A stretch of DNA of 64,000 nucleotides from Thalassobaculaceae bacterium (GCA_965228875.1 OZ245843.1:1718616-1782615); one strand, 5' to 3'; shown: positions 1 through 64,000, counted from the stretch's first letter. Notes: generated from the letters alone by a model not told the origin. Numbers and translations are program-made.

Positions 1-509
1 CCTCCGGGGTGCATTCCAACGGCTACTCGCTGGTCCGCCGGGTTGTCGAGCGCGCCGACCTGTCCTGGGACGCGCCGGCCCCCTTCGACCCCGAGAAGAG
101 CCTGGCCGAGGCTCTGCTGGCGCCGACCCGGATCTACGTGAAGGCCTGCCTCGCGGCGTTGGAGAGCGATGCGGTCAGCGGCTTCGTCCACGTCACCGGC
201 GGCGGCCTGGTCGAGAACCCGCCCCGGGTCTACGGCGACGATCTCGCCCTGCGCCTCGATCTGTCGTGTTGGACGCCGCCGGCCGTGTTCCCCTGGCTGG
301 CAAGCGCGGGCGGCATCGAGGGCCGGGAAATGCTGCGCACCTTCAACTGCGGCCTCGGCATGCTGGTGGTCGTGCGCGCCGACGCCGTCGACACCGTCGA
401 GACCGCATTGCGGACCCATGGCGAGACGCCGGTCCGCGTCGGCCGGATCGAGCGCCGGGACGGCGACGCCGTGGTGTTCGACGGCCTCGACCAGACCTGG
501 CTGGCGTGA
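1..509 (+). CDS. purM: Phosphoribosylformylglycinamidine cyclo-ligase, C-terminal part (5' truncated by window)
   Basis: SGVHSNGYSLVR, LLAPTRIYV, HVTGGG and EMLRTFNCGLGM motifs; immediately upstream of purN. Confidence 0.96.
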   Translation, partial: SGVHSNGYSLVRRVVERADLSWDAPAPFDPEKSLAEALLAPTRIYVKACLAALESDAVSGFVHVTGGGLVENPPRVYGDDLALRLDLSCWTPPAVFPWLASAGGIEGREMLRTFNCGLGMLVVVRADAVDTVETALRTHGETPVRVGRIERRDGDAVVFDGLDQTWLA

Positions 510-1117
510 TGGCCCGCAAGCGCGTCGGCGTCCTGATCTCCGGCGGGGGCAGCAACCTGCAGGCGCTGATCGACGCGGCCGCCGACCCCGCCTACCCGGG
601 CGAGATCGTGCTGGTGATCTCCAACCGGCCCGGCGCCTACGGCCTGCAGCGCGCGGCGACGGCCAGCATCCCGACCGCGGTGATCGACCACACGGCCTTT
701 CCCGACCGGGCGGCATTCGATTCCGAGATCGACGCCGCCCTGCGCGCCGCGGGGTGCGAGATCGTCTGCCTTGCTGGCTTCATGCGGGTGCTGACGCCGC
801 GGTTCGTCGAGGGCTGGGCCGGACGCATGCTCAACATCCACCCCTCCCTCCTGCCGTCCTTCAAGGGGCTGCACGTCCAGCAGCAGGCCCTGGACGCCGG
901 GGTCAGGATCGCCGGCTGCACGGTGCATCTGGTCACGCCGGACCTGGATGACGGGCCGATCCTGGAGCAGGCCGCCGTCCCCGTGCTCGACGGCGACGAC
1001 GTGGCCTCCCTGTCCGCGCGGATTCTGGAGCAGGAGCACCGGATCTACCCGAAGGCGCTGGCGGCGCTGGCCGGAGGAACCATCCGGATCGAGGGCCGAC
1101 GAGCGGTCTCCGTCTAG
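509..1117 (+). CDS. purN: Phosphoribosylglycinamide formyltransferase
   Basis: ATG at 509 overlaps the purM TGA; VLISGGGSNLQA, LAGFMR, NIHPSLLP and GCTVH..LDDGPI motifs. Confidence 0.97.
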   Translation: MARKRVGVLISGGGSNLQALIDAAADPAYPGEIVLVISNRPGAYGLQRAATASIPTAVIDHTAFPDRAAFDSEIDAALRAAGCEIVCLAGFMRVLTPRFVEGWAGRMLNIHPSLLPSFKGLHVQQQALDAGVRIAGCTVHLVTPDLDDGPILEQAAVPVLDGDDVASLSARILEQEHRIYPKALAALAGGTIRIEGRRAVSV

Positions 1118-1184
1118 ACCGCTTGTTGCAGCGCACAACGGCAGTCTAGACTTTCCGTCGATCAACCGTCCGGAGACCCGCCCG

Positions 1185-1796
1185 ATGCGCCCGACATCCG
1201 CAACCGTCACCGCCGCCGCCCTGGCCGCGACCGCCCTCGCAACCGTTGCCGACCCCGCGCTGGCGCATACCGGCGGCGTACCCATGGCGGGGCTGACGGC
1301 CGGTTTCCTGCACCCGTTCGGCGGGCTCGACCACATTCTGGCGATGGTCGCCGTCGGCGCATCGGCGGCGCTGGTGGGCGGTCGGGTCCTCTGGGCGGTG
1401 CCCCTCGCCTTCATCGCCGCGATGACCGCCGGCGCCCTGGCGGGAGGGGCCGGCATGCCGCTCCCGGGGGTCGAGACCGGGATCGCTCTCTCGGTGGTGG
1501 CGCTCGGTCTCGCGGCGGCCGCCGGCAGGTCGGTCTCGGGCCCGGCGGCCGTGCTCGTCGCCGGCGTCTTCGCGGTATTCCACGGCCATGCCCACGGGGC
1601 GGAGATGCCCGCCGCCGCTTCGGGCCTGCTCTACGGCGCCGGGTTCGTCGCCGCGACGCTTCTGCTGCACGTCGCCGGCCTCGCCGCGACACGGCTGACC
1701 GAGCGCGCGTTCGCCACGGCCGGATCCCGGGGCGTGCGCGTGGCCGGCGCGATCACCGCCTCGCTCGGCCTCGCGCTGGCGGGCGGCGTCCTGTAG
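1185..1796 (+). CDS. HupE/UreJ family Ni/Co transporter
   Basis: Signal peptide ending ALAH; GFLHPFGGLDHILAMVAVG and FHGHAHGAE motifs; hydrophobic. Confidence 0.9.
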   Translation: MRPTSATVTAAALAATALATVADPALAHTGGVPMAGLTAGFLHPFGGLDHILAMVAVGASAALVGGRVLWAVPLAFIAAMTAGALAGGAGMPLPGVETGIALSVVALGLAAAAGRSVSGPAAVLVAGVFAVFHGHAHGAEMPAAASGLLYGAGFVAATLLLHVAGLAATRLTERAFATAGSRGVRVAGAITASLGLALAGGVL

Positions 1797-1900
1797 GGCG
1801 GCGGCCGGTCGCAGTCGCAGCCAAGAGACTTTTCGTGCCGCATCCGTTCCCGTATATTCGCGGCGATTAACGTACCTGCGCCTGGGAGGGTATTGAACGC

Positions 1901-2035
1901 ATGACCGGTAACGATCAATTCGCGGAGTTGACCCGAGAGCGCAAGGCGTTCTGGGACGGCTTCATGAGCATGACGCTGTGGACGGGAGTGGTGCTCGCCG
2001 TCATCGTCGCGCTGATGGCGGTCTTCCTCGTCTGA
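1901..2035 (+). CDS. Small membrane protein, likely aa3-type cytochrome c oxidase subunit IV (44 aa)
   Basis: Own translation MTGNDQFAELTRERKAFWDGFMSMTLWTGVVLAVIVALMAVFLV; GGGAGG RBS at ~1884; WxGF plus single TM helix ending MAxFL; below the ORF-track cutoff. Confidence 0.7.
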   Translation: MTGNDQFAELTRERKAFWDGFMSMTLWTGVVLAVIVALMAVFLV

Positions 2036-2113
2036 TCCGGCGCGTCGGTCCCCGCCGCCCGATCGGGAACGGCGAGACAACCGAACGACACCGCAGAACG
2101 ACAGTGCCGAACG

Positions 2114-2145
2114 AAAAAGGGCCGGTCCCCTCGGGGCCGGCCCTT
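2114..2145 (-). terminator. Intrinsic terminator downstream of ndk
   Basis: AAAAAGGGCCGGTCCCC-TC-GGGGCCGGCCCTT hairpin with T-run on the minus strand. Confidence 0.75.
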
Positions 2146-2181
2146 CTCGTATCAGTGGTCAGGGTTCAGCGGTCGGTCGGC

Positions 2182-2604
2182 TCAGCCGACGATCTCGTTG
2201 CCGCTGAAGAACTGGGCGATCTCGACCGCGGCGGTCTCGGCCGCGTCGGAGCCGTGCACCGAGTTCTCGCCGATCGACTTGGCGAAGGCCTTGCGGATCG
2301 TGCCCTCGGCCGCCTCGGCCGGGTTCGTGGCGCCCATGACCTCACGGTACTTGGCGATGGCGTTGTCGCCCTCCAGCACCTGGACGACGACCGGGGCGGA
2401 GATCATGAAGTCGACAAGCTCGCCGAAGAACGGACGCTCCTTGTGGACGGCGTAGAAGGTCTCGGCCTGGCCGCGGGTCATCTGGATCCGCTTCTGCGCG
2501 ACGATGCGCAGGCCCGCCTCTTCGATCTTGGCGTTGACGGCGCCGGTCAGGTTCCGCTCGGTGGCGTCCGGCTTGATGATGGAGAAGGTGCGCTCGAGGG
2601 CCAT
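2182..2604 (-). CDS. ndk: Nucleoside diphosphate kinase
   Basis: [14 protein letters not shown] start; ENSVHGSD catalytic His motif; 140 aa. Confidence 0.97.
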
Positions 2605-2748
2605 GGCTCTCTCTTCCGTTTGGCGTGTTTGCGGGATAGGTGGCTCGGGCACGGCGCCCGGACGCCCTGTAATGGCGCGGGCCTTATAGCGACGCCGGCA
2701 CGGGGCGGCAAGCCGCGCGAGCGCCGGTATGCCGTGGCGGCGACCGTG

Positions 2749-3198
2749 CTACCCCGCCTTCTCCCAGCCGCCATTGTCCTTCTGGCGCCAGTAGGTGAGC
2801 GTGTGGCCGGCTTCGCGCGCCGTCTTCCAGCGTCCCCGCGCCGCCGCCACCGCCTGGTCGTCGCGGCCGTCGAACAGGTCGAACACCCGCCTGAAACTGT
2901 CCATGTCGGACGCCTCGGTCCCGTCGGCGAGAAACAGGAAACCGGCGCCGTTCGGGTTCTCCTCCCGGTCGGTCAGCCATATCGGCTGAAGCTCCGCCTC
3001 GCCTTCCTTCTCGGTTCCGTGCGGCAGCCAGGAACGCTCCTCGTAGGTCCAGAGATGGGCATTCACCGCTTGTACCCGCTCGGCCGAGGCGAAGCGCACC
3101 ACCGCCCGCTCCCCCGCCTCGAGCGTCTTCTCCAGGAGCTTCGGCAGCGCCCGCTCCAGCGCCGTCGCGGTCAGGTGATAGAAGCCGATCTCGGTCAC
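2749..3198 (-). CDS. holC: DNA polymerase III chi subunit
   Basis: EIGFYHL, LWTY..SWLPHG and AARGRWK motifs. Confidence 0.92.
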   Translation of the reverse strand: MTEIGFYHLTATALERALPKLLEKTLEAGERAVVRFASAERVQAVNAHLWTYEERSWLPHGTEKEGEAELQPIWLTDREENPNGAGFLFLADGTEASDMDSFRRVFDLFDGRDDQAVAAARGRWKTAREAGHTLTYWRQKDNGGWEKAG

Positions 3199-3301
3199 GG
3201 GCGCCGGGTCTCCGACAGGCAGTGGACGACGGTTTCACAAGCGATGACGGCCCCCGTCCCGAGGGTGTAGGTTTCCGACGACCCCATATCCGGAGCAGGC
3301 C

Positions 3302-6300
3302 ATGACCGCATCGCCGGCCGAGCATAGCCATTCCGCCGCCCCGAACGCCAACGCCGATCTGCGCGCCGCGATCCGTGCGGCGACGCTGGCCCCGGAACGC
3401 GACCGGATCCCCGCGTTGAAGCAGACGGCCGCGCTGTCGGAAGCGGACCGGACGGCGATCTCGACGGACGCGGCTCGGTTGGTCGAAAGCGTACGGTCGT
3501 CGACCGAGCCGACGGTGATGGAGAGTTTTCTCGCCGAGTATGGCCTCTCGACCAAGGAGGGCATCGCCCTGATGTGCCTGGCGGAGGCGCTGCTACGGGT
3601 GCCGGACACGCCGACCATCGACGCGCTGATCGAGGACAAGATCGTGCCGGGCGAATGGGGTCAGCATCTCGGCCATTCCTCCTCGTCGCTGGTCAACGCC
3701 TCGACCTGGGCGCTGATGCTGACCGGCGGCGTACTGCGCCCCGGCGAGCAGCAGGGGCTGGTGACGGCATTGCGCGGGGCCGTCCGGCGCCTCGGCGAGC
3801 CGGTCGTCCGCACCGCCACCGGCCAGGCGATGATCGAGCTCGGGCGCCAGTTCGTGCTCGGCCGCTCCATCGAGGAGGCGATGAAACGCGGCGCCGGCAT
3901 GGAGGCGAAAGGCTACACCTACTCCTTCGACATGCTCGGCGAGGCGGCCAGGACCGAGGCCGACGCCCGGCGCTACCACCTCGCCTATTCCGACGCGATC
4001 ACCGCCATCGCCCCCGCCTGCAGGTCCACGGACATTCGCGAGAATCCGGGGATCTCGGTCAAGCTCTCGGCCCTGCACGCGCGCTATGAGTTCCCGCAGA
4101 AGAAGCGGGTGATGAGCGAGCTGACGGCCCGCGCCCGCTCGCTCGCCCTGCTGGCGAAGAGCGCGAACATGGGCTTCAACATCGACGCCGAAGAGGCCGA
4201 CCGGCTCGATCTGTCGCTCGACGTCATCGAGGCTGTGCTGAGCGACGAGGCGCTGGCTGGCTGGGACGGCTTCGGCGTTGTGGTCCAGGCCTTCGGCCCG
4301 CGTGCGGAGCCGGTCCTCCACTGGCTGCACAATCTGGCCGTGAGGCTCGACCGCCGGATCATGGTGCGGCTGGTCAAGGGCGCGTACTGGGACACCGAGA
4401 TCAAGCGCGCGCAGACCCTGGGACTCGACGGCTATCCGGTGTTCACCCGCAAGGCGAACACCGACGTGTCCTACATCGCCTGCGCCCGGACCCTGCTCGG
4501 CATGACCGACCGGATCTATCCGCAGTTCGCCACCCACAACGCCCACACCGCCGCCGCGATCCTGCACATGGCGGGCCGGGACCGGGACGGTTTCGAGTTC
4601 CAGCGCCTGCATGGCATGGGCGAGTCCCTGCACGACACGGTGAAGCAGGAATACGCCACCCGCTGCCGGATCTACGCACCGGTCGGCAAGCACAAGGATC
4701 TGCTCGCCTATCTGGTGCGCCGGCTGCTGGAGAACGGCGCCAACTCGTCCTTCGTGAACCAGATCGTCGACACCTCGGTGCCGGCGGAAACGGTCGCCGC
4801 CGACCCTTTCCCCCAGGCCGGCGCCGCCAATCCCCGGATACCGATGCCGGCGGCGCTCTACGGCCCGGCCCGGCGGAACGCCCGGGGATGGGACCATACC
4901 GACCCGGTCGACGTCGCCGCCCTCGACACGGCCCGCGCGGCCTTCGACACCGAGACATGGCACGCCGGGCCGACCCATGGCGGCGACCGCGACGGGCGCG
5001 ACGTCGTCAATCCGGCGGACCCGGACGACATCGTCGGACGTGTCGTCGAGGCCGGCGCGGCGGAGGTCGAGGACGCCATCCTGCGCGCCCGGGCCGCGTT
5101 CCCCGCCTACTCCGGCTGGACGGCAGAGGAGCGGGCCGCGGCGATCGAGAGGGTCGCCGACCTGTACGAGGCGAACGCGCCGGAGCTGTTCGTCATCCTG
5201 GCGCGGGAGGCGGGAAAGACCCTGCTCGACGCCATCGGCGAGGTGCGCGAGGCGGTCGACTTCTGCCGCTACTACGCCGCCGAGACCCGGCGGTTCGGCG
5301 ATGCCGAGACGGGACGCGGCACCTTCGTGTGCATCTCGCCCTGGAATTTCCCGCTCGCTATCTTCACCGGTCAGATCGCCGCCGCGCTGGTTTCCGGCAA
5401 CACGGTGATCGCCAAGCCGGCCGAGCAGACCCCGCTGATCGCCGCCGCCGCCGTCGCGCTGATGCACGCGGCCGGGATCCCGGACGGCGTTCTCCAACTC
5501 CTGCCCGGCGATGGCGCAACGGTGGGGGCAGCCCTGGTCGGCGACCCACGGATCGACGGTGTGTGTTTCACCGGCTCGACCGAAACGGCCCGGCGCATCC
5601 AGAAGGCCATGGCCGAGACCGGAGCGGCGGAGGCGCCGCTGATCGCCGAGACCGGCGGGCTCAACGCCATGATCGTCGACAGCACCGCGCTCCCGGAACA
5701 GGCGGTCCGCGACATCCTCGCCTCAGCGTTTCAGAGCGCCGGGCAGCGCTGCTCGGCCCTGCGCTGCCTCTACGTCCAGCGCGAGGTCAAGGACCGGTTG
5801 CTCGAGATGCTGTTCGGCGCCATGGACGAGCTCTCCGTCGGCGATCCGCGGCGGCTGTCGACCGATATCGGCCCGGTCATCGACGCCGAGGCCCGCGACG
5901 GGATCGAGGCGCACTGCACCGAGATGGCCGAGGACGGCAAGCTGCTGAAGCGCCTCAAAGCGCCGGCGGCCGGCACCTTCGTCCCGCCGACCGTGATCGA
6001 GGTCGCCGGCATCGACGAGCTGGAGCGCGAGGTCTTCGGCCCCGTCCTGCATGTCGCGACCTACGCGCCCGAGGACCTGGACGCCGTGGTCGACGCGGTC
6101 AACGCCAAAGGATACGGCCTCACCTTCGGCCTGCACACCCGCGTCGACTCCCGGGTGCAGCAGGTGGTCGACCGCGCCAGGGTCGGCAATCTCTACGTCA
6201 ACCGCAATCAGATCGGTGCCATCGTCGGCTCCCAGCCCTTCGGCGGCGAGGGCCTGTCCGGCACCGGCCCCAAGGCCGGCGGCCCGCACTACCTGTCCCG

Positions 6301-6931
6301 CTTCCGCTCTGCCGGCGAGACGCCGGAAGCAGCGGAGGGTTCCGCACCCACGCTGGACGACGCCGCCCTCTCCCGTCTGGTGGCGTCGGTCACCGGTGCC
6401 CCGTCGCTGCGCGCCGTCGGCCGGGCACTCAGCGGTCCCTCCTTCGCGCTCGACGCCGCCGCGGCGGTCGCCGGCCAGACGCTCGAACTGCCGGGACCGA
6501 CCGGCGAGAGCAACCGCTTCAGCGTGCATCCCCGCGGCCTGATCCTGTGCCTCGGCCCAAGCGCGGGGGCGGCGCGCGACCAGGCGATCCAGGCCCTGGC
6601 CACGGGCAACCGGGCCGTGGTCGTCGCCCCCGGTGCGGCCGCCGCGCTGGACGATCTCAAGGACCTGGCACCGGCGCTCGCCATCGCCGAAGGAACCGTC
6701 GATCCCGCCGCCCTGGAAACAGTCCCGGGCATCGACGGTGTGGCCTTGGCCGGCGACCGCGAGACAATCCGCCCCCTCGCCCAAGCCCTGGCAAGGCGCG
6801 ACGGCCCCCTACTGACGGTGATCGCCGACCGGATCGATCCGGAACGCTACGTGCTTGAGCGTCACCTGTGCATCGATACCACGGCGGCCGGCGGCAATGC
6901 CTCGCTGCTGGCGGCAAGCGCACCGGCCTGA
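3302..6931 (+). CDS. putA: Bifunctional proline dehydrogenase / P5C dehydrogenase
   Basis: EGIALMCLAEALLRVPD, SFDMLGEAA, RLVKGAYWD, RRLLENGANSSF, ETGGLN, QRCSALR; C-terminal ALDH-like domain ending NTTAAGGNA-type (DTTAAGGNASL). Confidence 0.97.
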   Translation: MTASPAEHSHSAAPNANADLRAAIRAATLAPERDRIPALKQTAALSEADRTAISTDAARLVESVRSSTEPTVMESFLAEYGLSTKEGIALMCLAEALLRVPDTPTIDALIEDKIVPGEWGQHLGHSSSSLVNASTWALMLTGGVLRPGEQQGLVTALRGAVRRLGEPVVRTATGQAMIELGRQFVLGRSIEEAMKRGAGMEAKGYTYSFDMLGEAARTEADARRYHLAYSDAITAIAPACRSTDIRENPGISVKLSALHARYEFPQKKRVMSELTARARSLALLAKSANMGFNIDAEEADRLDLSLDVIEAVLSDEALAGWDGFGVVVQAFGPRAEPVLHWLHNLAVRLDRRIMVRLVKGAYWDTEIKRAQTLGLDGYPVFTRKANTDVSYIACARTLLGMTDRIYPQFATHNAHTAAAILHMAGRDRDGFEFQRLHGMGESLHDTVKQEYATRCRIYAPVGKHKDLLAYLVRRLLENGANSSFVNQIVDTSVPAETVAADPFPQAGAANPRIPMPAALYGPARRNARGWDHTDPVDVAALDTARAAFDTETWHAGPTHGGDRDGRDVVNPADPDDIVGRVVEAGAAEVEDAILRARAAFPAYSGWTAEERAAAIERVADLYEANAPELFVILAREAGKTLLDAIGEVREAVDFCRYYAAETRRFGDAETGRGTFVCISPWNFPLAIFTGQIAAALVSGNTVIAKPAEQTPLIAAAAVALMHAAGIPDGVLQLLPGDGATVGAALVGDPRIDGVCFTGSTETARRIQKAMAETGAAEAPLIAETGGLNAMIVDSTALPEQAVRDILASAFQSAGQRCSALRCLYVQREVKDRLLEMLFGAMDELSVGDPRRLSTDIGPVIDAEARDGIEAHCTEMAEDGKLLKRLKAPAAGTFVPPTVIEVAGIDELEREVFGPVLHVATYAPEDLDAVVDAVNAKGYGLTFGLHTRVDSRVQQVVDRARVGNLYVNRNQIGAIVGSQPFGGEGLSGTGPKAGGPHYLSRFRSAGETPEAAEGSAPTLDDAALSRLVASVTGAPSLRAVGRALSGPSFALDAAAAVAGQTLELPGPTGESNRFSVHPRGLILCLGPSAGAARDQAIQALATGNRAVVVAPGAAAALDDLKDLAPALAIAEGTVDPAALETVPGIDGVALAGDRETIRPLAQALARRDGPLLTVIADRIDPERYVLERHLCIDTTAAGGNASLLAASAPA

Positions 6932-6998
6932 CGCGCACCGACGTGGCCTGTGGTGTGCGGGACTTGGCCTCCTGGTTGGATTCGGCGATAGAGGGCGA

Positions 6999-8213
6999 TC
7001 AGGCGGCCTGCTCACGCCGGGTCAATGCCAACGCGATGAGATAGGCGGACAGCCCGACCAGCACGCAGCCAAAGACCGTCCAACGTACGGCATCGTAGCC
7101 GCCGACTTCCCAGATCAGCGCCGCCAGCGTCGCCGACACCGCCGATGCCCCCATGAAACCCAGCGCCAGGGCACCGGAAATCGCCCCGAACCCGGCCCGA
7201 CCCAGGATCTCGGCCGTGACCACCGGCCGGGTGATCGACGTCACCCCGTAGCCCGAGCCCTGGAGCACGACGAACAGGACCAGCAGGATCGGCCAGTATC
7301 CCGCGCCGATCAGCGACGAGATGGCGCCGATCATGAACAGGAACGAGATGGCGCAGATGATCTGCATCGACAGACGCCGCTCGACCGCCACCATGGCGAC
7401 CCGGCCGGCCACCTGCATCGGCCCGATCATGGAGGCGGCGAACACCGCCGTGGCCACCGGGACGTCCCGCTCGGCCAGCATCGGCAGCAGGTGGGTGATG
7501 ATGATGCCGTGGGTCAGGCCGATCATCGAGAAAGTGATCCCGAGCAGCCAGAAAGACGCGCGCCCCATGGCCCGCCGGAGGTCGGACTTGCCGTCTGGTG
7601 CCGCCTTGGCCGGCGGCTCCTCTTCCGGCGCCGGCAGGGCCGTGCCGTAGCGGAACAGCGGGATCGCGACGGCAAGGATGATCACGGCGAAGGTCAGGAC
7701 CGCCACGCGCCAGCCGGAGGTCTCCGCCACGAAACCGGCGAGCGGAAAGGACACGGTGCCGGCGAACCCGGCGATCAGCGTGATCCGGGTGATCGCCCGG
7801 CGCGCCTGTCCGCCCATCATCCGGGTGACGAAGGCGAAGCACGGCTCGTACAGGCAGCCGGACATGCACACGCCGATGCCGAGCCAGAGCACGAAGAACT
7901 GCCAGGACGCGTCGATGATGCTCAGGAGCCCGACCAGAACGCCGCCGGTCACGGCGCACACGGTGAGCACGGCACGGCCATGGCCCCGGTCGATCAGCTT
8001 GCCCATGAATGGCGCGCAGACCGCCGAGCAGATCAGGGCGGCCGTATAGGCGCCGGCGAGCTCGGTCTTGGACCAGCCGAGATCGGCTTCCCAATGCGCG
8101 ATCAGGGCCGGGAAGCTGTAGAACATCCCGGCCCAGACGAGGGTCTCTGCGATGGCAAGGGCGGCGACGCGCCCGGTGGGAAACGTCGCCGCCGCAGAAG
8201 CGGTGGAGGTCAA
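6999..8213 (-). CDS. MFS transporter, ArsK-like by context
   Basis: ~404 aa, highly hydrophobic; GKLIDRGHGR MFS loop motif; TTG start overlaps the arsP stop; downstream of arsR-arsP. Confidence 0.75.
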   Translation of the reverse strand: MTSTASAAATFPTGRVAALAIAETLVWAGMFYSFPALIAHWEADLGWSKTELAGAYTAALICSAVCAPFMGKLIDRGHGRAVLTVCAVTGGVLVGLLSIIDASWQFFVLWLGIGVCMSGCLYEPCFAFVTRMMGGQARRAITRITLIAGFAGTVSFPLAGFVAETSGWRVAVLTFAVIILAVAIPLFRYGTALPAPEEEPPAKAAPDGKSDLRRAMGRASFWLLGITFSMIGLTHGIIITHLLPMLAERDVPVATAVFAASMIGPMQVAGRVAMVAVERRLSMQIICAISFLFMIGAISSLIGAGYWPILLVLFVVLQGSGYGVTSITRPVVTAEILGRAGFGAISGALALGFMGASAVSATLAALIWEVGGYDAVRWTVFGCVLVGLSAYLIALALTRREQAA

Positions 8214-9235
8214 GCGATCACGCCGTACAGCGCTCCCATGGAAAAGGCCCCGATGAAGGCGAACCCCAGGTATACGGCGAAGACATGCGGGCGTGCCAGG
8301 GCCCAAACCGCGATCATCGCCGGGATCGAGCTGACGCCGCCGGCCAACAGGAAGGCCATGCCCGCACCCGGGGCCATGCCCTGCTCGATCAGGCCGCCGA
8401 CCAGCGGCAGGGCCGCGTAGCCGTTCAGGTACGCCGGCACGCCGACCAGGGTGGCGCCCAGTACCGGCAACCAGCCGTCGCCGCCGATGACGGAACTGAC
8501 GGTTTCGGCCGGGATGTAGGCGAGCATCAGGCTCTCCAGGAAGAAGGCGACCGCCAGCCACTTGCCGAGAAACAGGGTGTTCTCCCAGGCGTTCCGGGCG
8601 AACCGCTCGCGCCGGGGCTGTTCGCCCCAGAACTTCCAAACGACCTGCTTCGGCGCCCGCACGCTGGATGCGCCGCAGCCACCGTTGCCGACGCCGTCGC
8701 GCAGCGGGTTCTCGAAGCCGCCGGCCCGGACCACGGCGAAGGTACCGAAGCCGCCGACCAGACCGACCGCGATCGCGGCGAAGACCTTGTAGATCGCGAA
8801 GTCCATGCCGAGCGTGCCGGCGGTCAGGAAAAACATCGACGGATCCATCAGCGGCGATGCCAGCCAGAACGCCATCACCGGCGCGAGCGGCACGCCCATG
8901 GACAGCAGGGCGGCGATCAGCGGTATGACGCCACAGCTGCAGAACGGCGACAGCGCCCCCATCAGCGCGGCGGCGACGACCATGGTTACCTCCCGGCCCT
9001 CGAAGGCCCGGGCGATCAGACTGTCGGCGCCACTCGCCTTGGCGTAGGCGGCGATCGCGATGGACGCGAGCAGGAACGGGGCAACGCCGATCAGCGCGTC
9101 GCCGACAAAGATGGCGCTGGCGACTGCTTGATCGGCGGCGAGCGCCGCCAGGACCGCGAACGCGCCGAGGACGACGACAACGGTCCAATCGACCTTGCCC
9201 GCCAGGCGCTTGGTGGTGAGGGCCATGTCGGCCAT
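8210..9235 (-). CDS. arsP: ArsP/DUF318 family permease
   Basis: SPFCSCGVIPL motif, MAFWLASPLMDP, GAGMAFLLAG; AAGGAG RBS before ATG 9235. Confidence 0.8.
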   Translation of the reverse strand: MADMALTTKRLAGKVDWTVVVVLGAFAVLAALAADQAVASAIFVGDALIGVAPFLLASIAIAAYAKASGADSLIARAFEGREVTMVVAAALMGALSPFCSCGVIPLIAALLSMGVPLAPVMAFWLASPLMDPSMFFLTAGTLGMDFAIYKVFAAIAVGLVGGFGTFAVVRAGGFENPLRDGVGNGGCGASSVRAPKQVVWKFWGEQPRRERFARNAWENTLFLGKWLAVAFFLESLMLAYIPAETVSSVIGGDGWLPVLGATLVGVPAYLNGYAALPLVGGLIEQGMAPGAGMAFLLAGGVSSIPAMIAVWALARPHVFAVYLGFAFIGAFSMGALYGVIA

Positions 9236-9299
9236 TGGGAGGCTCCTTTTCGTCTCTATTCCCAAGAATATCGACATTCCTGGGCAAAAAAAAAGCGTT

Positions 9300-9611
9300 T
9301 CAGGCGGCGTCGCAGGACTTTCCGGCGGCGTCGGCGCAGCACTCGAGGGTCAGGAAGTCGATCGTCGCCTGCATGGCGTCGTAGTTGGCGTGACAGTACA
9401 GCGTCGTCCCGTCCCGCTCCTGGCGGACCAGGCCGACGGCGATCAGCTTGTGCAGATGGTGCGACAGGGTCGACCGTGCCGTCCCGGTCCGTACCTGCAC
9501 CTCGCCGACCGGCAGACCGTCATGTCCGGCCCGCACCAGGATGCGGAAGATCTCGAGCCGGGTTTCGTTGCCCAGCGCCTCCAGCCGGCGGGATGTCTCG
9601 GTGCTGTCCAT
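9300..9611 (-). CDS. arsR: ArsR/SmtB family repressor with C-terminal Cys-Cys As(III) site
   Basis: LEALGNETRLEIFRILV, STLSHHL, GLVRQERDG; C-terminal ECCADAAGKSC. Confidence 0.88.
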   Translation of the reverse strand: MDSTETSRRLEALGNETRLEIFRILVRAGHDGLPVGEVQVRTGTARSTLSHHLHKLIAVGLVRQERDGTTLYCHANYDAMQATIDFLTLECCADAAGKSCDAA

Positions 9612-9641
9612 TAGCCACATATACGCCGGGTCACACATGGC

Positions 9642-9669
9642 TTCAACGATATTCCGAAAAATATTGGAA
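9642..9669. promoter_or_regulatory. Putative ArsR operator
   Basis: AT-rich imperfect palindrome TTCAACGATATTCCGAAAAATATTGGAA ~30 nt upstream of arsR. Confidence 0.5.
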
Positions 9670-9846
9670 TAATGTTGAAGCCACTGATGACCTCCCCGGA
9701 CCTGGTCCGGGGCCGACCTCCGCGCTGCACCTGAGCATGGAAGGTCGGCGGCACGCCGATGCGTGGCCCCCGGCACAGAGCCGGGGAGTGGAGGAAAGTT
9801 GGGGCGCTTGTCCGCAGAAACCGCCCGAGCCGGCCGGACCACCGCC

Positions 9847-11778
9847 CTACGCGACGGGCCCCGCACCGGAGGCACCGATCGAGGCGCCGGTGGCCATCAG
9901 GGCGGAAAGCGCGGTGTCGGCGATCGCCTGCGCGTCCAGTCCGGCCGCCTTGTACTGGGCAGTCTGGCTGTCGTGGTCGATGGGTCGGTCCGGCAAGGTC
10001 ATCGGTCGCACCGCGAGCCCGTTGTCCAGGAGGCCCTGATGGGCGAGGTGATGCAGCACCTGGGTGGCGAAACCGCCGATGGCGTTCTCCTCCACCGTAA
10101 TCAGCACCGGATGCTCGCGCGCCAGGCGCGAAACGAGATCGCCGTCGATGGGCTTGGCGAAGCGGGCATCGGCCACCGTAGTCGAGACGCCGCGCGCCTG
10201 CAGGACGTCGGCGGCCGCCAGGGCCTCCTGCAGCCGGCCGCCGAGCGACAGGATGGCGACCGCGGTGCCTTCGCGCACCACCCTGCCCTTGCCGATCTCC
10301 AGCACCGCGCCGGTCGCCGGCAGTTCGACGCCGACGCCCTCGCCCCGCGGATACCGCACGGCCGACGGTCCGTCGTCGATCGCGGCCGCCGTGGCGACCA
10401 TGTGCTTCAGCTCCGCCTCGTCCGACGGCGCCATGATGACGAAGTTCGGCAGGCAGCCGAGATAGGTCAGGTCGAACGCGCCGGCGTGGGTGGCGCCGTC
10501 GGCGCCCACGAGGCCGGCCCGGTCGATGGCGAAGCGCACCGGCAGGTTCTGCAGCATCACGTCGTGAACGACCTGATCGTAACCCCGCTGCAGAAAGGTC
10601 GAATAGATCGCCGCGAACGGTTTCAGGCCCTCGGTCGCCATGCCGGCGGCGAAGGTCACCGCGTGCTGTTCGGCAATTCCGACGTCGAAGCTGCGCTCCG
10701 GGAAGCGCTCGGCGAACTTGTTCAACCCCGTGCCGGAGGGCATCGCGGCCGTCACCGCCACGATCCGCTCGTCCGCCTCGGCCGCCTGGATCAGGCTCTC
10801 GGCGAACACGTTGGTATAGCTCGGGGCGTTCGGCTTGGGTTTGGCCTGGGCGCCGGTGACGACGTCGAACTTGGCGACGGCGTGGTACTTCTCCGCGCTG
10901 GCCTCGCCGAACGGATGGCCTCGGCCCTTCTCGGTCACGACGTGCAGCAGGACCGGCCGCTTACGCCCCTTCAGCTTCTTCAGGATCGGGACGAGATGGT
11001 CGAGATTGTGACCGTCGACCGGACCCACGTAGAAGAAGCCGAGTTCCTCGAACAGGGTGCCGCCGGTCAGCATGCCACGCGCGAATTCCTCGGCCCGTTG
11101 GGCGGCGCGCTCGATCGGCTTCGGGAAGTGGGTGGCGATCTGCTTCGCCAGTTCGCGCATCGAGCCGAAGGAATGCGACGAGACGATCTGGCTGAGATAG
11201 GCGCTCATCGCGCCGACCGGCGGAGCGATCGACATGTCGTTGTCGTTCAGGATGACCAGCATGCGCCGGTCGGCGGCGCCGGCATTGTTCATCGCCTCGT
11301 AGGCCATGCCGGCGCTCATCGAGCCGTCGCCGATGACCGCCACCACATCGAAGTGTTCGCCCATCAGATCCCGCGCGGTGGCCATTCCGAGGCCCGAGGA
11401 GATCGAGGTCGAGCTGTGGGCGGCGCCGAACGGGTCGTACGCGCTCTCCGACCGCTTGGTGAAGCCGGACAGTCCCCCGGCCTGGCGCAGGGTGCGGATC
11501 CGGTCGCGGCGCCCGGTCAGGATCTTGTGCGGATAGGCCTGGTGACCGACGTCCCAGATGATCTTGTCGCGCGGCGTGTCGAAGACGTGATGCAGCGCGA
11601 CGGTCAGTTCGACCACGCCGAGACCGGCACCGAGGTGGCCGCCGGTGACGGACACCGCCGAGATCGTCTCGGAACGCAGTTCGTCAGCCACCTGCCTGAG
11701 CTCCGACACGCTCAACCCCTTCAGGTCGTCCGGCGTCGAGATCCGGTCGAGGAGCGGGGTATCGGGACGGTGACTCAT
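9847..11778 (-). CDS. dxs: 1-deoxy-D-xylulose-5-phosphate synthase
   Basis: [39 protein letters not shown] motif, [21 protein letters not shown]. Confidence 0.98.
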
Positions 11779-11797
11779 GATGTCCGTGTCCAGTCGG

Positions 11798-12688
11798 TCA
11801 GTTGGCGCGGTCGACGACGAAGCGCGCGGCCTCGCGCAGCGGTTCGGCCGCCTCGTCGAACACGTCGAGGGCGTGGATCGCCTGCTCTATCAGTAGATGC
11901 GCCTGCGCACGCGCCCTTTCAGCCCCCAAAATAGACACAAATGTCGCCTTTCCCGCTGCGGCGTCCTGTCCCACCGGCTTTCCGGTGCGCTCCGGATCGC
12001 CCTCGGCATCCAGCAGGTCGTCGGCGATCTGGAACGCGAGACCGAACTCCTGGGCGAAGTTGTGCAGCGCCATGTAGGACCGATAGGAGCCCTTGCCGAG
12101 GATGGCGCCGGCGACCGAAGCGAAGGCGAACATCTCGCCGGTCTTCAACCGCTGCAGACGGGTGATGGCGCCGATGTTCATCTCCGGCTCCCGCTCCGCC
12201 AGCAGGTCGATCATCTGACCGCCGCACATGCCGTGGCCGCCCGCCGCCTGGGCCAGTTCCTTCACCAGTTCGATCCGCACATTGGGATCGGAATGGGTCT
12301 CCGGGGCGGCCAGGATCTCGAAGGCCAGCGCCTGCAGCGCGTCACCGGCCAGGATCGCCGTCGCCTCGTCGAACTGCTTGTGGCAGCTCGGACGGCCGCG
12401 GCGGGTGTCGGCGTTGTCCATCGCCGGCAGGTCGTCGTGAATCAGCGAGTAGGTGTGCATGAACTCGATCGATGCCGCCACCCGCGCCGCGCAGCGCCGG
12501 TCGACCCGGAACAGGGATGCGGACTGCATGACCAGGAACGGGCGCAGCCGCTTGCCTCCGGCCTGGCAGGAGTAGCGCATGGCTTCGAACAACCGCGCCT
12601 CGGCATCGTCCGGCTGCGGCAGCAGCAGGTCCATGGTCCTGTCGACCGTGTCGGCGCACTCCGCCAGCAGGGTTTCCAGATCGGACAT
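11798..12688 (-). CDS. ispA: Farnesyl/geranyl diphosphate synthase
   Basis: [30 protein letters not shown]; xseB-ispA-dxs order. Confidence 0.95.
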
Positions 12689-12699
12689 CGCCTGGACCC

Positions 12700-12963
12700 T
12701 CAGCTGTCGAAATCGGATGTGCCGGACGGCTGACCGCTCTCGTCGAGCCTGATCTTCTCGACCTTCAGTCGGGCCTCCTCGAGCTTCTTCTGGCAGTGTT
12801 TCTTCAATGCCGCGCCGCGCTCATAGGCGGCGATGGCGTCGTCGAGCGATCCCCTGCCCTGCTCGAGCGTCTCGACGATGGCCTCGAGTTCGCGGAGCGC
12901 ATCCTCGAAGCTCAGGGTCTCGACAGCGGCGGAAGCGGGTGCGGCGGCTTGTGTATCGGTCAC
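12700..12963 (-). CDS. xseB: Exodeoxyribonuclease VII small subunit
   Basis: LSFEDALRELEAIVETLE..LDDAIAAYERG..C..KLEEA. Confidence 0.95.
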   Translation of the reverse strand: MTDTQAAAPASAAVETLSFEDALRELEAIVETLEQGRGSLDDAIAAYERGAALKKHCQKKLEEARLKVEKIRLDESGQPSGTSDFDS

Positions 12964-13056
12964 GGTATCCCTCCGGAAAGCGCGCGGAGTGTAGGCATGC
13001 GGCAGGTGCGAAACAAGGCCGGCGGCAGGTCGTCCGGCGGAGCGGTCGGAGCGCCC

Positions 13057-13986
13057 TCAGCCGGCGGTCATCAACTGCTTCACATGCGCCGACGTCGCCT
13101 CCGCCAGCGCGTGCAGATCGTACCCGCCCTCCAGGCAGGACACGACACGCCCGCCGCAGACCTCGTCGGCCACGCGCATCAGTTCCGCCGTCACCCACAC
13201 GAAGTCCTCGGTCTCCAGCATCAGCGACGCCAGCGGGTCGTCGCGGTGGGCGTCGAAACCGGCGGAAATGATCAGCAGTTCCGGTCTGAACGCCGTCAGC
13301 GACGGCAGGATGCGGTCGGTCATCGCCTGGCGGAACGCCTCGCCGTCCGACATCGGTGCCAGCGGGGCGTTGACGATGTTGCCGAGTCCGCGCTCGCCTG
13401 CGGCACCCGTGCCGGGATAGAGCGGCATCTGGTGGGTCGAGCCGTAATACAGCGTCGCGTCGTCCCAGAACGCCGCCTGGGTCCCATTGCCGTGGTGCAC
13501 GTCGAAATCGACCACGGCGACGCGGGCGAGCCCGTGCACCGACCGGGCGTGGCGGGCCGCGACGGCGACCGAGTTGAACAGGCAGAAGCCCATGGCCCGC
13601 TCCGGCTCGGCGTGGTGTCCCGGAGGCCGCACCGCGCAGAAGGCGTTGGCCGCCTCTCCGGCAAGCACCGCATCCGTGGCCGCCACCGCCGCACCGGCGG
13701 CCCTGAGCGCCGCCTCGCTGGAGCCCGGCGACAGGAAGGTGTCGCCATCGATCGCCGCCAGCCCGCTGTCCGGCACGGCTTCCAGAATGGCGCCGATATA
13801 GGCCTCGGGATGGACCCGGGCGACCTGCTCGACCGTGGCCAGCGGCGCGTCCCGACGTTCCAGCGCGGCGAAGGCCGGCGACTCCAGCGCCTTCCAGATC
13901 GCCTCCAGGCGCGCGGGGTGTTCGGGGTGCATCTGTCCCGGCGCATGCGCGACGCAGGCCTTGTGGGTGTAGAGAAGCGTTGTCAT
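13057..13986 (-). CDS. Histone deacetylase family protein
   Basis: HPEHPARL, RPPGHHA, GFCLFN, DFDVHHGNGTQ, SAGFDAH, LEGGY. Confidence 0.95.
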   Translation of the reverse strand: MTTLLYTHKACVAHAPGQMHPEHPARLEAIWKALESPAFAALERRDAPLATVEQVARVHPEAYIGAILEAVPDSGLAAIDGDTFLSPGSSEAALRAAGAAVAATDAVLAGEAANAFCAVRPPGHHAEPERAMGFCLFNSVAVAARHARSVHGLARVAVVDFDVHHGNGTQAAFWDDATLYYGSTHQMPLYPGTGAAGERGLGNIVNAPLAPMSDGEAFRQAMTDRILPSLTAFRPELLIISAGFDAHRDDPLASLMLETEDFVWVTAELMRVADEVCGGRVVSCLEGGYDLHALAEATSAHVKQLMTAG

Positions 13987-14044
13987 GGCGCGAGCCTATC
14001 AAGGCCCGGCAAGCCGCGTCACGCGCGTTCGTCGCCGGTCGACG

Positions 14045-14581
14045 TCAGTGCCGCTGCGGTCGAGGGCGCACCATCAGGACCACCGCGTCGCCGCGATACT
14101 CGGTCGTGCCCTGGTGGACGTATCCCAACGCCTCGGCCAGCCGCAGGGACGCCGTGTTCTCCGGCGCGATGATGCAGTGCGTTCGGGCGACGGGAACGCG
14201 GGCGTCGACCCATTCGAGCATCGCGCCGCACGCTTCCCGTCCGTAGCCGCGGCCGTGCACGGCGCCGGCGAATGCCCATGCGGCTTCCGCCGACTCCGCG
14301 GGTTCCGGAACGCCGGTCCGCTTGAAGTGGCCGACGCCGACACCGCCGACCAGCCGGCCGCTCGCGCGATCCTCCACCGCGAACAGGCCGTAGCCGAAGA
14401 GATCCCAGTGCCCGGCGTAGCGGAGCAGCCGCGACCAGCTCTCCTCCTCGCTGGCAGGCGGGCCGATATGGCGCACCATCTGCGGGTCCGCCCAAAGGGA
14501 CGCGAGCGCGGCCGCATCGTCGAGGCGGTGGCGGCGCAGGATCAGTCGTTCGGTCTCGATAACCGTCGGATCGCTCTGCAT
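14045..14581 (-). CDS. GNAT family N-acetyltransferase (RimJ/RimL-like)
   Basis: IETERLILR, HGRGYGREA, NTASLRLAEALG. Confidence 0.9.
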   Translation of the reverse strand: MQSDPTVIETERLILRRHRLDDAAALASLWADPQMVRHIGPPASEEESWSRLLRYAGHWDLFGYGLFAVEDRASGRLVGGVGVGHFKRTGVPEPAESAEAAWAFAGAVHGRGYGREACGAMLEWVDARVPVARTHCIIAPENTASLRLAEALGYVHQGTTEYRGDAVVLMVRPRPQRH

Positions 14582-14751
14582 CGGGTCTCCATGGGCGACG
14601 TGTAGGTCGGTCTGAGAATTGACAGCGGTCGGCCGCGTGCCATCTACTCGAAACGAGCGGCCGTGTTTTTTCTGCTATAACGCACACCCGCGGCCGGACA
14701 AGGGTCGCGCCCGAACCACCTTCGTTTCGACAGTTCGAGGAAGACCGAGCG

Positions 14752-15870
14752 ATGCCCATGATCGCCCGATCCATCGCCCTGACCATCGGGCTCTGGGCTC
14801 TCATCGTCGTGCTGCTCGCCCCGCCAGCGGTCGCCCAAGGCCGCGCCGCGTCGGTCACTGTGGATCCGGTGACCCGCCAGCCGCTGATCGCCACCGTCGA
14901 TGTGCTCGGCCGTTTCGTCGCCCGGCAGTCCGGCACGGTAGCCGCCCGGATCGCCGAACGGGTCGATGCGGTGCCGGCACAGGTCGGCGATCGCGTGACG
15001 CGCGGCGACGTGATCGCCCGGCTGTCCAGCGACCGGCTCGCCGCCGAGCGCGCCCGGTCGGCGGCGCAGGCCAAGGCTGCCGACTCCGGCGTGACCCAGG
15101 CACGCGCCAACCTGGCCAAGGCCGAGCAGACGCTGTCGCGGCTGAACAGGCTGAAGGGGTCCACCGCCCATCGCCCGGACCGCGCCGAGGATGCCGAACG
15201 CGACGTCGAGGCGCACCGCGCCGCGCTGCGCTCGGCCGAGGCGGCGGCGGCCGTCGCCCGGGCCCAGCTCGACCTGGCCGAGATTGCCCTTCAGGACGCT
15301 ACGATCACCGCCCCGTTCGACGGCGTGGTGACGGTGAAGCACGTGTCCGCCGGGACCTATGTGCGGCTCGGCGACCCCGTGGCCACGATCCTCAACGACC
15401 TGGAACTGGAGATCGAGGCGGACGTTCCGGCCAACCGCACCGGCGGGCTGCAGCCGGGCACGCTGGTCGAGGGGGAACTGCAGAACGGTGGCCGGCTCTT
15501 CGCCGTCGTGCGCGCCGTCATTCCCGAGGAGAACACCCGCACCCGCACCCGGGCCGTGCGCTTCGTGCCGCAGGGCGGCGACGAGGTGGCGACGGCCGCC
15601 AACCAGGCCGTGACCCTGGAGGTGCCGCTCGACCAGTCCCGCCTGGTGCTGACCGTGGACAAGGACGCGGTCACGATCCAGCGCGGCGAGAACCTGGTCT
15701 TCATCGTCGCCGACGGCAAGGCGGTGCCCCGGTCGGTCCGGCTGGGCGAGAGTGTCGGCAACCGGTTCGAGGTGCTGTCCGGTCTGGAGGAGGGCGAGCT
15801 CGCGGTGGTCCGTGGCAACGAGGTCCTGCGGCCGGGTCAGCCGGTCGCCATCGACGGCGGACAGGGGTAG
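14752..15870 (+). CDS. RND efflux periplasmic adaptor subunit
   Basis: N-terminal TM/signal; GDRVTRGDVIARL, ITAPFDGVV, GLEEGELAVVRG. Confidence 0.92.
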   Translation: MPMIARSIALTIGLWALIVVLLAPPAVAQGRAASVTVDPVTRQPLIATVDVLGRFVARQSGTVAARIAERVDAVPAQVGDRVTRGDVIARLSSDRLAAERARSAAQAKAADSGVTQARANLAKAEQTLSRLNRLKGSTAHRPDRAEDAERDVEAHRAALRSAEAAAAVARAQLDLAEIALQDATITAPFDGVVTVKHVSAGTYVRLGDPVATILNDLELEIEADVPANRTGGLQPGTLVEGELQNGGRLFAVVRAVIPEENTRTRTRAVRFVPQGGDEVATAANQAVTLEVPLDQSRLVLTVDKDAVTIQRGENLVFIVADGKAVPRSVRLGESVGNRFEVLSGLEEGELAVVRGNEVLRPGQPVAIDGGQG

Positions 15871-15874
15871 GCCC

Positions 15875-18800
15875 ATGAACATCATCCGCGCGTCGATCGA
15901 GCGGCCGATCGCCATCATCTCGGCGGTCATGATGGTGGTGATGTTCGGCATCGTCGCCCTGCTCGGCATCCCGATCCAGCTGGCGCCGGATGTGAACCGC
16001 CCGGTCATCACGGTCGAGACCAACTGGTTCGGCGCCGCCCCGGCGGAGGTCGAACGCGAGATCGTCAACCGTCAGGAGGACGAACTGCGCGGTCTCGAGG
16101 GGCTGGAGGAGATGATCGGCACGGCCGAGACCGGTCGCGGGCGGGTGGAGCTCGAGTTCCAGGTCGGCACCGACATGGACCGCGCGCTCCTGCTGGTCGC
16201 CAACCGTCTGGACCGGGTCGGCGACTATCCCTCGGAGGTCGATCAGCCGACGCTCAGCAGCGCCGGGGCCGAGGACAACGCCATCGCCTGGATGACCCTG
16301 CGGCGGGTTCCCGGCAACGAACGGCCGATCCACACGTTCGGCGACTTCGCCGAAGACGTCATCAAGACCCAGATCGAGCGTGTGCCCGGCGTCAGCCGGG
16401 TCGACGTGTACGGCGGCGCCGAGCGCGAGATGCAGGTCATCGTCGATCCGGAGCGCCTGGCCCATTTCCGCATTACCATCGGCCAGGTCGTCCAGGGCCT
16501 GCGCGCGGCGAACGCCTCGATCTCCGCCGGCGCGGTCGAGGAGGGAAAGCGGCGCTACACGGTGCGCACCGAAGGCGATTTCGAGAGCATCCAGTCGGTG
16601 CGCGATGTTGTTCTGCGCTCCACCGTCGACCCCGAAACCGGACGGGTCGCGCGCCTGACCGTCGCCGATATCGGCGAGGTGCAGTTCGACTACAAGGAGC
16701 CGGTGGCCCGCATCCGCTATTTCGGCCACCCCGGGATGGCGATGCCCGTGCGGCGCGAGACCGGAGCCAACGTTATCGAGACCATGGCCGGCGTCGACAG
16801 GGCGATCGAGGAGCTCTCGCGCTACGAACTTCCTAACGAAGGCCTCTACATCAACAAGGTCTACGACGAGACCACCTACATCACCTCGGCCATCGACCTT
16901 GTGCAGCAGAACATCTGGGTCGGAGGTTTGCTGGCCGCCGTGGTGCTGATGACCTTCCTGCGGTCGGGATCGGCGACCTTGGTGGTGTCGCTCGCCATTC
17001 CCGTCTCTGTGGTCGGATCCTTCGTCGCCATGGCGGCACTCGGGCGCTCGATCAACGTGATCTCTCTGGCCGGCCTCGCCTTCGCCGTCGGCATGGTGGT
17101 CGATGCGGCCATTGTCGTGCTGGAGAACATCTTCCGCCTGCGCCAGAACGGCCGTAGCGCCCGCGAAGCCGCCTACCTCGGCGCCTCCCAGGTCTGGGGG
17201 GCGGTGCTCGTCTCGGCCCTGACCACGGTGATGGTGTTCATTCCGATCCTGGTCATGCAGCTCGAAGTCGGCCAGCTGTTCCGCGACATCGCCGTGGCGA
17301 TCTCGGTGTCCGTCCTGCTGTCGCTGCTGGTCTCGGTGACGGTGGTTCCGGCCCTCGCCAGCCGCCTGCTCGGCCCCGGTGTGGAGAAGGCGCAGAACCG
17401 CCGCGTCCCCGGCATCGATCATTTCGCCCGCGGTTTCCACGCGACGGTGATGGCGATCACGCGCAGGGCGGTCCGCTCCCGTGCCTTCGCCGCCGCGATG
17501 ATCGTCGCCATGACGGCGGCCTGCTCCATCTCCACCTACATCTTCCTGCCCAAGCTCGACTATCTGCCGAACGGCAACCGCAACCTGGTGATCGGACGCC
17601 TGGCGCCGCCGCCCGGCTACAACCTCGATACGCAGACGGCGATCGCCGGACAGCTCGAGGAGGCCACCCGTCCACTCTGGGACGAGGACGAGGAGCGCCT
17701 GCGGACCGAGGACGGCACGCCCACGTTGTCACGGTTCTTTTTTGTCGCCTTCCGGGCCAACACGATCATCGGCGCCGCCGCGGCCGACGAGTCGCGGGTG
17801 GCCGACCTCATCCCGGTGCTCTGGCGTCCGGTGCAGTCGGTGCCCGGCACCCGATCGTTCTTCTTCCAGACCTCTCTGTTCGGGCGCGGCGTCGGTGGCG
17901 CCGGCGCGGTGGATCTGGACATCTCGGGCGGCGACATGAACGAGATCGTCGACGTCGCCCAGCGCATCGACCGGGCCATCAACGACGTCCTGCCGCGCAG
18001 CCAGGGCACCCAGATCCGTCCGCTTCCGAGCCTGACGCTCGGGGCGCCGGAAGTCCGTCTCATGCCGAACCGGACCGAACTCGCCGACAACGGCGTATCG
18101 GCGCTCGAACTGGGCCAGACGGTCGACGCCTTCAACGACGGGCTGCGCGTCGCCGAGATCACGGTGGACGGCGAGCGGCTCGACCTGACCCTGCGCGGCC
18201 CGGTGAGAAACGTCACCCAGACCCAGGGCATCGAAGCCCTGCCCGTGGTGACCGAGCAGGGCATGATCCTGCCGGCAAGTTCGCTGGCCGACATCGTGGT
18301 GACCACCGGGCCGACCGAGATCCGGCACCGGGAACGCCAGCGCACCATCACCCTGGTGGTCCAGCCGCCGACCTCCATCGCGCTGGAGGAAAGCATGGAG
18401 ATCCTGCGCGATCAGGTGATCGCGAAGGTGGTGGCCGAGGGCGTGCCGCCGGGCATCAGCATCAGACTGTCCGGTACGGCGAGCAAGCTGCAGGAGACGT
18501 GGGCCGAGATGCAGATCGACCTGGTGATGGCGCTGGCCATCGTCTACCTGGTCATGGCGATCCTGTTCGAGAGCTTCTTCTATCCAATCATCATCGTGTT
18601 CTCCGTGCCCCTGGCGACCGCCGGAGGGATGCTCGGCCTCGGGGTGCTCAACACCTTCGTCCAGCAGAAGCTCGACATGCTGACCCTGCTCGGGTTCGTC
18701 ATCCTGATCGGTATCGTGGTCAACAACGCGATCCTGCTGGTGCACCAGACCCTGCACCACCTGCGCCACGAAGGCATGAGCGGGGGCGACGCGATCCTGG

Positions 18801-19078
18801 AGGCGACCGGGAACCGCATCCGGCCGATCTTCATGTCGACGCTGACGAGCGTGCTGGGCATGCTTCCCCTGGTGGTGTTTCCCGGCGCCGGCTCGGAACT
18901 GTACCGCGGCCTCGGCTCGGTGGTCGTCGGCGGGCTGGCGCTGTCCGCCGTCCTGACCCTCGGCCTGATCCCGCCGATGCTGTCGCTGTTCATGGCGGCG
19001 ATCGAGGGGCGCGAAGCACGGAAACCGGCCGCGCCGCCCGTGACTAAAGCCGAAGCGGGCGAAGCCCCGGCCGAGTGA
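15875..19078 (+). CDS. RND efflux transporter permease (AcrB/AcrD/AcrF family)
   Basis: GMVVDAAIVVLENI, GIVVNNAILL, RIRPIFMSTLT; ~1067 aa. Confidence 0.95.
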   Translation: MNIIRASIERPIAIISAVMMVVMFGIVALLGIPIQLAPDVNRPVITVETNWFGAAPAEVEREIVNRQEDELRGLEGLEEMIGTAETGRGRVELEFQVGTDMDRALLLVANRLDRVGDYPSEVDQPTLSSAGAEDNAIAWMTLRRVPGNERPIHTFGDFAEDVIKTQIERVPGVSRVDVYGGAEREMQVIVDPERLAHFRITIGQVVQGLRAANASISAGAVEEGKRRYTVRTEGDFESIQSVRDVVLRSTVDPETGRVARLTVADIGEVQFDYKEPVARIRYFGHPGMAMPVRRETGANVIETMAGVDRAIEELSRYELPNEGLYINKVYDETTYITSAIDLVQQNIWVGGLLAAVVLMTFLRSGSATLVVSLAIPVSVVGSFVAMAALGRSINVISLAGLAFAVGMVVDAAIVVLENIFRLRQNGRSAREAAYLGASQVWGAVLVSALTTVMVFIPILVMQLEVGQLFRDIAVAISVSVLLSLLVSVTVVPALASRLLGPGVEKAQNRRVPGIDHFARGFHATVMAITRRAVRSRAFAAAMIVAMTAACSISTYIFLPKLDYLPNGNRNLVIGRLAPPPGYNLDTQTAIAGQLEEATRPLWDEDEERLRTEDGTPTLSRFFFVAFRANTIIGAAAADESRVADLIPVLWRPVQSVPGTRSFFFQTSLFGRGVGGAGAVDLDISGGDMNEIVDVAQRIDRAINDVLPRSQGTQIRPLPSLTLGAPEVRLMPNRTELADNGVSALELGQTVDAFNDGLRVAEITVDGERLDLTLRGPVRNVTQTQGIEALPVVTEQGMILPASSLADIVVTTGPTEIRHRERQRTITLVVQPPTSIALEESMEILRDQVIAKVVAEGVPPGISIRLSGTASKLQETWAEMQIDLVMALAIVYLVMAILFESFFYPIIIVFSVPLATAGGMLGLGVLNTFVQQKLDMLTLLGFVILIGIVVNNAILLVHQTLHHLRHEGMSGGDAILEATGNRIRPIFMSTLTSVLGMLPLVVFPGAGSELYRGLGSVVVGGLALSAVLTLGLIPPMLSLFMAAIEGREARKPAAPPVTKAEAGEAPAE

Positions 19079-19133
19079 CCGACCGTGCGGAGCCCCATCG
19101 GTACAGCGCCGTTTCCTACCCACTCCGCACGAG

Positions 19134-19156
19134 GCAAACGTTGTGTTAACGTTTGC
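19134..19156. promoter_or_regulatory. Inverted repeat / CtrA-like site upstream of pentapeptide gene 1
   Basis: GCAAACGTT-gtgtt-AACGTTTGC; contains AAACGTTGTGTTAA, reading TTAA-N7-TTTG on the minus strand. Confidence 0.5.
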
Positions 19157-19212
19157 GTTGCAGGGTGGGGACACATCCGCGCGATGACACCGCAGGGGTA
19201 TGGGGCTTCCGT

Positions 19213-20466
19213 ATGACGCCGCAGCAGTTCGTCATGATCCTCCAGGAGCATGAGGCCTGGCTCACCAAGGGTCGTGGCGGCGCGCGCGCCAACCTCGCCC
19301 GCCAGAACCTCACCGGTTTCTCGCTCGAGGGGGCTCGGCTGCGGGGCGCCAAGATGTCCGGATGCGACCTGTCCCGCGCGATCCTGCAGCGCACCGATCT
19401 GTCCGAGGCGGACCTGTTCTGCGCCATCCTGGACGGGGTCGACGCCAAGAGCTGCAACCTGGAGAACGCCGACCTGCGCGGCGCCAACATCCGCAACGTG
19501 AACCTGACCGGCGCCAACCTGCGCGGGGCCGACTTCCGCGGCGGAACGCTGATGTTCGGGTCCGACAACGAGGACGGCGAGCGCGACAGCCCGACCAACA
19601 ACGAGCGCGGCGCCAACCTCTCCAACTCGGCCATGGCCAACGCGAACCTGGCCGGCGCCACGCTGTCGGGCGCCAACCTGTCGGGCGTCAACCTGCGCAA
19701 CGCCAATCTCGAAGGCGCCGATCTGAAGGGGTGCGTCCTCAGCGACGCCGACTTCTCCGGGGCCAACCTGCAGGACGCCCAGCTTCAGGGTGCCGTCATC
19801 AACAACACGGTCTTCAAGCACGCCAACCTTTCGGGGGCGAACATCGAAGGCTGCGACATGTCGTCGGCGAACCTCACCGGCGCCAACATGGTGCGCAGCG
19901 AGGACACGCTGCCGTCCGATATCCGCGACATGCTGAACAACCACTATGTCTGGATTCGCGAGGACGGCCGCCTCGGCGACCGGGCCGTTCTCGTCGGCGC
20001 CGATCTCAGCCACATCGATCTGGCCGGCGTGAACCTGTCCGGCGCCGACCTGCACACCTCCAACCTCTCCGGCGCCAACCTGGGCGAGACCCTGCTGGTC
20101 ATGTCCGACCTGGCGAAGTGCAATCTGGAGGGCGCCGAGCTGACCAAGTCGGTGATGGAGGGGGTGAACCTGTCCAATGCCAGCCTGGTCGGCGCCAACC
20201 TCCAGCAGGCCAACATCTCGCCGGTGAACCTCAAGGACAGCAAGGGCCGGCCCACCGGCCGGATGTGGCCCGCCAACCTGTCCGGCGCGAAACTCAACGG
20301 CGCCGATCTGAGCGGCGCGGATCTGCGCGGCGCCAACCTGTCCCACTGCGACCTGTCCGGAGCGCAGCTCAAGGGCGCCAACCTGGCAGGCGCGAATCTG
20401 ACCGACGCACTGGTCGACCCCGACCAGCTCGAATCCGCGCAGAACACGCAGGCGGCGGCGGTCTGA
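19213..20466 (+). CDS. Pentapeptide repeat protein (417 aa, two modules)
   Basis: Extensive A[DN]LxG repeats; HxxW..G.RA.L cap occurs twice; C-terminus QAAAV. Confidence 0.93.
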   Translation: MTPQQFVMILQEHEAWLTKGRGGARANLARQNLTGFSLEGARLRGAKMSGCDLSRAILQRTDLSEADLFCAILDGVDAKSCNLENADLRGANIRNVNLTGANLRGADFRGGTLMFGSDNEDGERDSPTNNERGANLSNSAMANANLAGATLSGANLSGVNLRNANLEGADLKGCVLSDADFSGANLQDAQLQGAVINNTVFKHANLSGANIEGCDMSSANLTGANMVRSEDTLPSDIRDMLNNHYVWIREDGRLGDRAVLVGADLSHIDLAGVNLSGADLHTSNLSGANLGETLLVMSDLAKCNLEGAELTKSVMEGVNLSNASLVGANLQQANISPVNLKDSKGRPTGRMWPANLSGAKLNGADLSGADLRGANLSHCDLSGAQLKGANLAGANLTDALVDPDQLESAQNTQAAAV

Positions 20467-20532
20467 GCCGGTTGCAGTTGTCGTCACCCCTGTGACGCAC
20501 TATTCTTGACGTGCACAGATAGGAGGCACGTC

Positions 20533-20700
20533 ATGCGCACTCTCGTCATCGCCTGCGGATTGAGTCTCGGCCTTGTCGCCTTCGCTGCCGTCGATGCGTC
20601 GGCCTGCGGATGGTCGGCCAAATCCGCGTCCAAGTCTTCGCCCAGCCAGACCGTCATGGCTCCGCAGTCCCCGGCCCAGAAGCCGGCCTCCGGGAGCTGA
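20533..20700 (+). CDS. Small secreted protein (55 aa)
   Basis: AGGAGG RBS at 20521; signal peptide MRTLVIACGLSLGLVAFAAVDASA followed by CGW and an S/P-rich tail. Confidence 0.65.
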   Translation: MRTLVIACGLSLGLVAFAAVDASACGWSAKSASKSSPSQTVMAPQSPAQKPASGS

Positions 20701-20797
20701 GCGGAACGGGTCCTTTTGGGTCGGCTCGACGGTCGCCCGACGGTTCGCCACTTGCGGGGTCGAGTTCCCTGTGACGACACGACGTTTGGTCGAGAGA

Positions 20798-20822
20798 TTA
20801 AACGTCGCGTTAAGTTTTTAAC
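20798..20822. promoter_or_regulatory. CtrA-like site upstream of the hypothetical/pentapeptide-2 unit
   Basis: TTAAACGTCGCGTTAAGTTTTTAAC; TTAA-N7-TTTA on the minus strand plus extra TTAAC half-sites. Confidence 0.55.
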
Positions 20823-20880
20823 GCTAGGCCTTGGTCAGTCCGAGCGATTTTAACCCGAAGCATTGGATTGACCTTCAGAT

Positions 20881-21255
20881 ATGATGTCTAAAGTGGCCGC
20901 GCCCAACGCATCCTTCCTGACCGTCATCAGCGAACAGCTCGTCGAGCTGGTGGGGCGGGTGGAGGAAGACGTCGCGCGCTACGCCGACAGCGAGGTCGGC
21001 CCGGCCGGCGGCGGGTTCGTGATCTACTACCTGACGGACGAGAACGGTGAGCCGCTCAAGGACGTGACGGCCAAGGATCTCGGCGCGAACCTTCAGGACA
21101 TTCTCGATACCAGAGGGTTTCAACAGTTGCAGGAATTCTGCGAATCCCGGTCCCTGAAGGTTCGGGTAGATGAACATTTTTACGCCAATGATCCCCGCCC
21201 GACGAAGATCTACCGGGTGATCGTCGACGGCTGGCAGCCGGGGCCCTCGGCATGA
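20881..21255 (+). CDS. Hypothetical protein (124 aa)
   Basis: Globular-looking ORF; ATGA overlap with the downstream pentapeptide gene. Confidence 0.75.
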   Translation: MMSKVAAPNASFLTVISEQLVELVGRVEEDVARYADSEVGPAGGGFVIYYLTDENGEPLKDVTAKDLGANLQDILDTRGFQQLQEFCESRSLKVRVDEHFYANDPRPTKIYRVIVDGWQPGPSA

Positions 21256-22535
21256 GCCCAGAGCAGATCCTCAAGCTGATCGAGAGCCATGAGCGGTGGC
21301 TGCAGCGCAAGTCCGGCGGCCAGCGCGCCGACCTGTCCGGCTGCAACCTGTCGGAGTTCAACCTCACCGGCGCGACGCTCCAGTCGGCCAAGCTGTCCGG
21401 CGCCTACATGGCGCGGGCCATCCTGGTGGGCGCGGACCTGTCCTATGCGGACATGTTCTGCGCCAACCTGGACGGCGCCGACCTGTCCAAGTCTTTGCTG
21501 GTGCGCAGCGACCTGCGCGGCGCATTCATGCGCGGGGCCAATCTCGGCGGCGCCAACCTCAAGGAGGCGGATCTGCGCGGCGGCGCGCTCATCAGCGGCA
21601 ATCCGGCCGCGCCGGCGACGATCATACGCTCCAACATGGGACAGTCTGAACTCGACGAGGCGGAGCTCAACGGCGCCAATCTGTCCGGGACAGACCTCAC
21701 CCAGGCCAGCATGGTCGGCGCCACGTTGGAGAAGACGCTGCTCTGCGGCGCCAACCTGTCCGGCGTGAACCTGGAGAACGCCAACCTGCAGGGAGCCGAT
21801 CTGTCGGGCGCCAACCTGTCCGACGCCAAGATCGTGGGCGCCAATCTGGCCGGCGCCAACCTCTCGGGCGCGCTGATCCATCGCACGCAGTTGCGCAACT
21901 CCGATCTGCACGGCGCCATTCTGGAGAATGTCGACCTGTCCTCCGCCGATCTGGCCGGCGCCAATCTGGTCGGTTCCGACGGTCGCGGCCTGTCACGCTC
22001 CATGCGGGACATCCTGCGCGATCACTCCGTCTGGATCCGCGAGCAGGGTCGCGGCGGTTCGCGCGCGCAGCTCGCGAAGACAGACCTGTCCGGGATCGAC
22101 ATTTCGGACGTCAACCTGTCCGGCGCCGACCTGCGCGAGGCGCAAATGACCGGCGCCACCCTGCGGCGCACCAGTCTGGTAATGTCCGACCTGTCGGGCG
22201 CGGACCTGCGCGGCGCCGATCTCCGGGACGCGGAACTGGCGGGCATCAACCTCGCCGGCGCCGACCTTTCCGGGGCGCGCGCGGCGGGTGCAGACTTCTC
22301 CGAAGTCGAGTTGAAGGCGGCGGACGGCACGCCAACCGGCCGGATGTGGGTATCGAACCTGTCCGGAACGGACTTCGCCGACGCGGACCTGACCGGGGCG
22401 AAGCTGACCGGCGCCAACCTGAAAGGCGCCAACTTCCAGGGCGCGCGAATGGCCCGCGCGCACTTGCGCGGCGCCGACCTCGACGGCGTGACCCTGAGCG
22501 ACGAACAGCTGGCGGACGTGGCAAGCAAGCCCTGA
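21252..22535 (+). CDS. Pentapeptide repeat protein (427 aa), paralog of 19213..20466
   Basis: Same two-module architecture; shares D[LM]FCA, MSDL and PTGRMW motifs with the paralog. Confidence 0.93.
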   Translation: MSPEQILKLIESHERWLQRKSGGQRADLSGCNLSEFNLTGATLQSAKLSGAYMARAILVGADLSYADMFCANLDGADLSKSLLVRSDLRGAFMRGANLGGANLKEADLRGGALISGNPAAPATIIRSNMGQSELDEAELNGANLSGTDLTQASMVGATLEKTLLCGANLSGVNLENANLQGADLSGANLSDAKIVGANLAGANLSGALIHRTQLRNSDLHGAILENVDLSSADLAGANLVGSDGRGLSRSMRDILRDHSVWIREQGRGGSRAQLAKTDLSGIDISDVNLSGADLREAQMTGATLRRTSLVMSDLSGADLRGADLRDAELAGINLAGADLSGARAAGADFSEVELKAADGTPTGRMWVSNLSGTDFADADLTGAKLTGANLKGANFQGARMARAHLRGADLDGVTLSDEQLADVASKP

Positions 22536-22550
22536 GGTGCGCCTGCCCGA

Positions 22551-23693
22551 CTACCAGCCGTTCCGCCTGTCCCACCAATCCGCGATCGCCTCCGAACCGC
22601 CGTCAAACACGGCATAGCGCTCAAAGGCCGCCGCGGTCATGCAGACGTGGTTGGGCAGCACACGGACACGGGCGCCGATCGGCAACCGCTCGAACAGGGC
22701 CGGGTCGGTAACAGCGACCTCGCCATGCTCCTGGTGTACGCCCCGCACGGTCAGCCCCTCAAGCGGAGCGCCGCTGCGAAGGTCGGCCAGCAGGCCGAAC
22801 CCAAGATCCCCCGCCTCGCCCAGCCCCTGTGTCGAGCGGTCCTTCGACAGGGCCAACCCTCCGGCATCGAGGATCAGAATTCCGCGCGCGCGATTGTGCG
22901 AGATGACGCTGGCGACAACCGACGCCGCGATATCGTCTATCCCGTGCGAGCCGATGCCGGCCTGGAACAGGTCTCCGAGGGTGTAAACACCGGGGCGCAT
23001 TTCGGTGACCCCGTCCAAATGGTCGGCATAGAGGGCCGTCGGGGTGGACCCCACGCTGACGATCGGGCACGGCAGGCCGGCGGACCGCAGGGCCTCCGCC
23101 GCCGCGACGGCCGCATCCCGCTCGATCGTCGCCACCGCCCGCATGTCCTGTGGCGAGCGGCCGCGGTAGGAATGGCCGGCATGGGTCAGCACGCCGGCCA
23201 GCGAGGACCGGTCGGATCCGGCGACACGGTGCGCGATGGCGAGAAGGCTCGCGCCGTCGCCGTCGATACCGGTGCGGTGCTCCCCGCAGTCGACCTCGAT
23301 GAGGACATCGTGCCGGCCCGGATGGGCGGCGACCGCCTCCGCCGCCGCCTCGCTGTCGATCAGAATCTTGAAATCGGCCCCCTGTGCCGTCAGGGCGGCC
23401 GCCCGGTCGAGTTTCGACGGGGCGATGCAGACCGCGTAGACGATATCGGAAAAGCCGTTCTCGAAGAGGTACTCCGCCTCCGCCAGGGTCGAGACCGTGA
23501 CGCCGCCCGGCTGACCGGCGGTCGCGATCCTTGCAATCTCCGCCGACTTCCCGGTCTTCATGTGCGGCCGAAGAGCGACACCCAGGGCCGCCGCCCTCGC
23601 CGACATTCTGCTGCAGTTCCGCTCCAGCCTGGCGCGATCCAGAATCAGGCACGGTGTCGGCAGGTCGTCGAGGGTCTGGGCGTCAACGCTCAC
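22551..23693 (-). CDS. Fold-type III PLP enzyme, DSD1/D-threonine aldolase family
   Basis: LPTPCLILD, LRPHMKTGK (PLP Lys), VGSTPT, EMRPGVY, QEHG, PNHVC; GTG start with AGGAGG RBS. Confidence 0.9.
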   Translation of the reverse strand: MSVDAQTLDDLPTPCLILDRARLERNCSRMSARAAALGVALRPHMKTGKSAEIARIATAGQPGGVTVSTLAEAEYLFENGFSDIVYAVCIAPSKLDRAAALTAQGADFKILIDSEAAAEAVAAHPGRHDVLIEVDCGEHRTGIDGDGASLLAIAHRVAGSDRSSLAGVLTHAGHSYRGRSPQDMRAVATIERDAAVAAAEALRSAGLPCPIVSVGSTPTALYADHLDGVTEMRPGVYTLGDLFQAGIGSHGIDDIAASVVASVISHNRARGILILDAGGLALSKDRSTQGLGEAGDLGFGLLADLRSGAPLEGLTVRGVHQEHGEVAVTDPALFERLPIGARVRVLPNHVCMTAAAFERYAVFDGGSEAIADWWDRRNGW

Positions 23694-23736
23694 GGTCTTC
23701 TCCTCCTGAATGTCGCCTCCGGTCCGGCCGGCGCCG

Positions 23737-24630
23737 TCACAGCGGGGCGACGATCTCGTAGCGCCCGCCGTCTCGTCGAACCAGCGCGCCGCGGTGCTGA
23801 TGGGCCTGGGCAACGGCCTGCCGGATACGGTCTCGGGTCGGCACGCTCTCGATGCGGATACCGAAGCCCGCCTCCAGGTCGCGTCGCCCCGCCTCGTCCA
23901 GGGTCCGCAGGAACTCGATCGCCGTCTCGTTGCCTTCGACCTTCGCCTCGGCGTCCAGACCGGGCGGGACCGCCAGATTGTAGCGGTCGTACTGAGCGGC
24001 ATGGGTCAGCCGGTAATGATAGAGCGCCCGGGCGAGCCAGACCAGGGTATAGGGCCGGCTGATCAGGGCCTGGGAGAAGAACACGTCGTGCACCCGGCGC
24101 AGGTCATGGGGCACGCGCTTCCAGTCCTCGACATGGGCAAGCGCGCGGCCGGCCAGCGCCAGTCCACTCGCCGGCATGAAATTGTAGAAGGTGCCGCCGA
24201 TCTGCCGCGCCGATCCGTGCGCCCAGATGCCGATATGCTGGCCGGTCAGATTGCGCGCCGGCCGCATGTCCCGGTCGTAATAGGCATGCGGCACCGAGAG
24301 CACCTCGGCACCGACCTTCTCGCGGGCGCGGACCAGGCTGGCGACGAAGTCCCCCTCTATCCGGTCGTCGGCATCGACATAGACCACCATCTCGAAGCCG
24401 TTGCGTACCGCCCAGGCGCCGGCCACGGCGCGCGGGGTCCCTCCGCTGTCGTTGGACGCTTCGGGCAGGCTCATGTGCACGCGCCCGTCGCCGTCCAGCG
24501 TATCGTGGCGCACACCGTCGCCCACCAGAATGTGGGTCGCGGGATGCGTCTGCGCCGCCACGGAATCGGCCATGGCTCGGATCCAGGCTTCCTGCTCCCC
24601 GTGATAGGGCGTGATGACGGCGACCTTCAC
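23737..24630 (-). CDS. Glycosyltransferase family 2-like protein
   Basis: VAVITPY, HILVGDG, YVDADD DxD motif. Confidence 0.75.
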   Translation of the reverse strand: MKVAVITPYHGEQEAWIRAMADSVAAQTHPATHILVGDGVRHDTLDGDGRVHMSLPEASNDSGGTPRAVAGAWAVRNGFEMVVYVDADDRIEGDFVASLVRAREKVGAEVLSVPHAYYDRDMRPARNLTGQHIGIWAHGSARQIGGTFYNFMPASGLALAGRALAHVEDWKRVPHDLRRVHDVFFSQALISRPYTLVWLARALYHYRLTHAAQYDRYNLAVPPGLDAEAKVEGNETAIEFLRTLDEAGRRDLEAGFGIRIESVPTRDRIRQAVAQAHQHRGALVRRDGGRYEIVAPL

Positions 24631-24653
24631 AGCCGACTCTCCGTTCGTGGTTC

Positions 24654-25601
24654 TCAGGCCACCCGGTGCAGGAGATCGCGGCCGTCGCGCAGCCGGTTGA
24701 TGTTGTCCGCGGCGACGGCGAGGCTGCGCTCCAGCGTGCCGAGCGTGAAGAACGCCACATGCGGCGCGACGACGACATTGTCCAGCGCAAACAGCGGGTT
24801 TCCGGCGGGCGACGGCTCCTCGGCGAAGACGTCCAGCCCGGCGCCCATGAGCTTGCCCGAGGCCAGCGCGGCGGCGAGCGCCTCCTCGTCCACCAACGGA
24901 CCGCGCCCCGTGTTGACGAGGATCGCGCCCGTCTTCATCTGGGCCATGGCGTCGCGGTCGAGCCAGTGATGGGTCTCCGGCACCAGCGGTATGTGCAGCG
25001 ACACGATGTCCGACTCCGCCAGCAGCGTCGCCTTGTCGACCCAGGCCGGATTGGCCGGATCCGGCTCGCCCCGCTTGGTGAAGATGACCCGCGCGCCCAT
25101 GGCGGTCAGCACGGGTTCCAGCAGCTTCGGCACCGCGCCGTATCCCACCAGCCCCACGGTCCGCCCGGCGATCTCGCCGAGGGTGTCCTGCATCGCCGGC
25201 GGCCAGCCCCAGCCCTCGCCCCGCACCGTACGGGCGTGGAACACCGGCAGACGGCGCAGGCAGGCCAGCATCAGCAGGAGCGTCATCTCCGAGACGGCCT
25301 GGCTGTTAGTGCCCGGCATATTGCACACCGCCACGCCTCGGGCCTTCGCCGCCTCCAGGTCGATGGTGTTCACGCCGACGCCGATCTTCTGCACCAGTTT
25401 GAGACGCGGCGCGGCCGCGAGATGCTCCTCGGCCACCGGTTCCAGGTTGTGCAGCAGCACGTCGGTGTCGGCGATCTGCTCCAGGAAGCCCTCGTGATCC
25501 CGCTCCGAACAGATCGCGACCCGGACATCCTCCTCCCGCGCCAACCGGCTCAGTCGGTCACGCAGCCACGGGCCGACATCGTAGTGATAGAGCACCTTCA
25601 T
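24654..25601 (-). CDS. D-isomer-specific 2-hydroxyacid dehydrogenase
   Basis: GVGVNTIDL, GLVGYGAV, SLHIPL, NTGRG, LDVFAEEP, PHVA. Confidence 0.93.
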   Translation of the reverse strand: MKVLYHYDVGPWLRDRLSRLAREEDVRVAICSERDHEGFLEQIADTDVLLHNLEPVAEEHLAAAPRLKLVQKIGVGVNTIDLEAAKARGVAVCNMPGTNSQAVSEMTLLLMLACLRRLPVFHARTVRGEGWGWPPAMQDTLGEIAGRTVGLVGYGAVPKLLEPVLTAMGARVIFTKRGEPDPANPAWVDKATLLAESDIVSLHIPLVPETHHWLDRDAMAQMKTGAILVNTGRGPLVDEEALAAALASGKLMGAGLDVFAEEPSPAGNPLFALDNVVVAPHVAFFTLGTLERSLAVAADNINRLRDGRDLLHRVA

Positions 25602-25612
25602 CGCATCGTTTC

Positions 25613-26902
25613 CTATGCTTTGCCCCAAGGAAAGGCACTGCGCGGCGGCAACACCGCCCCGGTCGGCACGGCTTCGGCCAACCGCAGCCCCTCGTTCCAT
25701 TTCGCCATGCGCTCCGAGCGGGTGAAGGACCCGACCTTGAGCTGGGGAATACCCCAGCCGACGCCGAGATGGACGATGGTGACATCCTCCGTCTCGCCCG
25801 AGCGCGCCGAAACGATGGCGCCCCAGCCCTTCGCCCGCGCCGTCTCCAGCGCCTCCCAAGTCTCGGTCAGCGTACCGATCTGGTTGGGCTTGATAAGAGC
25901 CGTATTCCCGGCCCCCACCGCCGAACAGTGGGCGATGCGGGCGGCATTGGTCGTCACCAGGTCGTCGCCGACGATCTGCACGCCCTTCGGCGCGGCCGCG
26001 GTGAACCGGGCGAAAGCATCCTCGTCATCCTCGCCCAGCGGATCCTCGATCGAGACCACAGGATAGCGCGCCAGCCAGCCCAGGAGCATCTCGCTCAGCC
26101 CGTCGCCATCGATCTCGCGGCCATCCCGCGCCAGGGTGTAGCGACCGCCGGAGCCGAAGTCGGACGCGGCGATATCCAGGGCGATCGCCACATCGTCGCC
26201 CGGCACGTGGCCGGAGCTTTCGATCGCCCGTAGAAGACAGTCGAGCGCCTCCTCGTTGCTGTCGAAGGCCGGCCAGAAACCACCCTCGTCCGCAACGCCC
26301 TGGAGTTTGCCCGCATCGGCCAGGATCCGACCGGCCGCCCGGTAGACATCCGCCGTCCAGTCCAGCGCCGTCGGATAGTCCGGCGCGCCGACGGCGATCA
26401 CCATGAAATCCTGGACGTCGACCCGCCTCGCCGCGTGCGCGCCGCCGCCCAGGATCTGGATCTCCGGCAGCGGCAACGGTCCCGGCGCGCGGTCGGCGGC
26501 CAGGTGGCGCCACAGCGGCACGCCGGCCGAGGCGGCGGCGGCATGGGCCAGCGCCATCGACGTCGCGATCAGGGCATTGCCGCCAAGCCGGGACTTGTCA
26601 CCGGTTCCGTCCAATTCCACCAGCGCGCGGTCGATATCGGCCTGATCCGACACCGGCCGGCCCCGGAGCGCGGCGGCGATCTCGCCGTTCACCGATGCGA
26701 CGGCGCCCTGCACATCCATCCCGCCGAACGCCGCGCCGCCGTCGCGCCGATCCAGTGCCTCCCCGGAACCGGTCGAGGCGCCGGCCGGAGCGATGGCCCG
26801 GCCGGAGGCACCGCCGACGGTCCGGATCTCCACCTCCACCGTGGGTCGGCCACGGCTGTCCCATACCCTGCGGCCGATCACCGCATCGATCGTGTCGCTC
26901 AT
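25613..26902 (-). CDS. Enolase paralog with divergent active site
   Basis: DSRGRPTVE, GASTG, DEGG, DIAAS, IEDP, GDDL, IKPNQIG, LKVG, RSER; SHRSGET reads SARSGET and QEFM reads QDFM. Confidence 0.88.
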   Translation of the reverse strand: MSDTIDAVIGRRVWDSRGRPTVEVEIRTVGGASGRAIAPAGASTGSGEALDRRDGGAAFGGMDVQGAVASVNGEIAAALRGRPVSDQADIDRALVELDGTGDKSRLGGNALIATSMALAHAAAASAGVPLWRHLAADRAPGPLPLPEIQILGGGAHAARRVDVQDFMVIAVGAPDYPTALDWTADVYRAAGRILADAGKLQGVADEGGFWPAFDSNEEALDCLLRAIESSGHVPGDDVAIALDIAASDFGSGGRYTLARDGREIDGDGLSEMLLGWLARYPVVSIEDPLGEDDEDAFARFTAAAPKGVQIVGDDLVTTNAARIAHCSAVGAGNTALIKPNQIGTLTETWEALETARAKGWGAIVSARSGETEDVTIVHLGVGWGIPQLKVGSFTRSERMAKWNEGLRLAEAVPTGAVLPPRSAFPWGKA

Positions 26903-27924
26903 CGCGCTCCATCCCGTTCTTGCAGGCGTTCCGCCCAGTCGTCCTTGAGCGTCGGCAGGTCCTTCGGCGGCGCCTTGAGCCAACGGACGGCCGCCTCGCG
27001 CACCCGCGCCTTGTCACGCGCGTCGGTCAGGTATTCGACGGGCGACTTGCCGTCGACCCGCGCCAGGAACAGTCCGGGCAGCAACGCGGCCACCCGACCT
27101 TCCAGATCCTGCGCATCCTCCCAGTCGACCCGCGCCATGTAGGCGGTGGCCAGGGCCTCGAAACACCGTAGGAACCCCGCTGCCGTAGCCGGCACCCACA
27201 GGCACTTGAGCAGCAGATGGTTGAGGCAGAACGCCAGATCGAAGGCCGGCTCGCCCCACCAGGCGCATTCGGCGTCCAGAAAGACCGGGCCGCCGGGGCC
27301 GACCTGAATGTTTTTCGGGCTGACATCGCCGTGAACCAGACAGAGCCTGGTCTGTGCCGTGCGGGCGACCAGCGCCGCCAGTTCGCCCGCCACCTCCGGA
27401 CGCGCACGGGCGGCCGCCTCCAAATAGGGTTCCAGGCGGATGGCGTGAAAAATCGCATCGGTCGGGAACCGCGCCGCGAGATCCGGCTGGGCGGCCGTCG
27501 CCGCATGGATCCGGCCGAGCCGGTCGCCGACCGCATGGGCCACGGCCGGATCGGCGACCCCCGCGGCGAGGTCCGCCTTCCAGAGCCGGTGGTCGGAGGG
27601 ATCGAGCCATGCCATGGCGAACAGACCGGCCTTCGGATCGTGTCCGAGGATCTCGGGGACCGCTTGCGGGACCGCATGGCCCGCCGCCTCGAACCAGGCA
27701 ACCTCGTAGTCGTTGCGCACCACCGGCGCTCGCCAGTCGGCGGCCACCTTCAGTTTGGCCAGCGCGCGCTTCACGCAGAACGCGCCACGCGCCGCATCGA
27801 CCCGCCAGATGTCGGACGCGACCCCGCCGGTCAACGCCGTCGCCACCGGCACTTCCCCGACGCCGACCAGTCCGAGCCGGCGCAGCGAGGCGAGAACCTC
27901 GTCGGGCAGTTTCTCCACGCTCAT
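26899..27924 (-). CDS. APH/methylthioribose-kinase-like phosphotransferase
   Basis: LTGGVASDI, VKRAL, HGDVSPKN (Brenner motif), LDAEC..G.PAFD. Confidence 0.85.
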   Translation of the reverse strand: MSVEKLPDEVLASLRRLGLVGVGEVPVATALTGGVASDIWRVDAARGAFCVKRALAKLKVAADWRAPVVRNDYEVAWFEAAGHAVPQAVPEILGHDPKAGLFAMAWLDPSDHRLWKADLAAGVADPAVAHAVGDRLGRIHAATAAQPDLAARFPTDAIFHAIRLEPYLEAAARARPEVAGELAALVARTAQTRLCLVHGDVSPKNIQVGPGGPVFLDAECAWWGEPAFDLAFCLNHLLLKCLWVPATAAGFLRCFEALATAYMARVDWEDAQDLEGRVAALLPGLFLARVDGKSPVEYLTDARDKARVREAAVRWLKAPPKDLPTLKDDWAERLQERDGAR

Positions 27925-28412
27925 GACTGCAGATCCCGGGTCATGAGTTGAACCTGCTTGCCGCCGGCCGTCTGGGTTCCGGCGGGCCGAAACCCGAGTC
28001 GCTCGTGAAACCGCAGCGATCCCGGGTTCGGCGGGTCGAGGTTGACCTCGCAGGCGAGCCGGGCAACGCCGAACACTCTCGCCGCCGCCTCGAAATCGGC
28101 ATAGAGCGCGGCGCCGATCCCCTCGCCCCTGAGCGTGGGAGCAACGACCACGCGATCGACGTACAGAAAGCTGTCGAACGCCCGCTCGAACCAGCGGTAG
28201 TTCTCGCTGTCATATGGACGTCCGGGCTGCAGGGCGATCAGAAGCGCGCACGGGTCACCGGCCGGTCCGACCACCCGAAACAGGTCGGCCATGGCGGCAA
28301 ACGCGGCGAAATCGTCTTCGGTCAGTGCGTTCACCGCCGGAACGGCGGCATTGTTCAGGGCTACCAGCGCAGCGAAGTCGCCGGTTTCGGCATCTCGGAT
28401 CGTCATCGTCAT
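27921..28412 (-). CDS. GNAT family acetyltransferase
   Basis: YDSENYRWF, YVDRVVV..RGEGIG, CEVN..PPN..SLRFH. Confidence 0.88.
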   Translation of the reverse strand: MTMTIRDAETGDFAALVALNNAAVPAVNALTEDDFAAFAAMADLFRVVGPAGDPCALLIALQPGRPYDSENYRWFERAFDSFLYVDRVVVAPTLRGEGIGAALYADFEAAARVFGVARLACEVNLDPPNPGSLRFHERLGFRPAGTQTAGGKQVQLMTRDLQS

Positions 28413-29428
28413 TCCGTCCGGCGGCCGCGCGCCACCCCTCCCCGTCCCCCGCGCCGTCGCGGCGCCGGGATGTTTCTTCCCAGCATCGTCAGCACGGGAG
28501 AAATGTCCACCGGGAGAATTGCACGATCGATATGCGCCAGAGGATCGAGCGGCAGGGTCTGAAGCGCGGCTCGGGCCATCTCGGCGCCGCCGAGGCGCGC
28601 CGCCACCTCTACACCGAGCGCTCCGTATCCACCGACCAGCGCCGCCAGGGAACCGTGTCTGGGGATGTCCCCGACGGTTTCGGCATAGACGGAGAAGACA
28701 CAGGCTGGGCCGGGGCCGGCCTCGATGAGCCCGGCGGCCTGAACGGCCGCCCTCACCCTGTCATCGACCGACTCACCGGCAAGGGCGTCGACCAGCCCGG
28801 TGACGCCGGGACCGGGATCATCGCTTGCATTGACCGCGTCGAGCACCAGAGCCGCCACCGCGGAAGAGCGATCGTCGCCCTCCGGCGTCGGGCAGTAAGC
28901 GGCCCTCTGCGGCCGCAAGGCCCCATCGCGCAGGAGGACAGGGCAACCGCGATCGTCGATAAAGATCGTCGCGCCCGCCAGGGCGGCGATCGCCTCGAGA
29001 TCCTCGGCCACGGCCAGGAAAGGCGCCGCCAGACGCGGATCGATCGCGTCCCGATCGCCGGCCAGTTCGACGAGCGGACGGCGCTGACCGGTCATCAGGG
29101 CGGTAAGTTTGGCGAGTTCGACCGCATCCGCCCCGCCGCAGGCCACCACCGCCTGACAGTGATCGAAATGAAAGGCACCGACAGCCTCCGCCACCGATGC
29201 GGCACTGCGCCCTCCCCGATGGTCGACGGGAAACACGGCCAGGCCGGCGGCCTCGATCCGGGTGACCAGCGCGTCCCGGTCGGCGATCGCCTCCGCCGAG
29301 CCGTCGCGGATGAGCAGGAGCCGGTTCAAACCACGGGCGCGTGCCCAGGATCGTATGGCCTCCTCCGCCGTTTCACCGGTCCGCATGGGCACGACACCGC
29401 CCCAGGTCGTCCGCACGAGTGACTGCAC
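28409..29428 (-). CDS. Degenerate iron-containing alcohol dehydrogenase-like protein
   Basis: N-terminal Rossmann-like part and VVACGGADAVELAK corresponding to GGGSxxDxAK; metal ligands not evident; start uncertain. Confidence 0.55.
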   Translation of the reverse strand: MQSLVRTTWGGVVPMRTGETAEEAIRSWARARGLNRLLLIRDGSAEAIADRDALVTRIEAAGLAVFPVDHRGGRSAASVAEAVGAFHFDHCQAVVACGGADAVELAKLTALMTGQRRPLVELAGDRDAIDPRLAAPFLAVAEDLEAIAALAGATIFIDDRGCPVLLRDGALRPQRAAYCPTPEGDDRSSAVAALVLDAVNASDDPGPGVTGLVDALAGESVDDRVRAAVQAAGLIEAGPGPACVFSVYAETVGDIPRHGSLAALVGGYGALGVEVAARLGGAEMARAALQTLPLDPLAHIDRAILPVDISPVLTMLGRNIPAPRRRGGRGGVARGRRTE

Positions 29429-29516
29429 CGATCCTCCAGACTCCGCTCCCGCCTCTTTGCGAGACAGGACAGATGATCTATCGTGCGACAGGTTCCATCC
29501 GCTTCAGGAGCGACAA

Positions 29517-29720
29517 GTGGTGGCGATTTCGGACGCGGCGGCAGCCAGTTCGACTCTTTCGGTGTCCGGCGTCCGCGCCGCGAACGAACAGGTTCGCGTC
29601 CTCGGGCAGGGCCTGTCGTCGCTGCTCGACGTGGCCGAGCAGATCGCCGATCAGGTGCCCAGCGCCCCGGCGGCGCCGGTCGGCAGCGGTCGCGGCCAAG
29701 CCGTCGATATTGCGGTCTGA
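29517..29720 (+). CDS. Small hypothetical protein, possibly YjfB-like (67 aa)
   Basis: AGGAG RBS at 29506, GTG start; C-terminal GRGQAVDIAV; hairpin GGCCCGAC/GTCGGGCC downstream. Confidence 0.5.
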   Translation: MVAISDAAAASSTLSVSGVRAANEQVRVLGQGLSSLLDVAEQIADQVPSAPAAPVGSGRGQAVDIAV

Positions 29721-29814
29721 GCGACCGACGGCCCGCACGGCCCGACCCATGTCGGGCCTGACTTCGCATTCAGGGCGTTACTCTTAAGGCACTGCTCTTA
29801 TTGGTCGGCACATA

Positions 29815-29842
29815 AGAAAAGCGCGCCGACGGATCGGCGCGC
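29815..29842 (-). terminator. Intrinsic terminator for the XRE regulator
   Basis: GCGCGCCGA-cgga-TCGGCGCGC stem with adjacent A-run on the plus strand. Confidence 0.65.
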
Positions 29843-29871
29843 CCATATTCATTTCGTCGGTTGCGGGAAGA

Positions 29872-30345
29872 CTACTTCTCTTCCGGCAGCGCCGTGGCGA
29901 CCGACTTCACCATCTCGGTGATCCGCTTGCGCAGGTTCGGGTTCTTGATCGAGTAGTACGCGCGCACCAGTTCGAGGGTCTCACGACGGGCCATCGGGTC
30001 CGTCGGATTCTCCTCATACTCGTCGCGGGCCTGGCCGGACTTCATGCGGCGCGGGGAGTGCGCCATGGTCTCGTCCGACATATCGTCGAAGAAGAAGCTT
30101 ACCGGAACGTCCAGGATCTGCGCGATATCCCACAGCCGCGAGGAACTGATGCGGTTGCTGCCGCGCTCGTACTTCTGGACCTGCTGGAACGTGATGTTCA
30201 GCGCCTCGCCAAGCTGCTCCTGGCTCATGCCAAGCAACGTGCGACGCAGACGCACCCGACGGCCGACATGGACGTCGATCGGGTTGTTGTTCGTGATCTG
30301 ATAGTTAGGATCGTCACGACGTTTATCGAGTTTGGCTTTAGCCAT
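29872..30345 (-). CDS. XRE-family HTH transcriptional regulator (conserved alphaproteobacterial type)
   Basis: PIDVHVGRRVRLRR..GMSQEQLG..ITFQQVQKYERGSNR; RRETLELVRAY. Confidence 0.92.
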   Translation of the reverse strand: MAKAKLDKRRDDPNYQITNNNPIDVHVGRRVRLRRTLLGMSQEQLGEALNITFQQVQKYERGSNRISSSRLWDIAQILDVPVSFFFDDMSDETMAHSPRRMKSGQARDEYEENPTDPMARRETLELVRAYYSIKNPNLRKRITEMVKSVATALPEEK

Positions 30346-30778
30346 GGAGCTACTTCAACCTCCTTACCTTGAAACGGAAAGGTCGCTGCCCGACCGTCTC
30401 ACTTAAAGTGCAGTATGGGTTTCGCATCACCCTGTTGACAAGGCAATACACGTTTGAGGGACGCCCTGCTCCTACACGTTTCCAGCGAACGGGTCTCTGT
30501 TCTCACCGGCCCCACGAGACCCGGAACCCCGAAAACTTGTGGTGTCGGAATTCCTCCTGTCTATATCCTTCGATTGCAAGACCGGCAACAAATTTGAAAT
30601 GATTTTCATCCAAGCCGCCGGCCGGCTACCGATATACGTTGTATTACATGGATTTATTTATAACTAGTTAATTGCGAAAAAGATCGAATTCAACGAAAAT
30701 TCACGATGATAAAATGGTAAATCACCCGCAACATCAGCCGCTTCCCTGTCTCGTCCCTCTCCTAGGGTTGAGTATTGG

Positions 30779-31786
30779 TTAACGTTCGCTTGGGTGTACC
30801 GGATGGTCCCGAGGCGTCAAAAGGTAGCAGGCCGCCAATTGCGCGTAGGACTGGAAACGGTAGCCACCATTCCGATCAAGGATCGACTCTCGCCCGTCCT
30901 CGAAGACGCGGCGCAGCAGAAACCACGGCAGCCCGGGGCGCTCGTGATGCAGCGCGTGAAGGTTGTTGGAGAGGAACAGGAGCGCGAAAGCCCCCCCGGA
31001 CTCCACGATGACGGTCCGCGCCGACGGCAGCGGGTCAGGGCGATGCTCGGCAAACGTCCGGACCAGCAAGAGACCCATGGCGGGCCAGACCACCGTCAGA
31101 AGGTAGCCCCATAGCGGCATGCCGGCGGCCTCCAGGCCGACCGACAGGAGCGCGAACTGGGCGGCGTGAAGCCCAAGGGCCGGGAGCCGGCGCCCACCGA
31201 GAAGGTCGCCGGCATCGATCCGCACCGATTGGAGCAGCACCCATAGCGGCCCCAGAACCACCCGTCCGAGGAAGCAGTTCATCGCCAGACGCAACGCCCG
31301 CTCGCCCACGGACGCCCGCCGCCATTGCGCGGCCGTGACATACCAGCTCTCCGGGTCGTCGAGAGGATCGGTCAACCGCTCGTCGATGTGATGGGCGAGA
31401 TGACTGTCGCGGTAGCGGTCGAACGGCACGAGCAGAAGCAACGGCGGGCCGGCGATCAGCCGGTTCACCCAACCGAGGGGCGTCGGGTGGCCATGAATGA
31501 CTTCATGCTGAAGCGAGGCCTGCCAGGCGACGCACCAGGCGAGAAGCGGAGAGACCGCCCACCACGCTGCGATATCCGCCCCGACGAGGGCGATCGCCGC
31601 CGCGATGGGTCCGTAGACACCGCAGGCCACGGCGACCGTCGGCCATTCCACCCGGTCGGGCATCCGTACCCGCCGGAAGGTGACGGCGCAGGCAGGAGAG
31701 GCACCAGAAGGTGAAGCGACAGAAGGTGAAGCGACAGCGGGCCCATGGCCGGCGACGTCGGCGGCAACGCGATGAATTCTTTCCAT
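30779..31786 (-). CDS. Membrane fatty-acid-desaturase family di-iron enzyme
   Basis: His boxes QHEVIHGH, HLAHH, LHALHH; true start may be ATG 31663 (MPDRVEWPT). Confidence 0.85.
   Translation of the reverse strand: MERIHRVAADVAGHGPAVASPSVASPSGASPACAVTFRRVRMPDRVEWPTVAVACGVYGPIAAAIALVGADIAAWWAVSPLLAWCVAWQASLQHEVIHGHPTPLGWVNRLIAGPPLLLLVPFDRYRDSHLAHHIDERLTDPLDDPESWYVTAAQWRRASVGERALRLAMNCFLGRVVLGPLWVLLQSVRIDAGDLLGGRRLPALGLHAAQFALLSVGLEAAGMPLWGYLLTVVWPAMGLLLVRTFAEHRPDPLPSARTVIVESGGAFALLFLSNNLHALHHERPGLPWFLLRRVFEDGRESILDRNGGYRFQSYAQLAACYLLTPRDHPVHPSER
31705..31737. repeat. 15-bp tandem duplication
   Basis: CAGAAGGTGAAGCGA x2 plus CAG. Confidence 0.85.
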
Positions 31787-31880
31787 GCACCCAAGCTATG
31801 GCGTTGCCGCCTGTTGCCACAATTGAGCGTATGCGCCACTAATGTTGAGAATGACCCACTTCAAGAACGTTGTTTAGAAA

Positions 31881-32765
31881 ATGCAACAGTCATTGCCGTC
31901 GTACGACAAGCGAGACATGGCCCGGCTGTTCCGCGAGCGGCTGGAGACGGCGATGGAGCGGGCGGGTCTGTCGCGCTCGGCCGTCGCCCGTCGCATCGCG
32001 GTGGACCGCTCGACCCTGTCGCAGATTCTCTCCGATGATGGGGTGCGCCTGCCGCGGGCCGACACGGTGGCCGCCCTGGCGATGACGCTGCAGGTGTCGC
32101 TCGACTGGCTCCTCGGGCTCGCAGAAGAGGGCCAGTTCACCGCCGACATCATGGAACGGTCGCCGGAGATCAGCCCGCACAACCGCACCGAGGTCGACGA
32201 GAACCTGCTGCGGTGGCACGCCGAGGCGGCGGGATACAAGATCCGCTACGTACCGAGCAGCCTGCCGGACCAGGTGGCCATCCCCGAGGTGAGCGCCTTC
32301 GAGTACCTGGAGACCGGAGCCGAAAGCGCCGATCAGGCGATTCGCCGGTCGCGCGACCGCCTCGACTACGTCCGCCAGCCCGAGACCGACGTCGAAATCT
32401 GCACCTCGGTCCAGTCGCTGCGCGACTTCGCCGACGGCAGCGGCGTGTGGCGCGACCTGACCTTCGAGGTCCGGCGCAGACAGCTTACCCACATCGCCGA
32501 CCTGATCGACGAATTGTACCCGAGCGTGCGCTGGTATCTGTTCGACGGCGTACGCGACTACGCCATTCCGGTCACCATCTTCGGCCCCAAGCGGGCGGCG
32601 ATCTACGCCGGCAACATGTACATCGTCTTCACGACCACCGAGCATATCCGGGTTCTGACCCGACGTTTCGACGATCTGATCCGCCGGGCCGTGGTGCATG
32701 CCCACGAGATCCCGGCCTTCGCCCGCACACTGATCGACAGCATGGACTCCGGGAGACCCGCATGA
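31881..32765 (+). CDS. XRE-family HTH regulator with long C-terminal domain
   Basis: LSRSAVARRIAVDRSTLSQIL..LPRADT..VSLDWLLG; divergent from the desaturase. Confidence 0.88.
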   Translation: MQQSLPSYDKRDMARLFRERLETAMERAGLSRSAVARRIAVDRSTLSQILSDDGVRLPRADTVAALAMTLQVSLDWLLGLAEEGQFTADIMERSPEISPHNRTEVDENLLRWHAEAAGYKIRYVPSSLPDQVAIPEVSAFEYLETGAESADQAIRRSRDRLDYVRQPETDVEICTSVQSLRDFADGSGVWRDLTFEVRRRQLTHIADLIDELYPSVRWYLFDGVRDYAIPVTIFGPKRAAIYAGNMYIVFTTTEHIRVLTRRFDDLIRRAVVHAHEIPAFARTLIDSMDSGRPA

Positions 32766-33571
32766 CCGCCATCGCCGCCTTGACCATGTACGATCTGCCG
32801 GAGCTGCGGGCCGCCACGGACACGTGGTGGACCACCGTCGCCGGCCACCTCGCCGCCGCCGGCATCGCGGAGGTCCCCAACGCTCTCACCCGTGGCCGCC
32901 CGGTGGCCGAGAACTGGCGGGACCCGGGTCTGCTGCTGACACAGACTTGCGGCTACCCCCTCACCCACAGCCATGCCGATGACCTGACGGCGATCGCCGC
33001 CCCTGACTATCGGGCGGAAGGCTGCGGCGGCGGCTTCTACAGCAGCGCCTTCCTGGTGCGCGGCGACGATCCGGCGGAAACGCTGGGCGATCTTCGCGGA
33101 CGCCGGGCGGCCGCAAACGGCCCCGACAGCCAGTCCGGCTGCAACGTGCTCCGCGCCGCCGTCGCCCCCCTGGCAGACGGCGCCAGCTTCTTCGGACAGG
33201 TGACGTGGAGTGGCGCCCACCGGCAGAGCCTCGCGCTGGTTCGAGACGGCGAGGCCGACATCGCGGCGATCGACGGGGTGACCTTCGCGCTGGTCGGCGA
33301 CGTCGCCCCGAAGGAGGTCGAAGGCCTGCGGGTGCTGGGATGGAGCGCGAGAACGCCGGCGCTCCCCTACGCCGTCCGCAGGACGCTTGACGCCGTCACC
33401 CGCGACCGGGTCCGCGCCGCGTTGTATGCCGCCGCGGACGACCCCGCCGGTGCCGCCGCGCGTCGCACCCTCAGGCTCGACGGGTTCCGCGCAATGGACG
33501 ATGGCGACTACGCAGTGATGGTGGAGATGCGGCACACCGCCGAGCGGCTGGGCTATCCGGAACTGGCGTGA
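32762..33571 (+). CDS. PhnD/SsuA-like substrate-binding-fold protein lacking a signal peptide
   Basis: QTCGYP, YSSAFLV, NGPDSQSG, SGAHRQS, ADIAAID; ATGA overlap with the regulator. Confidence 0.82.
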   Translation: MTAIAALTMYDLPELRAATDTWWTTVAGHLAAAGIAEVPNALTRGRPVAENWRDPGLLLTQTCGYPLTHSHADDLTAIAAPDYRAEGCGGGFYSSAFLVRGDDPAETLGDLRGRRAAANGPDSQSGCNVLRAAVAPLADGASFFGQVTWSGAHRQSLALVRDGEADIAAIDGVTFALVGDVAPKEVEGLRVLGWSARTPALPYAVRRTLDAVTRDRVRAALYAAADDPAGAAARRTLRLDGFRAMDDGDYAVMVEMRHTAERLGYPELA

Positions 33572-33574
33572 AGG

Positions 33575-34756
33575 TCAGCGCGCAGCCAGGATCGCGCGGG
33601 CGAGGTCGAGCAGTTCGTCATCGTCGGGGCGGACCGCGTTGTTGTCGATCATCGGCCGGTTCTCCGGTGCCATGGCGATTGTGACCAGACGGGGCGCGTC
33701 CCGCTCGCTCAGCGGTGTATCGTCAAGCGAGACCGGCAGTCCGACGGCACGCACCAGGGCCTCGAACCGCTCGGCCCCGGCCAGGGCAAGCTCGGTCGTA
33801 TCCGCGGTCGAGCGCGGGTCGATGCCGAGCGCCGTCGCCACCGGGGCATAGAGATCGGGCCGCCGGACCGCGGACCAGGGCAGGGTCACCCGCATGGACA
33901 GCGCCACCGCCCGGCCGTGATGGACGTGGGCGAGGGTGCCGAGCGCGTGACCGAAGGCATGGGCGATACCGGTGCCGCAGGCGTCGATCGCGACACCCGC
34001 CAGGGCCGAGCCGAGCGCCATGCGACCGCGCGCCTCGACGTCGCCGGGCGCCGCCACCGCCCGCTCCAGGTTGGCCGCGACCAGGGCGACTGCCTGCAGC
34101 GCCATGCCGGCCACTACCGGGGTCGAGCGGACATGGGTATAGGCCTCGATCGCGTGCACGAGGGCGTCGAGGCCGGTCGCCGCCGTCAGCGGCGCCGGCA
34201 GGCCGAGCGTCATCGCCGGGTCCAGAATGGACAGATCGGCCTTGAGGCGGCTGCCCCAGGCCCAGACCTTGCGCCCGCCGTCGAGGCCGTAGACCGACGT
34301 CCGGGTCATCTCGGCGCCGGTGCCCGATGTCGTGGGAATGAGGATCTTCGGGATCGACCGGTTCGGCAGCGGCGTCGCAAGGACGGCATAGGCCGATGCG
34401 GGCGCATCGGACACGGCAACCGAGGCCGCCAGCTTGGCGACGTCGAGCGCCGATCCGCCGCCGATCCCCAGTATCAGGTCCGCGCGATGCGTACGGGCGC
34501 GCAGCGACGCCGCGTCGATCGACGCCGCCGTCGGGTCGCTTTCGATCTCGTCGAAGAGTTCCACCGCCATGCCGGCCGCGGCAAGACGCTTGGACACGGC
34601 ACCGGGGATACCGGTGGCGACCACGCCGGGATCGGTGACCAGCAGGATCCGTGCGCCCGGCCCGCACAGCGTCGCCACGTCCTCCGGGAGGGCGCCAACC
34701 CTGTCGAGCCCGTAGCTCATGGCCGGGCTCGGCTCATGGGTGAAAGCGGACAGCAT
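33575..34756 (-). CDS. Iron-containing alcohol dehydrogenase
   Basis: GIGGGSALDVAK, PTTSGTGAE, DALVHAIE, AHAFGH, HHG; GGAGG RBS. Confidence 0.92.
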   Translation of the reverse strand: MLSAFTHEPSPAMSYGLDRVGALPEDVATLCGPGARILLVTDPGVVATGIPGAVSKRLAAAGMAVELFDEIESDPTAASIDAASLRARTHRADLILGIGGGSALDVAKLAASVAVSDAPASAYAVLATPLPNRSIPKILIPTTSGTGAEMTRTSVYGLDGGRKVWAWGSRLKADLSILDPAMTLGLPAPLTAATGLDALVHAIEAYTHVRSTPVVAGMALQAVALVAANLERAVAAPGDVEARGRMALGSALAGVAIDACGTGIAHAFGHALGTLAHVHHGRAVALSMRVTLPWSAVRRPDLYAPVATALGIDPRSTADTTELALAGAERFEALVRAVGLPVSLDDTPLSERDAPRLVTIAMAPENRPMIDNNAVRPDDDELLDLARAILAAR

Positions 34757-34958
34757 CAGCAACCTCCGTCGAAAGCGCGAGCGCGCAGCATCTCCGATCC
34801 GCGCTCCAACGTCGCGTCGAAAACCGGCACGCGAGGTCGGTTTTCCGCCCCAACAGTCATCGCGACCGCTCGCAGGATCCGGGAACCGGGCGTCGTGAAC
34901 GTTGCGGGCCGCGCCCGAGCCTGCGACCTTCGCGGATCAACCGCCAGGGGCGCTTGCC

Positions 34959-35501
34959 ATGACCGGACGATTGACCGCCGCCGTTGCCGGGCTGATCGCC
35001 CTGATCATCGCGCTCGCACCGGCCGGGCCGGCCCGCGCCGCCGAGACGACGGTCGTGATCGCCGGTGGCGAAGCGGCATCGCCACGCCGGGCCGATCTCC
35101 CTGTGTGGCGGCGGACACTCTACAAGACGGTCACCTACCAGGCCGCCGCGAACGCCGCCGACCTCCTCGCCTTCGAGCTGCTGATCGGCGGGACCGCCGC
35201 CACGACCGCCGGGTTCCTCGCGTTGAACGCCGTCTCCGCCGCCGGCCTCTACTATGGCTTCGAGTACCTCTGGCAAACGATCGGCCCGCCGCTGGAGGAG
35301 ACGACGGAACAGACCGTACTGGAGAAGACGGTGCTCTACCGGTTCGTCAACATCGGCCGGAACTTCGCGCTCGGCTACGGGTTCGGCGGGGGTGCCACGT
35401 CGGCGGCGGCCTTCGGCGCGGCGAACCTCGTCTACGACACCGGCATCTTCGTCACCAACGAATACGTCTGGGACATCCTGCGGCCTCAGCGGAGTTCCTA
35501 G
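34959..35501 (+). CDS. Membrane protein with tandem DUF2061-like repeats
   Basis: Signal peptide; two repeats (RTLYKTVTYQ...YGFEYLW and VLEKTVLYR...VTNEYVW). Confidence 0.6.
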   Translation: MTGRLTAAVAGLIALIIALAPAGPARAAETTVVIAGGEAASPRRADLPVWRRTLYKTVTYQAAANAADLLAFELLIGGTAATTAGFLALNAVSAAGLYYGFEYLWQTIGPPLEETTEQTVLEKTVLYRFVNIGRNFALGYGFGGGATSAAAFGAANLVYDTGIFVTNEYVWDILRPQRSS

Positions 35502-36409
35502 AGTGGCTCGGCCGTGCCGTTGCGGAGGGCGGCGATGCGTTCTCCATGGAACGGGGCGTAGCCGGCCGCCTCGACCTTGCGGGCGCCGCGCATCAGCTCT
35601 CCGTAGGCCGGCAGCGCATGGAACGGAATGCCCGGGTTGGCGTGATGCTCGGCGTGATACGGCATGTTCCAGGCGAGCCAGCGGACCGGTGCGACACTGA
35701 CGACGGAGCGGGTGTTCGCCCACATGTCCTTCACCGCCGGGCAGCCCCAGTGTTCCGAGAGGAGATAGGCGCGCAGGAAAGGCTGACCCAGCAGGGCGGG
35801 GCCGATCCAGAGCACCAGAACGGGGCGCGGATCCGTCGCCGCCGAAACGACGGCGATCGCGGCGTACAGCAGCAGATAGACCCTGGCCTCCGCGATCGAC
35901 CGGCGGCGAGAACGCGGATCGATGAACGCGCCCGGCGTCCGACCAAGCGCGCGCCCGATCAGCCCCTGGACCATCCTCAGCCAATACTCGACGCCGGTGA
36001 GGAGATAGACGTACCGCCAGAAGGTCGTCGGTTTCGGGCTGGCCAGTTCGGGGTCGCGTTCGGGATCCTGGGTGAACCGGTGATGCGCCATGTGGAACGC
36101 CGTGAACCAGCGCGGCGGCAGCAGCAGAAGGAAACCGCAGAGATCCGCCACCGCCTTGTTGATCCACGGCGTCGCGAACGCGGTGCGGTGAACGCTCTCG
36201 TGCAGGGGCGGGAACAGGAAGACCAGCAGTAGGCCGTGCGCGGTCATGGCGGCGACCAGCCAAACGCCCTGAAGCCACAGGCATAGCGCTCCGGTTGCGG
36301 CCATAAACCCGAGATGCACGGCGAGGTGACGCAGCCCCGGGCCGTTTGCCCGTGCAGTCAACCGCCGGATGGTGTCGATATCTGTTTGATCTGTCGGCCC
36401 TTCTGACAT
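35498..36409 (-). CDS. Fatty-acid-desaturase family enzyme (MocD-like)
   Basis: His boxes HESVHRTAF, HMAHHRFT, WNMPYHAEHH. Confidence 0.88.
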   Translation of the reverse strand: MSEGPTDQTDIDTIRRLTARANGPGLRHLAVHLGFMAATGALCLWLQGVWLVAAMTAHGLLLVFLFPPLHESVHRTAFATPWINKAVADLCGFLLLLPPRWFTAFHMAHHRFTQDPERDPELASPKPTTFWRYVYLLTGVEYWLRMVQGLIGRALGRTPGAFIDPRSRRRSIAEARVYLLLYAAIAVVSAATDPRPVLVLWIGPALLGQPFLRAYLLSEHWGCPAVKDMWANTRSVVSVAPVRWLAWNMPYHAEHHANPGIPFHALPAYGELMRGARKVEAAGYAPFHGERIAALRNGTAEPL

Positions 36410-36490
36410 CGGGCAACCTTTCGCTAACCAAAATTTTTGCGTCGCAGTATGGAAAAGGCCTTGCAATGCCTATCCCAGGCGATCATATTT

Positions 36491-36503
36491 TGCAGTGCAG
36501 CAT
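36491..36503 (+). promoter_or_regulatory. PhaR/AniA-type TGC..GCA motif upstream of the sRNA
   Basis: TGCAGTGCAGCAT immediately 5' of the sRNA candidate. Confidence 0.45.
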
Positions 36504-36507
36504 GACT

Positions 36508-36583
36508 GCCCAACATGCTGTGTACACTTCTTGGGCGTTTCCTCCCTTAACTCGGGCCGCGCATGTCGCGGCCCCTTTTTTTT
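36508..36583 (+). ncRNA. mmgR: MmgR / suhB (alpha-r8) family small RNA
   Basis: CTTCTTGGGCGTTTCCTCCCT core with anti-SD decamer TTTCCTCCCT at 36538-36547, then GGGCCGCG/CGCGGCCC hairpin and T8; intergenic; 5' end approximate. Confidence 0.75.
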
Positions 36584-36790
36584 GTGCCGCGCGCGGACCC
36601 CAGCCTGACCGAGGCGGTCGTTTCCGTCCAGTGCGGCAGCGCTTGCCGGGTCGGTCCCGGCAATTCCTACCTCGGCACCCGGCCGCGTTGTCTGTTTTTA
36701 TTAATTTTCAGCATGTTAGCGGGGTCCAAACGTCTGGCCCGGCACTTGCGATGCCTTCCGCGAACACGATCCAAGCGCGGGAGAGGCACA

Positions 36791-37315
36791 ATGCGCAACA
36801 TCGACCCCATCCAGTTCGACGTCTCCAACGACGAGGCTGTCGCCCTGCAGACCCCCCTGGACCGGCGCACGCCGATGCAGAGCGCGGTGACTCTGTGCGG
36901 CCGCGCCGCCGGCCCGATCCAGCTCGACACCGTCTTCGGCGTCGCCAACGAGAATGCTCCGACGGCCGAGGGGATGCTGTTCAATCAGCTGCCCGAGACG
37001 ATCCGCAGCGCCGTCGACGAGTGGGCCATGCACCTCTCGGCCCGGCCCTGGCGCTTCCGCCGCGAGGCCATGACGCGCTTCGCCCAGGTCTTCGCAGAAC
37101 AGTTCCGACGGCACATGGACGACATGTCCGAGGACGAATTCGAAGGTTTGAAGGAGGTCGGATACACCTGCCTGCTCGAGCGGCTCGACGACGGTCGGAA
37201 GATCGATAGCCTGCACCAGGCGCGGATCTACCTCGACAGCGTTCACGACCATCACCGCGAGGCCGCCCGGCACTTCCTCAACAGCCAGGCGCCGCGCGCC
37301 ATCGGCCACGCCTGA
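36791..37315 (+). CDS. Hypothetical protein (174 aa)
   Basis: GAGAGG RBS, high-GC3 codon usage, downstream terminator. Confidence 0.7.
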   Translation: MRNIDPIQFDVSNDEAVALQTPLDRRTPMQSAVTLCGRAAGPIQLDTVFGVANENAPTAEGMLFNQLPETIRSAVDEWAMHLSARPWRFRREAMTRFAQVFAEQFRRHMDDMSEDEFEGLKEVGYTCLLERLDDGRKIDSLHQARIYLDSVHDHHREAARHFLNSQAPRAIGHA

Positions 37316-37400
37316 GCCCGCCCTCGGGCGACGCTTCCTCCGATTTTCCTCCGCCGTCGGGAGGACCCCTGTCCAAGACGGCACTCTCTCCCCTCACCTC

Positions 37401-37432
37401 GCCCGCTCCCTGACCGGAGCGGGCTTTTTTCT
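37401..37432 (+). terminator. Intrinsic terminator
   Basis: GCCCGCTCC-ctgacc-GGAGCGGGC followed by T6. Confidence 0.8.
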
Positions 37433-37477
37433 GTTCGACGCGCGCGGCCCGGCAACCACGCCCGGACGGAGAGCGCG

Positions 37478-38749
37478 CTATGCCCGGACCGCGGTCCCCG
37501 ACGCCGCGGCCGGGCGCGGCAGCGCCAGGGTGAAGGCCACCGCCAGCGCCAGCAGGGCACTCGAGGCGAGAAGCGCCCCGGGCAGGCCGGCGACCTGGTA
37601 GAGCAGCCCGGAGAGGAAGGTCCCCGCGAACCGGCCGATCGCGTTGGCCATGTAGTAGAAGCCAACGTTGAGCGCGATCCTGTCCGCATCGGAATAGGCG
37701 ACGATCAGGTACGAGTGCAGCGAGGAGTTCATCGCGAAGACCACGCCGAAGACCAGCAGGCCGCCGACCAGCACAGGGACCTGCAGAGCGGCAAGGTCGA
37801 TCCGGGTTCCGCCCGAGGCGATGAGGTCCGTCGCCGCCGGGATGAAGGGCAGGGCGATGAGAACCGGCAGGACCATCAGCACCGCGCCCCAGCGCTTCGC
37901 CAGACCCGGCGCGCGCCCGGCGGCGCCGGACCCGAGCAGGCGCGGCACGCCGGCCTGGACCACGCCGTAGCCGATCACCCAGAGAGCCATGAAGGCGCCG
38001 ACCCGGTCGAAACTCCAGCCGAGCTGATCGTAGAGAAAGATCGGGACACCCACGACAAACCACACATCCCGAGAGGCGAACAGGAAGATCCTCGCCGCCG
38101 ACAGCAGGTTGATCTCGCGGCTCTTGGCGAACAGGTCCCGGCCCCGGATCTTCTGCTTGGCCCGGCCGAGATCGGCGCGGACCATCACCAGAGCGGCGGC
38201 AAGGACCAGCGCCAGCCCGGCGGCCATGACCCACAGCGCCCAGACGAAGCCCAGCGTCTGCAGCATCACGCCACCAAGCAGGAACCCGACGCCCTTGAGG
38301 GCGTTCTTCGAGCCGGTGAGAACCGCCACCCACTTGAACAGCCCGCCCTGATCGCCGGCCGCCACCACCAGCTTCACCGCGGATTTGGAGCTCATCTTCG
38401 TGAGATCCTTGGCGATGCCGGACAAAGCCTGGGCCGCCATGACGTAGACGACGGAGACCGCCGCGACCCAGGCGGGGTCGAGCAGCGAGAGCATCGTCAG
38501 GGCGACGATCTGCGTCGCCAGCCCGGCAAACAGCGTGATGCGCAGCCCGAACCGTGCGCCGACCCATCCACCGAGAAAATTGGTGACCACCCCCATCGCC
38601 TCGTACAGGAGGAACAGCATGGCGATGTCGAGGGGCGCGTAACCAAGCCGGTGGAAATGCAGCAGCACCAGCATGCGCAGCGCACCATCGGTCAGCGTGA
38701 ACCCCCAATAGGCGGCGGTGACCGTTGCGTAGTCCCTGAGACTGGTCAT
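37478..38749 (-). CDS. arsJ: Organoarsenical efflux MFS permease ArsJ
   Basis: YWGFTLTDGALRMLVL, SGIAKDLTKMSSKSAVK, LTGSKNALKG, FASRDVWFVV, VGFYYMANA; downstream of a dedicated GAPDH. Confidence 0.92.
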   Translation of the reverse strand: MTSLRDYATVTAAYWGFTLTDGALRMLVLLHFHRLGYAPLDIAMLFLLYEAMGVVTNFLGGWVGARFGLRITLFAGLATQIVALTMLSLLDPAWVAAVSVVYVMAAQALSGIAKDLTKMSSKSAVKLVVAAGDQGGLFKWVAVLTGSKNALKGVGFLLGGVMLQTLGFVWALWVMAAGLALVLAAALVMVRADLGRAKQKIRGRDLFAKSREINLLSAARIFLFASRDVWFVVGVPIFLYDQLGWSFDRVGAFMALWVIGYGVVQAGVPRLLGSGAAGRAPGLAKRWGAVLMVLPVLIALPFIPAATDLIASGGTRIDLAALQVPVLVGGLLVFGVVFAMNSSLHSYLIVAYSDADRIALNVGFYYMANAIGRFAGTFLSGLLYQVAGLPGALLASSALLALAVAFTLALPRPAAASGTAVRA

Positions 38750-38761
38750 GGCCGGTCCGCC

Positions 38762-39775
38762 CTACGCCAGCGACCTGGCGACCTTGGCGGTGAGTTCCAT
38801 CATGCGGTTCATGTAGCCCCACTCGTTGTCGTACCAGGCGTAGACCTTCACCATGCGTCGGTCGACGACCATGGTGGATTGGGCGTCGACGATCGCTGAC
38901 CGCGGATCGTTGACGAAATCGACCGAGACCAGCGCGCGTTCCTCGAAGCCGAGGATGCCCGCCAACTCCCCTTGCGCCGCGGACCGGAACAGGTCGTTCA
39001 CCTCCTCCGCCGTGGTGTCGCGGGAGACCTCGAACACACAGTCGGTGAGCGAGGCGTTCAGCAGCGGCACCCGGACCGCGTGGCCGTTCAGTTTCCCCTT
39101 CAGTTCCGGGTAGATCATCGTGATCGCCGTCGCTGACCCCGTGGTGGTCGGAATCAGGGAGTTCAGCGCGGAACGGGCGCGGCGCAGATCCTTCTTTGGC
39201 CTGTCCACGAGCACCTGCGTGTTGGTGATGTCGTGGATCGTGGTCATCGTCCCGCGCTCGATCCCAAGGGACTCGTGAAGAACCTTCACGACCGGGGCGA
39301 GGCAGTTGGTCGTGCACGACGCGGCGGTCACGACATCGTGCCGGGCCGGATCGTAGAGGCCGTCGTTCACCCCCATGACGACGTTCAGGACCCCCGGATC
39401 CTTGACCGGGGCCGAAACGATCACCTTTCTGATTCCGCGATCGAAATACGGACGAAGGCTGTCCACGGTCTTGAAGCGGCCCGTGCACTCCAGCACGACG
39501 TCGACGGTTTCGCCGTTCCACGACAGCGCGGCCGGAGAGCCGTCCGCGGACAGCGGAATGCGCCGTCCGCCGACGACGACCGCCTCCCCATCCGCCGCAA
39601 CCGGCACATCCCACCGGCCATGAACGCTGTCGAACTCCAGCAGGTGGGCGACAACCTCGGCGTCGCCGCCGGTCTCGTTCATGGCGACGATCTCGTAGTC
39701 GGGATCACCGAACCCGGCGCGCACGCCGAGCAGACCCATACGCCCGATGCCGTTGATCGCGACGCGAGCGACCAT
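38762..39775 (-). CDS. gap: ArsJ-associated glyceraldehyde-3-phosphate dehydrogenase
   Basis: [37 protein letters not shown]; coupled to arsJ. Confidence 0.93.
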
Positions 39776-39846
39776 GTCGTCTCTCCTTGGTTGATCGTCG
39801 AGAATGCGTGCCGAGAGGCCGCAGTTTGGTCTGGACAGGCTCTTTT

Positions 39847-39870
39847 TTCAATAATACGAATATTTTTGAA
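39847..39870. promoter_or_regulatory. Putative ArsR operator upstream of gap-arsJ
   Basis: AT-rich imperfect palindrome TTCAATAATACGAATATTTTTGAA. Confidence 0.5.
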
Positions 39871-40117
39871 ATGATGGGAGATCATGCGACCGGAGCCTTG
39901 CACGGAAAGGCGTGCCGTCACCGGTAGCAGATCGCCATGTCGAGAGTCGGCGGGGCCATCGGGGCCTTCCGCCGGATCGTGTTCCACCCGGTCGACGTCG
40001 ACGGTATGCGGCAGTCGATGGCTTGGCCGACCGGGATCGCTGCCACGGCCGTGCGGATGTTTGCGGCTCGCGGTTGACGAGGTCAATGTTGATGAGAGCC
40101 GCTTAGGGAGCTGAGCG

Positions 40118-40642
40118 ATGACCGAGAACGCGCGTTACAATGTCCTGTTCCTCTGCACCGGCAATTCCGCCCGCAGCATCATGGCGGAATGCATTCTAAG
40201 ACGGCTCGATCCGGAACGCTTCCGGTCGTTCAGCGCCGGCAGTCACCCCCGTGGCGAGATCCATCCCTTCGCCGTCGATCTGCTGAAGCGGCACAACTAC
40301 CCGACCGACGACTTGCGGTCGAAGAGCTGGGACGAGTTCGCCGTGGCCGGTGCACCGGTCATGGACTTCGTTTTCACGGTCTGCGACGACGCGGCCAAAG
40401 AGGTCTGTCCGGTCTGGCCGGGGCAACCGATGTCGGCCCACTGGCCGGTGATCGACCCTGCCGCCGCCGAAGGCAACGAGGCCGAGCGACGGGTCGCGTT
40501 CGCCGAGGCATTCCGGATGATGCACACCCGCCTTTCGATCTTCGTCAGCCTGCCGATCAGCGGCCTCGACCGTCTGACCCTCGAAAAGCGCCTGGGTGAG
40601 ATCGGAGCGACACGGCCCGAGGACGAAGCCGTCGCATCCTGA
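40118..40642 (+). CDS. arsC: Arsenate reductase, LMW-PTP fold
   Basis: LFLCTGNSARS, SAGS, SKSWDEF, TVCD..EVCPVWPG, HW..DP. Confidence 0.92.
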   Translation: MTENARYNVLFLCTGNSARSIMAECILRRLDPERFRSFSAGSHPRGEIHPFAVDLLKRHNYPTDDLRSKSWDEFAVAGAPVMDFVFTVCDDAAKEVCPVWPGQPMSAHWPVIDPAAAEGNEAERRVAFAEAFRMMHTRLSIFVSLPISGLDRLTLEKRLGEIGATRPEDEAVAS

Positions 40643-40765
40643 ACCTAATCCCCCACTCCATCGCCAGAGAAAGGGCCGCCCGCAGACGGCCCTCGAGTCG
40701 GGGGGAATGCGAAAGGTCCTCCACGTCGGGCCCCGGAAGCGCTCGGCTCCCGCGGGTGCTGTCCC

Positions 40766-41503
40766 TTATCGGCGAACCGTGCCGGAAACGGAGATGTCCC
40801 CGGCCTCGATCGCGGACTTGAGAATCTCGAGTCCGCGAGCAAGCTCTTCGTAGGTCTCGCGGTAGCGGGTCAGTTCGCCGACCTCGGCCTCCATCACACC
40901 GGACTTGGACTTGTTGCCGATGTCCAGCAGCTTCGCGAGATAACGTCCCTTGATCCGCGCGGCGTGGCGGACGACGCCCTCGACCTCGCTCTGATTCACG
41001 TCCATGACGACGTCGGCGACCGCGCGGCGGTTCTCCTCCGCGGCGAACCTGTCCAGTTCGCGCACGTACTGGGCGGTATTCACCCGCCCGCCGGAAACCG
41101 CGTCGTGGAGCCAGTTGGCGCGCTGCGCCGGTTTCTGTACGGCCTGCTTCTGCCGTCCCTGCTGCAGGCCGGCCTGGCGGGCGGCCACACGCTGCTGGGC
41201 CGTGCCGGCGGGACGGGCCGCCGCTTTGGCCTGCGGTTCCGCGGCGGCCGGCGCTTCGGCCGCCATGCGAGCCAATGCGCCGCGTCCGTCATCCTGCCGC
41301 GCGCCTTCCGGCGCTTTGTCGCGGACCGCGGCGATCGGATTGCGCCTGGCAGTCGCCGGCGCCGGCCGCGGAGACGTTGCACGGGCCGTCGCATTGGTGT
41401 TGGCCGGCCCCTTGTCGGCCTTGCCGTCCTCCGCGAACGGATCCCAGTTGCCGATGGTGTCGGCGGTCTCGAGGCCCTTCTTCAGTGCGGCGGCAAGCGA
41501 CAT
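40766..41503 (-). CDS. Hypothetical protein (disordered N-terminal half, helical C-terminal half)
   Basis: GGGAG RBS; host-like codon usage; no family recognised. Confidence 0.65.
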   Translation of the reverse strand: MSLAAALKKGLETADTIGNWDPFAEDGKADKGPANTNATARATSPRPAPATARRNPIAAVRDKAPEGARQDDGRGALARMAAEAPAAAEPQAKAAARPAGTAQQRVAARQAGLQQGRQKQAVQKPAQRANWLHDAVSGGRVNTAQYVRELDRFAAEENRRAVADVVMDVNQSEVEGVVRHAARIKGRYLAKLLDIGNKSKSGVMEAEVGELTRYRETYEELARGLEILKSAIEAGDISVSGTVRR

Positions 41504-41617
41504 GCTGTTCTCCCTTGGCTGAACCGGCGGGATGGCACCCGCGCGGTGTATCGCCAAGGAATAAGCAAGAGCCGTGCCGAGTGTGGAAACGCCGCGATTC
41601 GCGCCGATCCGGAAGCC

Positions 41618-42580
41618 TCAGGCCGCCGCCGGCAGCCGGTCGCGGTCGTGGGGAGCGGCAAAATCGATCCGCGGCCCCTTCGCGACGATTCCGGTCGGGT
41701 TCACCGTCAAGTGACTGGCGTAGTAGTGGTTCCGGATGTGATCCAGATGCAGGGTCGAGGCGATGCCCGGCCACTGAAAGAGCTCGCGCGTGTAGGCCCA
41801 GAGGTTCGGAAACTCGATCAGGCGGTTGCGGTTGCATTTGAAGTGTCCGTGATAGACCGCGTCGAAGCGCAACAGCGTCGGCAGAAGCCGCCAGTCCGCC
41901 TCGGTCGCCCGCTCTCCGAGCAGGTAGCGCCGTGTCGACAGCCTGTCCTCCAACCAGTCCAGGCTGTCGAACAGCGCGTCGAACGCACTGTCGTAGGCCT
42001 TCTGGGTGGTGGCGAAGCCGCAGCGGTACACGCCGTTGTTCACCGTCGCGTAAATCCGGTCGTTCACCGTCTCGATCTCCCCGGCAAGGTCTTCCGGGCA
42101 GAAATCGCCGGCCTTCGCGCCGATCCGGTCGAAGGCCGAGTTGAACATCCGCAGGATCTCGGCCGACTCGTTGCTCACGATCGTGCCTTCCTCGCGATCC
42201 CACAGGACCGGAACGGTCACCCGACCCGTGTAGGACGGATCGGCGCGGGTGTAGACCTGATGGAGGTAGTCGACACCCAGCAGGTCGTCGGGGTGCTCCT
42301 CGGTGAACCGCCAGCCACTGTCGAGCATCAACGGATCGACGACGGTGACGCCGATCATTCCCTCCAACCCCTTGAGCGCGCGCAGGATCAGCGTGCGGTG
42401 CGCCCAGGGACAGGCGTAGGAGACATACAGGTGGTAGCGCCCCGCCTCGGGCGTGAAGCGGGCCGACGGATCGTCGCGGATCCAGTCCCGGAACGCGCTC
42501 TCCTTGCGCTGAAAGCTGCCGTCGCTGCTCCGGCCCCGAGGGTCTCCGGATTCCCAGACGCCGTCCACGAGCTGTCCCAT
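41618..42580 (-). CDS. Glutathionyl-hydroquinone reductase (omega/Xi GST, YqjG-like)
   Basis: YHLYVSYACPWAHRT, VTVPVLWD, NNGVYRCGFA, HYYASH..NPTGIV. Confidence 0.93.
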   Translation of the reverse strand: MGQLVDGVWESGDPRGRSSDGSFQRKESAFRDWIRDDPSARFTPEAGRYHLYVSYACPWAHRTLILRALKGLEGMIGVTVVDPLMLDSGWRFTEEHPDDLLGVDYLHQVYTRADPSYTGRVTVPVLWDREEGTIVSNESAEILRMFNSAFDRIGAKAGDFCPEDLAGEIETVNDRIYATVNNGVYRCGFATTQKAYDSAFDALFDSLDWLEDRLSTRRYLLGERATEADWRLLPTLLRFDAVYHGHFKCNRNRLIEFPNLWAYTRELFQWPGIASTLHLDHIRNHYYASHLTVNPTGIVAKGPRIDFAAPHDRDRLPAAA

Positions 42581-42687
42581 AAACTCCCCATCCTCCGATC
42601 GGCGCGGCACGAGTGACTTGATCGAAACCGCAAGGTGGGGTGGATTGCGCGCTGATCAATACCGACGCGGGCGAACGGGAGAGAGCA

Positions 42688-43359
42688 ATGGTTGCGGTGA
42701 TAGAGGGTCTGCTCACCAAGGAGCAGGTACAAACCATCGCCAAGCGTCTGTTCAGCGCGAAGTTCATGGACGGCACCATGAGCGGCGGGCCGCTGGGCAA
42801 GGAGATCAAGAAGAACACGCAGGTCGCGCCGAACTCGCCGGAGTACCGCGAACTCGCCGATTTCGTGCTGTCGATCCTGAAGCAGAACGAGCAGGTGGCG
42901 ATCACCGCCCTACCCCGACGGATCCTGCCGCCGATCTTCGCCTCCTATACCGAAGGTCACCGCTACGGCGATCATGTCGACGCCGCCCTGATGGGGCCGT
43001 ATCCGGGGCTGCGCACCGATCTCTCGATCACCATCTTCCTGAACGAACCCGGCGCCTACGAGGGTGGCGAACTGGTGCTGGTGACCGACTTTGGCGAGCA
43101 GGTCTACAAGGGCAAGCCCGGCGACGCGGTGCTGTACCCGACCCACTACCGTCACCGGGTGAACCCGGTCACGAAGGGCCGGCGGATGGCCATCGTCACC
43201 TGGATGGAAAGCATGGTGCGGGACCCGGCCCGCCGCGAGATCATCGGCGACCTGGCGGCGGTCATGGACCGGCTGGTGGCCGCCAAGGGCGATGACGAGA
43301 TGATCCGCATGGTGGAGAAGAGCCGCCTGAACCTCCTGCGGATGTGGGCCGACACCTGA
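42688..43359 (+). CDS. PKHD-type Fe(II)/2-oxoglutarate hydroxylase (PiuC/YbiX-like)
   Basis: YGDHVD, RTDLSITIFL, YEGGEL, H.V.PVT.G.R, NLLRMWA. Confidence 0.9.
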   Translation: MVAVIEGLLTKEQVQTIAKRLFSAKFMDGTMSGGPLGKEIKKNTQVAPNSPEYRELADFVLSILKQNEQVAITALPRRILPPIFASYTEGHRYGDHVDAALMGPYPGLRTDLSITIFLNEPGAYEGGELVLVTDFGEQVYKGKPGDAVLYPTHYRHRVNPVTKGRRMAIVTWMESMVRDPARREIIGDLAAVMDRLVAAKGDDEMIRMVEKSRLNLLRMWADT

Positions 43360-43453
43360 CGGGTCCACCCACATCCGCTTGACCGAAGCGCGACCGGCGG
43401 GCGACCATCGGTCCGTACCGGTAACGAAACAAGAAAATCCGACCGGAAGAGCC

Positions 43454-44329
43454 ATGGTCAAAGGCCGGACCGCCGCATTGCTGAAGCGTCTCAAGCCCGC
43501 GCGTATCGCCGAGCCACCGGACCTTCCGCATTTCTCGTACGCCGCTCCCGAGCATCCGTTTCTCAAGCGCCTGGTGATACAGGCCGTCGAGAAGATGACC
43601 GGTCAGCCGCGGCTGAAGCGCCTCTATCTGGAGCATCGCCTTAACCCCGTGCCGGATGAGGACTTCTGGTCGGCGGCCGTGCGCAAGCTCGACCTGAACC
43701 TGGTCTACGACCGGGCGAAATGGGATGCCGTGCCCAAGGACGGCCCGCTGGTCATCGTCGCCAACCATCCGTTCGGCGTGCTCGACGGAATTGTCATCAG
43801 CTACCTGGCATCGCGGATTCGTCCGCGCTTCAAGGTTCTGACCAACTCCGTGCTGTTCCGCGCGCCGGAGGTGCGTCCATTCCTGCTGCCGATCGACTTC
43901 GCCGAAAGCCGCGACGCGCTGGCGACCAACATTGAGACCCGCAAGCTCGCCCTCCAGGAACTCTCGGAAGGCGGCGCCGTCATTGTGTTTCCCGGCGGCA
44001 CGGTATCGACCGCGCCCTCGACCTTCGGCCGCGCCGTTGACCCGGACTGGAAGCCGTTCACCTCCAAACTCATCGTCTCGGCCAAGGCGACCGTGGTTCC
44101 GGTCTATTTCGAGGGGCAGAACAGCAAGCTGTTCCAGTTCGCCAGCAATGTCAGCCAGACCTTCCGCGAGGCGCTGCTGTTCAAGGAGGTCGCCAACAAG
44201 ATCGGCACCGATATCGGGCTGACCATCGGCGACACGATTCCCTTCGATCACCTCGCCCACCTGAAGGATCGCCGCCTGCTGATCGATCACCTGCGCTCGA
44301 TCACCTACGATCTCGGCGTGCGGCGGTAG
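43454..44329 (+). CDS. Lysophospholipid acyltransferase family protein
   Basis: VANHPFGVLDG (HX4D-like), VFPGG, VVPVYFEG. Confidence 0.85.
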   Translation: MVKGRTAALLKRLKPARIAEPPDLPHFSYAAPEHPFLKRLVIQAVEKMTGQPRLKRLYLEHRLNPVPDEDFWSAAVRKLDLNLVYDRAKWDAVPKDGPLVIVANHPFGVLDGIVISYLASRIRPRFKVLTNSVLFRAPEVRPFLLPIDFAESRDALATNIETRKLALQELSEGGAVIVFPGGTVSTAPSTFGRAVDPDWKPFTSKLIVSAKATVVPVYFEGQNSKLFQFASNVSQTFREALLFKEVANKIGTDIGLTIGDTIPFDHLAHLKDRRLLIDHLRSITYDLGVRR

Positions 44330-44331
44330 CC

Positions 44332-44928
44332 CTAGTACCCCAAGGCCCGCGCCACCGGCTCCGGCAGGGCGCCACGCCGGCCGAGGATATCGACCTTCAT
44401 CAGCATGATCTGCGAGAACGCATCGCGGATCTCCGCCGTCATCGCCATTTCCAGCGCCTCGGCGAAGGGCAGCCGGCGGATCTCGATTTTCTCGTCGGCA
44501 TCCGGCTCGGGTTCGCCGACGGTGATGTCCCAGGCGAGGAAGCCGAAACCGATCTCGTCGGTGACGGCGTTGGAGAAGTCGGTCTGCATGAACTCCCGCC
44601 AACCGACTGCGGTGAGCCCGGTCTCCTCCCTGAGCTCGCGCCTGGCGGACTCGACCGGCGCCACCGCCTTGTCCCCCGCCCCTTCCGGCAGTTCCCACGA
44701 GTAGTAGTCGCGGGGAAACCGGTGCTGTCCGACCAACCACGTGTACCCTTCGGCATCGACCGCCACCACGCCGACGGCGAAGGATTTCATGTGACAGACG
44801 CCGTAGAGGCCCGGGTTGCCGCCAGGATCGGTGACGTCGTGCTCGGAGACGCCGATCCACGGATTGTCGTAGGCGCGCCGGCTCGCCCGCACGATCCACG
44901 GCCCGCGCCGTTCGAGCTCCTTCGTCAT
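44332..44928 (-). CDS. NUDIX hydrolase
   Basis: ELPEG......ESARRELREETGL Nudix box. Confidence 0.9.
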   Translation of the reverse strand: MTKELERRGPWIVRASRRAYDNPWIGVSEHDVTDPGGNPGLYGVCHMKSFAVGVVAVDAEGYTWLVGQHRFPRDYYSWELPEGAGDKAVAPVESARRELREETGLTAVGWREFMQTDFSNAVTDEIGFGFLAWDITVGEPEPDADEKIEIRRLPFAEALEMAMTAEIRDAFSQIMLMKVDILGRRGALPEPVARALGY

Positions 44929-44986
44929 CTCCCGCCCCTTCGCTGCTTACGGGCGAGGTGTAGCGCAGTCCGGCGCCGCCGCAACC

Positions 44987-45583
44987 CTACTCCTGCCGGA
45001 TCGCCTCGAATTCCAGAATGATGTCGACCGTATCGCCGACCATGTCGCCCTCCAGGGCGTAGGTCATGCCGAAGTCGGAGCGATCGATGGACGCCGTCGC
45101 CGAGATGCCGATCGCATAGTGCTTGTCACCGAACGGATAGCGCCCGCTCCGGTTCCAGGTGACGTCCAGGACCACCGGCCGGGTCACGCCGCGCAGGGTA
45201 AGGTCGCCATACACCTTGCCGGTACGCTCGCCCGTCGGCTCCGCACCGGTGCCGACGAACCGGATGACCGGATGCTCGTCGGCCCACAGGAAATCCTTCT
45301 TGCGGACGTGGTCGTCGCGCGCCTCGTGATTGGTGAACACGCTTGACGCGCGGATGCCGGCCTGAACATCGGCCAGCGTCCTTGTCTCCTCGTCGAAGGT
45401 GAACGCCCCCTCCAGCTCGAGGAACTGGCCCAGCACATCGGCGAAACCCAGATGATGGACGGTGAAGGCGACGACCGCGTGCTCGGGGTCGATCACATAG
45501 CGGTGCGGCTCCGCCCGCGCCTGCGGTCCCGCTGCCACCGCCAGGACCACCGCGACCATCGTCGCAAGGATGTATCCGCGCAT
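44987..45583 (-). CDS. YceI family lipid/polyisoprenoid-binding protein
   Basis: Signal peptide; YVIDPEH, RDDH, GDLTLRGVTRPV, IDRSDFG. Confidence 0.93.
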   Translation of the reverse strand: MRGYILATMVAVVLAVAAGPQARAEPHRYVIDPEHAVVAFTVHHLGFADVLGQFLELEGAFTFDEETRTLADVQAGIRASSVFTNHEARDDHVRKKDFLWADEHPVIRFVGTGAEPTGERTGKVYGDLTLRGVTRPVVLDVTWNRSGRYPFGDKHYAIGISATASIDRSDFGMTYALEGDMVGDTVDIILEFEAIRQE

Positions 45584-45695
45584 CTGCTATTCCTCCTTTC
45601 GGTCAGTCCCGGTGCAAGCTAGTACGGACCGGCCGACCGGCAATGGCAGGTGCGGGGCGGCAGTCTCGGGACCGCTTCCGCGATAGGGGACGACG

Positions 45696-46649
45696 ATGCA
45701 GGCACGCGCATTCTGGGTGACCCGCCCCGGGATCGGCGAGATCCGAGAGGAGACGGTGGCTCCCCCTGGGCCGCACCAGACCACCGTGCACACCCTGTAC
45801 TCGGGCATCAGCCGCGGTACCGAAACCCTGGTGTTCACCGGGCGCGTTCCGGAGAGCGAGTACGCCGTCATGCGCTGCCCGTTTCAGGTCGGCCAGTTCC
45901 CGGGTCCGGTGAAGTACGGCTACAGCACCGTCGGTACGCTGGACGACGGAACCGCCGTGTTCTGCCTGCATCCGCATCAGGACCGCTTCACCATACCGGC
46001 GGACTTCGCACTTCCACTCCCGGAGGGCGTGCCCCCGGCGCGCGCCGTGCTCGCCGCCAACATGGAAACGGCACTCAATGCGCTCTGGGACTCTGCGCTC
46101 GCGCCCGGCGACCGTGTCGCGGTCGTCGGCCTCGGCGTCGTCGGACTGCTGATCGCCTATCTCGCCGGCCGAATGCCGGGCGTGGACCTGGTCGGCATCG
46201 ATCTGAACGGTGCGCGGGAGCCCGTCGCCCGTGCTCTCGGCATCGCGTTCTCGGACCACGCGCCGGGCGGCTACGACGCCGACATCGTCATCAACGCCAG
46301 CGGTACCGCTCGCGGACTGGAGACGGCGCTGACGCTCGCCGGGGTCGAGACGACGGTACTGGAGGCCAGTTGGCACGGCAGCACACCGGTTTCCCTTCCG
46401 CTCGGCGAGGCGTTCCATAGTCGACGGCTCACCCTGCGCTCGACCCAGGTCGGCATGGTCGCAGCGTCCCACCGGCCACGCTGGACCCATGCGCGCCGGC
46501 TGGCCAAGGCGCTCTCCCTGCTGACCGATCCGGCGCTCGACGCGCTGATCGACGGCGAAAGCCCGTTCACATCCCTGCCAGAGACCATGGCGGCCCTTGC
46601 CGACGGCAGCCTCCCGGCCCTATGTCATCGCATCCGCTACGAGGCCTGA
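45696..46649 (+). CDS. Zinc-binding/MDR-type dehydrogenase
   Basis: SGISRGTE, PVKYGY, HPHQ, ANMETALNA, VVGLGVVG, SWHG..FHSRRL. Confidence 0.85.
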   Translation: MQARAFWVTRPGIGEIREETVAPPGPHQTTVHTLYSGISRGTETLVFTGRVPESEYAVMRCPFQVGQFPGPVKYGYSTVGTLDDGTAVFCLHPHQDRFTIPADFALPLPEGVPPARAVLAANMETALNALWDSALAPGDRVAVVGLGVVGLLIAYLAGRMPGVDLVGIDLNGAREPVARALGIAFSDHAPGGYDADIVINASGTARGLETALTLAGVETTVLEASWHGSTPVSLPLGEAFHSRRLTLRSTQVGMVAASHRPRWTHARRLAKALSLLTDPALDALIDGESPFTSLPETMAALADGSLPALCHRIRYEA

Positions 46650-46659
46650 GGAAGCGTCC

Positions 46660-47058
46660 ATGTTCACCGTCACCGTGCGCGACCACGTGATGATCGCGCA
46701 CTCGTTCCGGGGCGACCTGTTCGGCCCGGCCCAGCGCCTGCACGGCGCCACCTACGTCGTCGATGTCCGCATCAATGCCGAGAGCCTGGACTCAAACGGC
46801 GTGGTGGTCGACATCGGTGCCGCCCACAAGGCCCTGGCCGACGTTTTGCAGCCCTGGGCTTACCGCAATCTCGACGAGTTGGACGAGTTCGCCGGCGTGA
46901 ACACGACGACCGAGTTCCTGGCCAAGACCGCCTTCGACAAGATCGCCGCCGTCGCCCGGACCGGCGGGCTCGGGCGGCCGGTGTCCGAACTGGCCTCGAT
47001 CGAGGTGATCTTCAACGAGTCCCACGTCGCCTCCGCCGGCTATCACGGCACGCTTTGA
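46660..47058 (+). CDS. QueD/PTPS (COG0720) family T-fold protein, non-canonical
   Basis: DHVMIAHS, FGPAQRLHGATY, YRNLD, NTTTE.LA, ESH; lacks the CxxxHGH cysteine. Confidence 0.85.
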   Translation: MFTVTVRDHVMIAHSFRGDLFGPAQRLHGATYVVDVRINAESLDSNGVVVDIGAAHKALADVLQPWAYRNLDELDEFAGVNTTTEFLAKTAFDKIAAVARTGGLGRPVSELASIEVIFNESHVASAGYHGTL

Positions 47059-47065
47059 GCCCGAT

Positions 47066-48124
47066 GTGACCGCCGCGGACGTTCATTTTCTGGTTCCGGG
47101 AGATCCGGACACGCCGACCGGCGGGTTCGTCTACGACCGCCATGCGATCGAGGGGCTGCGTGACGCCGGGCTTCTGGCGGGGACGATCCGGATCGACGGG
47201 CCGTTCCCGGAAGGCGACGATCTCGCCCTGCGCACCGCCGCTGAAACCCTCTGCGAGGTTCCCGACGGTCATCGGGTCATCGTCGATGGCCTCGCCTACA
47301 CAGCACTCGCCCCGGCGATCGAAGCGGAAGCCCGCCGTCTCCGAATCATAGCCCTGATCCACCATCCGCTCGGCGACGAGACCGGCCTGTCGGCCGACGA
47401 GCGATGCCGCTGGCTGGCGGATGAGACGGCCGCCCTGCGGTTCGCCCGCGCGATCCTGGTCACCAGCCGCACCACCCGTGCCCGGCTCGGCGAGCTGGGC
47501 ATCGATACCGGCCGGGTCGCCGCAATCCCCCCCGGCGTGGCCCCCGCACCCGATCTCGGCTTCCGCGCCGCTCGGGAGCCGGGACCGATGCGGCTGCTCT
47601 GCGTCGCCACCCTGATCCCACGCAAGGGCCAGCACCTTCTGCTCGATGCGCTCGCCGGACTGACAGACCACGACTGGACCCTGACGCTGGTAGGCGACGC
47701 CCGCGACCCGGCCTATGCCGCGCGACTGCGCGACCGGGCGGCAGGTCCGGATCTCGACGGCCGCGTTCTCCTGACCGGCGCGGTCAGCGACAACGACCTC
47801 GCCGAGCACTGGCGCCAGGCCGACGTCTTCGTGTTCCCCAGCCTGCACGAAGGCTGGGGCATCGCGCCGGTCGAGGCGGTCCGCTGGGGCCTGCCGGTCA
47901 TCACAAGCGACGCCGGCGCCCTGCCTGAATCGGTCCCCGTCGCCGCGCGCGAGATGGTGGCCGCGGGCGATGTCGCCGGCCTGCGGACCGCCATCGACCG
48001 ACTGCTCGACGATCCCGCCGCCTACGCCGCTCTGGCCGACGGCGCACGCCGCGCCGCCGCCGGGCTGCGCGGCTGGGACGCCATGCGAGCCGAGTTCGCC
48101 GCGACCGTCAGTCGGCTGCCGTGA
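47066..48124 (+). CDS. Glycosyltransferase family 4
   Basis: TGGFVYD, PRKG, FPSLHEGWG..EA...GLPV. Confidence 0.9.
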   Translation: MTAADVHFLVPGDPDTPTGGFVYDRHAIEGLRDAGLLAGTIRIDGPFPEGDDLALRTAAETLCEVPDGHRVIVDGLAYTALAPAIEAEARRLRIIALIHHPLGDETGLSADERCRWLADETAALRFARAILVTSRTTRARLGELGIDTGRVAAIPPGVAPAPDLGFRAAREPGPMRLLCVATLIPRKGQHLLLDALAGLTDHDWTLTLVGDARDPAYAARLRDRAAGPDLDGRVLLTGAVSDNDLAEHWRQADVFVFPSLHEGWGIAPVEAVRWGLPVITSDAGALPESVPVAAREMVAAGDVAGLRTAIDRLLDDPAAYAALADGARRAAAGLRGWDAMRAEFAATVSRLP

Positions 48125-48897
48125 GCTTCTCGGCCGACTGGCTGGCGCTGCGTGCGCCCTTCGACAGCGCCGCGCGCTCGACCCTCCTGGAGGCAAGGCT
48201 CACCGCCTGGGCTCGGGAGCGGGTGGCGGGGGGAAAGTCTCTGGACGTTGTCGATCTCGGCGCCGGGTCGGGCAACAACCTGGAACATCTGGCATCCCGA
48301 CTGCCCGGTCCGCAACGCTGGACCCTCGTCGACGGCGACGCGGCGCTCCTCGAAACGGCCGCGCGCCGACATCCGGGAGCCGAAACAAGGCAGGCGGACC
48401 TGGCCGGGAATCTCGACAGCCTGATCCCGGCAGGCACCGACCTCGTCACCGCCTCGGCCCTGATCGACCTCGTCTCGCGGTCCTGGCTTTCCCGGCTCGC
48501 CGCGCGGGTCCGGACGCTGGGCTGCGGCGTGCTGATCGTCCTGACCTATGACGGCCGGATCGAATGGGACGGTGAAACCGAAGCCGACCGCGAGGCGACC
48601 GCGCTGGTCAACCGGCATCAGCGTGGCGACAAGGGACTCGGACCGGCCCTCGGTCCCGACGCGCCGGACGCGCTCTCGGAGCTGCTGCCGGGCCTGGATA
48701 CGACCGAAAGCGACTGGGCGATCGGTGCGGGCGACACGGCGTTTCGCACCGCTCTGGTCGACGGATGGGCCGGTGCGGCGCGCGAGATCGCGCCCGACCG
48801 CACGGTCGCCATCAACGCCTGGCGAGACCTGGCCGCATCCAACCCCCGCCACCTCGTCGTCGGGCACAAGGATCAGCTCTGGCTTCCGCCGACCTGA
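48121..48897 (+). CDS. Class I SAM-dependent methyltransferase-like protein
   Basis: FSADWLALR, VDLGAGSG, TASALIDLVS, LTYDG, NRHQR..K. Confidence 0.85.
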   Translation: MSFSADWLALRAPFDSAARSTLLEARLTAWARERVAGGKSLDVVDLGAGSGNNLEHLASRLPGPQRWTLVDGDAALLETAARRHPGAETRQADLAGNLDSLIPAGTDLVTASALIDLVSRSWLSRLAARVRTLGCGVLIVLTYDGRIEWDGETEADREATALVNRHQRGDKGLGPALGPDAPDALSELLPGLDTTESDWAIGAGDTAFRTALVDGWAGAAREIAPDRTVAINAWRDLAASNPRHLVVGHKDQLWLPPT

Positions 48898-48911
48898 CCC
48901 TCCGCGCGCCC

Positions 48912-49544
48912 TCAGTCTCCGCTGCCGTCCTGAAGACCGCGAACGAAGTCGGGCAGCCCGACCAGACGCTCACGCCGGATCCGCTCGGCATGCAGGATGG
49001 CGCGCACCCGGTCGACGCTCCGGGTGAAATCCTCGTTCAGCAGGATGTACTGGTATTCCGGATAATGGCTGATCTCGTCCGCCGCTTTCGCCATGCGCTG
49101 GGCGACCACGTCGTCGGGATCCTGGGCACGCGCGCGCAACCGCCGCTCCAGCTCGCGGGTCGAAGGCGGCAGGATGAAGACGCTGACGAGGTCGCGCGGC
49201 GCGTTCGCCTGAAGTTGCTGGGTCCCCTGCCAGTCGATGTCGAACAGCACGTCCTTACCGGCGGACAGCGCCTCCTCCACCGGCCCCCGCGGCGTTCCGT
49301 AGTAATTGCCGAACACCTTGGCATGCTCCAGCAGCTCGCCACGGTTGACCATGAGCTGGAACTCGGTCGGGTCGATGAAGACATAGTCGCGCCCGTGGAC
49401 CTCTCCCGGCCGGCGAGGCCGGGTCGTCACCGAGATCGACAGTGACAAGTCGTCCTCAAGATCTAGAAGCTGGCGGGAAATCGAGGTCTTGCCGGCGCCG
49501 GAGGGCGAGGACAGAACCAGCATCAGGCCGCGTCTGGTGATCAT
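48912..49544 (-). CDS. gmk: Guanylate kinase
   Basis: SSPSGAGKT, TTRPRRPGEVHGRDY, NYYGTP, DIDWQG. Confidence 0.97.
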   Translation of the reverse strand: MITRRGLMLVLSSPSGAGKTSISRQLLDLEDDLSLSISVTTRPRRPGEVHGRDYVFIDPTEFQLMVNRGELLEHAKVFGNYYGTPRGPVEEALSAGKDVLFDIDWQGTQQLQANAPRDLVSVFILPPSTRELERRLRARAQDPDDVVAQRMAKAADEISHYPEYQYILLNEDFTRSVDRVRAILHAERIRRERLVGLPDFVRGLQDGSGD

Positions 49545-49563
49545 CGGGTCGCCTTTCCGGGGG

Positions 49564-50505
49564 TCATTCGACGTTCTGGACCTGCTCACGGAACCGTTCG
49601 ATCCGGGTCTTGAGCTCGACCCCGATGTTGGTGAGCGCCAGATCGACCGCCTTGGAGCACAGGGTATTCGCCTCGCGGTTCAGTTCCTGGCACAGGAAGT
49701 CGAGCTTGCGGCCCACCGCCCCGCCGCCGGCCAGCAGATCGCGGCAGGCATGAACATGGGCCGACAGCCGGTCGGTCTCCTCGCGTACATCCGCCTTCGT
49801 GGCGAGCAGCGCCAGTTCCTGGGCCAGACGCTCCTCCGACACCGGCGGCGACGCCTGGAGCAACAGAGCAAGCTGATCCTGGATCCGTTGGCGGAGTGCG
49901 GCCGGCTGAGCCTCGGCGACGCCGGACGCCTGGACGGTCAGGCCCTCGATCTCGTCGAGATGTCCGAGCAGGACCGTACGCAGCCGCGCGCCCTCGCGCC
50001 GGCGCGCGTCGACCAGCGCGGCAAGCGCCGTATCCAGATCCGCGAGCGCGGCCGGCGCGAGCTGGCCGATCACCTCGGCGTCGGCGGTTCTTTCGACCGT
50101 CTCCACCACACCGCGAACCGCCAGAAGCCGATCCAGACTCGGCGCGGTCGGGAACACCAGCCCCTTGTCCTCCAGGCGCTGCTGGAGCCCCAGCACCGTT
50201 TCGAGAAACGCTTCGTTGACGGCCAGGTCGGGCGCCTCGGATCGGTCGGCGCGCTCCAGCGACCAGTTTACGGTGACCGAGCCCCGGTTCAGCGCCGCCG
50301 AGACCCGCTCGCGGACACCCTGTTCCCAGCTGTCCGCCACCGATGGCAGGCGCATCCGAAGGTCCAACCCTTTCGAATTGACGCTGCGCAGTTCCCAGTT
50401 CCACGACCAGGCGATCCCGACACCGTCCTCGGCTGTCGACGTCGCGCCGCCGTCGATCCGGGCGAAACCGGTCATGCTGGTGACGCGGGCGGTCTGATCG
50501 CTCAC
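49564..50505 (-). CDS. yicC: YicC/YloC family endoribonuclease
   Basis: SMTGF, ELRSVN, DVREETDRL..H, GRKLDFLCQELNREANT.CSK, REQVQNVE. Confidence 0.95.
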   Translation of the reverse strand: MSDQTARVTSMTGFARIDGGATSTAEDGVGIAWSWNWELRSVNSKGLDLRMRLPSVADSWEQGVRERVSAALNRGSVTVNWSLERADRSEAPDLAVNEAFLETVLGLQQRLEDKGLVFPTAPSLDRLLAVRGVVETVERTADAEVIGQLAPAALADLDTALAALVDARRREGARLRTVLLGHLDEIEGLTVQASGVAEAQPAALRQRIQDQLALLLQASPPVSEERLAQELALLATKADVREETDRLSAHVHACRDLLAGGGAVGRKLDFLCQELNREANTLCSKAVDLALTNIGVELKTRIERFREQVQNVE

Positions 50506-50581
50506 GGGATATCCTTTCGCACTCTATGGTCCGGCCGTTATATCGACGGCCGGCCGCAGCGCCAAGCGAGAGGGAGCGACC

Positions 50582-51355
50582 ATGACCCCACCAACCTCGA
50601 TCCTGATCACCGGCGCTTCCAGCGGACTGGGCAGCGCGCTTGCCGAGGCTTACGCCGCGCCCGGCGTGCGGCTGTTCCTCTCGGGACGCAATGCCGACCG
50701 CCTGGCGACCGTGGCCTCGGCGTGCCGCGACCGAGGGGCCGTCTGCGAGACCGGCCTGATCGACGTGCGCGACGCCGAGGCGGCGGCGCGCTGGATCCGG
50801 GAAAGCGACGACGCGGCACCGCTCGACCTGGTGATCGCCAATGCCGGAATCTCCGCCGGCACCGCCGGGAAGGACGGGGCGGAGCCGGCCGATCAGGTCC
50901 GCGCGGTCTTCGCCACCAACGTGGACGGGGTGCTCAACACCATTCTGCCGGCAATCGACCGCATGGAGGAACGTGGCCGCGGGCAGATCGCGCTGGTCTC
51001 CTCGCTCGCCGGCTATCGCGGCATTCCCGGCGCGCCAAGCTACTGCGCGTCGAAAGCGGCCGTGAAGGTGCTCGGCGAGGGATTGCGCGGCAGCCTGCAC
51101 GGCAAGGGGCTGCGCGTCTCGGTTATCTGTCCAGGCTATGTCCGCACGCCCATGACCGCGGTGAACGATTTCCCCATGCCGCTGCTGATGGACGCTGATC
51201 GGGCGGCGCGCATCATCGTGCGCGGCCTGTCCAGAAACCGGGCACGGATCAGCTTCCCCTGGCCGATGGCCGCGGCCGTCTGGCTTCTTCAGACCCTGCC
51301 CCCGGCCTGGATCGACCCCATCCTGCGGCGTCTGCCGCGCAAGGGAGGCGACTGA
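50582..51355 (+). CDS. SDR family oxidoreductase
   Basis: ITGASSGLG, NAG, YCASK. Confidence 0.92.
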   Translation: MTPPTSILITGASSGLGSALAEAYAAPGVRLFLSGRNADRLATVASACRDRGAVCETGLIDVRDAEAAARWIRESDDAAPLDLVIANAGISAGTAGKDGAEPADQVRAVFATNVDGVLNTILPAIDRMEERGRGQIALVSSLAGYRGIPGAPSYCASKAAVKVLGEGLRGSLHGKGLRVSVICPGYVRTPMTAVNDFPMPLLMDADRAARIIVRGLSRNRARISFPWPMAAAVWLLQTLPPAWIDPILRRLPRKGGD

Positions 51356-51363
51356 CCGGCCGG

Positions 51364-52347
51364 CTACTGGCTGCGCTGCTGGCGCTGGACCTTGCGCCAG
51401 GCGCGGACGTTGCGGTTATGCTCCGTCAGGGTGCGGGCGAAGGCATGTCCCCCGGTGCCGTCGGCGACGAAATACAGATACCGGGTCTCCGCCGGGTGCA
51501 GGACGGCGGCGATCGCGGCCTCGCCCGGATTGGCGATCGGGCCCGGCGGCAGAGCGTCGATCACGTAGGTGTTGTATGCCGTCTTCTCACGCAGATCTGC
51601 GCGGGTCAGCGGACGATCCAGCCCCTCGCCGCCGGCGATCCCGTAGGCGACCGTCGGATCGGACTGCAGGCGCATGCCGCGTTTCAGCCGGTTGACGAAG
51701 ACGCTCGCCACAAGGGGCCGCTCCTCGGCGACGCCGGTCTCCTTCTCGACGATTGACGCCAGGATGACCGCCTCCTGCGGCGAGGCGAGCGGCAGGTCCG
51801 GATCGCGCGCCTCCCACAGGCGGGCCACGGTCTCCCGCATCGCGGCGCGCATGCGCTCAAGGATCTCCGTGCGGGAATCGCCCCAGGCATAGTGGTAGGT
51901 CTCGGGTAGCAGCGCCCCCTCCGGCGGCACGTCCTTGATCTCGCCGGCCAGTCCGTCCGCCGCGGCGAGCACGGCGACGATCTGAACACTGGACAGGCCC
52001 TCGGCCACGGTGACCTTGCGGACCACCGTCTCTCCCCGTTCAAGGATATCGAGGGTTTCGCGGGTGCTGATACCCGGCGGAAAGGCGAATTCCCCGGCCT
52101 TGAGCCGACGTGCCTGTCCGGTCACCTTGGCGCCGATGGCGAAAATGTTCGCATCGGCCACCACGCCGGCCTCGACAAGGCGCCGGGCGATGGCCTCGAC
52201 CCCGGCGCCGCGGGGAATGACGACCGACGTCTGAATATCCAGCGAGCCGGGACGGGTGAAAGCACTCCACCCCCAGGCGGCGGCGAAACCGGCGATGACC
52301 GCCGCCGACAGCAGCAGGGACGCCAGACGGAGCAGCCAGCGCCCCAT
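51364..52347 (-). CDS. mltG: Endolytic transglycosylase MltG
   Basis: N-terminal TM; ASIVEKET, NRL..GMRLQSDPT, YNTY..LPPGPI.NPG, YFVADG. Confidence 0.96.
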   Translation of the reverse strand: MGRWLLRLASLLLSAAVIAGFAAAWGWSAFTRPGSLDIQTSVVIPRGAGVEAIARRLVEAGVVADANIFAIGAKVTGQARRLKAGEFAFPPGISTRETLDILERGETVVRKVTVAEGLSSVQIVAVLAAADGLAGEIKDVPPEGALLPETYHYAWGDSRTEILERMRAAMRETVARLWEARDPDLPLASPQEAVILASIVEKETGVAEERPLVASVFVNRLKRGMRLQSDPTVAYGIAGGEGLDRPLTRADLREKTAYNTYVIDALPPGPIANPGEAAIAAVLHPAETRYLYFVADGTGGHAFARTLTEHNRNVRAWRKVQRQQRSQ

Positions 52348-52362
52348 CGCCGCGCCCGCCGG

Positions 52363-53628
52363 TCAGTCGACCTGGGAGAAGATCAGGGCGGCGTTGGTCC
52401 CGCCGAAGCCGAACGAATTCGACAGCGCGTGGCGCACCTGACGCTCGCGTGCCTGATTCGCGACGAGATCGATTCCGTCGATCCCCTCGGACGGATTATG
52501 CAGGTTCAGCGTCGGCGGCACCGCCTGGTCGCGGATCGCCAGGATCGAATAGATCGCCTCGACCGCGCCGGCGGCGCCCAGCAGGTGGCCGATCGCCGAC
52601 TTGGTCGATGACATGGATACGTTGGCAGCGGCGTTGCCGAAGAGGCGTTTCACCGCACCGAACTCGATCGCGTCGCCAAGCGGCGTCGAGGTGCCGTGCG
52701 CATTGATGTAGTCGATATTCTCGACAGAGAGCTGCGCCCGCTTCAACGCGGCCTTCATCGCCCGGAAACCGCCATCGCCATCGTCGGCCGGAGCCGTGAT
52801 GTGATGCGCGTCGCCGGACAGGCCGTAGCCGGTGACCTCGGCGTAGATCGTCGCGCCGCGCTTCTTGGCGTGCTCGTACTCCTCCAGAACGAGAACGCCG
52901 GAGCCCTCGCCCATGATGAAGCCGTCGCGGCCTTCATCCCAGGGACGCGACGCCTCCTCGGGCGTGTCGTTGTAGCCGGTGGACAGCGCACGGGCGGCCG
53001 CGAAACCGGCCACACCCAAGCGGGAGATGGCCGCCTCGGCCCCGCCGGCGACCATGACGTCGGCATCGTCCAGCGCAATCAGGCGCGCCGCATCGCCGAT
53101 GGCATGCGCGCCGGTGGCGCATGCGGTGACCGCCGAGTGGTTCGGCCCCTTGAAGCCGTATTTGATCGAGACGTGGCCGGAGACCAGGTTGATCAGGGCA
53201 GAGGGAATGAAGAACGGGCTGATGCGCCGCGGACCGCGTTCCTGAAGCAGGATCGCGGCGTCGGCGATCGTGTTCAGGCCGCCGATCCCCGAGCCGATCA
53301 TCACACCGGTGCGCTCCTGGCCCTCGGCGTCGGTCGGCAACCAGCCGGAATCCTCGACCGCCTGCTGGGCGGCTACCAGGCCCAACAGAATGAACCGGTC
53401 GATCTTGCGCTGTTCCTTGGGCTCGATCCACTCGGACGGATCGAACCCGCCCTCGTCCTTCGAGCCTGCCGGTACCCCGCCGGCGATCTTCGCCGGAAGG
53501 TCCGACACATCGAAGGTATCGATTGCCCGGATGCCGGATTTCCCGGCCATCAGACGGTCCCAGTTGGCTTTCACACCGCATCCGAGCGGACTGACCATCC
53601 CGAGACCGGTGACGACGACGCGTCGCAT
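52363..53628 (-). CDS. fabF: Beta-ketoacyl-ACP synthase II
   Basis: MRRVVVTGLG, TACATG, NAHGTST, GHLLGAAG, NSFGFGG; alternative start at 53640. Confidence 0.97.
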   Translation of the reverse strand: MRRVVVTGLGMVSPLGCGVKANWDRLMAGKSGIRAIDTFDVSDLPAKIAGGVPAGSKDEGGFDPSEWIEPKEQRKIDRFILLGLVAAQQAVEDSGWLPTDAEGQERTGVMIGSGIGGLNTIADAAILLQERGPRRISPFFIPSALINLVSGHVSIKYGFKGPNHSAVTACATGAHAIGDAARLIALDDADVMVAGGAEAAISRLGVAGFAAARALSTGYNDTPEEASRPWDEGRDGFIMGEGSGVLVLEEYEHAKKRGATIYAEVTGYGLSGDAHHITAPADDGDGGFRAMKAALKRAQLSVENIDYINAHGTSTPLGDAIEFGAVKRLFGNAAANVSMSSTKSAIGHLLGAAGAVEAIYSILAIRDQAVPPTLNLHNPSEGIDGIDLVANQARERQVRHALSNSFGFGGTNAALIFSQVD

Positions 53629-53692
53629 GACGTCACTCATTTCCAGCTGCACGAAGCGAGACGGCGCCGGAGCCTGGGCTCCGGCGGGCGAC

Positions 53693-53929
53693 TCAGCCTT
53701 CCTGGCTCTTGATGAAGTCGATCGCGTCCTTGACGGTCAGGATCTTCTCGGCCGCGTCGTCGGGGATCTCGCAGGAGAACTCCTCCTCGAACGCCATCAC
53801 GAGCTCGACGGTGTCGAGGCTGTCCGCCCCCAGATCGTCGATGAAGCTGGCGTCCTCGGTCACCTTGGCCTCGTCGACACCAAGATGCTCGACGACGATC
53901 TTCTTAACGCGCTCGGCAACGTCACTCAT
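53693..53929 (-). CDS. acpP: Acyl carrier protein
   Basis: [20 protein letters not shown]. Confidence 0.98.
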
Positions 53930-54102
53930 GGTCCTGAACCTCTGATCTCTCTCTCGATTGCGGGCGCTGTCGCTGCCCGATTTTCACGGCCCGCCCGCAT
54001 TCCGGCGAACCCGCGATATTTGGATCGGCGGGCTGTAACACAAGTCTTTTGACAAGACCAGCACGCCCGGCCGCATTCGCGGTCGTCACCGACCGTCGGC
54101 CC

Positions 54103-54843
54103 TCAAAGCATAGCCATACCGCCGTTGACGTGGATCGTCGCGCCTGTGACATAGGCCGCCTCGTCGCTGGCGAGGTAGAGAACCGCCGCCGCGATGTCCT
54201 CCGGCGTGCCGAGTCGGCCCGCCGGCACCCCCTCCAGGAGCTTCTCCTTCTGGGCGTCGGGCAGCGCGTCGGTCATCGCCGTGGCGATGAAGCCCGGCGC
54301 GACGACGTTGACGGTGATGCCGCGGTTCGCCACCTCGGCGGCGAGCGCCTTGGAGAAGCCCACCATCCCGGCCTTGGCGGCGGCGTAGTTCGCCTGCCCC
54401 GGGTTGCCGGTGGCGCCGACGATCGACGAGATGCCCACGATGCGGCCCCAGCGCCGCTTCATCATGCCCCGAACCAGCGCCCGCGAAAGCCTGAAGCCGG
54501 ACGTCAGATTGACCGCGATCACCTGATCCCAGTCGTCGTCCTTCATCCGCATGAGAAGCTGGTCGCGGGTGATGCCGGCGTTGTTCACCAGGATATCGAC
54601 CGGCGCGCCGGCGGCCTCCTCGGCCGCCTTGGGCAGCGCCTCGACCGCCTCCGCGTCGCCGAGGTTGCAGGCCGCGACCGAGACCCGCTCGCCGAGGGCG
54701 GCGGCCTTCTCCTCCAGCACCGCCTCGCGGGTGCCGGACAGGACCACATGGGCGCCCTGGGCGTGCAGCATGCCGGCGATGGCGGCGCCGATGCCCCCGG
54801 TCGCTCCGGTCACCAGGGCGGTCTTGCCACTCAGGTCGAACAT
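54103..54843 (-). CDS. fabG: 3-oxoacyl-ACP reductase
   Basis: TGATGGIG, NNAGITRD, NYAAAKAG; located between fabD and acpP. Confidence 0.96.
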   Translation of the reverse strand: MFDLSGKTALVTGATGGIGAAIAGMLHAQGAHVVLSGTREAVLEEKAAALGERVSVAACNLGDAEAVEALPKAAEEAAGAPVDILVNNAGITRDQLLMRMKDDDWDQVIAVNLTSGFRLSRALVRGMMKRRWGRIVGISSIVGATGNPGQANYAAAKAGMVGFSKALAAEVANRGITVNVVAPGFIATAMTDALPDAQKEKLLEGVPAGRLGTPEDIAAAVLYLASDEAAYVTGATIHVNGGMAML

Positions 54844-54874
54844 CTTTCCTCCCCGTTCCCTCGCACCGCCGCCG

Positions 54875-55837
54875 TCAGATCGCGGCGACGAAGCCGGCGA
54901 CATCGGCCGGCGTATTGATGGCATGGGCATCGATCGACTTGTCGATGCGCTTGACGATACCGGACAGCACCTTGCCGGCCCCGACCTCTCCGACCGTCGT
55001 CACACCGAGACCGGCGAAGCTCTCCACCGTCTCGCGCCAGCGTACCCGACCGGTCACCTGTTCGACCAGTTGCTGACGGATGGCGTCGCGGTCGCTCGAC
55101 GGCGCGGCGGTGACGTTGGCGATCAGCGGCACCAGCGGCGACCGCAGGTCGGTGCCGGCCAGGGCGTCCGCCATGACGTCGGCGGCGGGCGCCATCAGAG
55201 AGCAGTGGAACGGCGCGCTCACCGGCAGCTTCAGCGCCCGCCGGACCCCGTGCTCGCCGGCGATCGCCACCACCCGGTCGATCGCGCCGGCATGCCCAGA
55301 GAGCACCACCTGGCCGCCGCCGTTGTCGTTGGCGATATCGCAGATCTCCTCGCCTTCCGGACCCGGGCGGGCCGCGGCGGCGATCGTCTCGGCGGTCTCC
55401 AGGTCGGCGCCGATGAGCGCGGCCATCGCGCCCTCGCCCACCGGAACGGCCTTCTGCATCGCCTCGCCGCGCAGCCGCAGGAGCCGGGCCGCCGTGGCGA
55501 TGTCCAGCGCGCCGGCCGCGGCCAGGGCCGAGTACTCGCCGAGCGAATGGCCGGCGACGACATCGCAGATCTCGTCGATGGTCTTGCCGCTCTCGGCCTC
55601 GATCGCCCGCATCGCGGCGAGGCTGACGGCCATCAGCGCCGGCTGGGCATTCGCCGTCAGCGTCAGCCGGTCCTCCGGGCCTTCGAAGATCAGCGTCGAG
55701 AACGGCTCGCCCAGAGCATCATCGATCTGCTCGAAGACCTGGGCGGCGGCGGGATAGGCGTCGGCCAGATCCTTGCCCATGCCGACGGTCTGGCTGCCCT
55801 GGCCCGGAAAGACGAGTGCCCGCGCGGTGCCCGCCAT
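54875..55837 (-). CDS. fabD: Malonyl-CoA:ACP transacylase
   Basis: FPGQGSQ, GHSLGEY, VSAPFHC. Confidence 0.97.
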   Translation of the reverse strand: MAGTARALVFPGQGSQTVGMGKDLADAYPAAAQVFEQIDDALGEPFSTLIFEGPEDRLTLTANAQPALMAVSLAAMRAIEAESGKTIDEICDVVAGHSLGEYSALAAAGALDIATAARLLRLRGEAMQKAVPVGEGAMAALIGADLETAETIAAAARPGPEGEEICDIANDNGGGQVVLSGHAGAIDRVVAIAGEHGVRRALKLPVSAPFHCSLMAPAADVMADALAGTDLRSPLVPLIANVTAAPSSDRDAIRQQLVEQVTGRVRWRETVESFAGLGVTTVGEVGAGKVLSGIVKRIDKSIDAHAINTPADVAGFVAAI

Positions 55838-55988
55838 GGTGTTCCCTCCCTTTGGTTCCCGCCCCTGTGACGGGCCCTATGGTTCCCGCTCCGGCGACGG
55901 AGCGGCCGCGACATTCCGTCCGCCGCGGCGCGGCGTCGTTTGCGACGGACAGGCCGGCTTGTCAAGGCGCGGCCGGCCCGCTCGCACC

Positions 55989-56960
55989 CTACCAACTGCC
56001 GACGATGAGGGGATCCGGCGCCTTGGCCGCCCGTCGATCCTTGCCCGGATAGTCGAGAGCGTTGACGAAATGGCGCAGCACGTTAATGCGGGCGCGTTTC
56101 TTGTCCGAGGACTTGATGATGGTCCACGGCGCGTCGGCCGTATGGGTATGAAAGAACATCGCTTCCTTGGCCGCGGTGTATTCATCCCAGCGCTTCGCCG
56201 ACTCCCGGTCGATGGGCGACAGCTTCCAGCGCTTCAGTGGATTGCGCTCGCGGCCGCGCAGGCGCTTGGCCTGCTCCTCCTGGTTCACGGAGAACCAGTA
56301 CTTGAACAGCCGTATGCCCGAGCGCGTCCACATCCGTTCGAGTTCGGGCGCCTCCAGGAGGAACTCCCGATACTCCTCCTCGCCGCAGAACCCCATGACC
56401 CGCTCGACGCCGGCCCGATTGTACCAGGACCGGTCGAACAGGACGATCTCGCCCTCCGTCGGCAGATGGGCGATGTAGCGCTGGAAATACCATTGCCCCC
56501 GCTCCCGGTCGCTCGGCTTCTCGAGGGCGACGACGCGGGCGCCGCGCGGGTTCATGTTCTCCATGAAGCGTCGGATCGCTCCGCCCTTGCCGGCGGCGTC
56601 CCGCCCCTCGAACACGATGACGATGCGCTGGCCCGTGTCCTTGACCCAACGCTGCACCTTCAGCAGTTCGATCTGCAGCGCGCGCTTCTGCTTCTCATAG
56701 GTCTCGCGCTCCATCTCGGCCTTGTAGGGGAAGTCACCGCTCTCGAAGAGATGGCGCAGGACCGCCGGGTCGTGCCGCATCTCGGCCTGCTCGTGCCGGG
56801 CCCTGGCGCTCGCCAGCACGCCCGGATTGGGCCGACCGCCGCCCGCGGACGTCCTGATCCCGGCCCCCTGCGGGGTCTCCTGTGGAACCTCTCGCGGGTC
56901 CTCCTTTAGGTCCTCCTGTGGGCCGCCTGCCGACTTCTCCCTGGACTTCGCCTTCGCCAT
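55989..56960 (-). CDS. ppk2: Polyphosphate kinase 2
   Basis: EGRDAAGKGG, WYFQRY, FDRSWYNRAGVE, WKLSPID. Confidence 0.95.
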   Translation of the reverse strand: MAKAKSREKSAGGPQEDLKEDPREVPQETPQGAGIRTSAGGGRPNPGVLASARARHEQAEMRHDPAVLRHLFESGDFPYKAEMERETYEKQKRALQIELLKVQRWVKDTGQRIVIVFEGRDAAGKGGAIRRFMENMNPRGARVVALEKPSDRERGQWYFQRYIAHLPTEGEIVLFDRSWYNRAGVERVMGFCGEEEYREFLLEAPELERMWTRSGIRLFKYWFSVNQEEQAKRLRGRERNPLKRWKLSPIDRESAKRWDEYTAAKEAMFFHTHTADAPWTIIKSSDKKRARINVLRHFVNALDYPGKDRRAAKAPDPLIVGSW

Positions 56961-57167
56961 GGATCCTCCCTGCGCCGAATTCGCGACAGCATACCACCCC
57001 CGGAAAACCCTTGCGCACGGCGGAATTCTGCGTATGGTGCGCGCTCTTCCGGGCGCGGGTGCGTCCGGTCACCATAGCTCCTTGCCGCATCGTGCCGGTT
57101 TCAACGTGTCGGTGCGGCTTTGCCCGCGGGGTGATGCCCAGGGCGTAACATCCACAAGGAGTGCGCG

Positions 57168-57632
57168 ATGCCGTACTACGAGAGCGTGTTCATCGCACGC
57201 CAGGACGTCTCGTCCACCCAGGTCGAGCAGCTGGGCGACCAGTTCGCGGAAGTCGTCGCCGGTCTCGGCGGCGAGGTCAAGAAGCGCGAATACTGGGGCC
57301 TTCGCAACCTTGCCTACAAGGTGAACAAGAACCGCAAGGGCCACTACGTGCTCTTCAATCTCGACGCGCCGTCCGCGGCCGTGACCGAGATGGAACGCCT
57401 GATGCGTCTGAACGAAGACGTGCTGCGCTACATGACCATCCGCATCGACGAGATCGAGGAAGGTCCGTCGATCATGATGCAGGCCAAGTCCGATCGCGAC
57501 CGCGGCCGTGGCGACCGCCGGGACCGGGGCGATCGCGGAGACCGTCGCGACCGTGACGATCGCCGTGACCGTGACGACCGTCGGGACCGCGACGGATCGA
57601 ACCGTGACGGTGCCAGCAAGGGAGCCGAGTGA
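57168..57632 (+). CDS. rpsF: 30S ribosomal protein S6 with RD-rich tail
   Basis: [32 protein letters not shown]. Confidence 0.97.
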
Positions 57633-57886
57633 TGAGCCAGTTGCAGATCGCCCGCGCGGCCGTGCGCAAGCCGTTCATGCGCCGCCGCAAGTCCTGCCCG
57701 TTCTCCGGCGCCAATGCGCCGAAGATCGACTACAAGGACACCAAGCTGCTGTCTCGCTTCATCTCCGAGCGCGGCAAGATCGTGCCGAGCCGGATCACCG
57801 CGGTCTCGGCCAAGAAGCAGCGTGAACTCGCCCGCGCGATCAAGCGCGCGCGCAATCTCGCGCTTCTGCCGTTCGTGGTGAGCTGA
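57632..57886 (+). CDS. rpsR: 30S ribosomal protein S18
   Basis: [37 protein letters not shown]. Confidence 0.97.
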
Positions 57887-57931
57887 CCCCCGGCAGTCCG
57901 CGGACGAGCGTCGGCACGAAGATGGCTCCTC

Positions 57932-58858
57932 ATGACCAACGGATGGCTTCTGGTCGGGATCACAGCGGCGGCGAGCGCGCTCATGACGTTCGCCGTCTAC
58001 GCTGCGCCTGCGGGCGGAGCGCTGCTGACGGTCATGGCCTCCCTGCCGTTGTTCCTGGTGGGGTTGTCGCGCGGTTCGTTCTTCTCGGTGGCATCGGGGA
58101 TCGCGGCCTTCGCCGCCCTGGTGCCGTCGCTGGGAGCGGACGCGGCCGCCTACTACGCGGTGGTCAACGCCATCCCGGCCTGCCTGCTGGTCTGGCAGGC
58201 GGAGCGGACGGCCAGCGATCCCACGCGGCTCACGCTGACGCTGACCGGCTACGCCTGTCTGCCGATCGTTGTCGCGGCTCTGTTCTTCTCCTCGCGCGCG
58301 GGGGGATTGCAGGGAACGATCGTAGACCGGCTGCAGGAGATGCGCGACGCGCTGCTGGCGACGCCGTTGTTCGAGCAGTCGGGTCCCGTGGATCCGTCCG
58401 AGTTCGACGCGCTGATCTCGGCCATGGCCGCCCTGTTTCCGGCGATGGCCGCGGGAAGCTGGCTGGTACTGATCGCGATCAATGCGGCCCTGGCGCAGGG
58501 AGTGCTGCGGCGCCTGGACCGGGCGGCGCTGTCGACGCCCGACATTGCCCGACTGCGGTTGCCGCGGTGGATGGCGTTCGCACTGGCCGGGTCGCTGCTG
58601 CTGACCAACCTGGACGGCGGGCTCGGATACGTCGGGATGAATCTCGCGCCGGTCATCCTGCTCGCCTACCTGTTTTCCGGGCTGGGCGTGGTGCACGCGC
58701 TGGTGCGCCGGCTCAGCGGCGGGGCGATGTGGCTGGCGGCGCTGTATGTGCTGCTGTTCGTGTTCGGTTGGCCGGCGGCGATCGTCGTCCTGCTGGGCAT
58801 GCTGGACGCGGTGTTCGATTTTCGCCGTCGCGCGGGGGTTCCGCCTGACGACGAGTGA
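57932..58858 (+). CDS. DUF2232/YybS-like membrane protein
   Basis: Polytopic hydrophobic ORF in the usual rpsR-rplI position; C-terminal [11 protein letters not shown]. Confidence 0.85.
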
Positions 58859-58947
58859 CTGATGCGCGGTCGCCTCGGCGCCGCCCTTTGAGGAAATCCG
58901 GACAAGGATCCGGGGGGCGAAGGCCCGCAAGAGAAGGAGTGAGGACG

Positions 58948-59550
58948 ATGGAAGTCATCCTGCTGGAACGGATCGAGAGCCTCGGCCAGATGGGCGACGT
59001 GGTTTCGGTCAAGCCGGGCTACGCCCGCAACTTCCTGCTGCCGCAGAAGAAGGCGCTGCGCGCGACGGACGGTAACCGCAAGGTGTTCGAGGAACGGCGG
59101 ACCCAGCTCGAGGCCGAGAACCTGGAGCGCAAGTCCGAGGCGGAGCAGGTCGCCAAGACCCTGGACGGCCTGTCGGTGGTGCTGGTGCGCGCCGCCGGCG
59201 AGAGCGGCCAGCTCTACGGTTCGGTCTCGGCGCGCGACATCGCCGATGCGGTGACCGAGGCCGGCGTGACCGTCGGCCGCGGCCAGGTCAAGCTGGACAA
59301 GGCGCTGAAGGCCCTCGGCCTGGAGCCGGTCCGCATCCAGCTGCACCCGGAGGTCGCGGTGAACGTCACCGTGAACATCGCCCGCTCCCAGGACGAGGCG
59401 GAGACCCAGGCCCGGCTCGGCCGCGCGCTCGACCGCGGTCTTCTGGAAGAGCAGGAGGCCGCCGAGGACGCCGCACTCGAAGCCGAGGAGGCCGAAGCCG
59501 AGGCCAGTGCCGACGACGCGGCGAGCGAGGAGGAGAAGGCCGAGGCCTGA
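58948..59550 (+). CDS. rplI: 50S ribosomal protein L9
   Basis: [31 protein letters not shown]; acidic tail. Confidence 0.97.
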
Positions 59551-59577
59551 TCCCCACCGCCTGCGAGACGTATCGAG

Positions 59578-59606
59578 GGGCCGCCGTCTGGCGGCCCTTT
59601 TCTTTG
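59578..59606 (+). terminator. Intrinsic terminator of the rpsF-rplI operon
   Basis: GGGCCGCC-gtct-GGCGGCCC followed by TTTTCTTT. Confidence 0.8.
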
Positions 59607-59676
59607 CCGCTTTTGGCGGCCGCGATACCGGCGGATCGCGCGTCCGATCGATGGCACGGGTTAGAGCGCGATCGGT

Positions 59677-59810
59677 TCAGATCGACTCCAGCGCCACCTT
59701 CGCCTTGAAATCAGCGCCGTAGCGCCTGCGCGTGATTTCGCCCATCGAATCCCGTCCTTCTCATTGACGGGAGTAGCTCGACCACCTGTCCGGACATCTG
59801 GGACCACGTC
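59677..59810 (-). mobile_element. IS3-family remnant (left end plus truncated OrfA)
   Basis: Minus-strand 59745..59677 reads MGEITRRRYGADFKAKVALESI*, resembling an IS3 OrfA N-terminus; GAAGGA RBS-like; upstream GTGGTCCCAGATGTCCGGACA resembles an IS3-type inverted repeat. Confidence 0.65.
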
Positions 59811-59816
59811 TGTCAC

Positions 59817-60563
59817 CTAGAATATGTCGCTGACAACGCGAACCAAGCGACGTTTGACTTCTGGACTGATAGCCGCTTGAGACTGATTGTAGCCGCCACC
59901 GTATACGGCCACTCGATTGGTGAGCACAGAGCGATAGGGACGAAAGCCGCTCGAAAAATCATCGTCTTGGAGGGGCGGGCTCGAGCCGAAAACCACAGTT
60001 TTCGAGCTGGATCTTCCATCCGTGCCGGTGCGCGCAACAGCAACTTCACTAATGACGATGTAGGTATTTTCGACCTGCATTGATCCTATGATAGCCCCCA
60101 AGGTCGCTCCAGCCAGGATGCCCGTCGCGGTGCCAGCGCGCGCAGCAGAGCGGTAACCGGCGATACCGCCGGCAGCGCCACCAAGAAAGGCATATTCTGT
60201 AGCCAAATCACGTCGGATCTGGCCGCTATACATAACGTTCAGGTCGAGGCGTACCCCATGACCGGTGCTGACTGGCTCAAAGCCCTTCGCGGCAAACGCA
60301 CCCTCGATTTGTCCCTTGAATGCGCCGACGTTGAAGGTTGGATCTCCGGACGTGTTTCGGATCGTGATCCTGATCTTCCGGTTTTCGAATTGATCCGCTT
60401 CGAGGAGGATCGACTTCTCAACGACAGAACCGTAGCTCTGCCCCGTGCCGGGCTGCTCAACCATGCCCAATCGATTGGCGTTTGTCTGGGCACATCCGGT
60501 CACTCCGAGCAGAACAGCCATCCATATCCCCGCCGCTGCCTGGAAATGTATCGAGATCCCCAT
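59817..60563 (-). CDS. TraT-family outer-membrane lipoprotein
   Basis: Lipobox VTGC; IRNTSG, glycine zipper GGAAGGIAG..GILAGATLGAIIG, YIVISEV; lower GC. Confidence 0.75.
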   Translation of the reverse strand: MGISIHFQAAAGIWMAVLLGVTGCAQTNANRLGMVEQPGTGQSYGSVVEKSILLEADQFENRKIRITIRNTSGDPTFNVGAFKGQIEGAFAAKGFEPVSTGHGVRLDLNVMYSGQIRRDLATEYAFLGGAAGGIAGYRSAARAGTATGILAGATLGAIIGSMQVENTYIVISEVAVARTGTDGRSSSKTVVFGSSPPLQDDDFSSGFRPYRSVLTNRVAVYGGGYNQSQAAISPEVKRRLVRVVSDIF

Positions 60564-60564
60564 C

Positions 60565-62802
60565 TCAAAAATCCCCCGCCAAGAAGCTCGCGATTTCGGA
60601 ATGGTGAAGGGCAAAACCCAATCCCTCCACCTCGACCTGAGCCAATTTCTGAGTGTTCACGCCAATGACCCTGTTCCCAAGGAACAGCGGTCCTCCAGAG
60701 TTCCCGGGGTTGATAGCCGCGTCCGTTTGAATAAATAGAAGATCCTTTCCACCTGGAGCCTGCGCACTCGGAAGATTCCGCAACGCACTCACGACTCCTC
60801 GAGAGATCGAAAAAGTTAGCCCTTTAGGGTGTCCGATCGCTTCCGTCGTAGCGCCGAGATCGATCGAATTGCTGTCGTAAAACGCGACTGGCTTACCTCT
60901 GGTTTGCACACGGATGAGTGCGAGATCCATGCGAACATCCGTCTTCGCGACCTTTCCGAAAGTTTCCCGTCCATCATAGAGCTTGAGCTCCATGAACTTC
61001 TTGCCGTCGACCACATGGTAGTTGGTGAGGACGAGATCAGGCGCGACAAAGAACCCTGCTCCAACGCCGCCATCCGGATTGTAGACAACGACCACACTGT
61101 CAAAGCGCGCATCGTTGAGCGGGCGCGCGTCGAATTTCTGCTTCCTGTATGCCGCCAGCGCTTTGTTTTTGTCCGCCAGCATCTGCTTCCGCAGCGTCGC
61201 GAGTGCGGGCAGACGACGTGCTTTACCGCTGTTGGCGACATAGTGATCGAGGATCGCACTGAGCTTCATGGACACAGGTTTCTTTTCCCAGTCGGCCGCA
61301 TCTGTCTCACTGTTGAAGCTTGCAGCATGCTTTCGGCGATTCTTATCCTTCTCGTGGAGCTGGTAGGCAATGTCGAACGCCTCTCGCTCCTCCACTGTCA
61401 CCGTCGACTTGAACATGGTCCTCTTGGCCGTATCGATGACGTAGTAGTTCATATCCAAGGTCTTACGCGCTTGGACGTTGGCCACATTGAACCGATATTC
61501 TGAATAGATCGGCACCTCGATGGTTTCAGAGGTGCTGGTAAGTCTGCTGGCAGCACCTTGATAAGCGGCGTTTGCGTTCTTTGCGCGCTCAGCATTCGCC
61601 GCCGCAACGATCAGCGCCGGAATCAAGCCGCAACCAGGGCACCCTTGCGCGGCCTGCATCCTGGCCTGCATCTGCAACTGTTGAGCCTGCTGCACATCGA
61701 GCTGTGCCTTCGTGTAGGCAGGATTGCGTTCTGTCTTGCTGCCGGACTGGTATTCCGACTCCACCGGACGTTGATTAGCCACACGCCGCGCCGTATTGGC
61801 GACCGCGACATCCAAAACCACCAGATAGTCAAACCTCTTGAGTTGATGTTCCGAGAGCGCCTGGTCGAGGGCAGCTTTCTGAAATGGGAATGGCAGATCG
61901 ACATCAATGGCCGGCGGAAACTCGATCTGTCCTTCACTAAGAAGCGTTTGGCTTGTCACCTCGATGAAGCCGATCCTTGGGCTTTCGAGCTCACCAACTT
62001 CGATGCCAGCAGCACGCACATCCCGTATCGCAGCAATCACGTCCTTCAGATTGTCAGGCTTGCCGCCAATCCGCGACGTTAGGGCGACAGAGGCAAACAG
62101 CTTCCGCGTTCGCTCGTCCATGCCTTCCCCATAGGCCTTCAAAAACATCGCGATATCTTGCCAAGGGCGTCGCTCCGAACGCGAGACCAGGGCGCCGGAG
62201 GCCGCTCGGATGGTCGCCGCCTTATCAACCTCAACCGGATACTTCTCAAAGAAATCCGAAGCCGAGAATACGGGATAGCCTGACAAGGCTTCGTCCGCTT
62301 GGGATTCAAGCAAGCTTTTTACCCGCTTCAGCTCAGCATCAATCTTTGGGATTTCAGCGTGCGTACGATCTAGAAACATCAGAGCCTTCGAGTTCGCGAT
62401 CTCAGATCTGACATTCTTGGCTGCATCGATTTTGTTCTTCACATCTGGCCATTGCGACGCCTGTACAGGAGATTTGATGCTCGCCAAACCTTGTGTCGCG
62501 GTGACCGCGTTCGGCGTCAGTCGGGTCGCTTCATTGTTTGCGAGTAGGCCAATGGCCGTCATGACCTCGGCGTCATCCCGATTTTTCTGAAAATACGAAA
62601 CATGAGCGTTGAAAACCGATCGGGCTCCAGCCCAATCACCCGCTTCGACCTTCTCAGAAAGGTCATCGCCCTGATCGAAGAAGATCGAGTATCCGCTTCC
62701 CGAACCGCCGGCCAAAGCGCCGAGGCCGCTAGAGCCAGTCGTCTGACATCCAGCTAGGATTAGGACAATGCCTGCGAATGCAATGAAACTGTGAGCCCGC
62801 AT
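60565..62802 (-). CDS. Lipoprotein with C-terminal trypsin-like (S1C) serine protease domain, 745 aa
   Basis: Lipobox LAGC; triad TNYHVV / DLALI / NPGNSGGP; no PDZ; long unrecognised N-terminal region. Confidence 0.88.
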   Translation of the reverse strand: MRAHSFIAFAGIVLILAGCQTTGSSGLGALAGGSGSGYSIFFDQGDDLSEKVEAGDWAGARSVFNAHVSYFQKNRDDAEVMTAIGLLANNEATRLTPNAVTATQGLASIKSPVQASQWPDVKNKIDAAKNVRSEIANSKALMFLDRTHAEIPKIDAELKRVKSLLESQADEALSGYPVFSASDFFEKYPVEVDKAATIRAASGALVSRSERRPWQDIAMFLKAYGEGMDERTRKLFASVALTSRIGGKPDNLKDVIAAIRDVRAAGIEVGELESPRIGFIEVTSQTLLSEGQIEFPPAIDVDLPFPFQKAALDQALSEHQLKRFDYLVVLDVAVANTARRVANQRPVESEYQSGSKTERNPAYTKAQLDVQQAQQLQMQARMQAAQGCPGCGLIPALIVAAANAERAKNANAAYQGAASRLTSTSETIEVPIYSEYRFNVANVQARKTLDMNYYVIDTAKRTMFKSTVTVEEREAFDIAYQLHEKDKNRRKHAASFNSETDAADWEKKPVSMKLSAILDHYVANSGKARRLPALATLRKQMLADKNKALAAYRKQKFDARPLNDARFDSVVVVYNPDGGVGAGFFVAPDLVLTNYHVVDGKKFMELKLYDGRETFGKVAKTDVRMDLALIRVQTRGKPVAFYDSNSIDLGATTEAIGHPKGLTFSISRGVVSALRNLPSAQAPGGKDLLFIQTDAAINPGNSGGPLFLGNRVIGVNTQKLAQVEVEGLGFALHHSEIASFLAGDF

Positions 62803-63522
62803 TGCAGCCCCCCTCGCTGCTTCTTTCTTTGCGAATGAGGGAATTATCTCTTCCCCAATCGCTGACATGATCTGCATTAGGGTATTGTCTCGACCTGACT
62901 GCGTAAATCCCCTCAGAACCACCCTTGAAAAGCGAGTAAAGCGAACACGAACCCATCCGAACCATCAAACTGTTACCAACCCGTACAGTCGCGAGAGACC
63001 GATCGGCTCCTCGCGACTCAGTTCGTCCGGTCTGGTGATGAACAGCCGATGGACCACGGGCTCCGGCAGGCCACACTAAGTCTGATGCTACTCGGAGACT
63101 CGGCTAGGTGTTCTGCGCCAAGCTTTGATGGAGTATTTTTACGCAAGACTGGAAGGCGGCAGTATCGGCTAGGTTCTGCACGGGAGCGCCACGATGACAG
63201 AGGCGGTCCCCATGCTAACCGCCGGTTCTTCCAAACGGACCGGATTCCTGCCCGTCAGCGGCGTCGGCTCGGGTGGCGCCGGCCTCACCAGGGTCCGCCC
63301 GGACGTCGTTGCCGATCGCCTCCTCGTTGCGCTCACGTATCATTCACAAGCGCCGAGTCGCGCAACGGCGCGGTGGCGACGGGCATGGGTGATCCATCCA
63401 CAGCCAAGGCCCGGATTCGTCCCCGGTATTTTCGTCGGTCGGCCGTCCAAGTACCTCGCCATTCGCGCCCGCGCCGGGCTATGGGTTAGAGTCTGTCCCG
63501 AGGAAAATCGAGTCGCCGCCCC

Positions 63523-64000
63523 ATGTCCGACCCCGAGCCCAGCATCGCCCCGTTTCCGGTCTCCGCACCGTCCTTCGCCCCGGCGGAGGCCGAGCCGGCC
63601 GCGTCGGCGTACCGCGAGCCGCCGCACAACCTCGAGGCCGAACAGGCCTTGCTGGGCGCTATCCTGGTGAACAACCGCGCCTATGAGCGGGTCAGCGAGT
63701 TCCTGCGGCCGGAGCATTTCGCCGACCCGGTACACGGCCGGATCTTCGGCGCCTGCGGGAAGCTGATCGACCGCGGCCAGATCGCCACGCCGGTCACCCT
63801 CAAGGGGCTGTTCGACCAGGACGAGGCGCTGGCGGAGGTCGGCGGCGCCCAGTACCTGGTGAAACTCGCGGCCTCGGTCGTCACCGTCATAAATTCCGAG
63901 GATTACGGCCGCGAGATCCGCGACTGCTTCCTGCGCCGCGAACTGATCGACATCGGCGAGACCGTGGTCAACGACGCCTTCGACCGCGACATCGACACCG
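63523..64000 (+). CDS. dnaB: Replicative DNA helicase, N-terminal part (3' truncated by window)
   Basis: PPHNLEAEQALLGAIL..N, HF..PVH.RIF, EVGGAQYL..LA; normal position downstream of rplI. Confidence 0.95.
   Translation, partial: MSDPEPSIAPFPVSAPSFAPAEAEPAASAYREPPHNLEAEQALLGAILVNNRAYERVSEFLRPEHFADPVHGRIFGACGKLIDRGQIATPVTLKGLFDQDEALAEVGGAQYLVKLAASVVTVINSEDYGREIRDCFLRRELIDIGETVVNDAFDRDIDT

Follow-up and report, generated by a model that had tools for sequence, protein, structure and literature searches.

A conserved bacterial module of an APH/MtnK-like kinase, an enolase paralog and a 2-oxoacid reductase with a putative role in feeding a hydroxy acid into central metabolism

Introduction

The glycerate branch of the serine cycle, of the glycerate pathway and of the non-phosphorylative Entner-Doudoroff pathway contains a hydroxypyruvate reductase, a glycerate 2-kinase (MOFRL/GckA or GarK type) and an enolase. 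Three classes of glycerate kinases are described in PMC2063504. APH-fold kinases that are paired or fused with an eliminating enzyme are represented by LxmK with the lanthipeptide dehydratase LxmY and by ACAD10/11, whose kinase domains are assigned to 4-hydroxy acids in PMC12440821.

In this study, a stretch of 64,000 nucleotides from Thalassobaculaceae bacterium (GCA_965228875.1, OZ245843.1:1718616-1782615), hereafter the window, was analyzed. It contains an operon in which a kinase of the APH family is followed by a second, remodelled enolase and a 2-hydroxyacid dehydrogenase (2HADH). No description of a kinase-enolase-reductase module was found in the literature searched, in agreement with the first-pass annotation of this DNA, where no described pathway had been recognized.

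Gene Organization of the Locus

Seven consecutive ORFs were found on the minus strand (Table 1). Three of the junctions have the sequence ATGA with overlaps of 4 nt (28409-28412, 27921-27924 and 26899-26902), and downstream of the overlapping genes the spacing is 11, 23 and then 43 nt; the layout proposed earlier was thus confirmed by the ORF coordinates and by reading of the junctions. The GC content at the third codon position is 0.77-0.91 in the seven frames, and that of the window is about 69%. A convergent pentapeptide-repeat gene, which ends at position 22535, is located 3' of the operon. The HTH protein encoded upstream is 95-99% identical in eight related loci and keeps its position beside the operon in close relatives. 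As had been noted in the first-pass annotation, the usual neighbours of a housekeeping eno gene are absent: none was found among 20 annotated flanking ORFs at 8-40 kb.

Table 1. Features of the operon and of its upstream flank (positions in the window)
Feature	Position	Strand	Characteristics
D-threo-3-hydroxyaspartate dehydratase / D-serine dehydratase family PLP enzyme	22551..23693	-	380 aa, GTG start
Protein labelled 'GT2', sporadic insertion	23737..24630	-	297 aa, GTG start
D-isomer-specific 2-hydroxyacid dehydrogenase, putative 2-oxoacid (hydroxypyruvate-type) reductase	24654..25601	-	315 aa
Enolase paralog, core member	25613..26902	-	429 aa from ATG at 26902; Enolase_N + Enolase_C
APH/MtnK-like small-molecule kinase, core member	26899..27924	-	341 aa; PF01636 (APH) 50.5 bits (cut-off 23.2 bits)
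GNAT acetyltransferase	27921..28412	-	163 aa; PF00583 38.2 bits
Fe-ADH-like protein	28409..29428	-	339 aa, GTG start; PF00465 33.6 bits (cut-off 31.3), residues 17-140
Terminator-like hairpin	29819..29844	-	11-pair stem and T-rich tail; consensus match only; between the upstream HTH gene and the operon
XRE-type HTH protein	29872..30345	-	PF01381 52.5 bits; upstream of the operon

The earlier view of all seven genes as one pathway was not supported by the comparison of 80 related loci. The Fe-ADH-like, GNAT, 'GT2' and hydroxyaspartate-dehydratase-like genes are found beside the core in just 10, 12, 3 and 12 of them, respectively, and all loci with any of these genes are of the Thalassobaculaceae type. 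The four outer genes are Thalassobaculaceae-specific additions to the core.

The first-pass family labels of the kinase, the enolase, 2HADH and GNAT were retained; those of the other three proteins need qualification. Only the N-terminal half of the Fe-ADH-like protein is recognizable, its C-terminal domain (PF25137) was not detected, and the single PDB match was a methanol dehydrogenase (E 2e-4); the gene is fast-evolving, with 32-50% identity between loci. The label 'GT2' was not supported, as the match to Glycos_transf_2 (19.9 bits over 34 residues) is under the Pfam cut-off of 23.3; the search gave no NCBIfam match and no meaningful PDB match. The DSD1-type protein was attributed more precisely to the relatives of D-threo-3-hydroxyaspartate dehydratase (Ala_racemase_N 88.5 bits, D-ser_dehydrat 73.3 bits; 309.7 bits with 3wqc over the full length, residues 6-380). 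Its identity between loci is just 52-55%, and its role may be to feed in related hydroxy-amino acids of the C3/C4 type.

Elsewhere in the window (33575-34762), a full-length Fe-ADH carrying both PF00465 and PF25137 is encoded.

Conservation of the Module

In 76 of the 80 related loci, the kinase gene is immediately followed by the enolase paralog on the same strand; of the four exceptions, three are due to contig ends and one to a partial copy. 2HADH is a frequent third member and adjoins the pair in 47 loci. In the order of the window's bacterium, the kinase was found in 16 of 63 genomes and the paralog in the identical 16, where the kinase-adjacent second enolase scores 424-456 bits (in genome G048, it is present as two lower-scoring pieces). 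A second enolase of the paralog type is absent from the other 47 genomes of the order. In a class-wide sample, the kinase was present in 37 of 401 genomes, with two enolase matches in 33 of the 37, and in 25 of 29 newly found loci the paralog was adjacent to the kinase. A housekeeping enolase is present in every module-bearing genome examined.

Natural fusions were also found. Among the 120 long relatives listed (of 138 with E<=1e-30), 93 are kinase-enolase fusions and one has the order enolase-kinase; one is a 2HADH-kinase fusion, two are ketopantoate-reductase-kinase fusions, ten combine mannonate dehydratase (PF03786; 324-343 bits in two checked) with the kinase and one combines it with an SMP-30 lactonase. 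In two loci (L137 and L139) the order is ketopantoate reductase (KPR)-enolase-kinase, so that a non-homologous reductase is found in place of 2HADH.

The kinase and the paralog therefore co-occur in other genomes, as seen from their adjacency, the matched presence in the order and the fusions. The same evidence strongly supports the earlier proposal of a joint action of the kinase, the paralog and 2HADH on a 2-oxo/2-hydroxy/2-phospho acid. These three genes are a conserved unit, a widespread and often fused bacterial module.

Analysis of the Core Proteins

The kinase was attributed to the APH family by its score, the ATP-binding lysine, the HGDxxxxN catalytic loop and the metal motif; residues K52, H198-G199-D200...N205 and D217-x-E219 are invariant in 32 relatives. 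Its one other Pfam match was a weak similarity to fructosamine kinase, and the Pfam search revealed no match to the known glycerate kinase families PF02595 (class I) and PF05161 (class II, MOFRL). Assignment as a 5-methylthioribose kinase was rejected (TIGR01767 46.5 bits, cut-off 275). Modeling using AlphaFold led to a model with pLDDT of 95.5, which is closest in fold to 5-methylthioribose kinases (TM 0.76-0.82, identity 15-17%); the sole PDB sequence match was 2pyw (E 7e-9). LxmK is among the closest folds, and antibiotic kinases (macrolide, amicoumacin, corramycin) are frequent among the APH-fold neighbours of the model.

Both domains of 2HADH were found (PF02826, 2-Hacid_dh_C, 169.8 bits; PF00389, 90.3 bits). 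None of the NCBIfam equivalog cut-offs was reached (best scores: PGDH 185.9 bits, cut-off 454; PRK06487 185.1, cut-off 448; glyoxylate reductase 181.5, cut-off 455), and the closest PDB entries are the PGDH 1wwk and the glycerate dehydrogenase/glyoxylate reductase 2cuk.

The paralog belongs to the enolase family (TIGR01060 427.8 bits, cut-off 300; Enolase_N 148 bits, Enolase_C 251.1 bits) and is not the sole eno of the genome. A separate canonical copy is present elsewhere with a TIGR01060 score of 658.9 bits, and its identity to the paralog in the alignment is 48%. Housekeeping copies score 635-690 bits. All 124 kinase-linked enolases compared, a set in which some genes are represented twice, retain residues H156, E206, D243, E286, D313, K338, R367 and K389. 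D243, E286, D313, K338, K389 and E206 align with those of the canonical copies, and we take them to be the three metal-binding carboxylates, the catalytic lysine (yeast K345) and the counterparts of K396 and E211; the R367-S368 motif is also kept. Judging by these residues, the catalytic core of enolase is retained in the paralog.

The C3-hydroxyl site is altered. The window's paralog has Asp165 and Ala366, the pair is Asp/Ala in all 124 kinase-linked enolases, and the Glu and His found in four canonical copies are replaced; presumably, these positions correspond to yeast E168 and H373 at this site. Two subtypes of the paralog were distinguished, both with invariant Asp/Ala, and subtype 1 has the further changes S40A, N152G, P160R, A210W, V339P and T383W.

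Genomic Context and Proposed Function

The three enzymes could form a funnel in which a substrate is reduced, phosphorylated and subjected to elimination. A D-specific 2-oxoacid reductase (2HADH here, a ketopantoate-reductase-like enzyme in other lineages) would produce a D-2-hydroxy acid, the MtnK-like kinase would phosphorylate it with ATP as a donor, and the paralog would form an enol phosphate by removing the proton from C2 and the leaving group from C3. Most likely, the module serves for the entry of glycerate, or of a hydroxy acid similar to it, into central metabolism. Its most likely route, for which we would give slightly less than even chances, is from hydroxypyruvate via D-glycerate and 2-phospho-D-glycerate to PEP, by means of a kinase family in which glycerate kinases are not known. 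We infer here which acid is used, which of its hydroxyls receives the phosphate and which way the flux runs. On this view, the kinase would add an APH-fold type, the fourth, to the glycerate 2-kinases and would have a dedicated enolase as its partner; the module would gather the glycerate released in the routes of sugar acids, ketose 1-phosphates, glyoxylate and serine.

Entry at the level of glycerate is indicated by several independent contexts. Locus L130 contains, in this order, an aldose 1-epimerase, a mannonate dehydratase-kinase fusion, the paralog, a 2,4-didehydro-3-deoxy-rhamnonate hydrolase-type hydrolase and an SDR. In PMC6336799, a dehydrogenase-plus-hydrolase route is described that cleaves 2-keto-3-deoxypentonate to pyruvate and glycolate; by analogy, a hexonate would yield pyruvate and glycerate in L130. 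Two loci (L156 and L157) have the order ketohexokinase, lyxose/mannose isomerase, an ORF without a known family, aldehyde dehydrogenase, kinase and paralog, and another (L127) has DctPQM, kinase, paralog, 2HADH and LacI. In genome G447 (L123), a kinase-2HADH pair was found without the paralog; this genome has the canonical enolase only and neither class I nor class II glycerate kinase. It was also found that eight kinase-positive genomes contain no MOFRL glycerate kinase and that PF02595 is missing from all eight.

Other observations argue against glycerate. The MOFRL-type kinase was found in 29 of 37 kinase-positive genomes, versus 190 of 401 overall, and the window's genome has one MOFRL gene elsewhere and no PF02595 gene; thus, there is no general complementarity with the module kinase. 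This overlap in most kinase-positive genomes and the very heterogeneous flanking genes do not favour glycerate. The invariant Asp/Ala pair would be unexpected for the plain conversion of 2-phosphoglycerate. The housekeeping enolase could use ordinary 2-phosphoglycerate, so it would be difficult to see why the two genes are so tightly coupled and why 93 fusions exist. In addition, the MtnK enzymes, to which the kinase model is structurally closest, act on the anomeric hydroxyl of a sugar and not on a hydroxy acid. The earlier suggestion of a substrate other than glycerate was not established: the contexts favour glycerate, and the active-site changes argue in the opposite way.

A serious alternative, of somewhat lower probability, is that the reaction logic is the same and the acid is another one. 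The kinase would make the 2-phosphate of a D-2-hydroxy acid with a larger or different C3 group, for example a C4 acid sugar (erythronate or threonate), tartrate or (S)-3-sulfolactate, and the remodelled enolase, by expelling water or the C3 group, would form PEP or a PEP homologue inaccessible to the housekeeping enolase. The Asp/Ala pair common to both subtypes, the invariant subtype 1 residues Arg160, Trp210, Pro339 and Trp383 and the close coupling and frequent fusion of the two genes are consistent with this, as is the redundancy of the module beside a MOFRL glycerate kinase and a canonical enolase in most genomes. The neighbourhoods also include DUF1537-type short acid-sugar kinases after 2HADH (seven loci), PdxA-family dehydrogenases (four loci) and adjoining carboxylate transporters, namely TctCBA (L016), DctPQ(M) (L039, L053, L121 and L127) and a DauA-like SulP (L056, L057 and L061). 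Kinase fusions to mannonate dehydratase and lactonase and, in the window's operon, the gene related to an enzyme of a C4 hydroxy-amino diacid speak for the same possibility. However, the contexts converge on no single alternative acid, sulfite-handling or tartrate-specific genes do not recur, and phosphorylated candidate compounds were not found in the literature searched. Further enzymes would be required for a PEP homologue, whereas many loci consist of the kinase and paralog genes only. Moreover, G447 does without the paralog, and in L130 a conventional aldonate dehydratase is already encoded next to the pair.

It is improbable that the kinase acts like a KDG kinase on the distal hydroxyl of an aldonate or 2-keto-3-deoxy acid, with the paralog as a phospho-aldonate dehydratase or as the enzyme of a pre-kinase step. 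The ten listed mannonate dehydratase fusions, the lactonase fusion, the sugar-acid dehydratases and SDRs beside the pair (L131, L122 and Inquilinus-type loci) and the sugar kinase fold shared with MtnK would agree with this. However, the paralog keeps R367, S368, H156 and the three metal ligands, to which we ascribe the binding of the carboxylate and the 2-phosphate in canonical enolase, and the commonest partners are 2-oxoacid reductases rather than aldolases.

Tartronate-semialdehyde phosphate and phosphonate enolase inhibitors are potent. A protective role of the module has a still lower probability. The paralog would serve as a bypass enolase insensitive to inhibitors, and the kinase would inactivate a toxin that targets enolase or would clear a toxic analogue (for example, giving tolerance to tartronate-semialdehyde phosphate as a side product of glycerate-analogue phosphorylation). 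The changes at the C3-hydroxyl site, presumably a site of inhibitor contacts, the antibiotic kinases among the fold neighbours, the GNAT gene adjoining the kinase in the window and the variable context fit this role; against it, the module is consistently linked and fused to 2-oxoacid reductases and embedded in operons for transporters or sugar acids, has no mobile-element association, and no gene cluster for the biosynthesis of such an inhibitor was found.

Enolase homologues take part in phosphinothricin biosynthesis, and in L049 the module is immediately preceded, on its own strand, by genes of a PEP mutase-nucleotidyltransferase fusion (TIGR02320, 391 bits) and a phosphonopyruvate decarboxylase (421 bits), while the weak best matches of GNAT are arsinothricin/phosphinothricin acetyltransferases (23-29 bits, far under the cut-offs); nevertheless, the supply of PEP or a modified enol phosphate for a phosphonate or other natural-product pathway is very unlikely, since this arrangement was found in 1 of about 150 loci examined, no PEP mutase adjoins the module in the window and the majority of contexts are catabolic.

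Comparison with Known Systems

Taking the glycerate route as the preferred reading, the module resembles the glycerate branch in its series of enzymes (a 2-oxoacid reductase of D-specificity, a kinase using ATP and a member of the enolase family), with PEP as the predicted product and contexts that produce glycerate. It differs in its kinase, the APH/MtnK fold of which is outside the three classes described in PMC2063504, and in its enolase, a dedicated Asp/Ala paralog that is often fused to the kinase. The paralog shares both domains, the metal ligands, both lysines, E206, H156 and R367-S368 with canonical enolase (TIGR01060) but is lower-scoring, carries the E-to-D and H-to-A changes and is always kinase-linked. 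MtnK is the nearest solved fold to the kinase, and both have a DxE-type metal motif; however, the identity is low, the partners MtnA and MtnB are absent, and the partner of the module kinase is an enolase, acting on carboxylic acids. LxmK/LxmY and ACAD10/11 share with the module the pairing or fusion of an APH-fold kinase with an eliminating enzyme. In those systems the phosphate is the leaving group, whereas the retained phosphate site of the enolase suggests that in the module it would stay on the product as an enol phosphate.

Operon layout and gene identities

The seven co-oriented open reading frames on the minus strand, described in the first-pass annotation as an operon at 22551–29428, were found exactly there, with four-nucleotide overlaps in the form of ATGA stop/start junctions at 28409–28412, 27921–27924 and 26899–26902, followed by gaps of 11, 23 and 43 nt. 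The third-position GC content of the called frames was 0.77–0.91, as expected of real genes at the approximately 69% GC of the window. Gene families were assigned using Pfam and NCBIfam scans. The GT2 identity that had been proposed for the sixth gene could not be retained, its score being sub-threshold. The APH-family kinase and the enolase paralog, often accompanied by the D-2-hydroxyacid dehydrogenase (2HADH), are referred to below as the module.

Features of the operon and its surroundings in the window
Feature	Position	Strand	Remarks
Pentapeptide-repeat protein	19153–20466	+	437 aa; tandem with the next
Pentapeptide-repeat protein	21252–22535	+	427 aa; convergent with the operon
PLP enzyme, relative of D-threo-3-hydroxyaspartate dehydratase (DSD1 family)	22551–23693	-	full length, 309.7 bits to 3wqc
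"GT2" label	23737–24630	-	19.9 bits, sub-threshold
D-2-hydroxyacid dehydrogenase	24654–25601	-	Pfam/NCBIfam scans
Two-domain enolase (paralog)	25613–26902	-	TIGR01060, 427.8 bits (cut-off 300)
APH-family kinase	26899–27924	-	best specific match MtnK, 46.5 bits (cut-off 275)
GNAT	27921–28412	-	Pfam/NCBIfam scans
Fe-ADH-like	28409–29428	-	match limited to residues 17–140, 33.6 bits
Terminator-like hairpin	29844–29819		after an XRE-type HTH gene
ORF with a phosphonate-binding-protein domain (PF12974, residues 246–433), together with the adjoining full-length Fe-ADH gene	32213–34762		ORF probably over-extended
suhB/mmgR sRNA match (RF00519, alphaproteobacterial)	36517–36589	+	42.7 bits (gathering score 41)
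Glyceraldehyde-3-phosphate dehydrogenase paralog (Gp_dh_N + Gp_dh_C), together with the preceding MFS transporter gene	37478–39847	-	about 8 kb from the operon

The operon is bordered on one side by the convergent pentapeptide-repeat gene and on the other by the hairpin. Both tandem pentapeptide-repeat proteins are 76–92% conserved beside the operon in Thalassobaculaceae-type loci. Upstream of the module, an Rfam search of eight loci at the gathering threshold revealed no RNA element, riboswitches included, the sole match being a TPP riboswitch far downstream in one locus (L027). An E-value scan of the window between 20000 and 41000 likewise found no such element there, its only matches being the suhB/mmgR sRNA of the table and two sub-threshold ones. 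The glyceraldehyde-3-phosphate dehydrogenase paralog, which immediately follows an MFS transporter gene in the same orientation, is a second paralog of a glycolytic enzyme in an unusual context. The ORF with the phosphonate-binding-protein domain adjoins a full-length two-domain Fe-ADH, and the same region carries genes for two fatty-acid desaturases and for two XRE regulators.

Conservation of the module

A scan of species-representative genomes located kinase relatives in 521 stretches, and the best 80 of them were compared as loci. Core-gene counts were taken from tblastn because neighbouring genes had been called heuristically from the GC-frame, with shadow ORFs arising on the opposite strand. 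These 80 loci belong mostly to Rhodospirillales- and Acetobacteraceae-type alphaproteobacteria, the closest being titled Thalassobaculum or Thalassobaculaceae, and include single loci labelled Vicinamibacterales, Nitrosovibrio, Lacunisphaera and Mycobacteriaceae. The paralog subfamily was also found in loci labelled Acidobacteriota, Verrucomicrobiota, Actinomycetota and Betaproteobacteria.

In 76 of the 80 loci the enolase paralog came immediately after the kinase in the same orientation. Among the four others, L055 contains a partial copy, and in L021, L075 and L081 a contig or locus end lies next to the kinase (in L021, solely upstream of it). The 2HADH was present in 47 loci, in 45 of them on the same strand. 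The GNAT (12/80), DSD1-family (12/80), Fe-ADH-like (10/80) and "GT2" (3/80) genes were confined to Thalassobaculaceae-type loci, across which the identity of the DSD1-family (52–55%) and Fe-ADH-like (32–50%) genes was low. Of the seven-gene pathway suggested in the first-pass annotation, the kinase–paralog core with the 2HADH as its usual partner is thus upheld, and the other four genes are not.

That the kinase and the paralog occur together in other genomes was confirmed both by this adjacency and within the window's order, where 16 of 63 genomes contain the kinase (E ≤ 1e-30), each with a low-scoring enolase beside it; such an enolase is absent from the remaining 47. When the class was sampled evenly, the kinase was found in 37 of 401 alphaproteobacterial genomes (29 of 294 genera), and 33 of these 37 gave two enolase matches. 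Two of the exceptions are contig truncations (G222, G378) and two have the canonical copy alone (G431, G447). Two enolase matches were also present in ten kinase-negative genomes; in the two of these for which scores are listed, both copies are of the canonical type (681–685 bits). In the newly fetched loci of this sample, the paralog was adjacent to the kinase in 25 of 29 cases. The enolase-match tallies, like those for glycerate kinases below, include two genomes flagged as unpublished (G268, G094), and no claim depends on either.

Several irregular copies were observed. In a genome of the window's genus (G048:C1:3486912–3488157), the paralog lies in two overlapping pieces (222 and 185 bits) beside an intact kinase, which could reflect a pseudogene with a frameshift or a fault in the assembly. 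One in-frame TGA was found in each of the kinase matches of L089, L090 and L111 (genomes G067, G200 and G222); these could be broken genes, sequencing errors or cases of read-through. Two single-contig genomes of 1.5 Mb with the window's genus label (G041, G042), which is shared by genomes of 4.6–5.6 Mb, are presumably reduced and contain neither the kinase and paralog nor a MOFRL-type glycerate kinase.

Remodelling of the enolase paralog

Few enzymes are as strongly conserved as enolase, and few members of its family are known to have any other role. The 4.96-Mb genome encodes a separate canonical enolase elsewhere on the chromosome (a second TIGR01060 match, 658.9 bits), to which the window paralog is 48% identical; the paralog is therefore neither the only enolase gene nor the housekeeping one. 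Within the order, housekeeping enolases score 635–690 bits and the second class 424–456 bits.

Residues were surveyed in 128 full-length enolase matches from all loci, comprising 4 canonical and 124 kinase-linked sequences, the latter including genes fetched twice (e.g., L107/L114 and L105/L127). Asp165 and Ala366 (window numbering) were found in 124/124 kinase-linked enolases, and Glu and His in the 4 canonical ones. In the yeast enzyme the equivalent residues would be E168 and H373, both in contact with the C3 hydroxyl. Residues H156, E206, D243, E286, D313, K338, R367 and K389, which presumably bind metal, phosphate and carboxylate or serve as general base and acid, were kept in all 124. 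Because the core residues are kept and the C3-hydroxyl positions are changed, the paralog looks like an enzyme that would still make an enolate from a 2-phospho acid and handle the C3 side differently.

The paralogs fall into two subtypes. That of the window, found in the order kinase–enolase, has the additional invariant residues A40, G152, R160, W210, P339 and W383. The second is more divergent (43–48% identical), does not contain these extra changes and mostly stands in the order enolase–kinase.

Kinase fold and fusion proteins

Modeling of the kinase using AlphaFold with 32 relatives as input led to a confident model (pLDDT 95.5), whose nearest solved folds are 5-methylthioribose kinases (TM 0.76–0.82, 15–17% identity), followed by PsiK and the lanthipeptide kinase LxmK. 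The sole PDB sequence match was the Arabidopsis MTR kinase (E 7e-9). Database names for the family are generic, and the ESM Atlas gives generically named phosphotransferase clusters.

Among proteins of 598–2000 residues, 138 matched the kinase at E ≤ 1e-30, and architectures are listed for 120 of them. The listed proteins comprise 93 kinase–enolase fusions in which the gene order is kept, one enolase–kinase fusion, one 2HADH–kinase fusion (P0237) and 25 proteins in which BLAST recognised another partner domain or none. According to precomputed Pfam assignments and a check of 16 proteins, these 25 include ten with a mannonate dehydratase (UxuA) domain ahead of the kinase (two verified, 324–343 bits), two with a ketopantoate-reductase (ApbA) domain in that position, one with an SMP-30 lactonase domain and one with a 3-hydroxyacyl-CoA-dehydrogenase-type domain. 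One of the 93 kinase–enolase fusions (P0228) carries an ApbA fragment ahead of the start of the enolase domain. Of ten fusion proteins looked up in clusters, one came from a Burkholderiaceae MAG. Apparent kinase–enolase fusions in long open frames of six close loci were rejected as out-of-frame stop-free stretches; the real fusions occur in other lineages.

In two metagenome loci (L137, L139), the gene order is ketopantoate-reductase-like gene, enolase paralog, kinase. Here a non-homologous enzyme with the same stereochemical preference has taken the place of the 2-oxoacid reductase, its family being one that gives a D-product. Together, the linkage, the fusions and this exchange of reductases show a single short pathway made up of a D-2-oxoacid reductase, the kinase and the paralog. 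Given the retained enolase core, the intermediate is most likely a 2-phospho acid, from which an enol phosphate would most likely be formed.

Genomic contexts

The genes flanking the module are highly heterogeneous, which fits a small self-contained funnel and not one long pathway. Recurring themes are carboxylate uptake, sugar-acid enzymes and routes expected to release glycerate. Uptake is represented by TctCBA directly upstream of the module (L016), by DctPQM, kinase, paralog, 2HADH and LacI in this order (L127), by DctPQ(M) (L039, L053, L121) and by a DauA-like SulP (L056, L057, L061). Inquilinus-type loci and L057 contain, in this order, GntR, L-arabinonate dehydratase, SDR, AraD1/GguC, SDR, kinase and paralog; further downstream in the Inquilinus loci there is an aldehyde dehydrogenase nearest to 2,5-dioxovalerate/alpha-ketoglutarate-semialdehyde dehydrogenases, below the cut-off. 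L131 has the order SDR, enolase-superfamily dehydratase, GntR, kinase, paralog, SDR, and L129 contains a lactonase.

In L130, aldose 1-epimerase, a mannonate dehydratase–kinase fusion, the paralog, a hydrolase and an SDR lie on one strand. The hydrolase is most similar to 2,4-didehydro-3-deoxy-L-rhamnonate hydrolase, whose cut-off of 500 it misses with 340 bits. A dehydrogenase-plus-hydrolase route that cleaves 2-keto-3-deoxypentonate to pyruvate and glycolate is described in PMC6336799; by analogy, we infer that like chemistry on a hexonate would yield pyruvate and glycerate in L130. In L156/L157, the order ketohexokinase, lyxose/mannose isomerase, unassigned ORF, aldehyde dehydrogenase, kinase, paralog suggests a route from a ketose-1-phosphate via glyceraldehyde to glycerate. 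The nearest structures to the commonest partner, 2HADH, are PGDH and glycerate dehydrogenase/glyoxylate reductase; one genome (G447) contains a kinase–2HADH pair and the canonical enolase alone. L122 was rejected as a glyoxylate-carboligase context, since its TPP enzyme better matched PRK07064 (744 bits) and its dehydrogenase 3-hydroxyisobutyrate dehydrogenase (388.6 bits).

Other neighbours were also recorded. GNAT-domain genes adjoin the kinase in lineages distant from the window (L143:5126–6175, a type-2 module, and L125:3995–5749, a GNAT–RimK fusion), an echo of the window, in which the GNAT gene and the start of the kinase overlap. A class I/II aminotransferase adjoins the kinase–enolase pair in L119, L120, L121, L055 and L078, divergently in L119–L121, and may supply a 2-oxo acid from an amino acid. 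In one locus (L049:5007–7893, plus strand), a PEP mutase–nucleotidyltransferase fusion and phosphonopyruvate decarboxylase lie directly upstream of kinase–enolase–2HADH on the same strand.

Proposed function and alternatives

The acid would be glycerate, which the contexts favour. The module would then convert hydroxypyruvate/D-glycerate via 2-phosphoglycerate to PEP with a new class of kinase, a reading to which we give a little short of an even chance. A single MOFRL-type (class II, PF05161) glycerate kinase gene and no class I (PF02595) gene were found in the genome of the window. In the class sample, MOFRL was present in 190 of 401 genomes overall and in 29 of the 37 kinase-positive ones; there is therefore no general complementarity. 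The remaining 8 kinase-positive genomes also have no class I gene; six of them come from two families with MOFRL in 0/4 sampled genomes. There the module is perhaps the sole outlet for glycerate; genome size and lifestyle confound this comparison.

The first-pass annotation had proposed a substrate other than glycerate. The contexts speak against this, and three observations speak for it: the Asp/Ala pair is universal in the kinase-linked enolases, a dedicated enolase is tightly coupled to the kinase, and the module is redundant with the MOFRL kinase and the housekeeping enolase. All three would follow naturally were the acid one that a normal enolase cannot handle, such as a four-carbon acid sugar, tartrate or (S)-sulfolactate, a serious alternative that we consider less likely than glycerate. 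Neighbouring genes point the same way: 7 loci have DUF1537-type kinases and 4 have PdxA, dicarboxylate carriers also occur, and the window has the hydroxyaspartate-dehydratase-like gene. Put as a mechanism, and with similar doubt, the paralog would have given up 2-phosphoglycerate as its substrate, and the kinase would make the 2-phosphate of another D-2-hydroxy acid, from which a new elimination by the Asp/Ala-remodelled enolase would lead to PEP or a PEP homologue. There is a realistic chance that the module represents new enolase chemistry.

Sulfolactate was kept only as one such candidate. It had been suggested by sulfur-related neighbours, namely a ComB-like phosphatase (L066), SulP, CysZ and luciferase-like monooxygenases. 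Of these, the SulP proved closest to DauA, a dicarboxylate carrier, the monooxygenases belong to the NtaA/F420 type and not to SsuD, and a molybdoenzyme neighbour could not be assigned to sulfite dehydrogenase. Speculatively, glycerate and the remodelled residues could be reconciled if the paralog were tuned to resist inhibitory side products of the phosphorylation of glycerate analogues.

Phosphorylation of a distal hydroxyl by the kinase is a lesser alternative, set against the retained enolase core. A protective bypass and a biosynthetic supply of PEP are likewise lesser ones, the latter indicated by the PEP mutase and phosphonopyruvate decarboxylase genes of L049 alone.

Comparison with known systems

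Full-text literature on enolase paralogs, this gene combination, APH-type glycerate kinases and the hypothetical phospho-acids was searched, a body of text that lies outside most subscription journals; no description of the module was found in it, in agreement with the first-pass annotation. The paralog represents a large, tightly defined enolase subfamily, always linked or fused to an uncharacterised kinase, and the fused proteins are ready targets for assay and structure work. Either substrate outcome corrects the annotation "phosphopyruvate hydratase"/"aminoglycoside phosphotransferase" in thousands of genomes. Three classes of glycerate kinase are on record (PMC2063504); should the kinase prove to be a glycerate 2-kinase, it would add a fourth, unrelated class and fill the glycerate-kinase gap in lineages without classes I and II. 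With another acid as substrate, the enolase chemistry and the catabolic route would both be new. About one-tenth of the sampled alphaproteobacterial genomes would then possess an iron-sulfur-free alternative, with recycling of ATP, to known acid-sugar dehydratases or sulfo-lyases.
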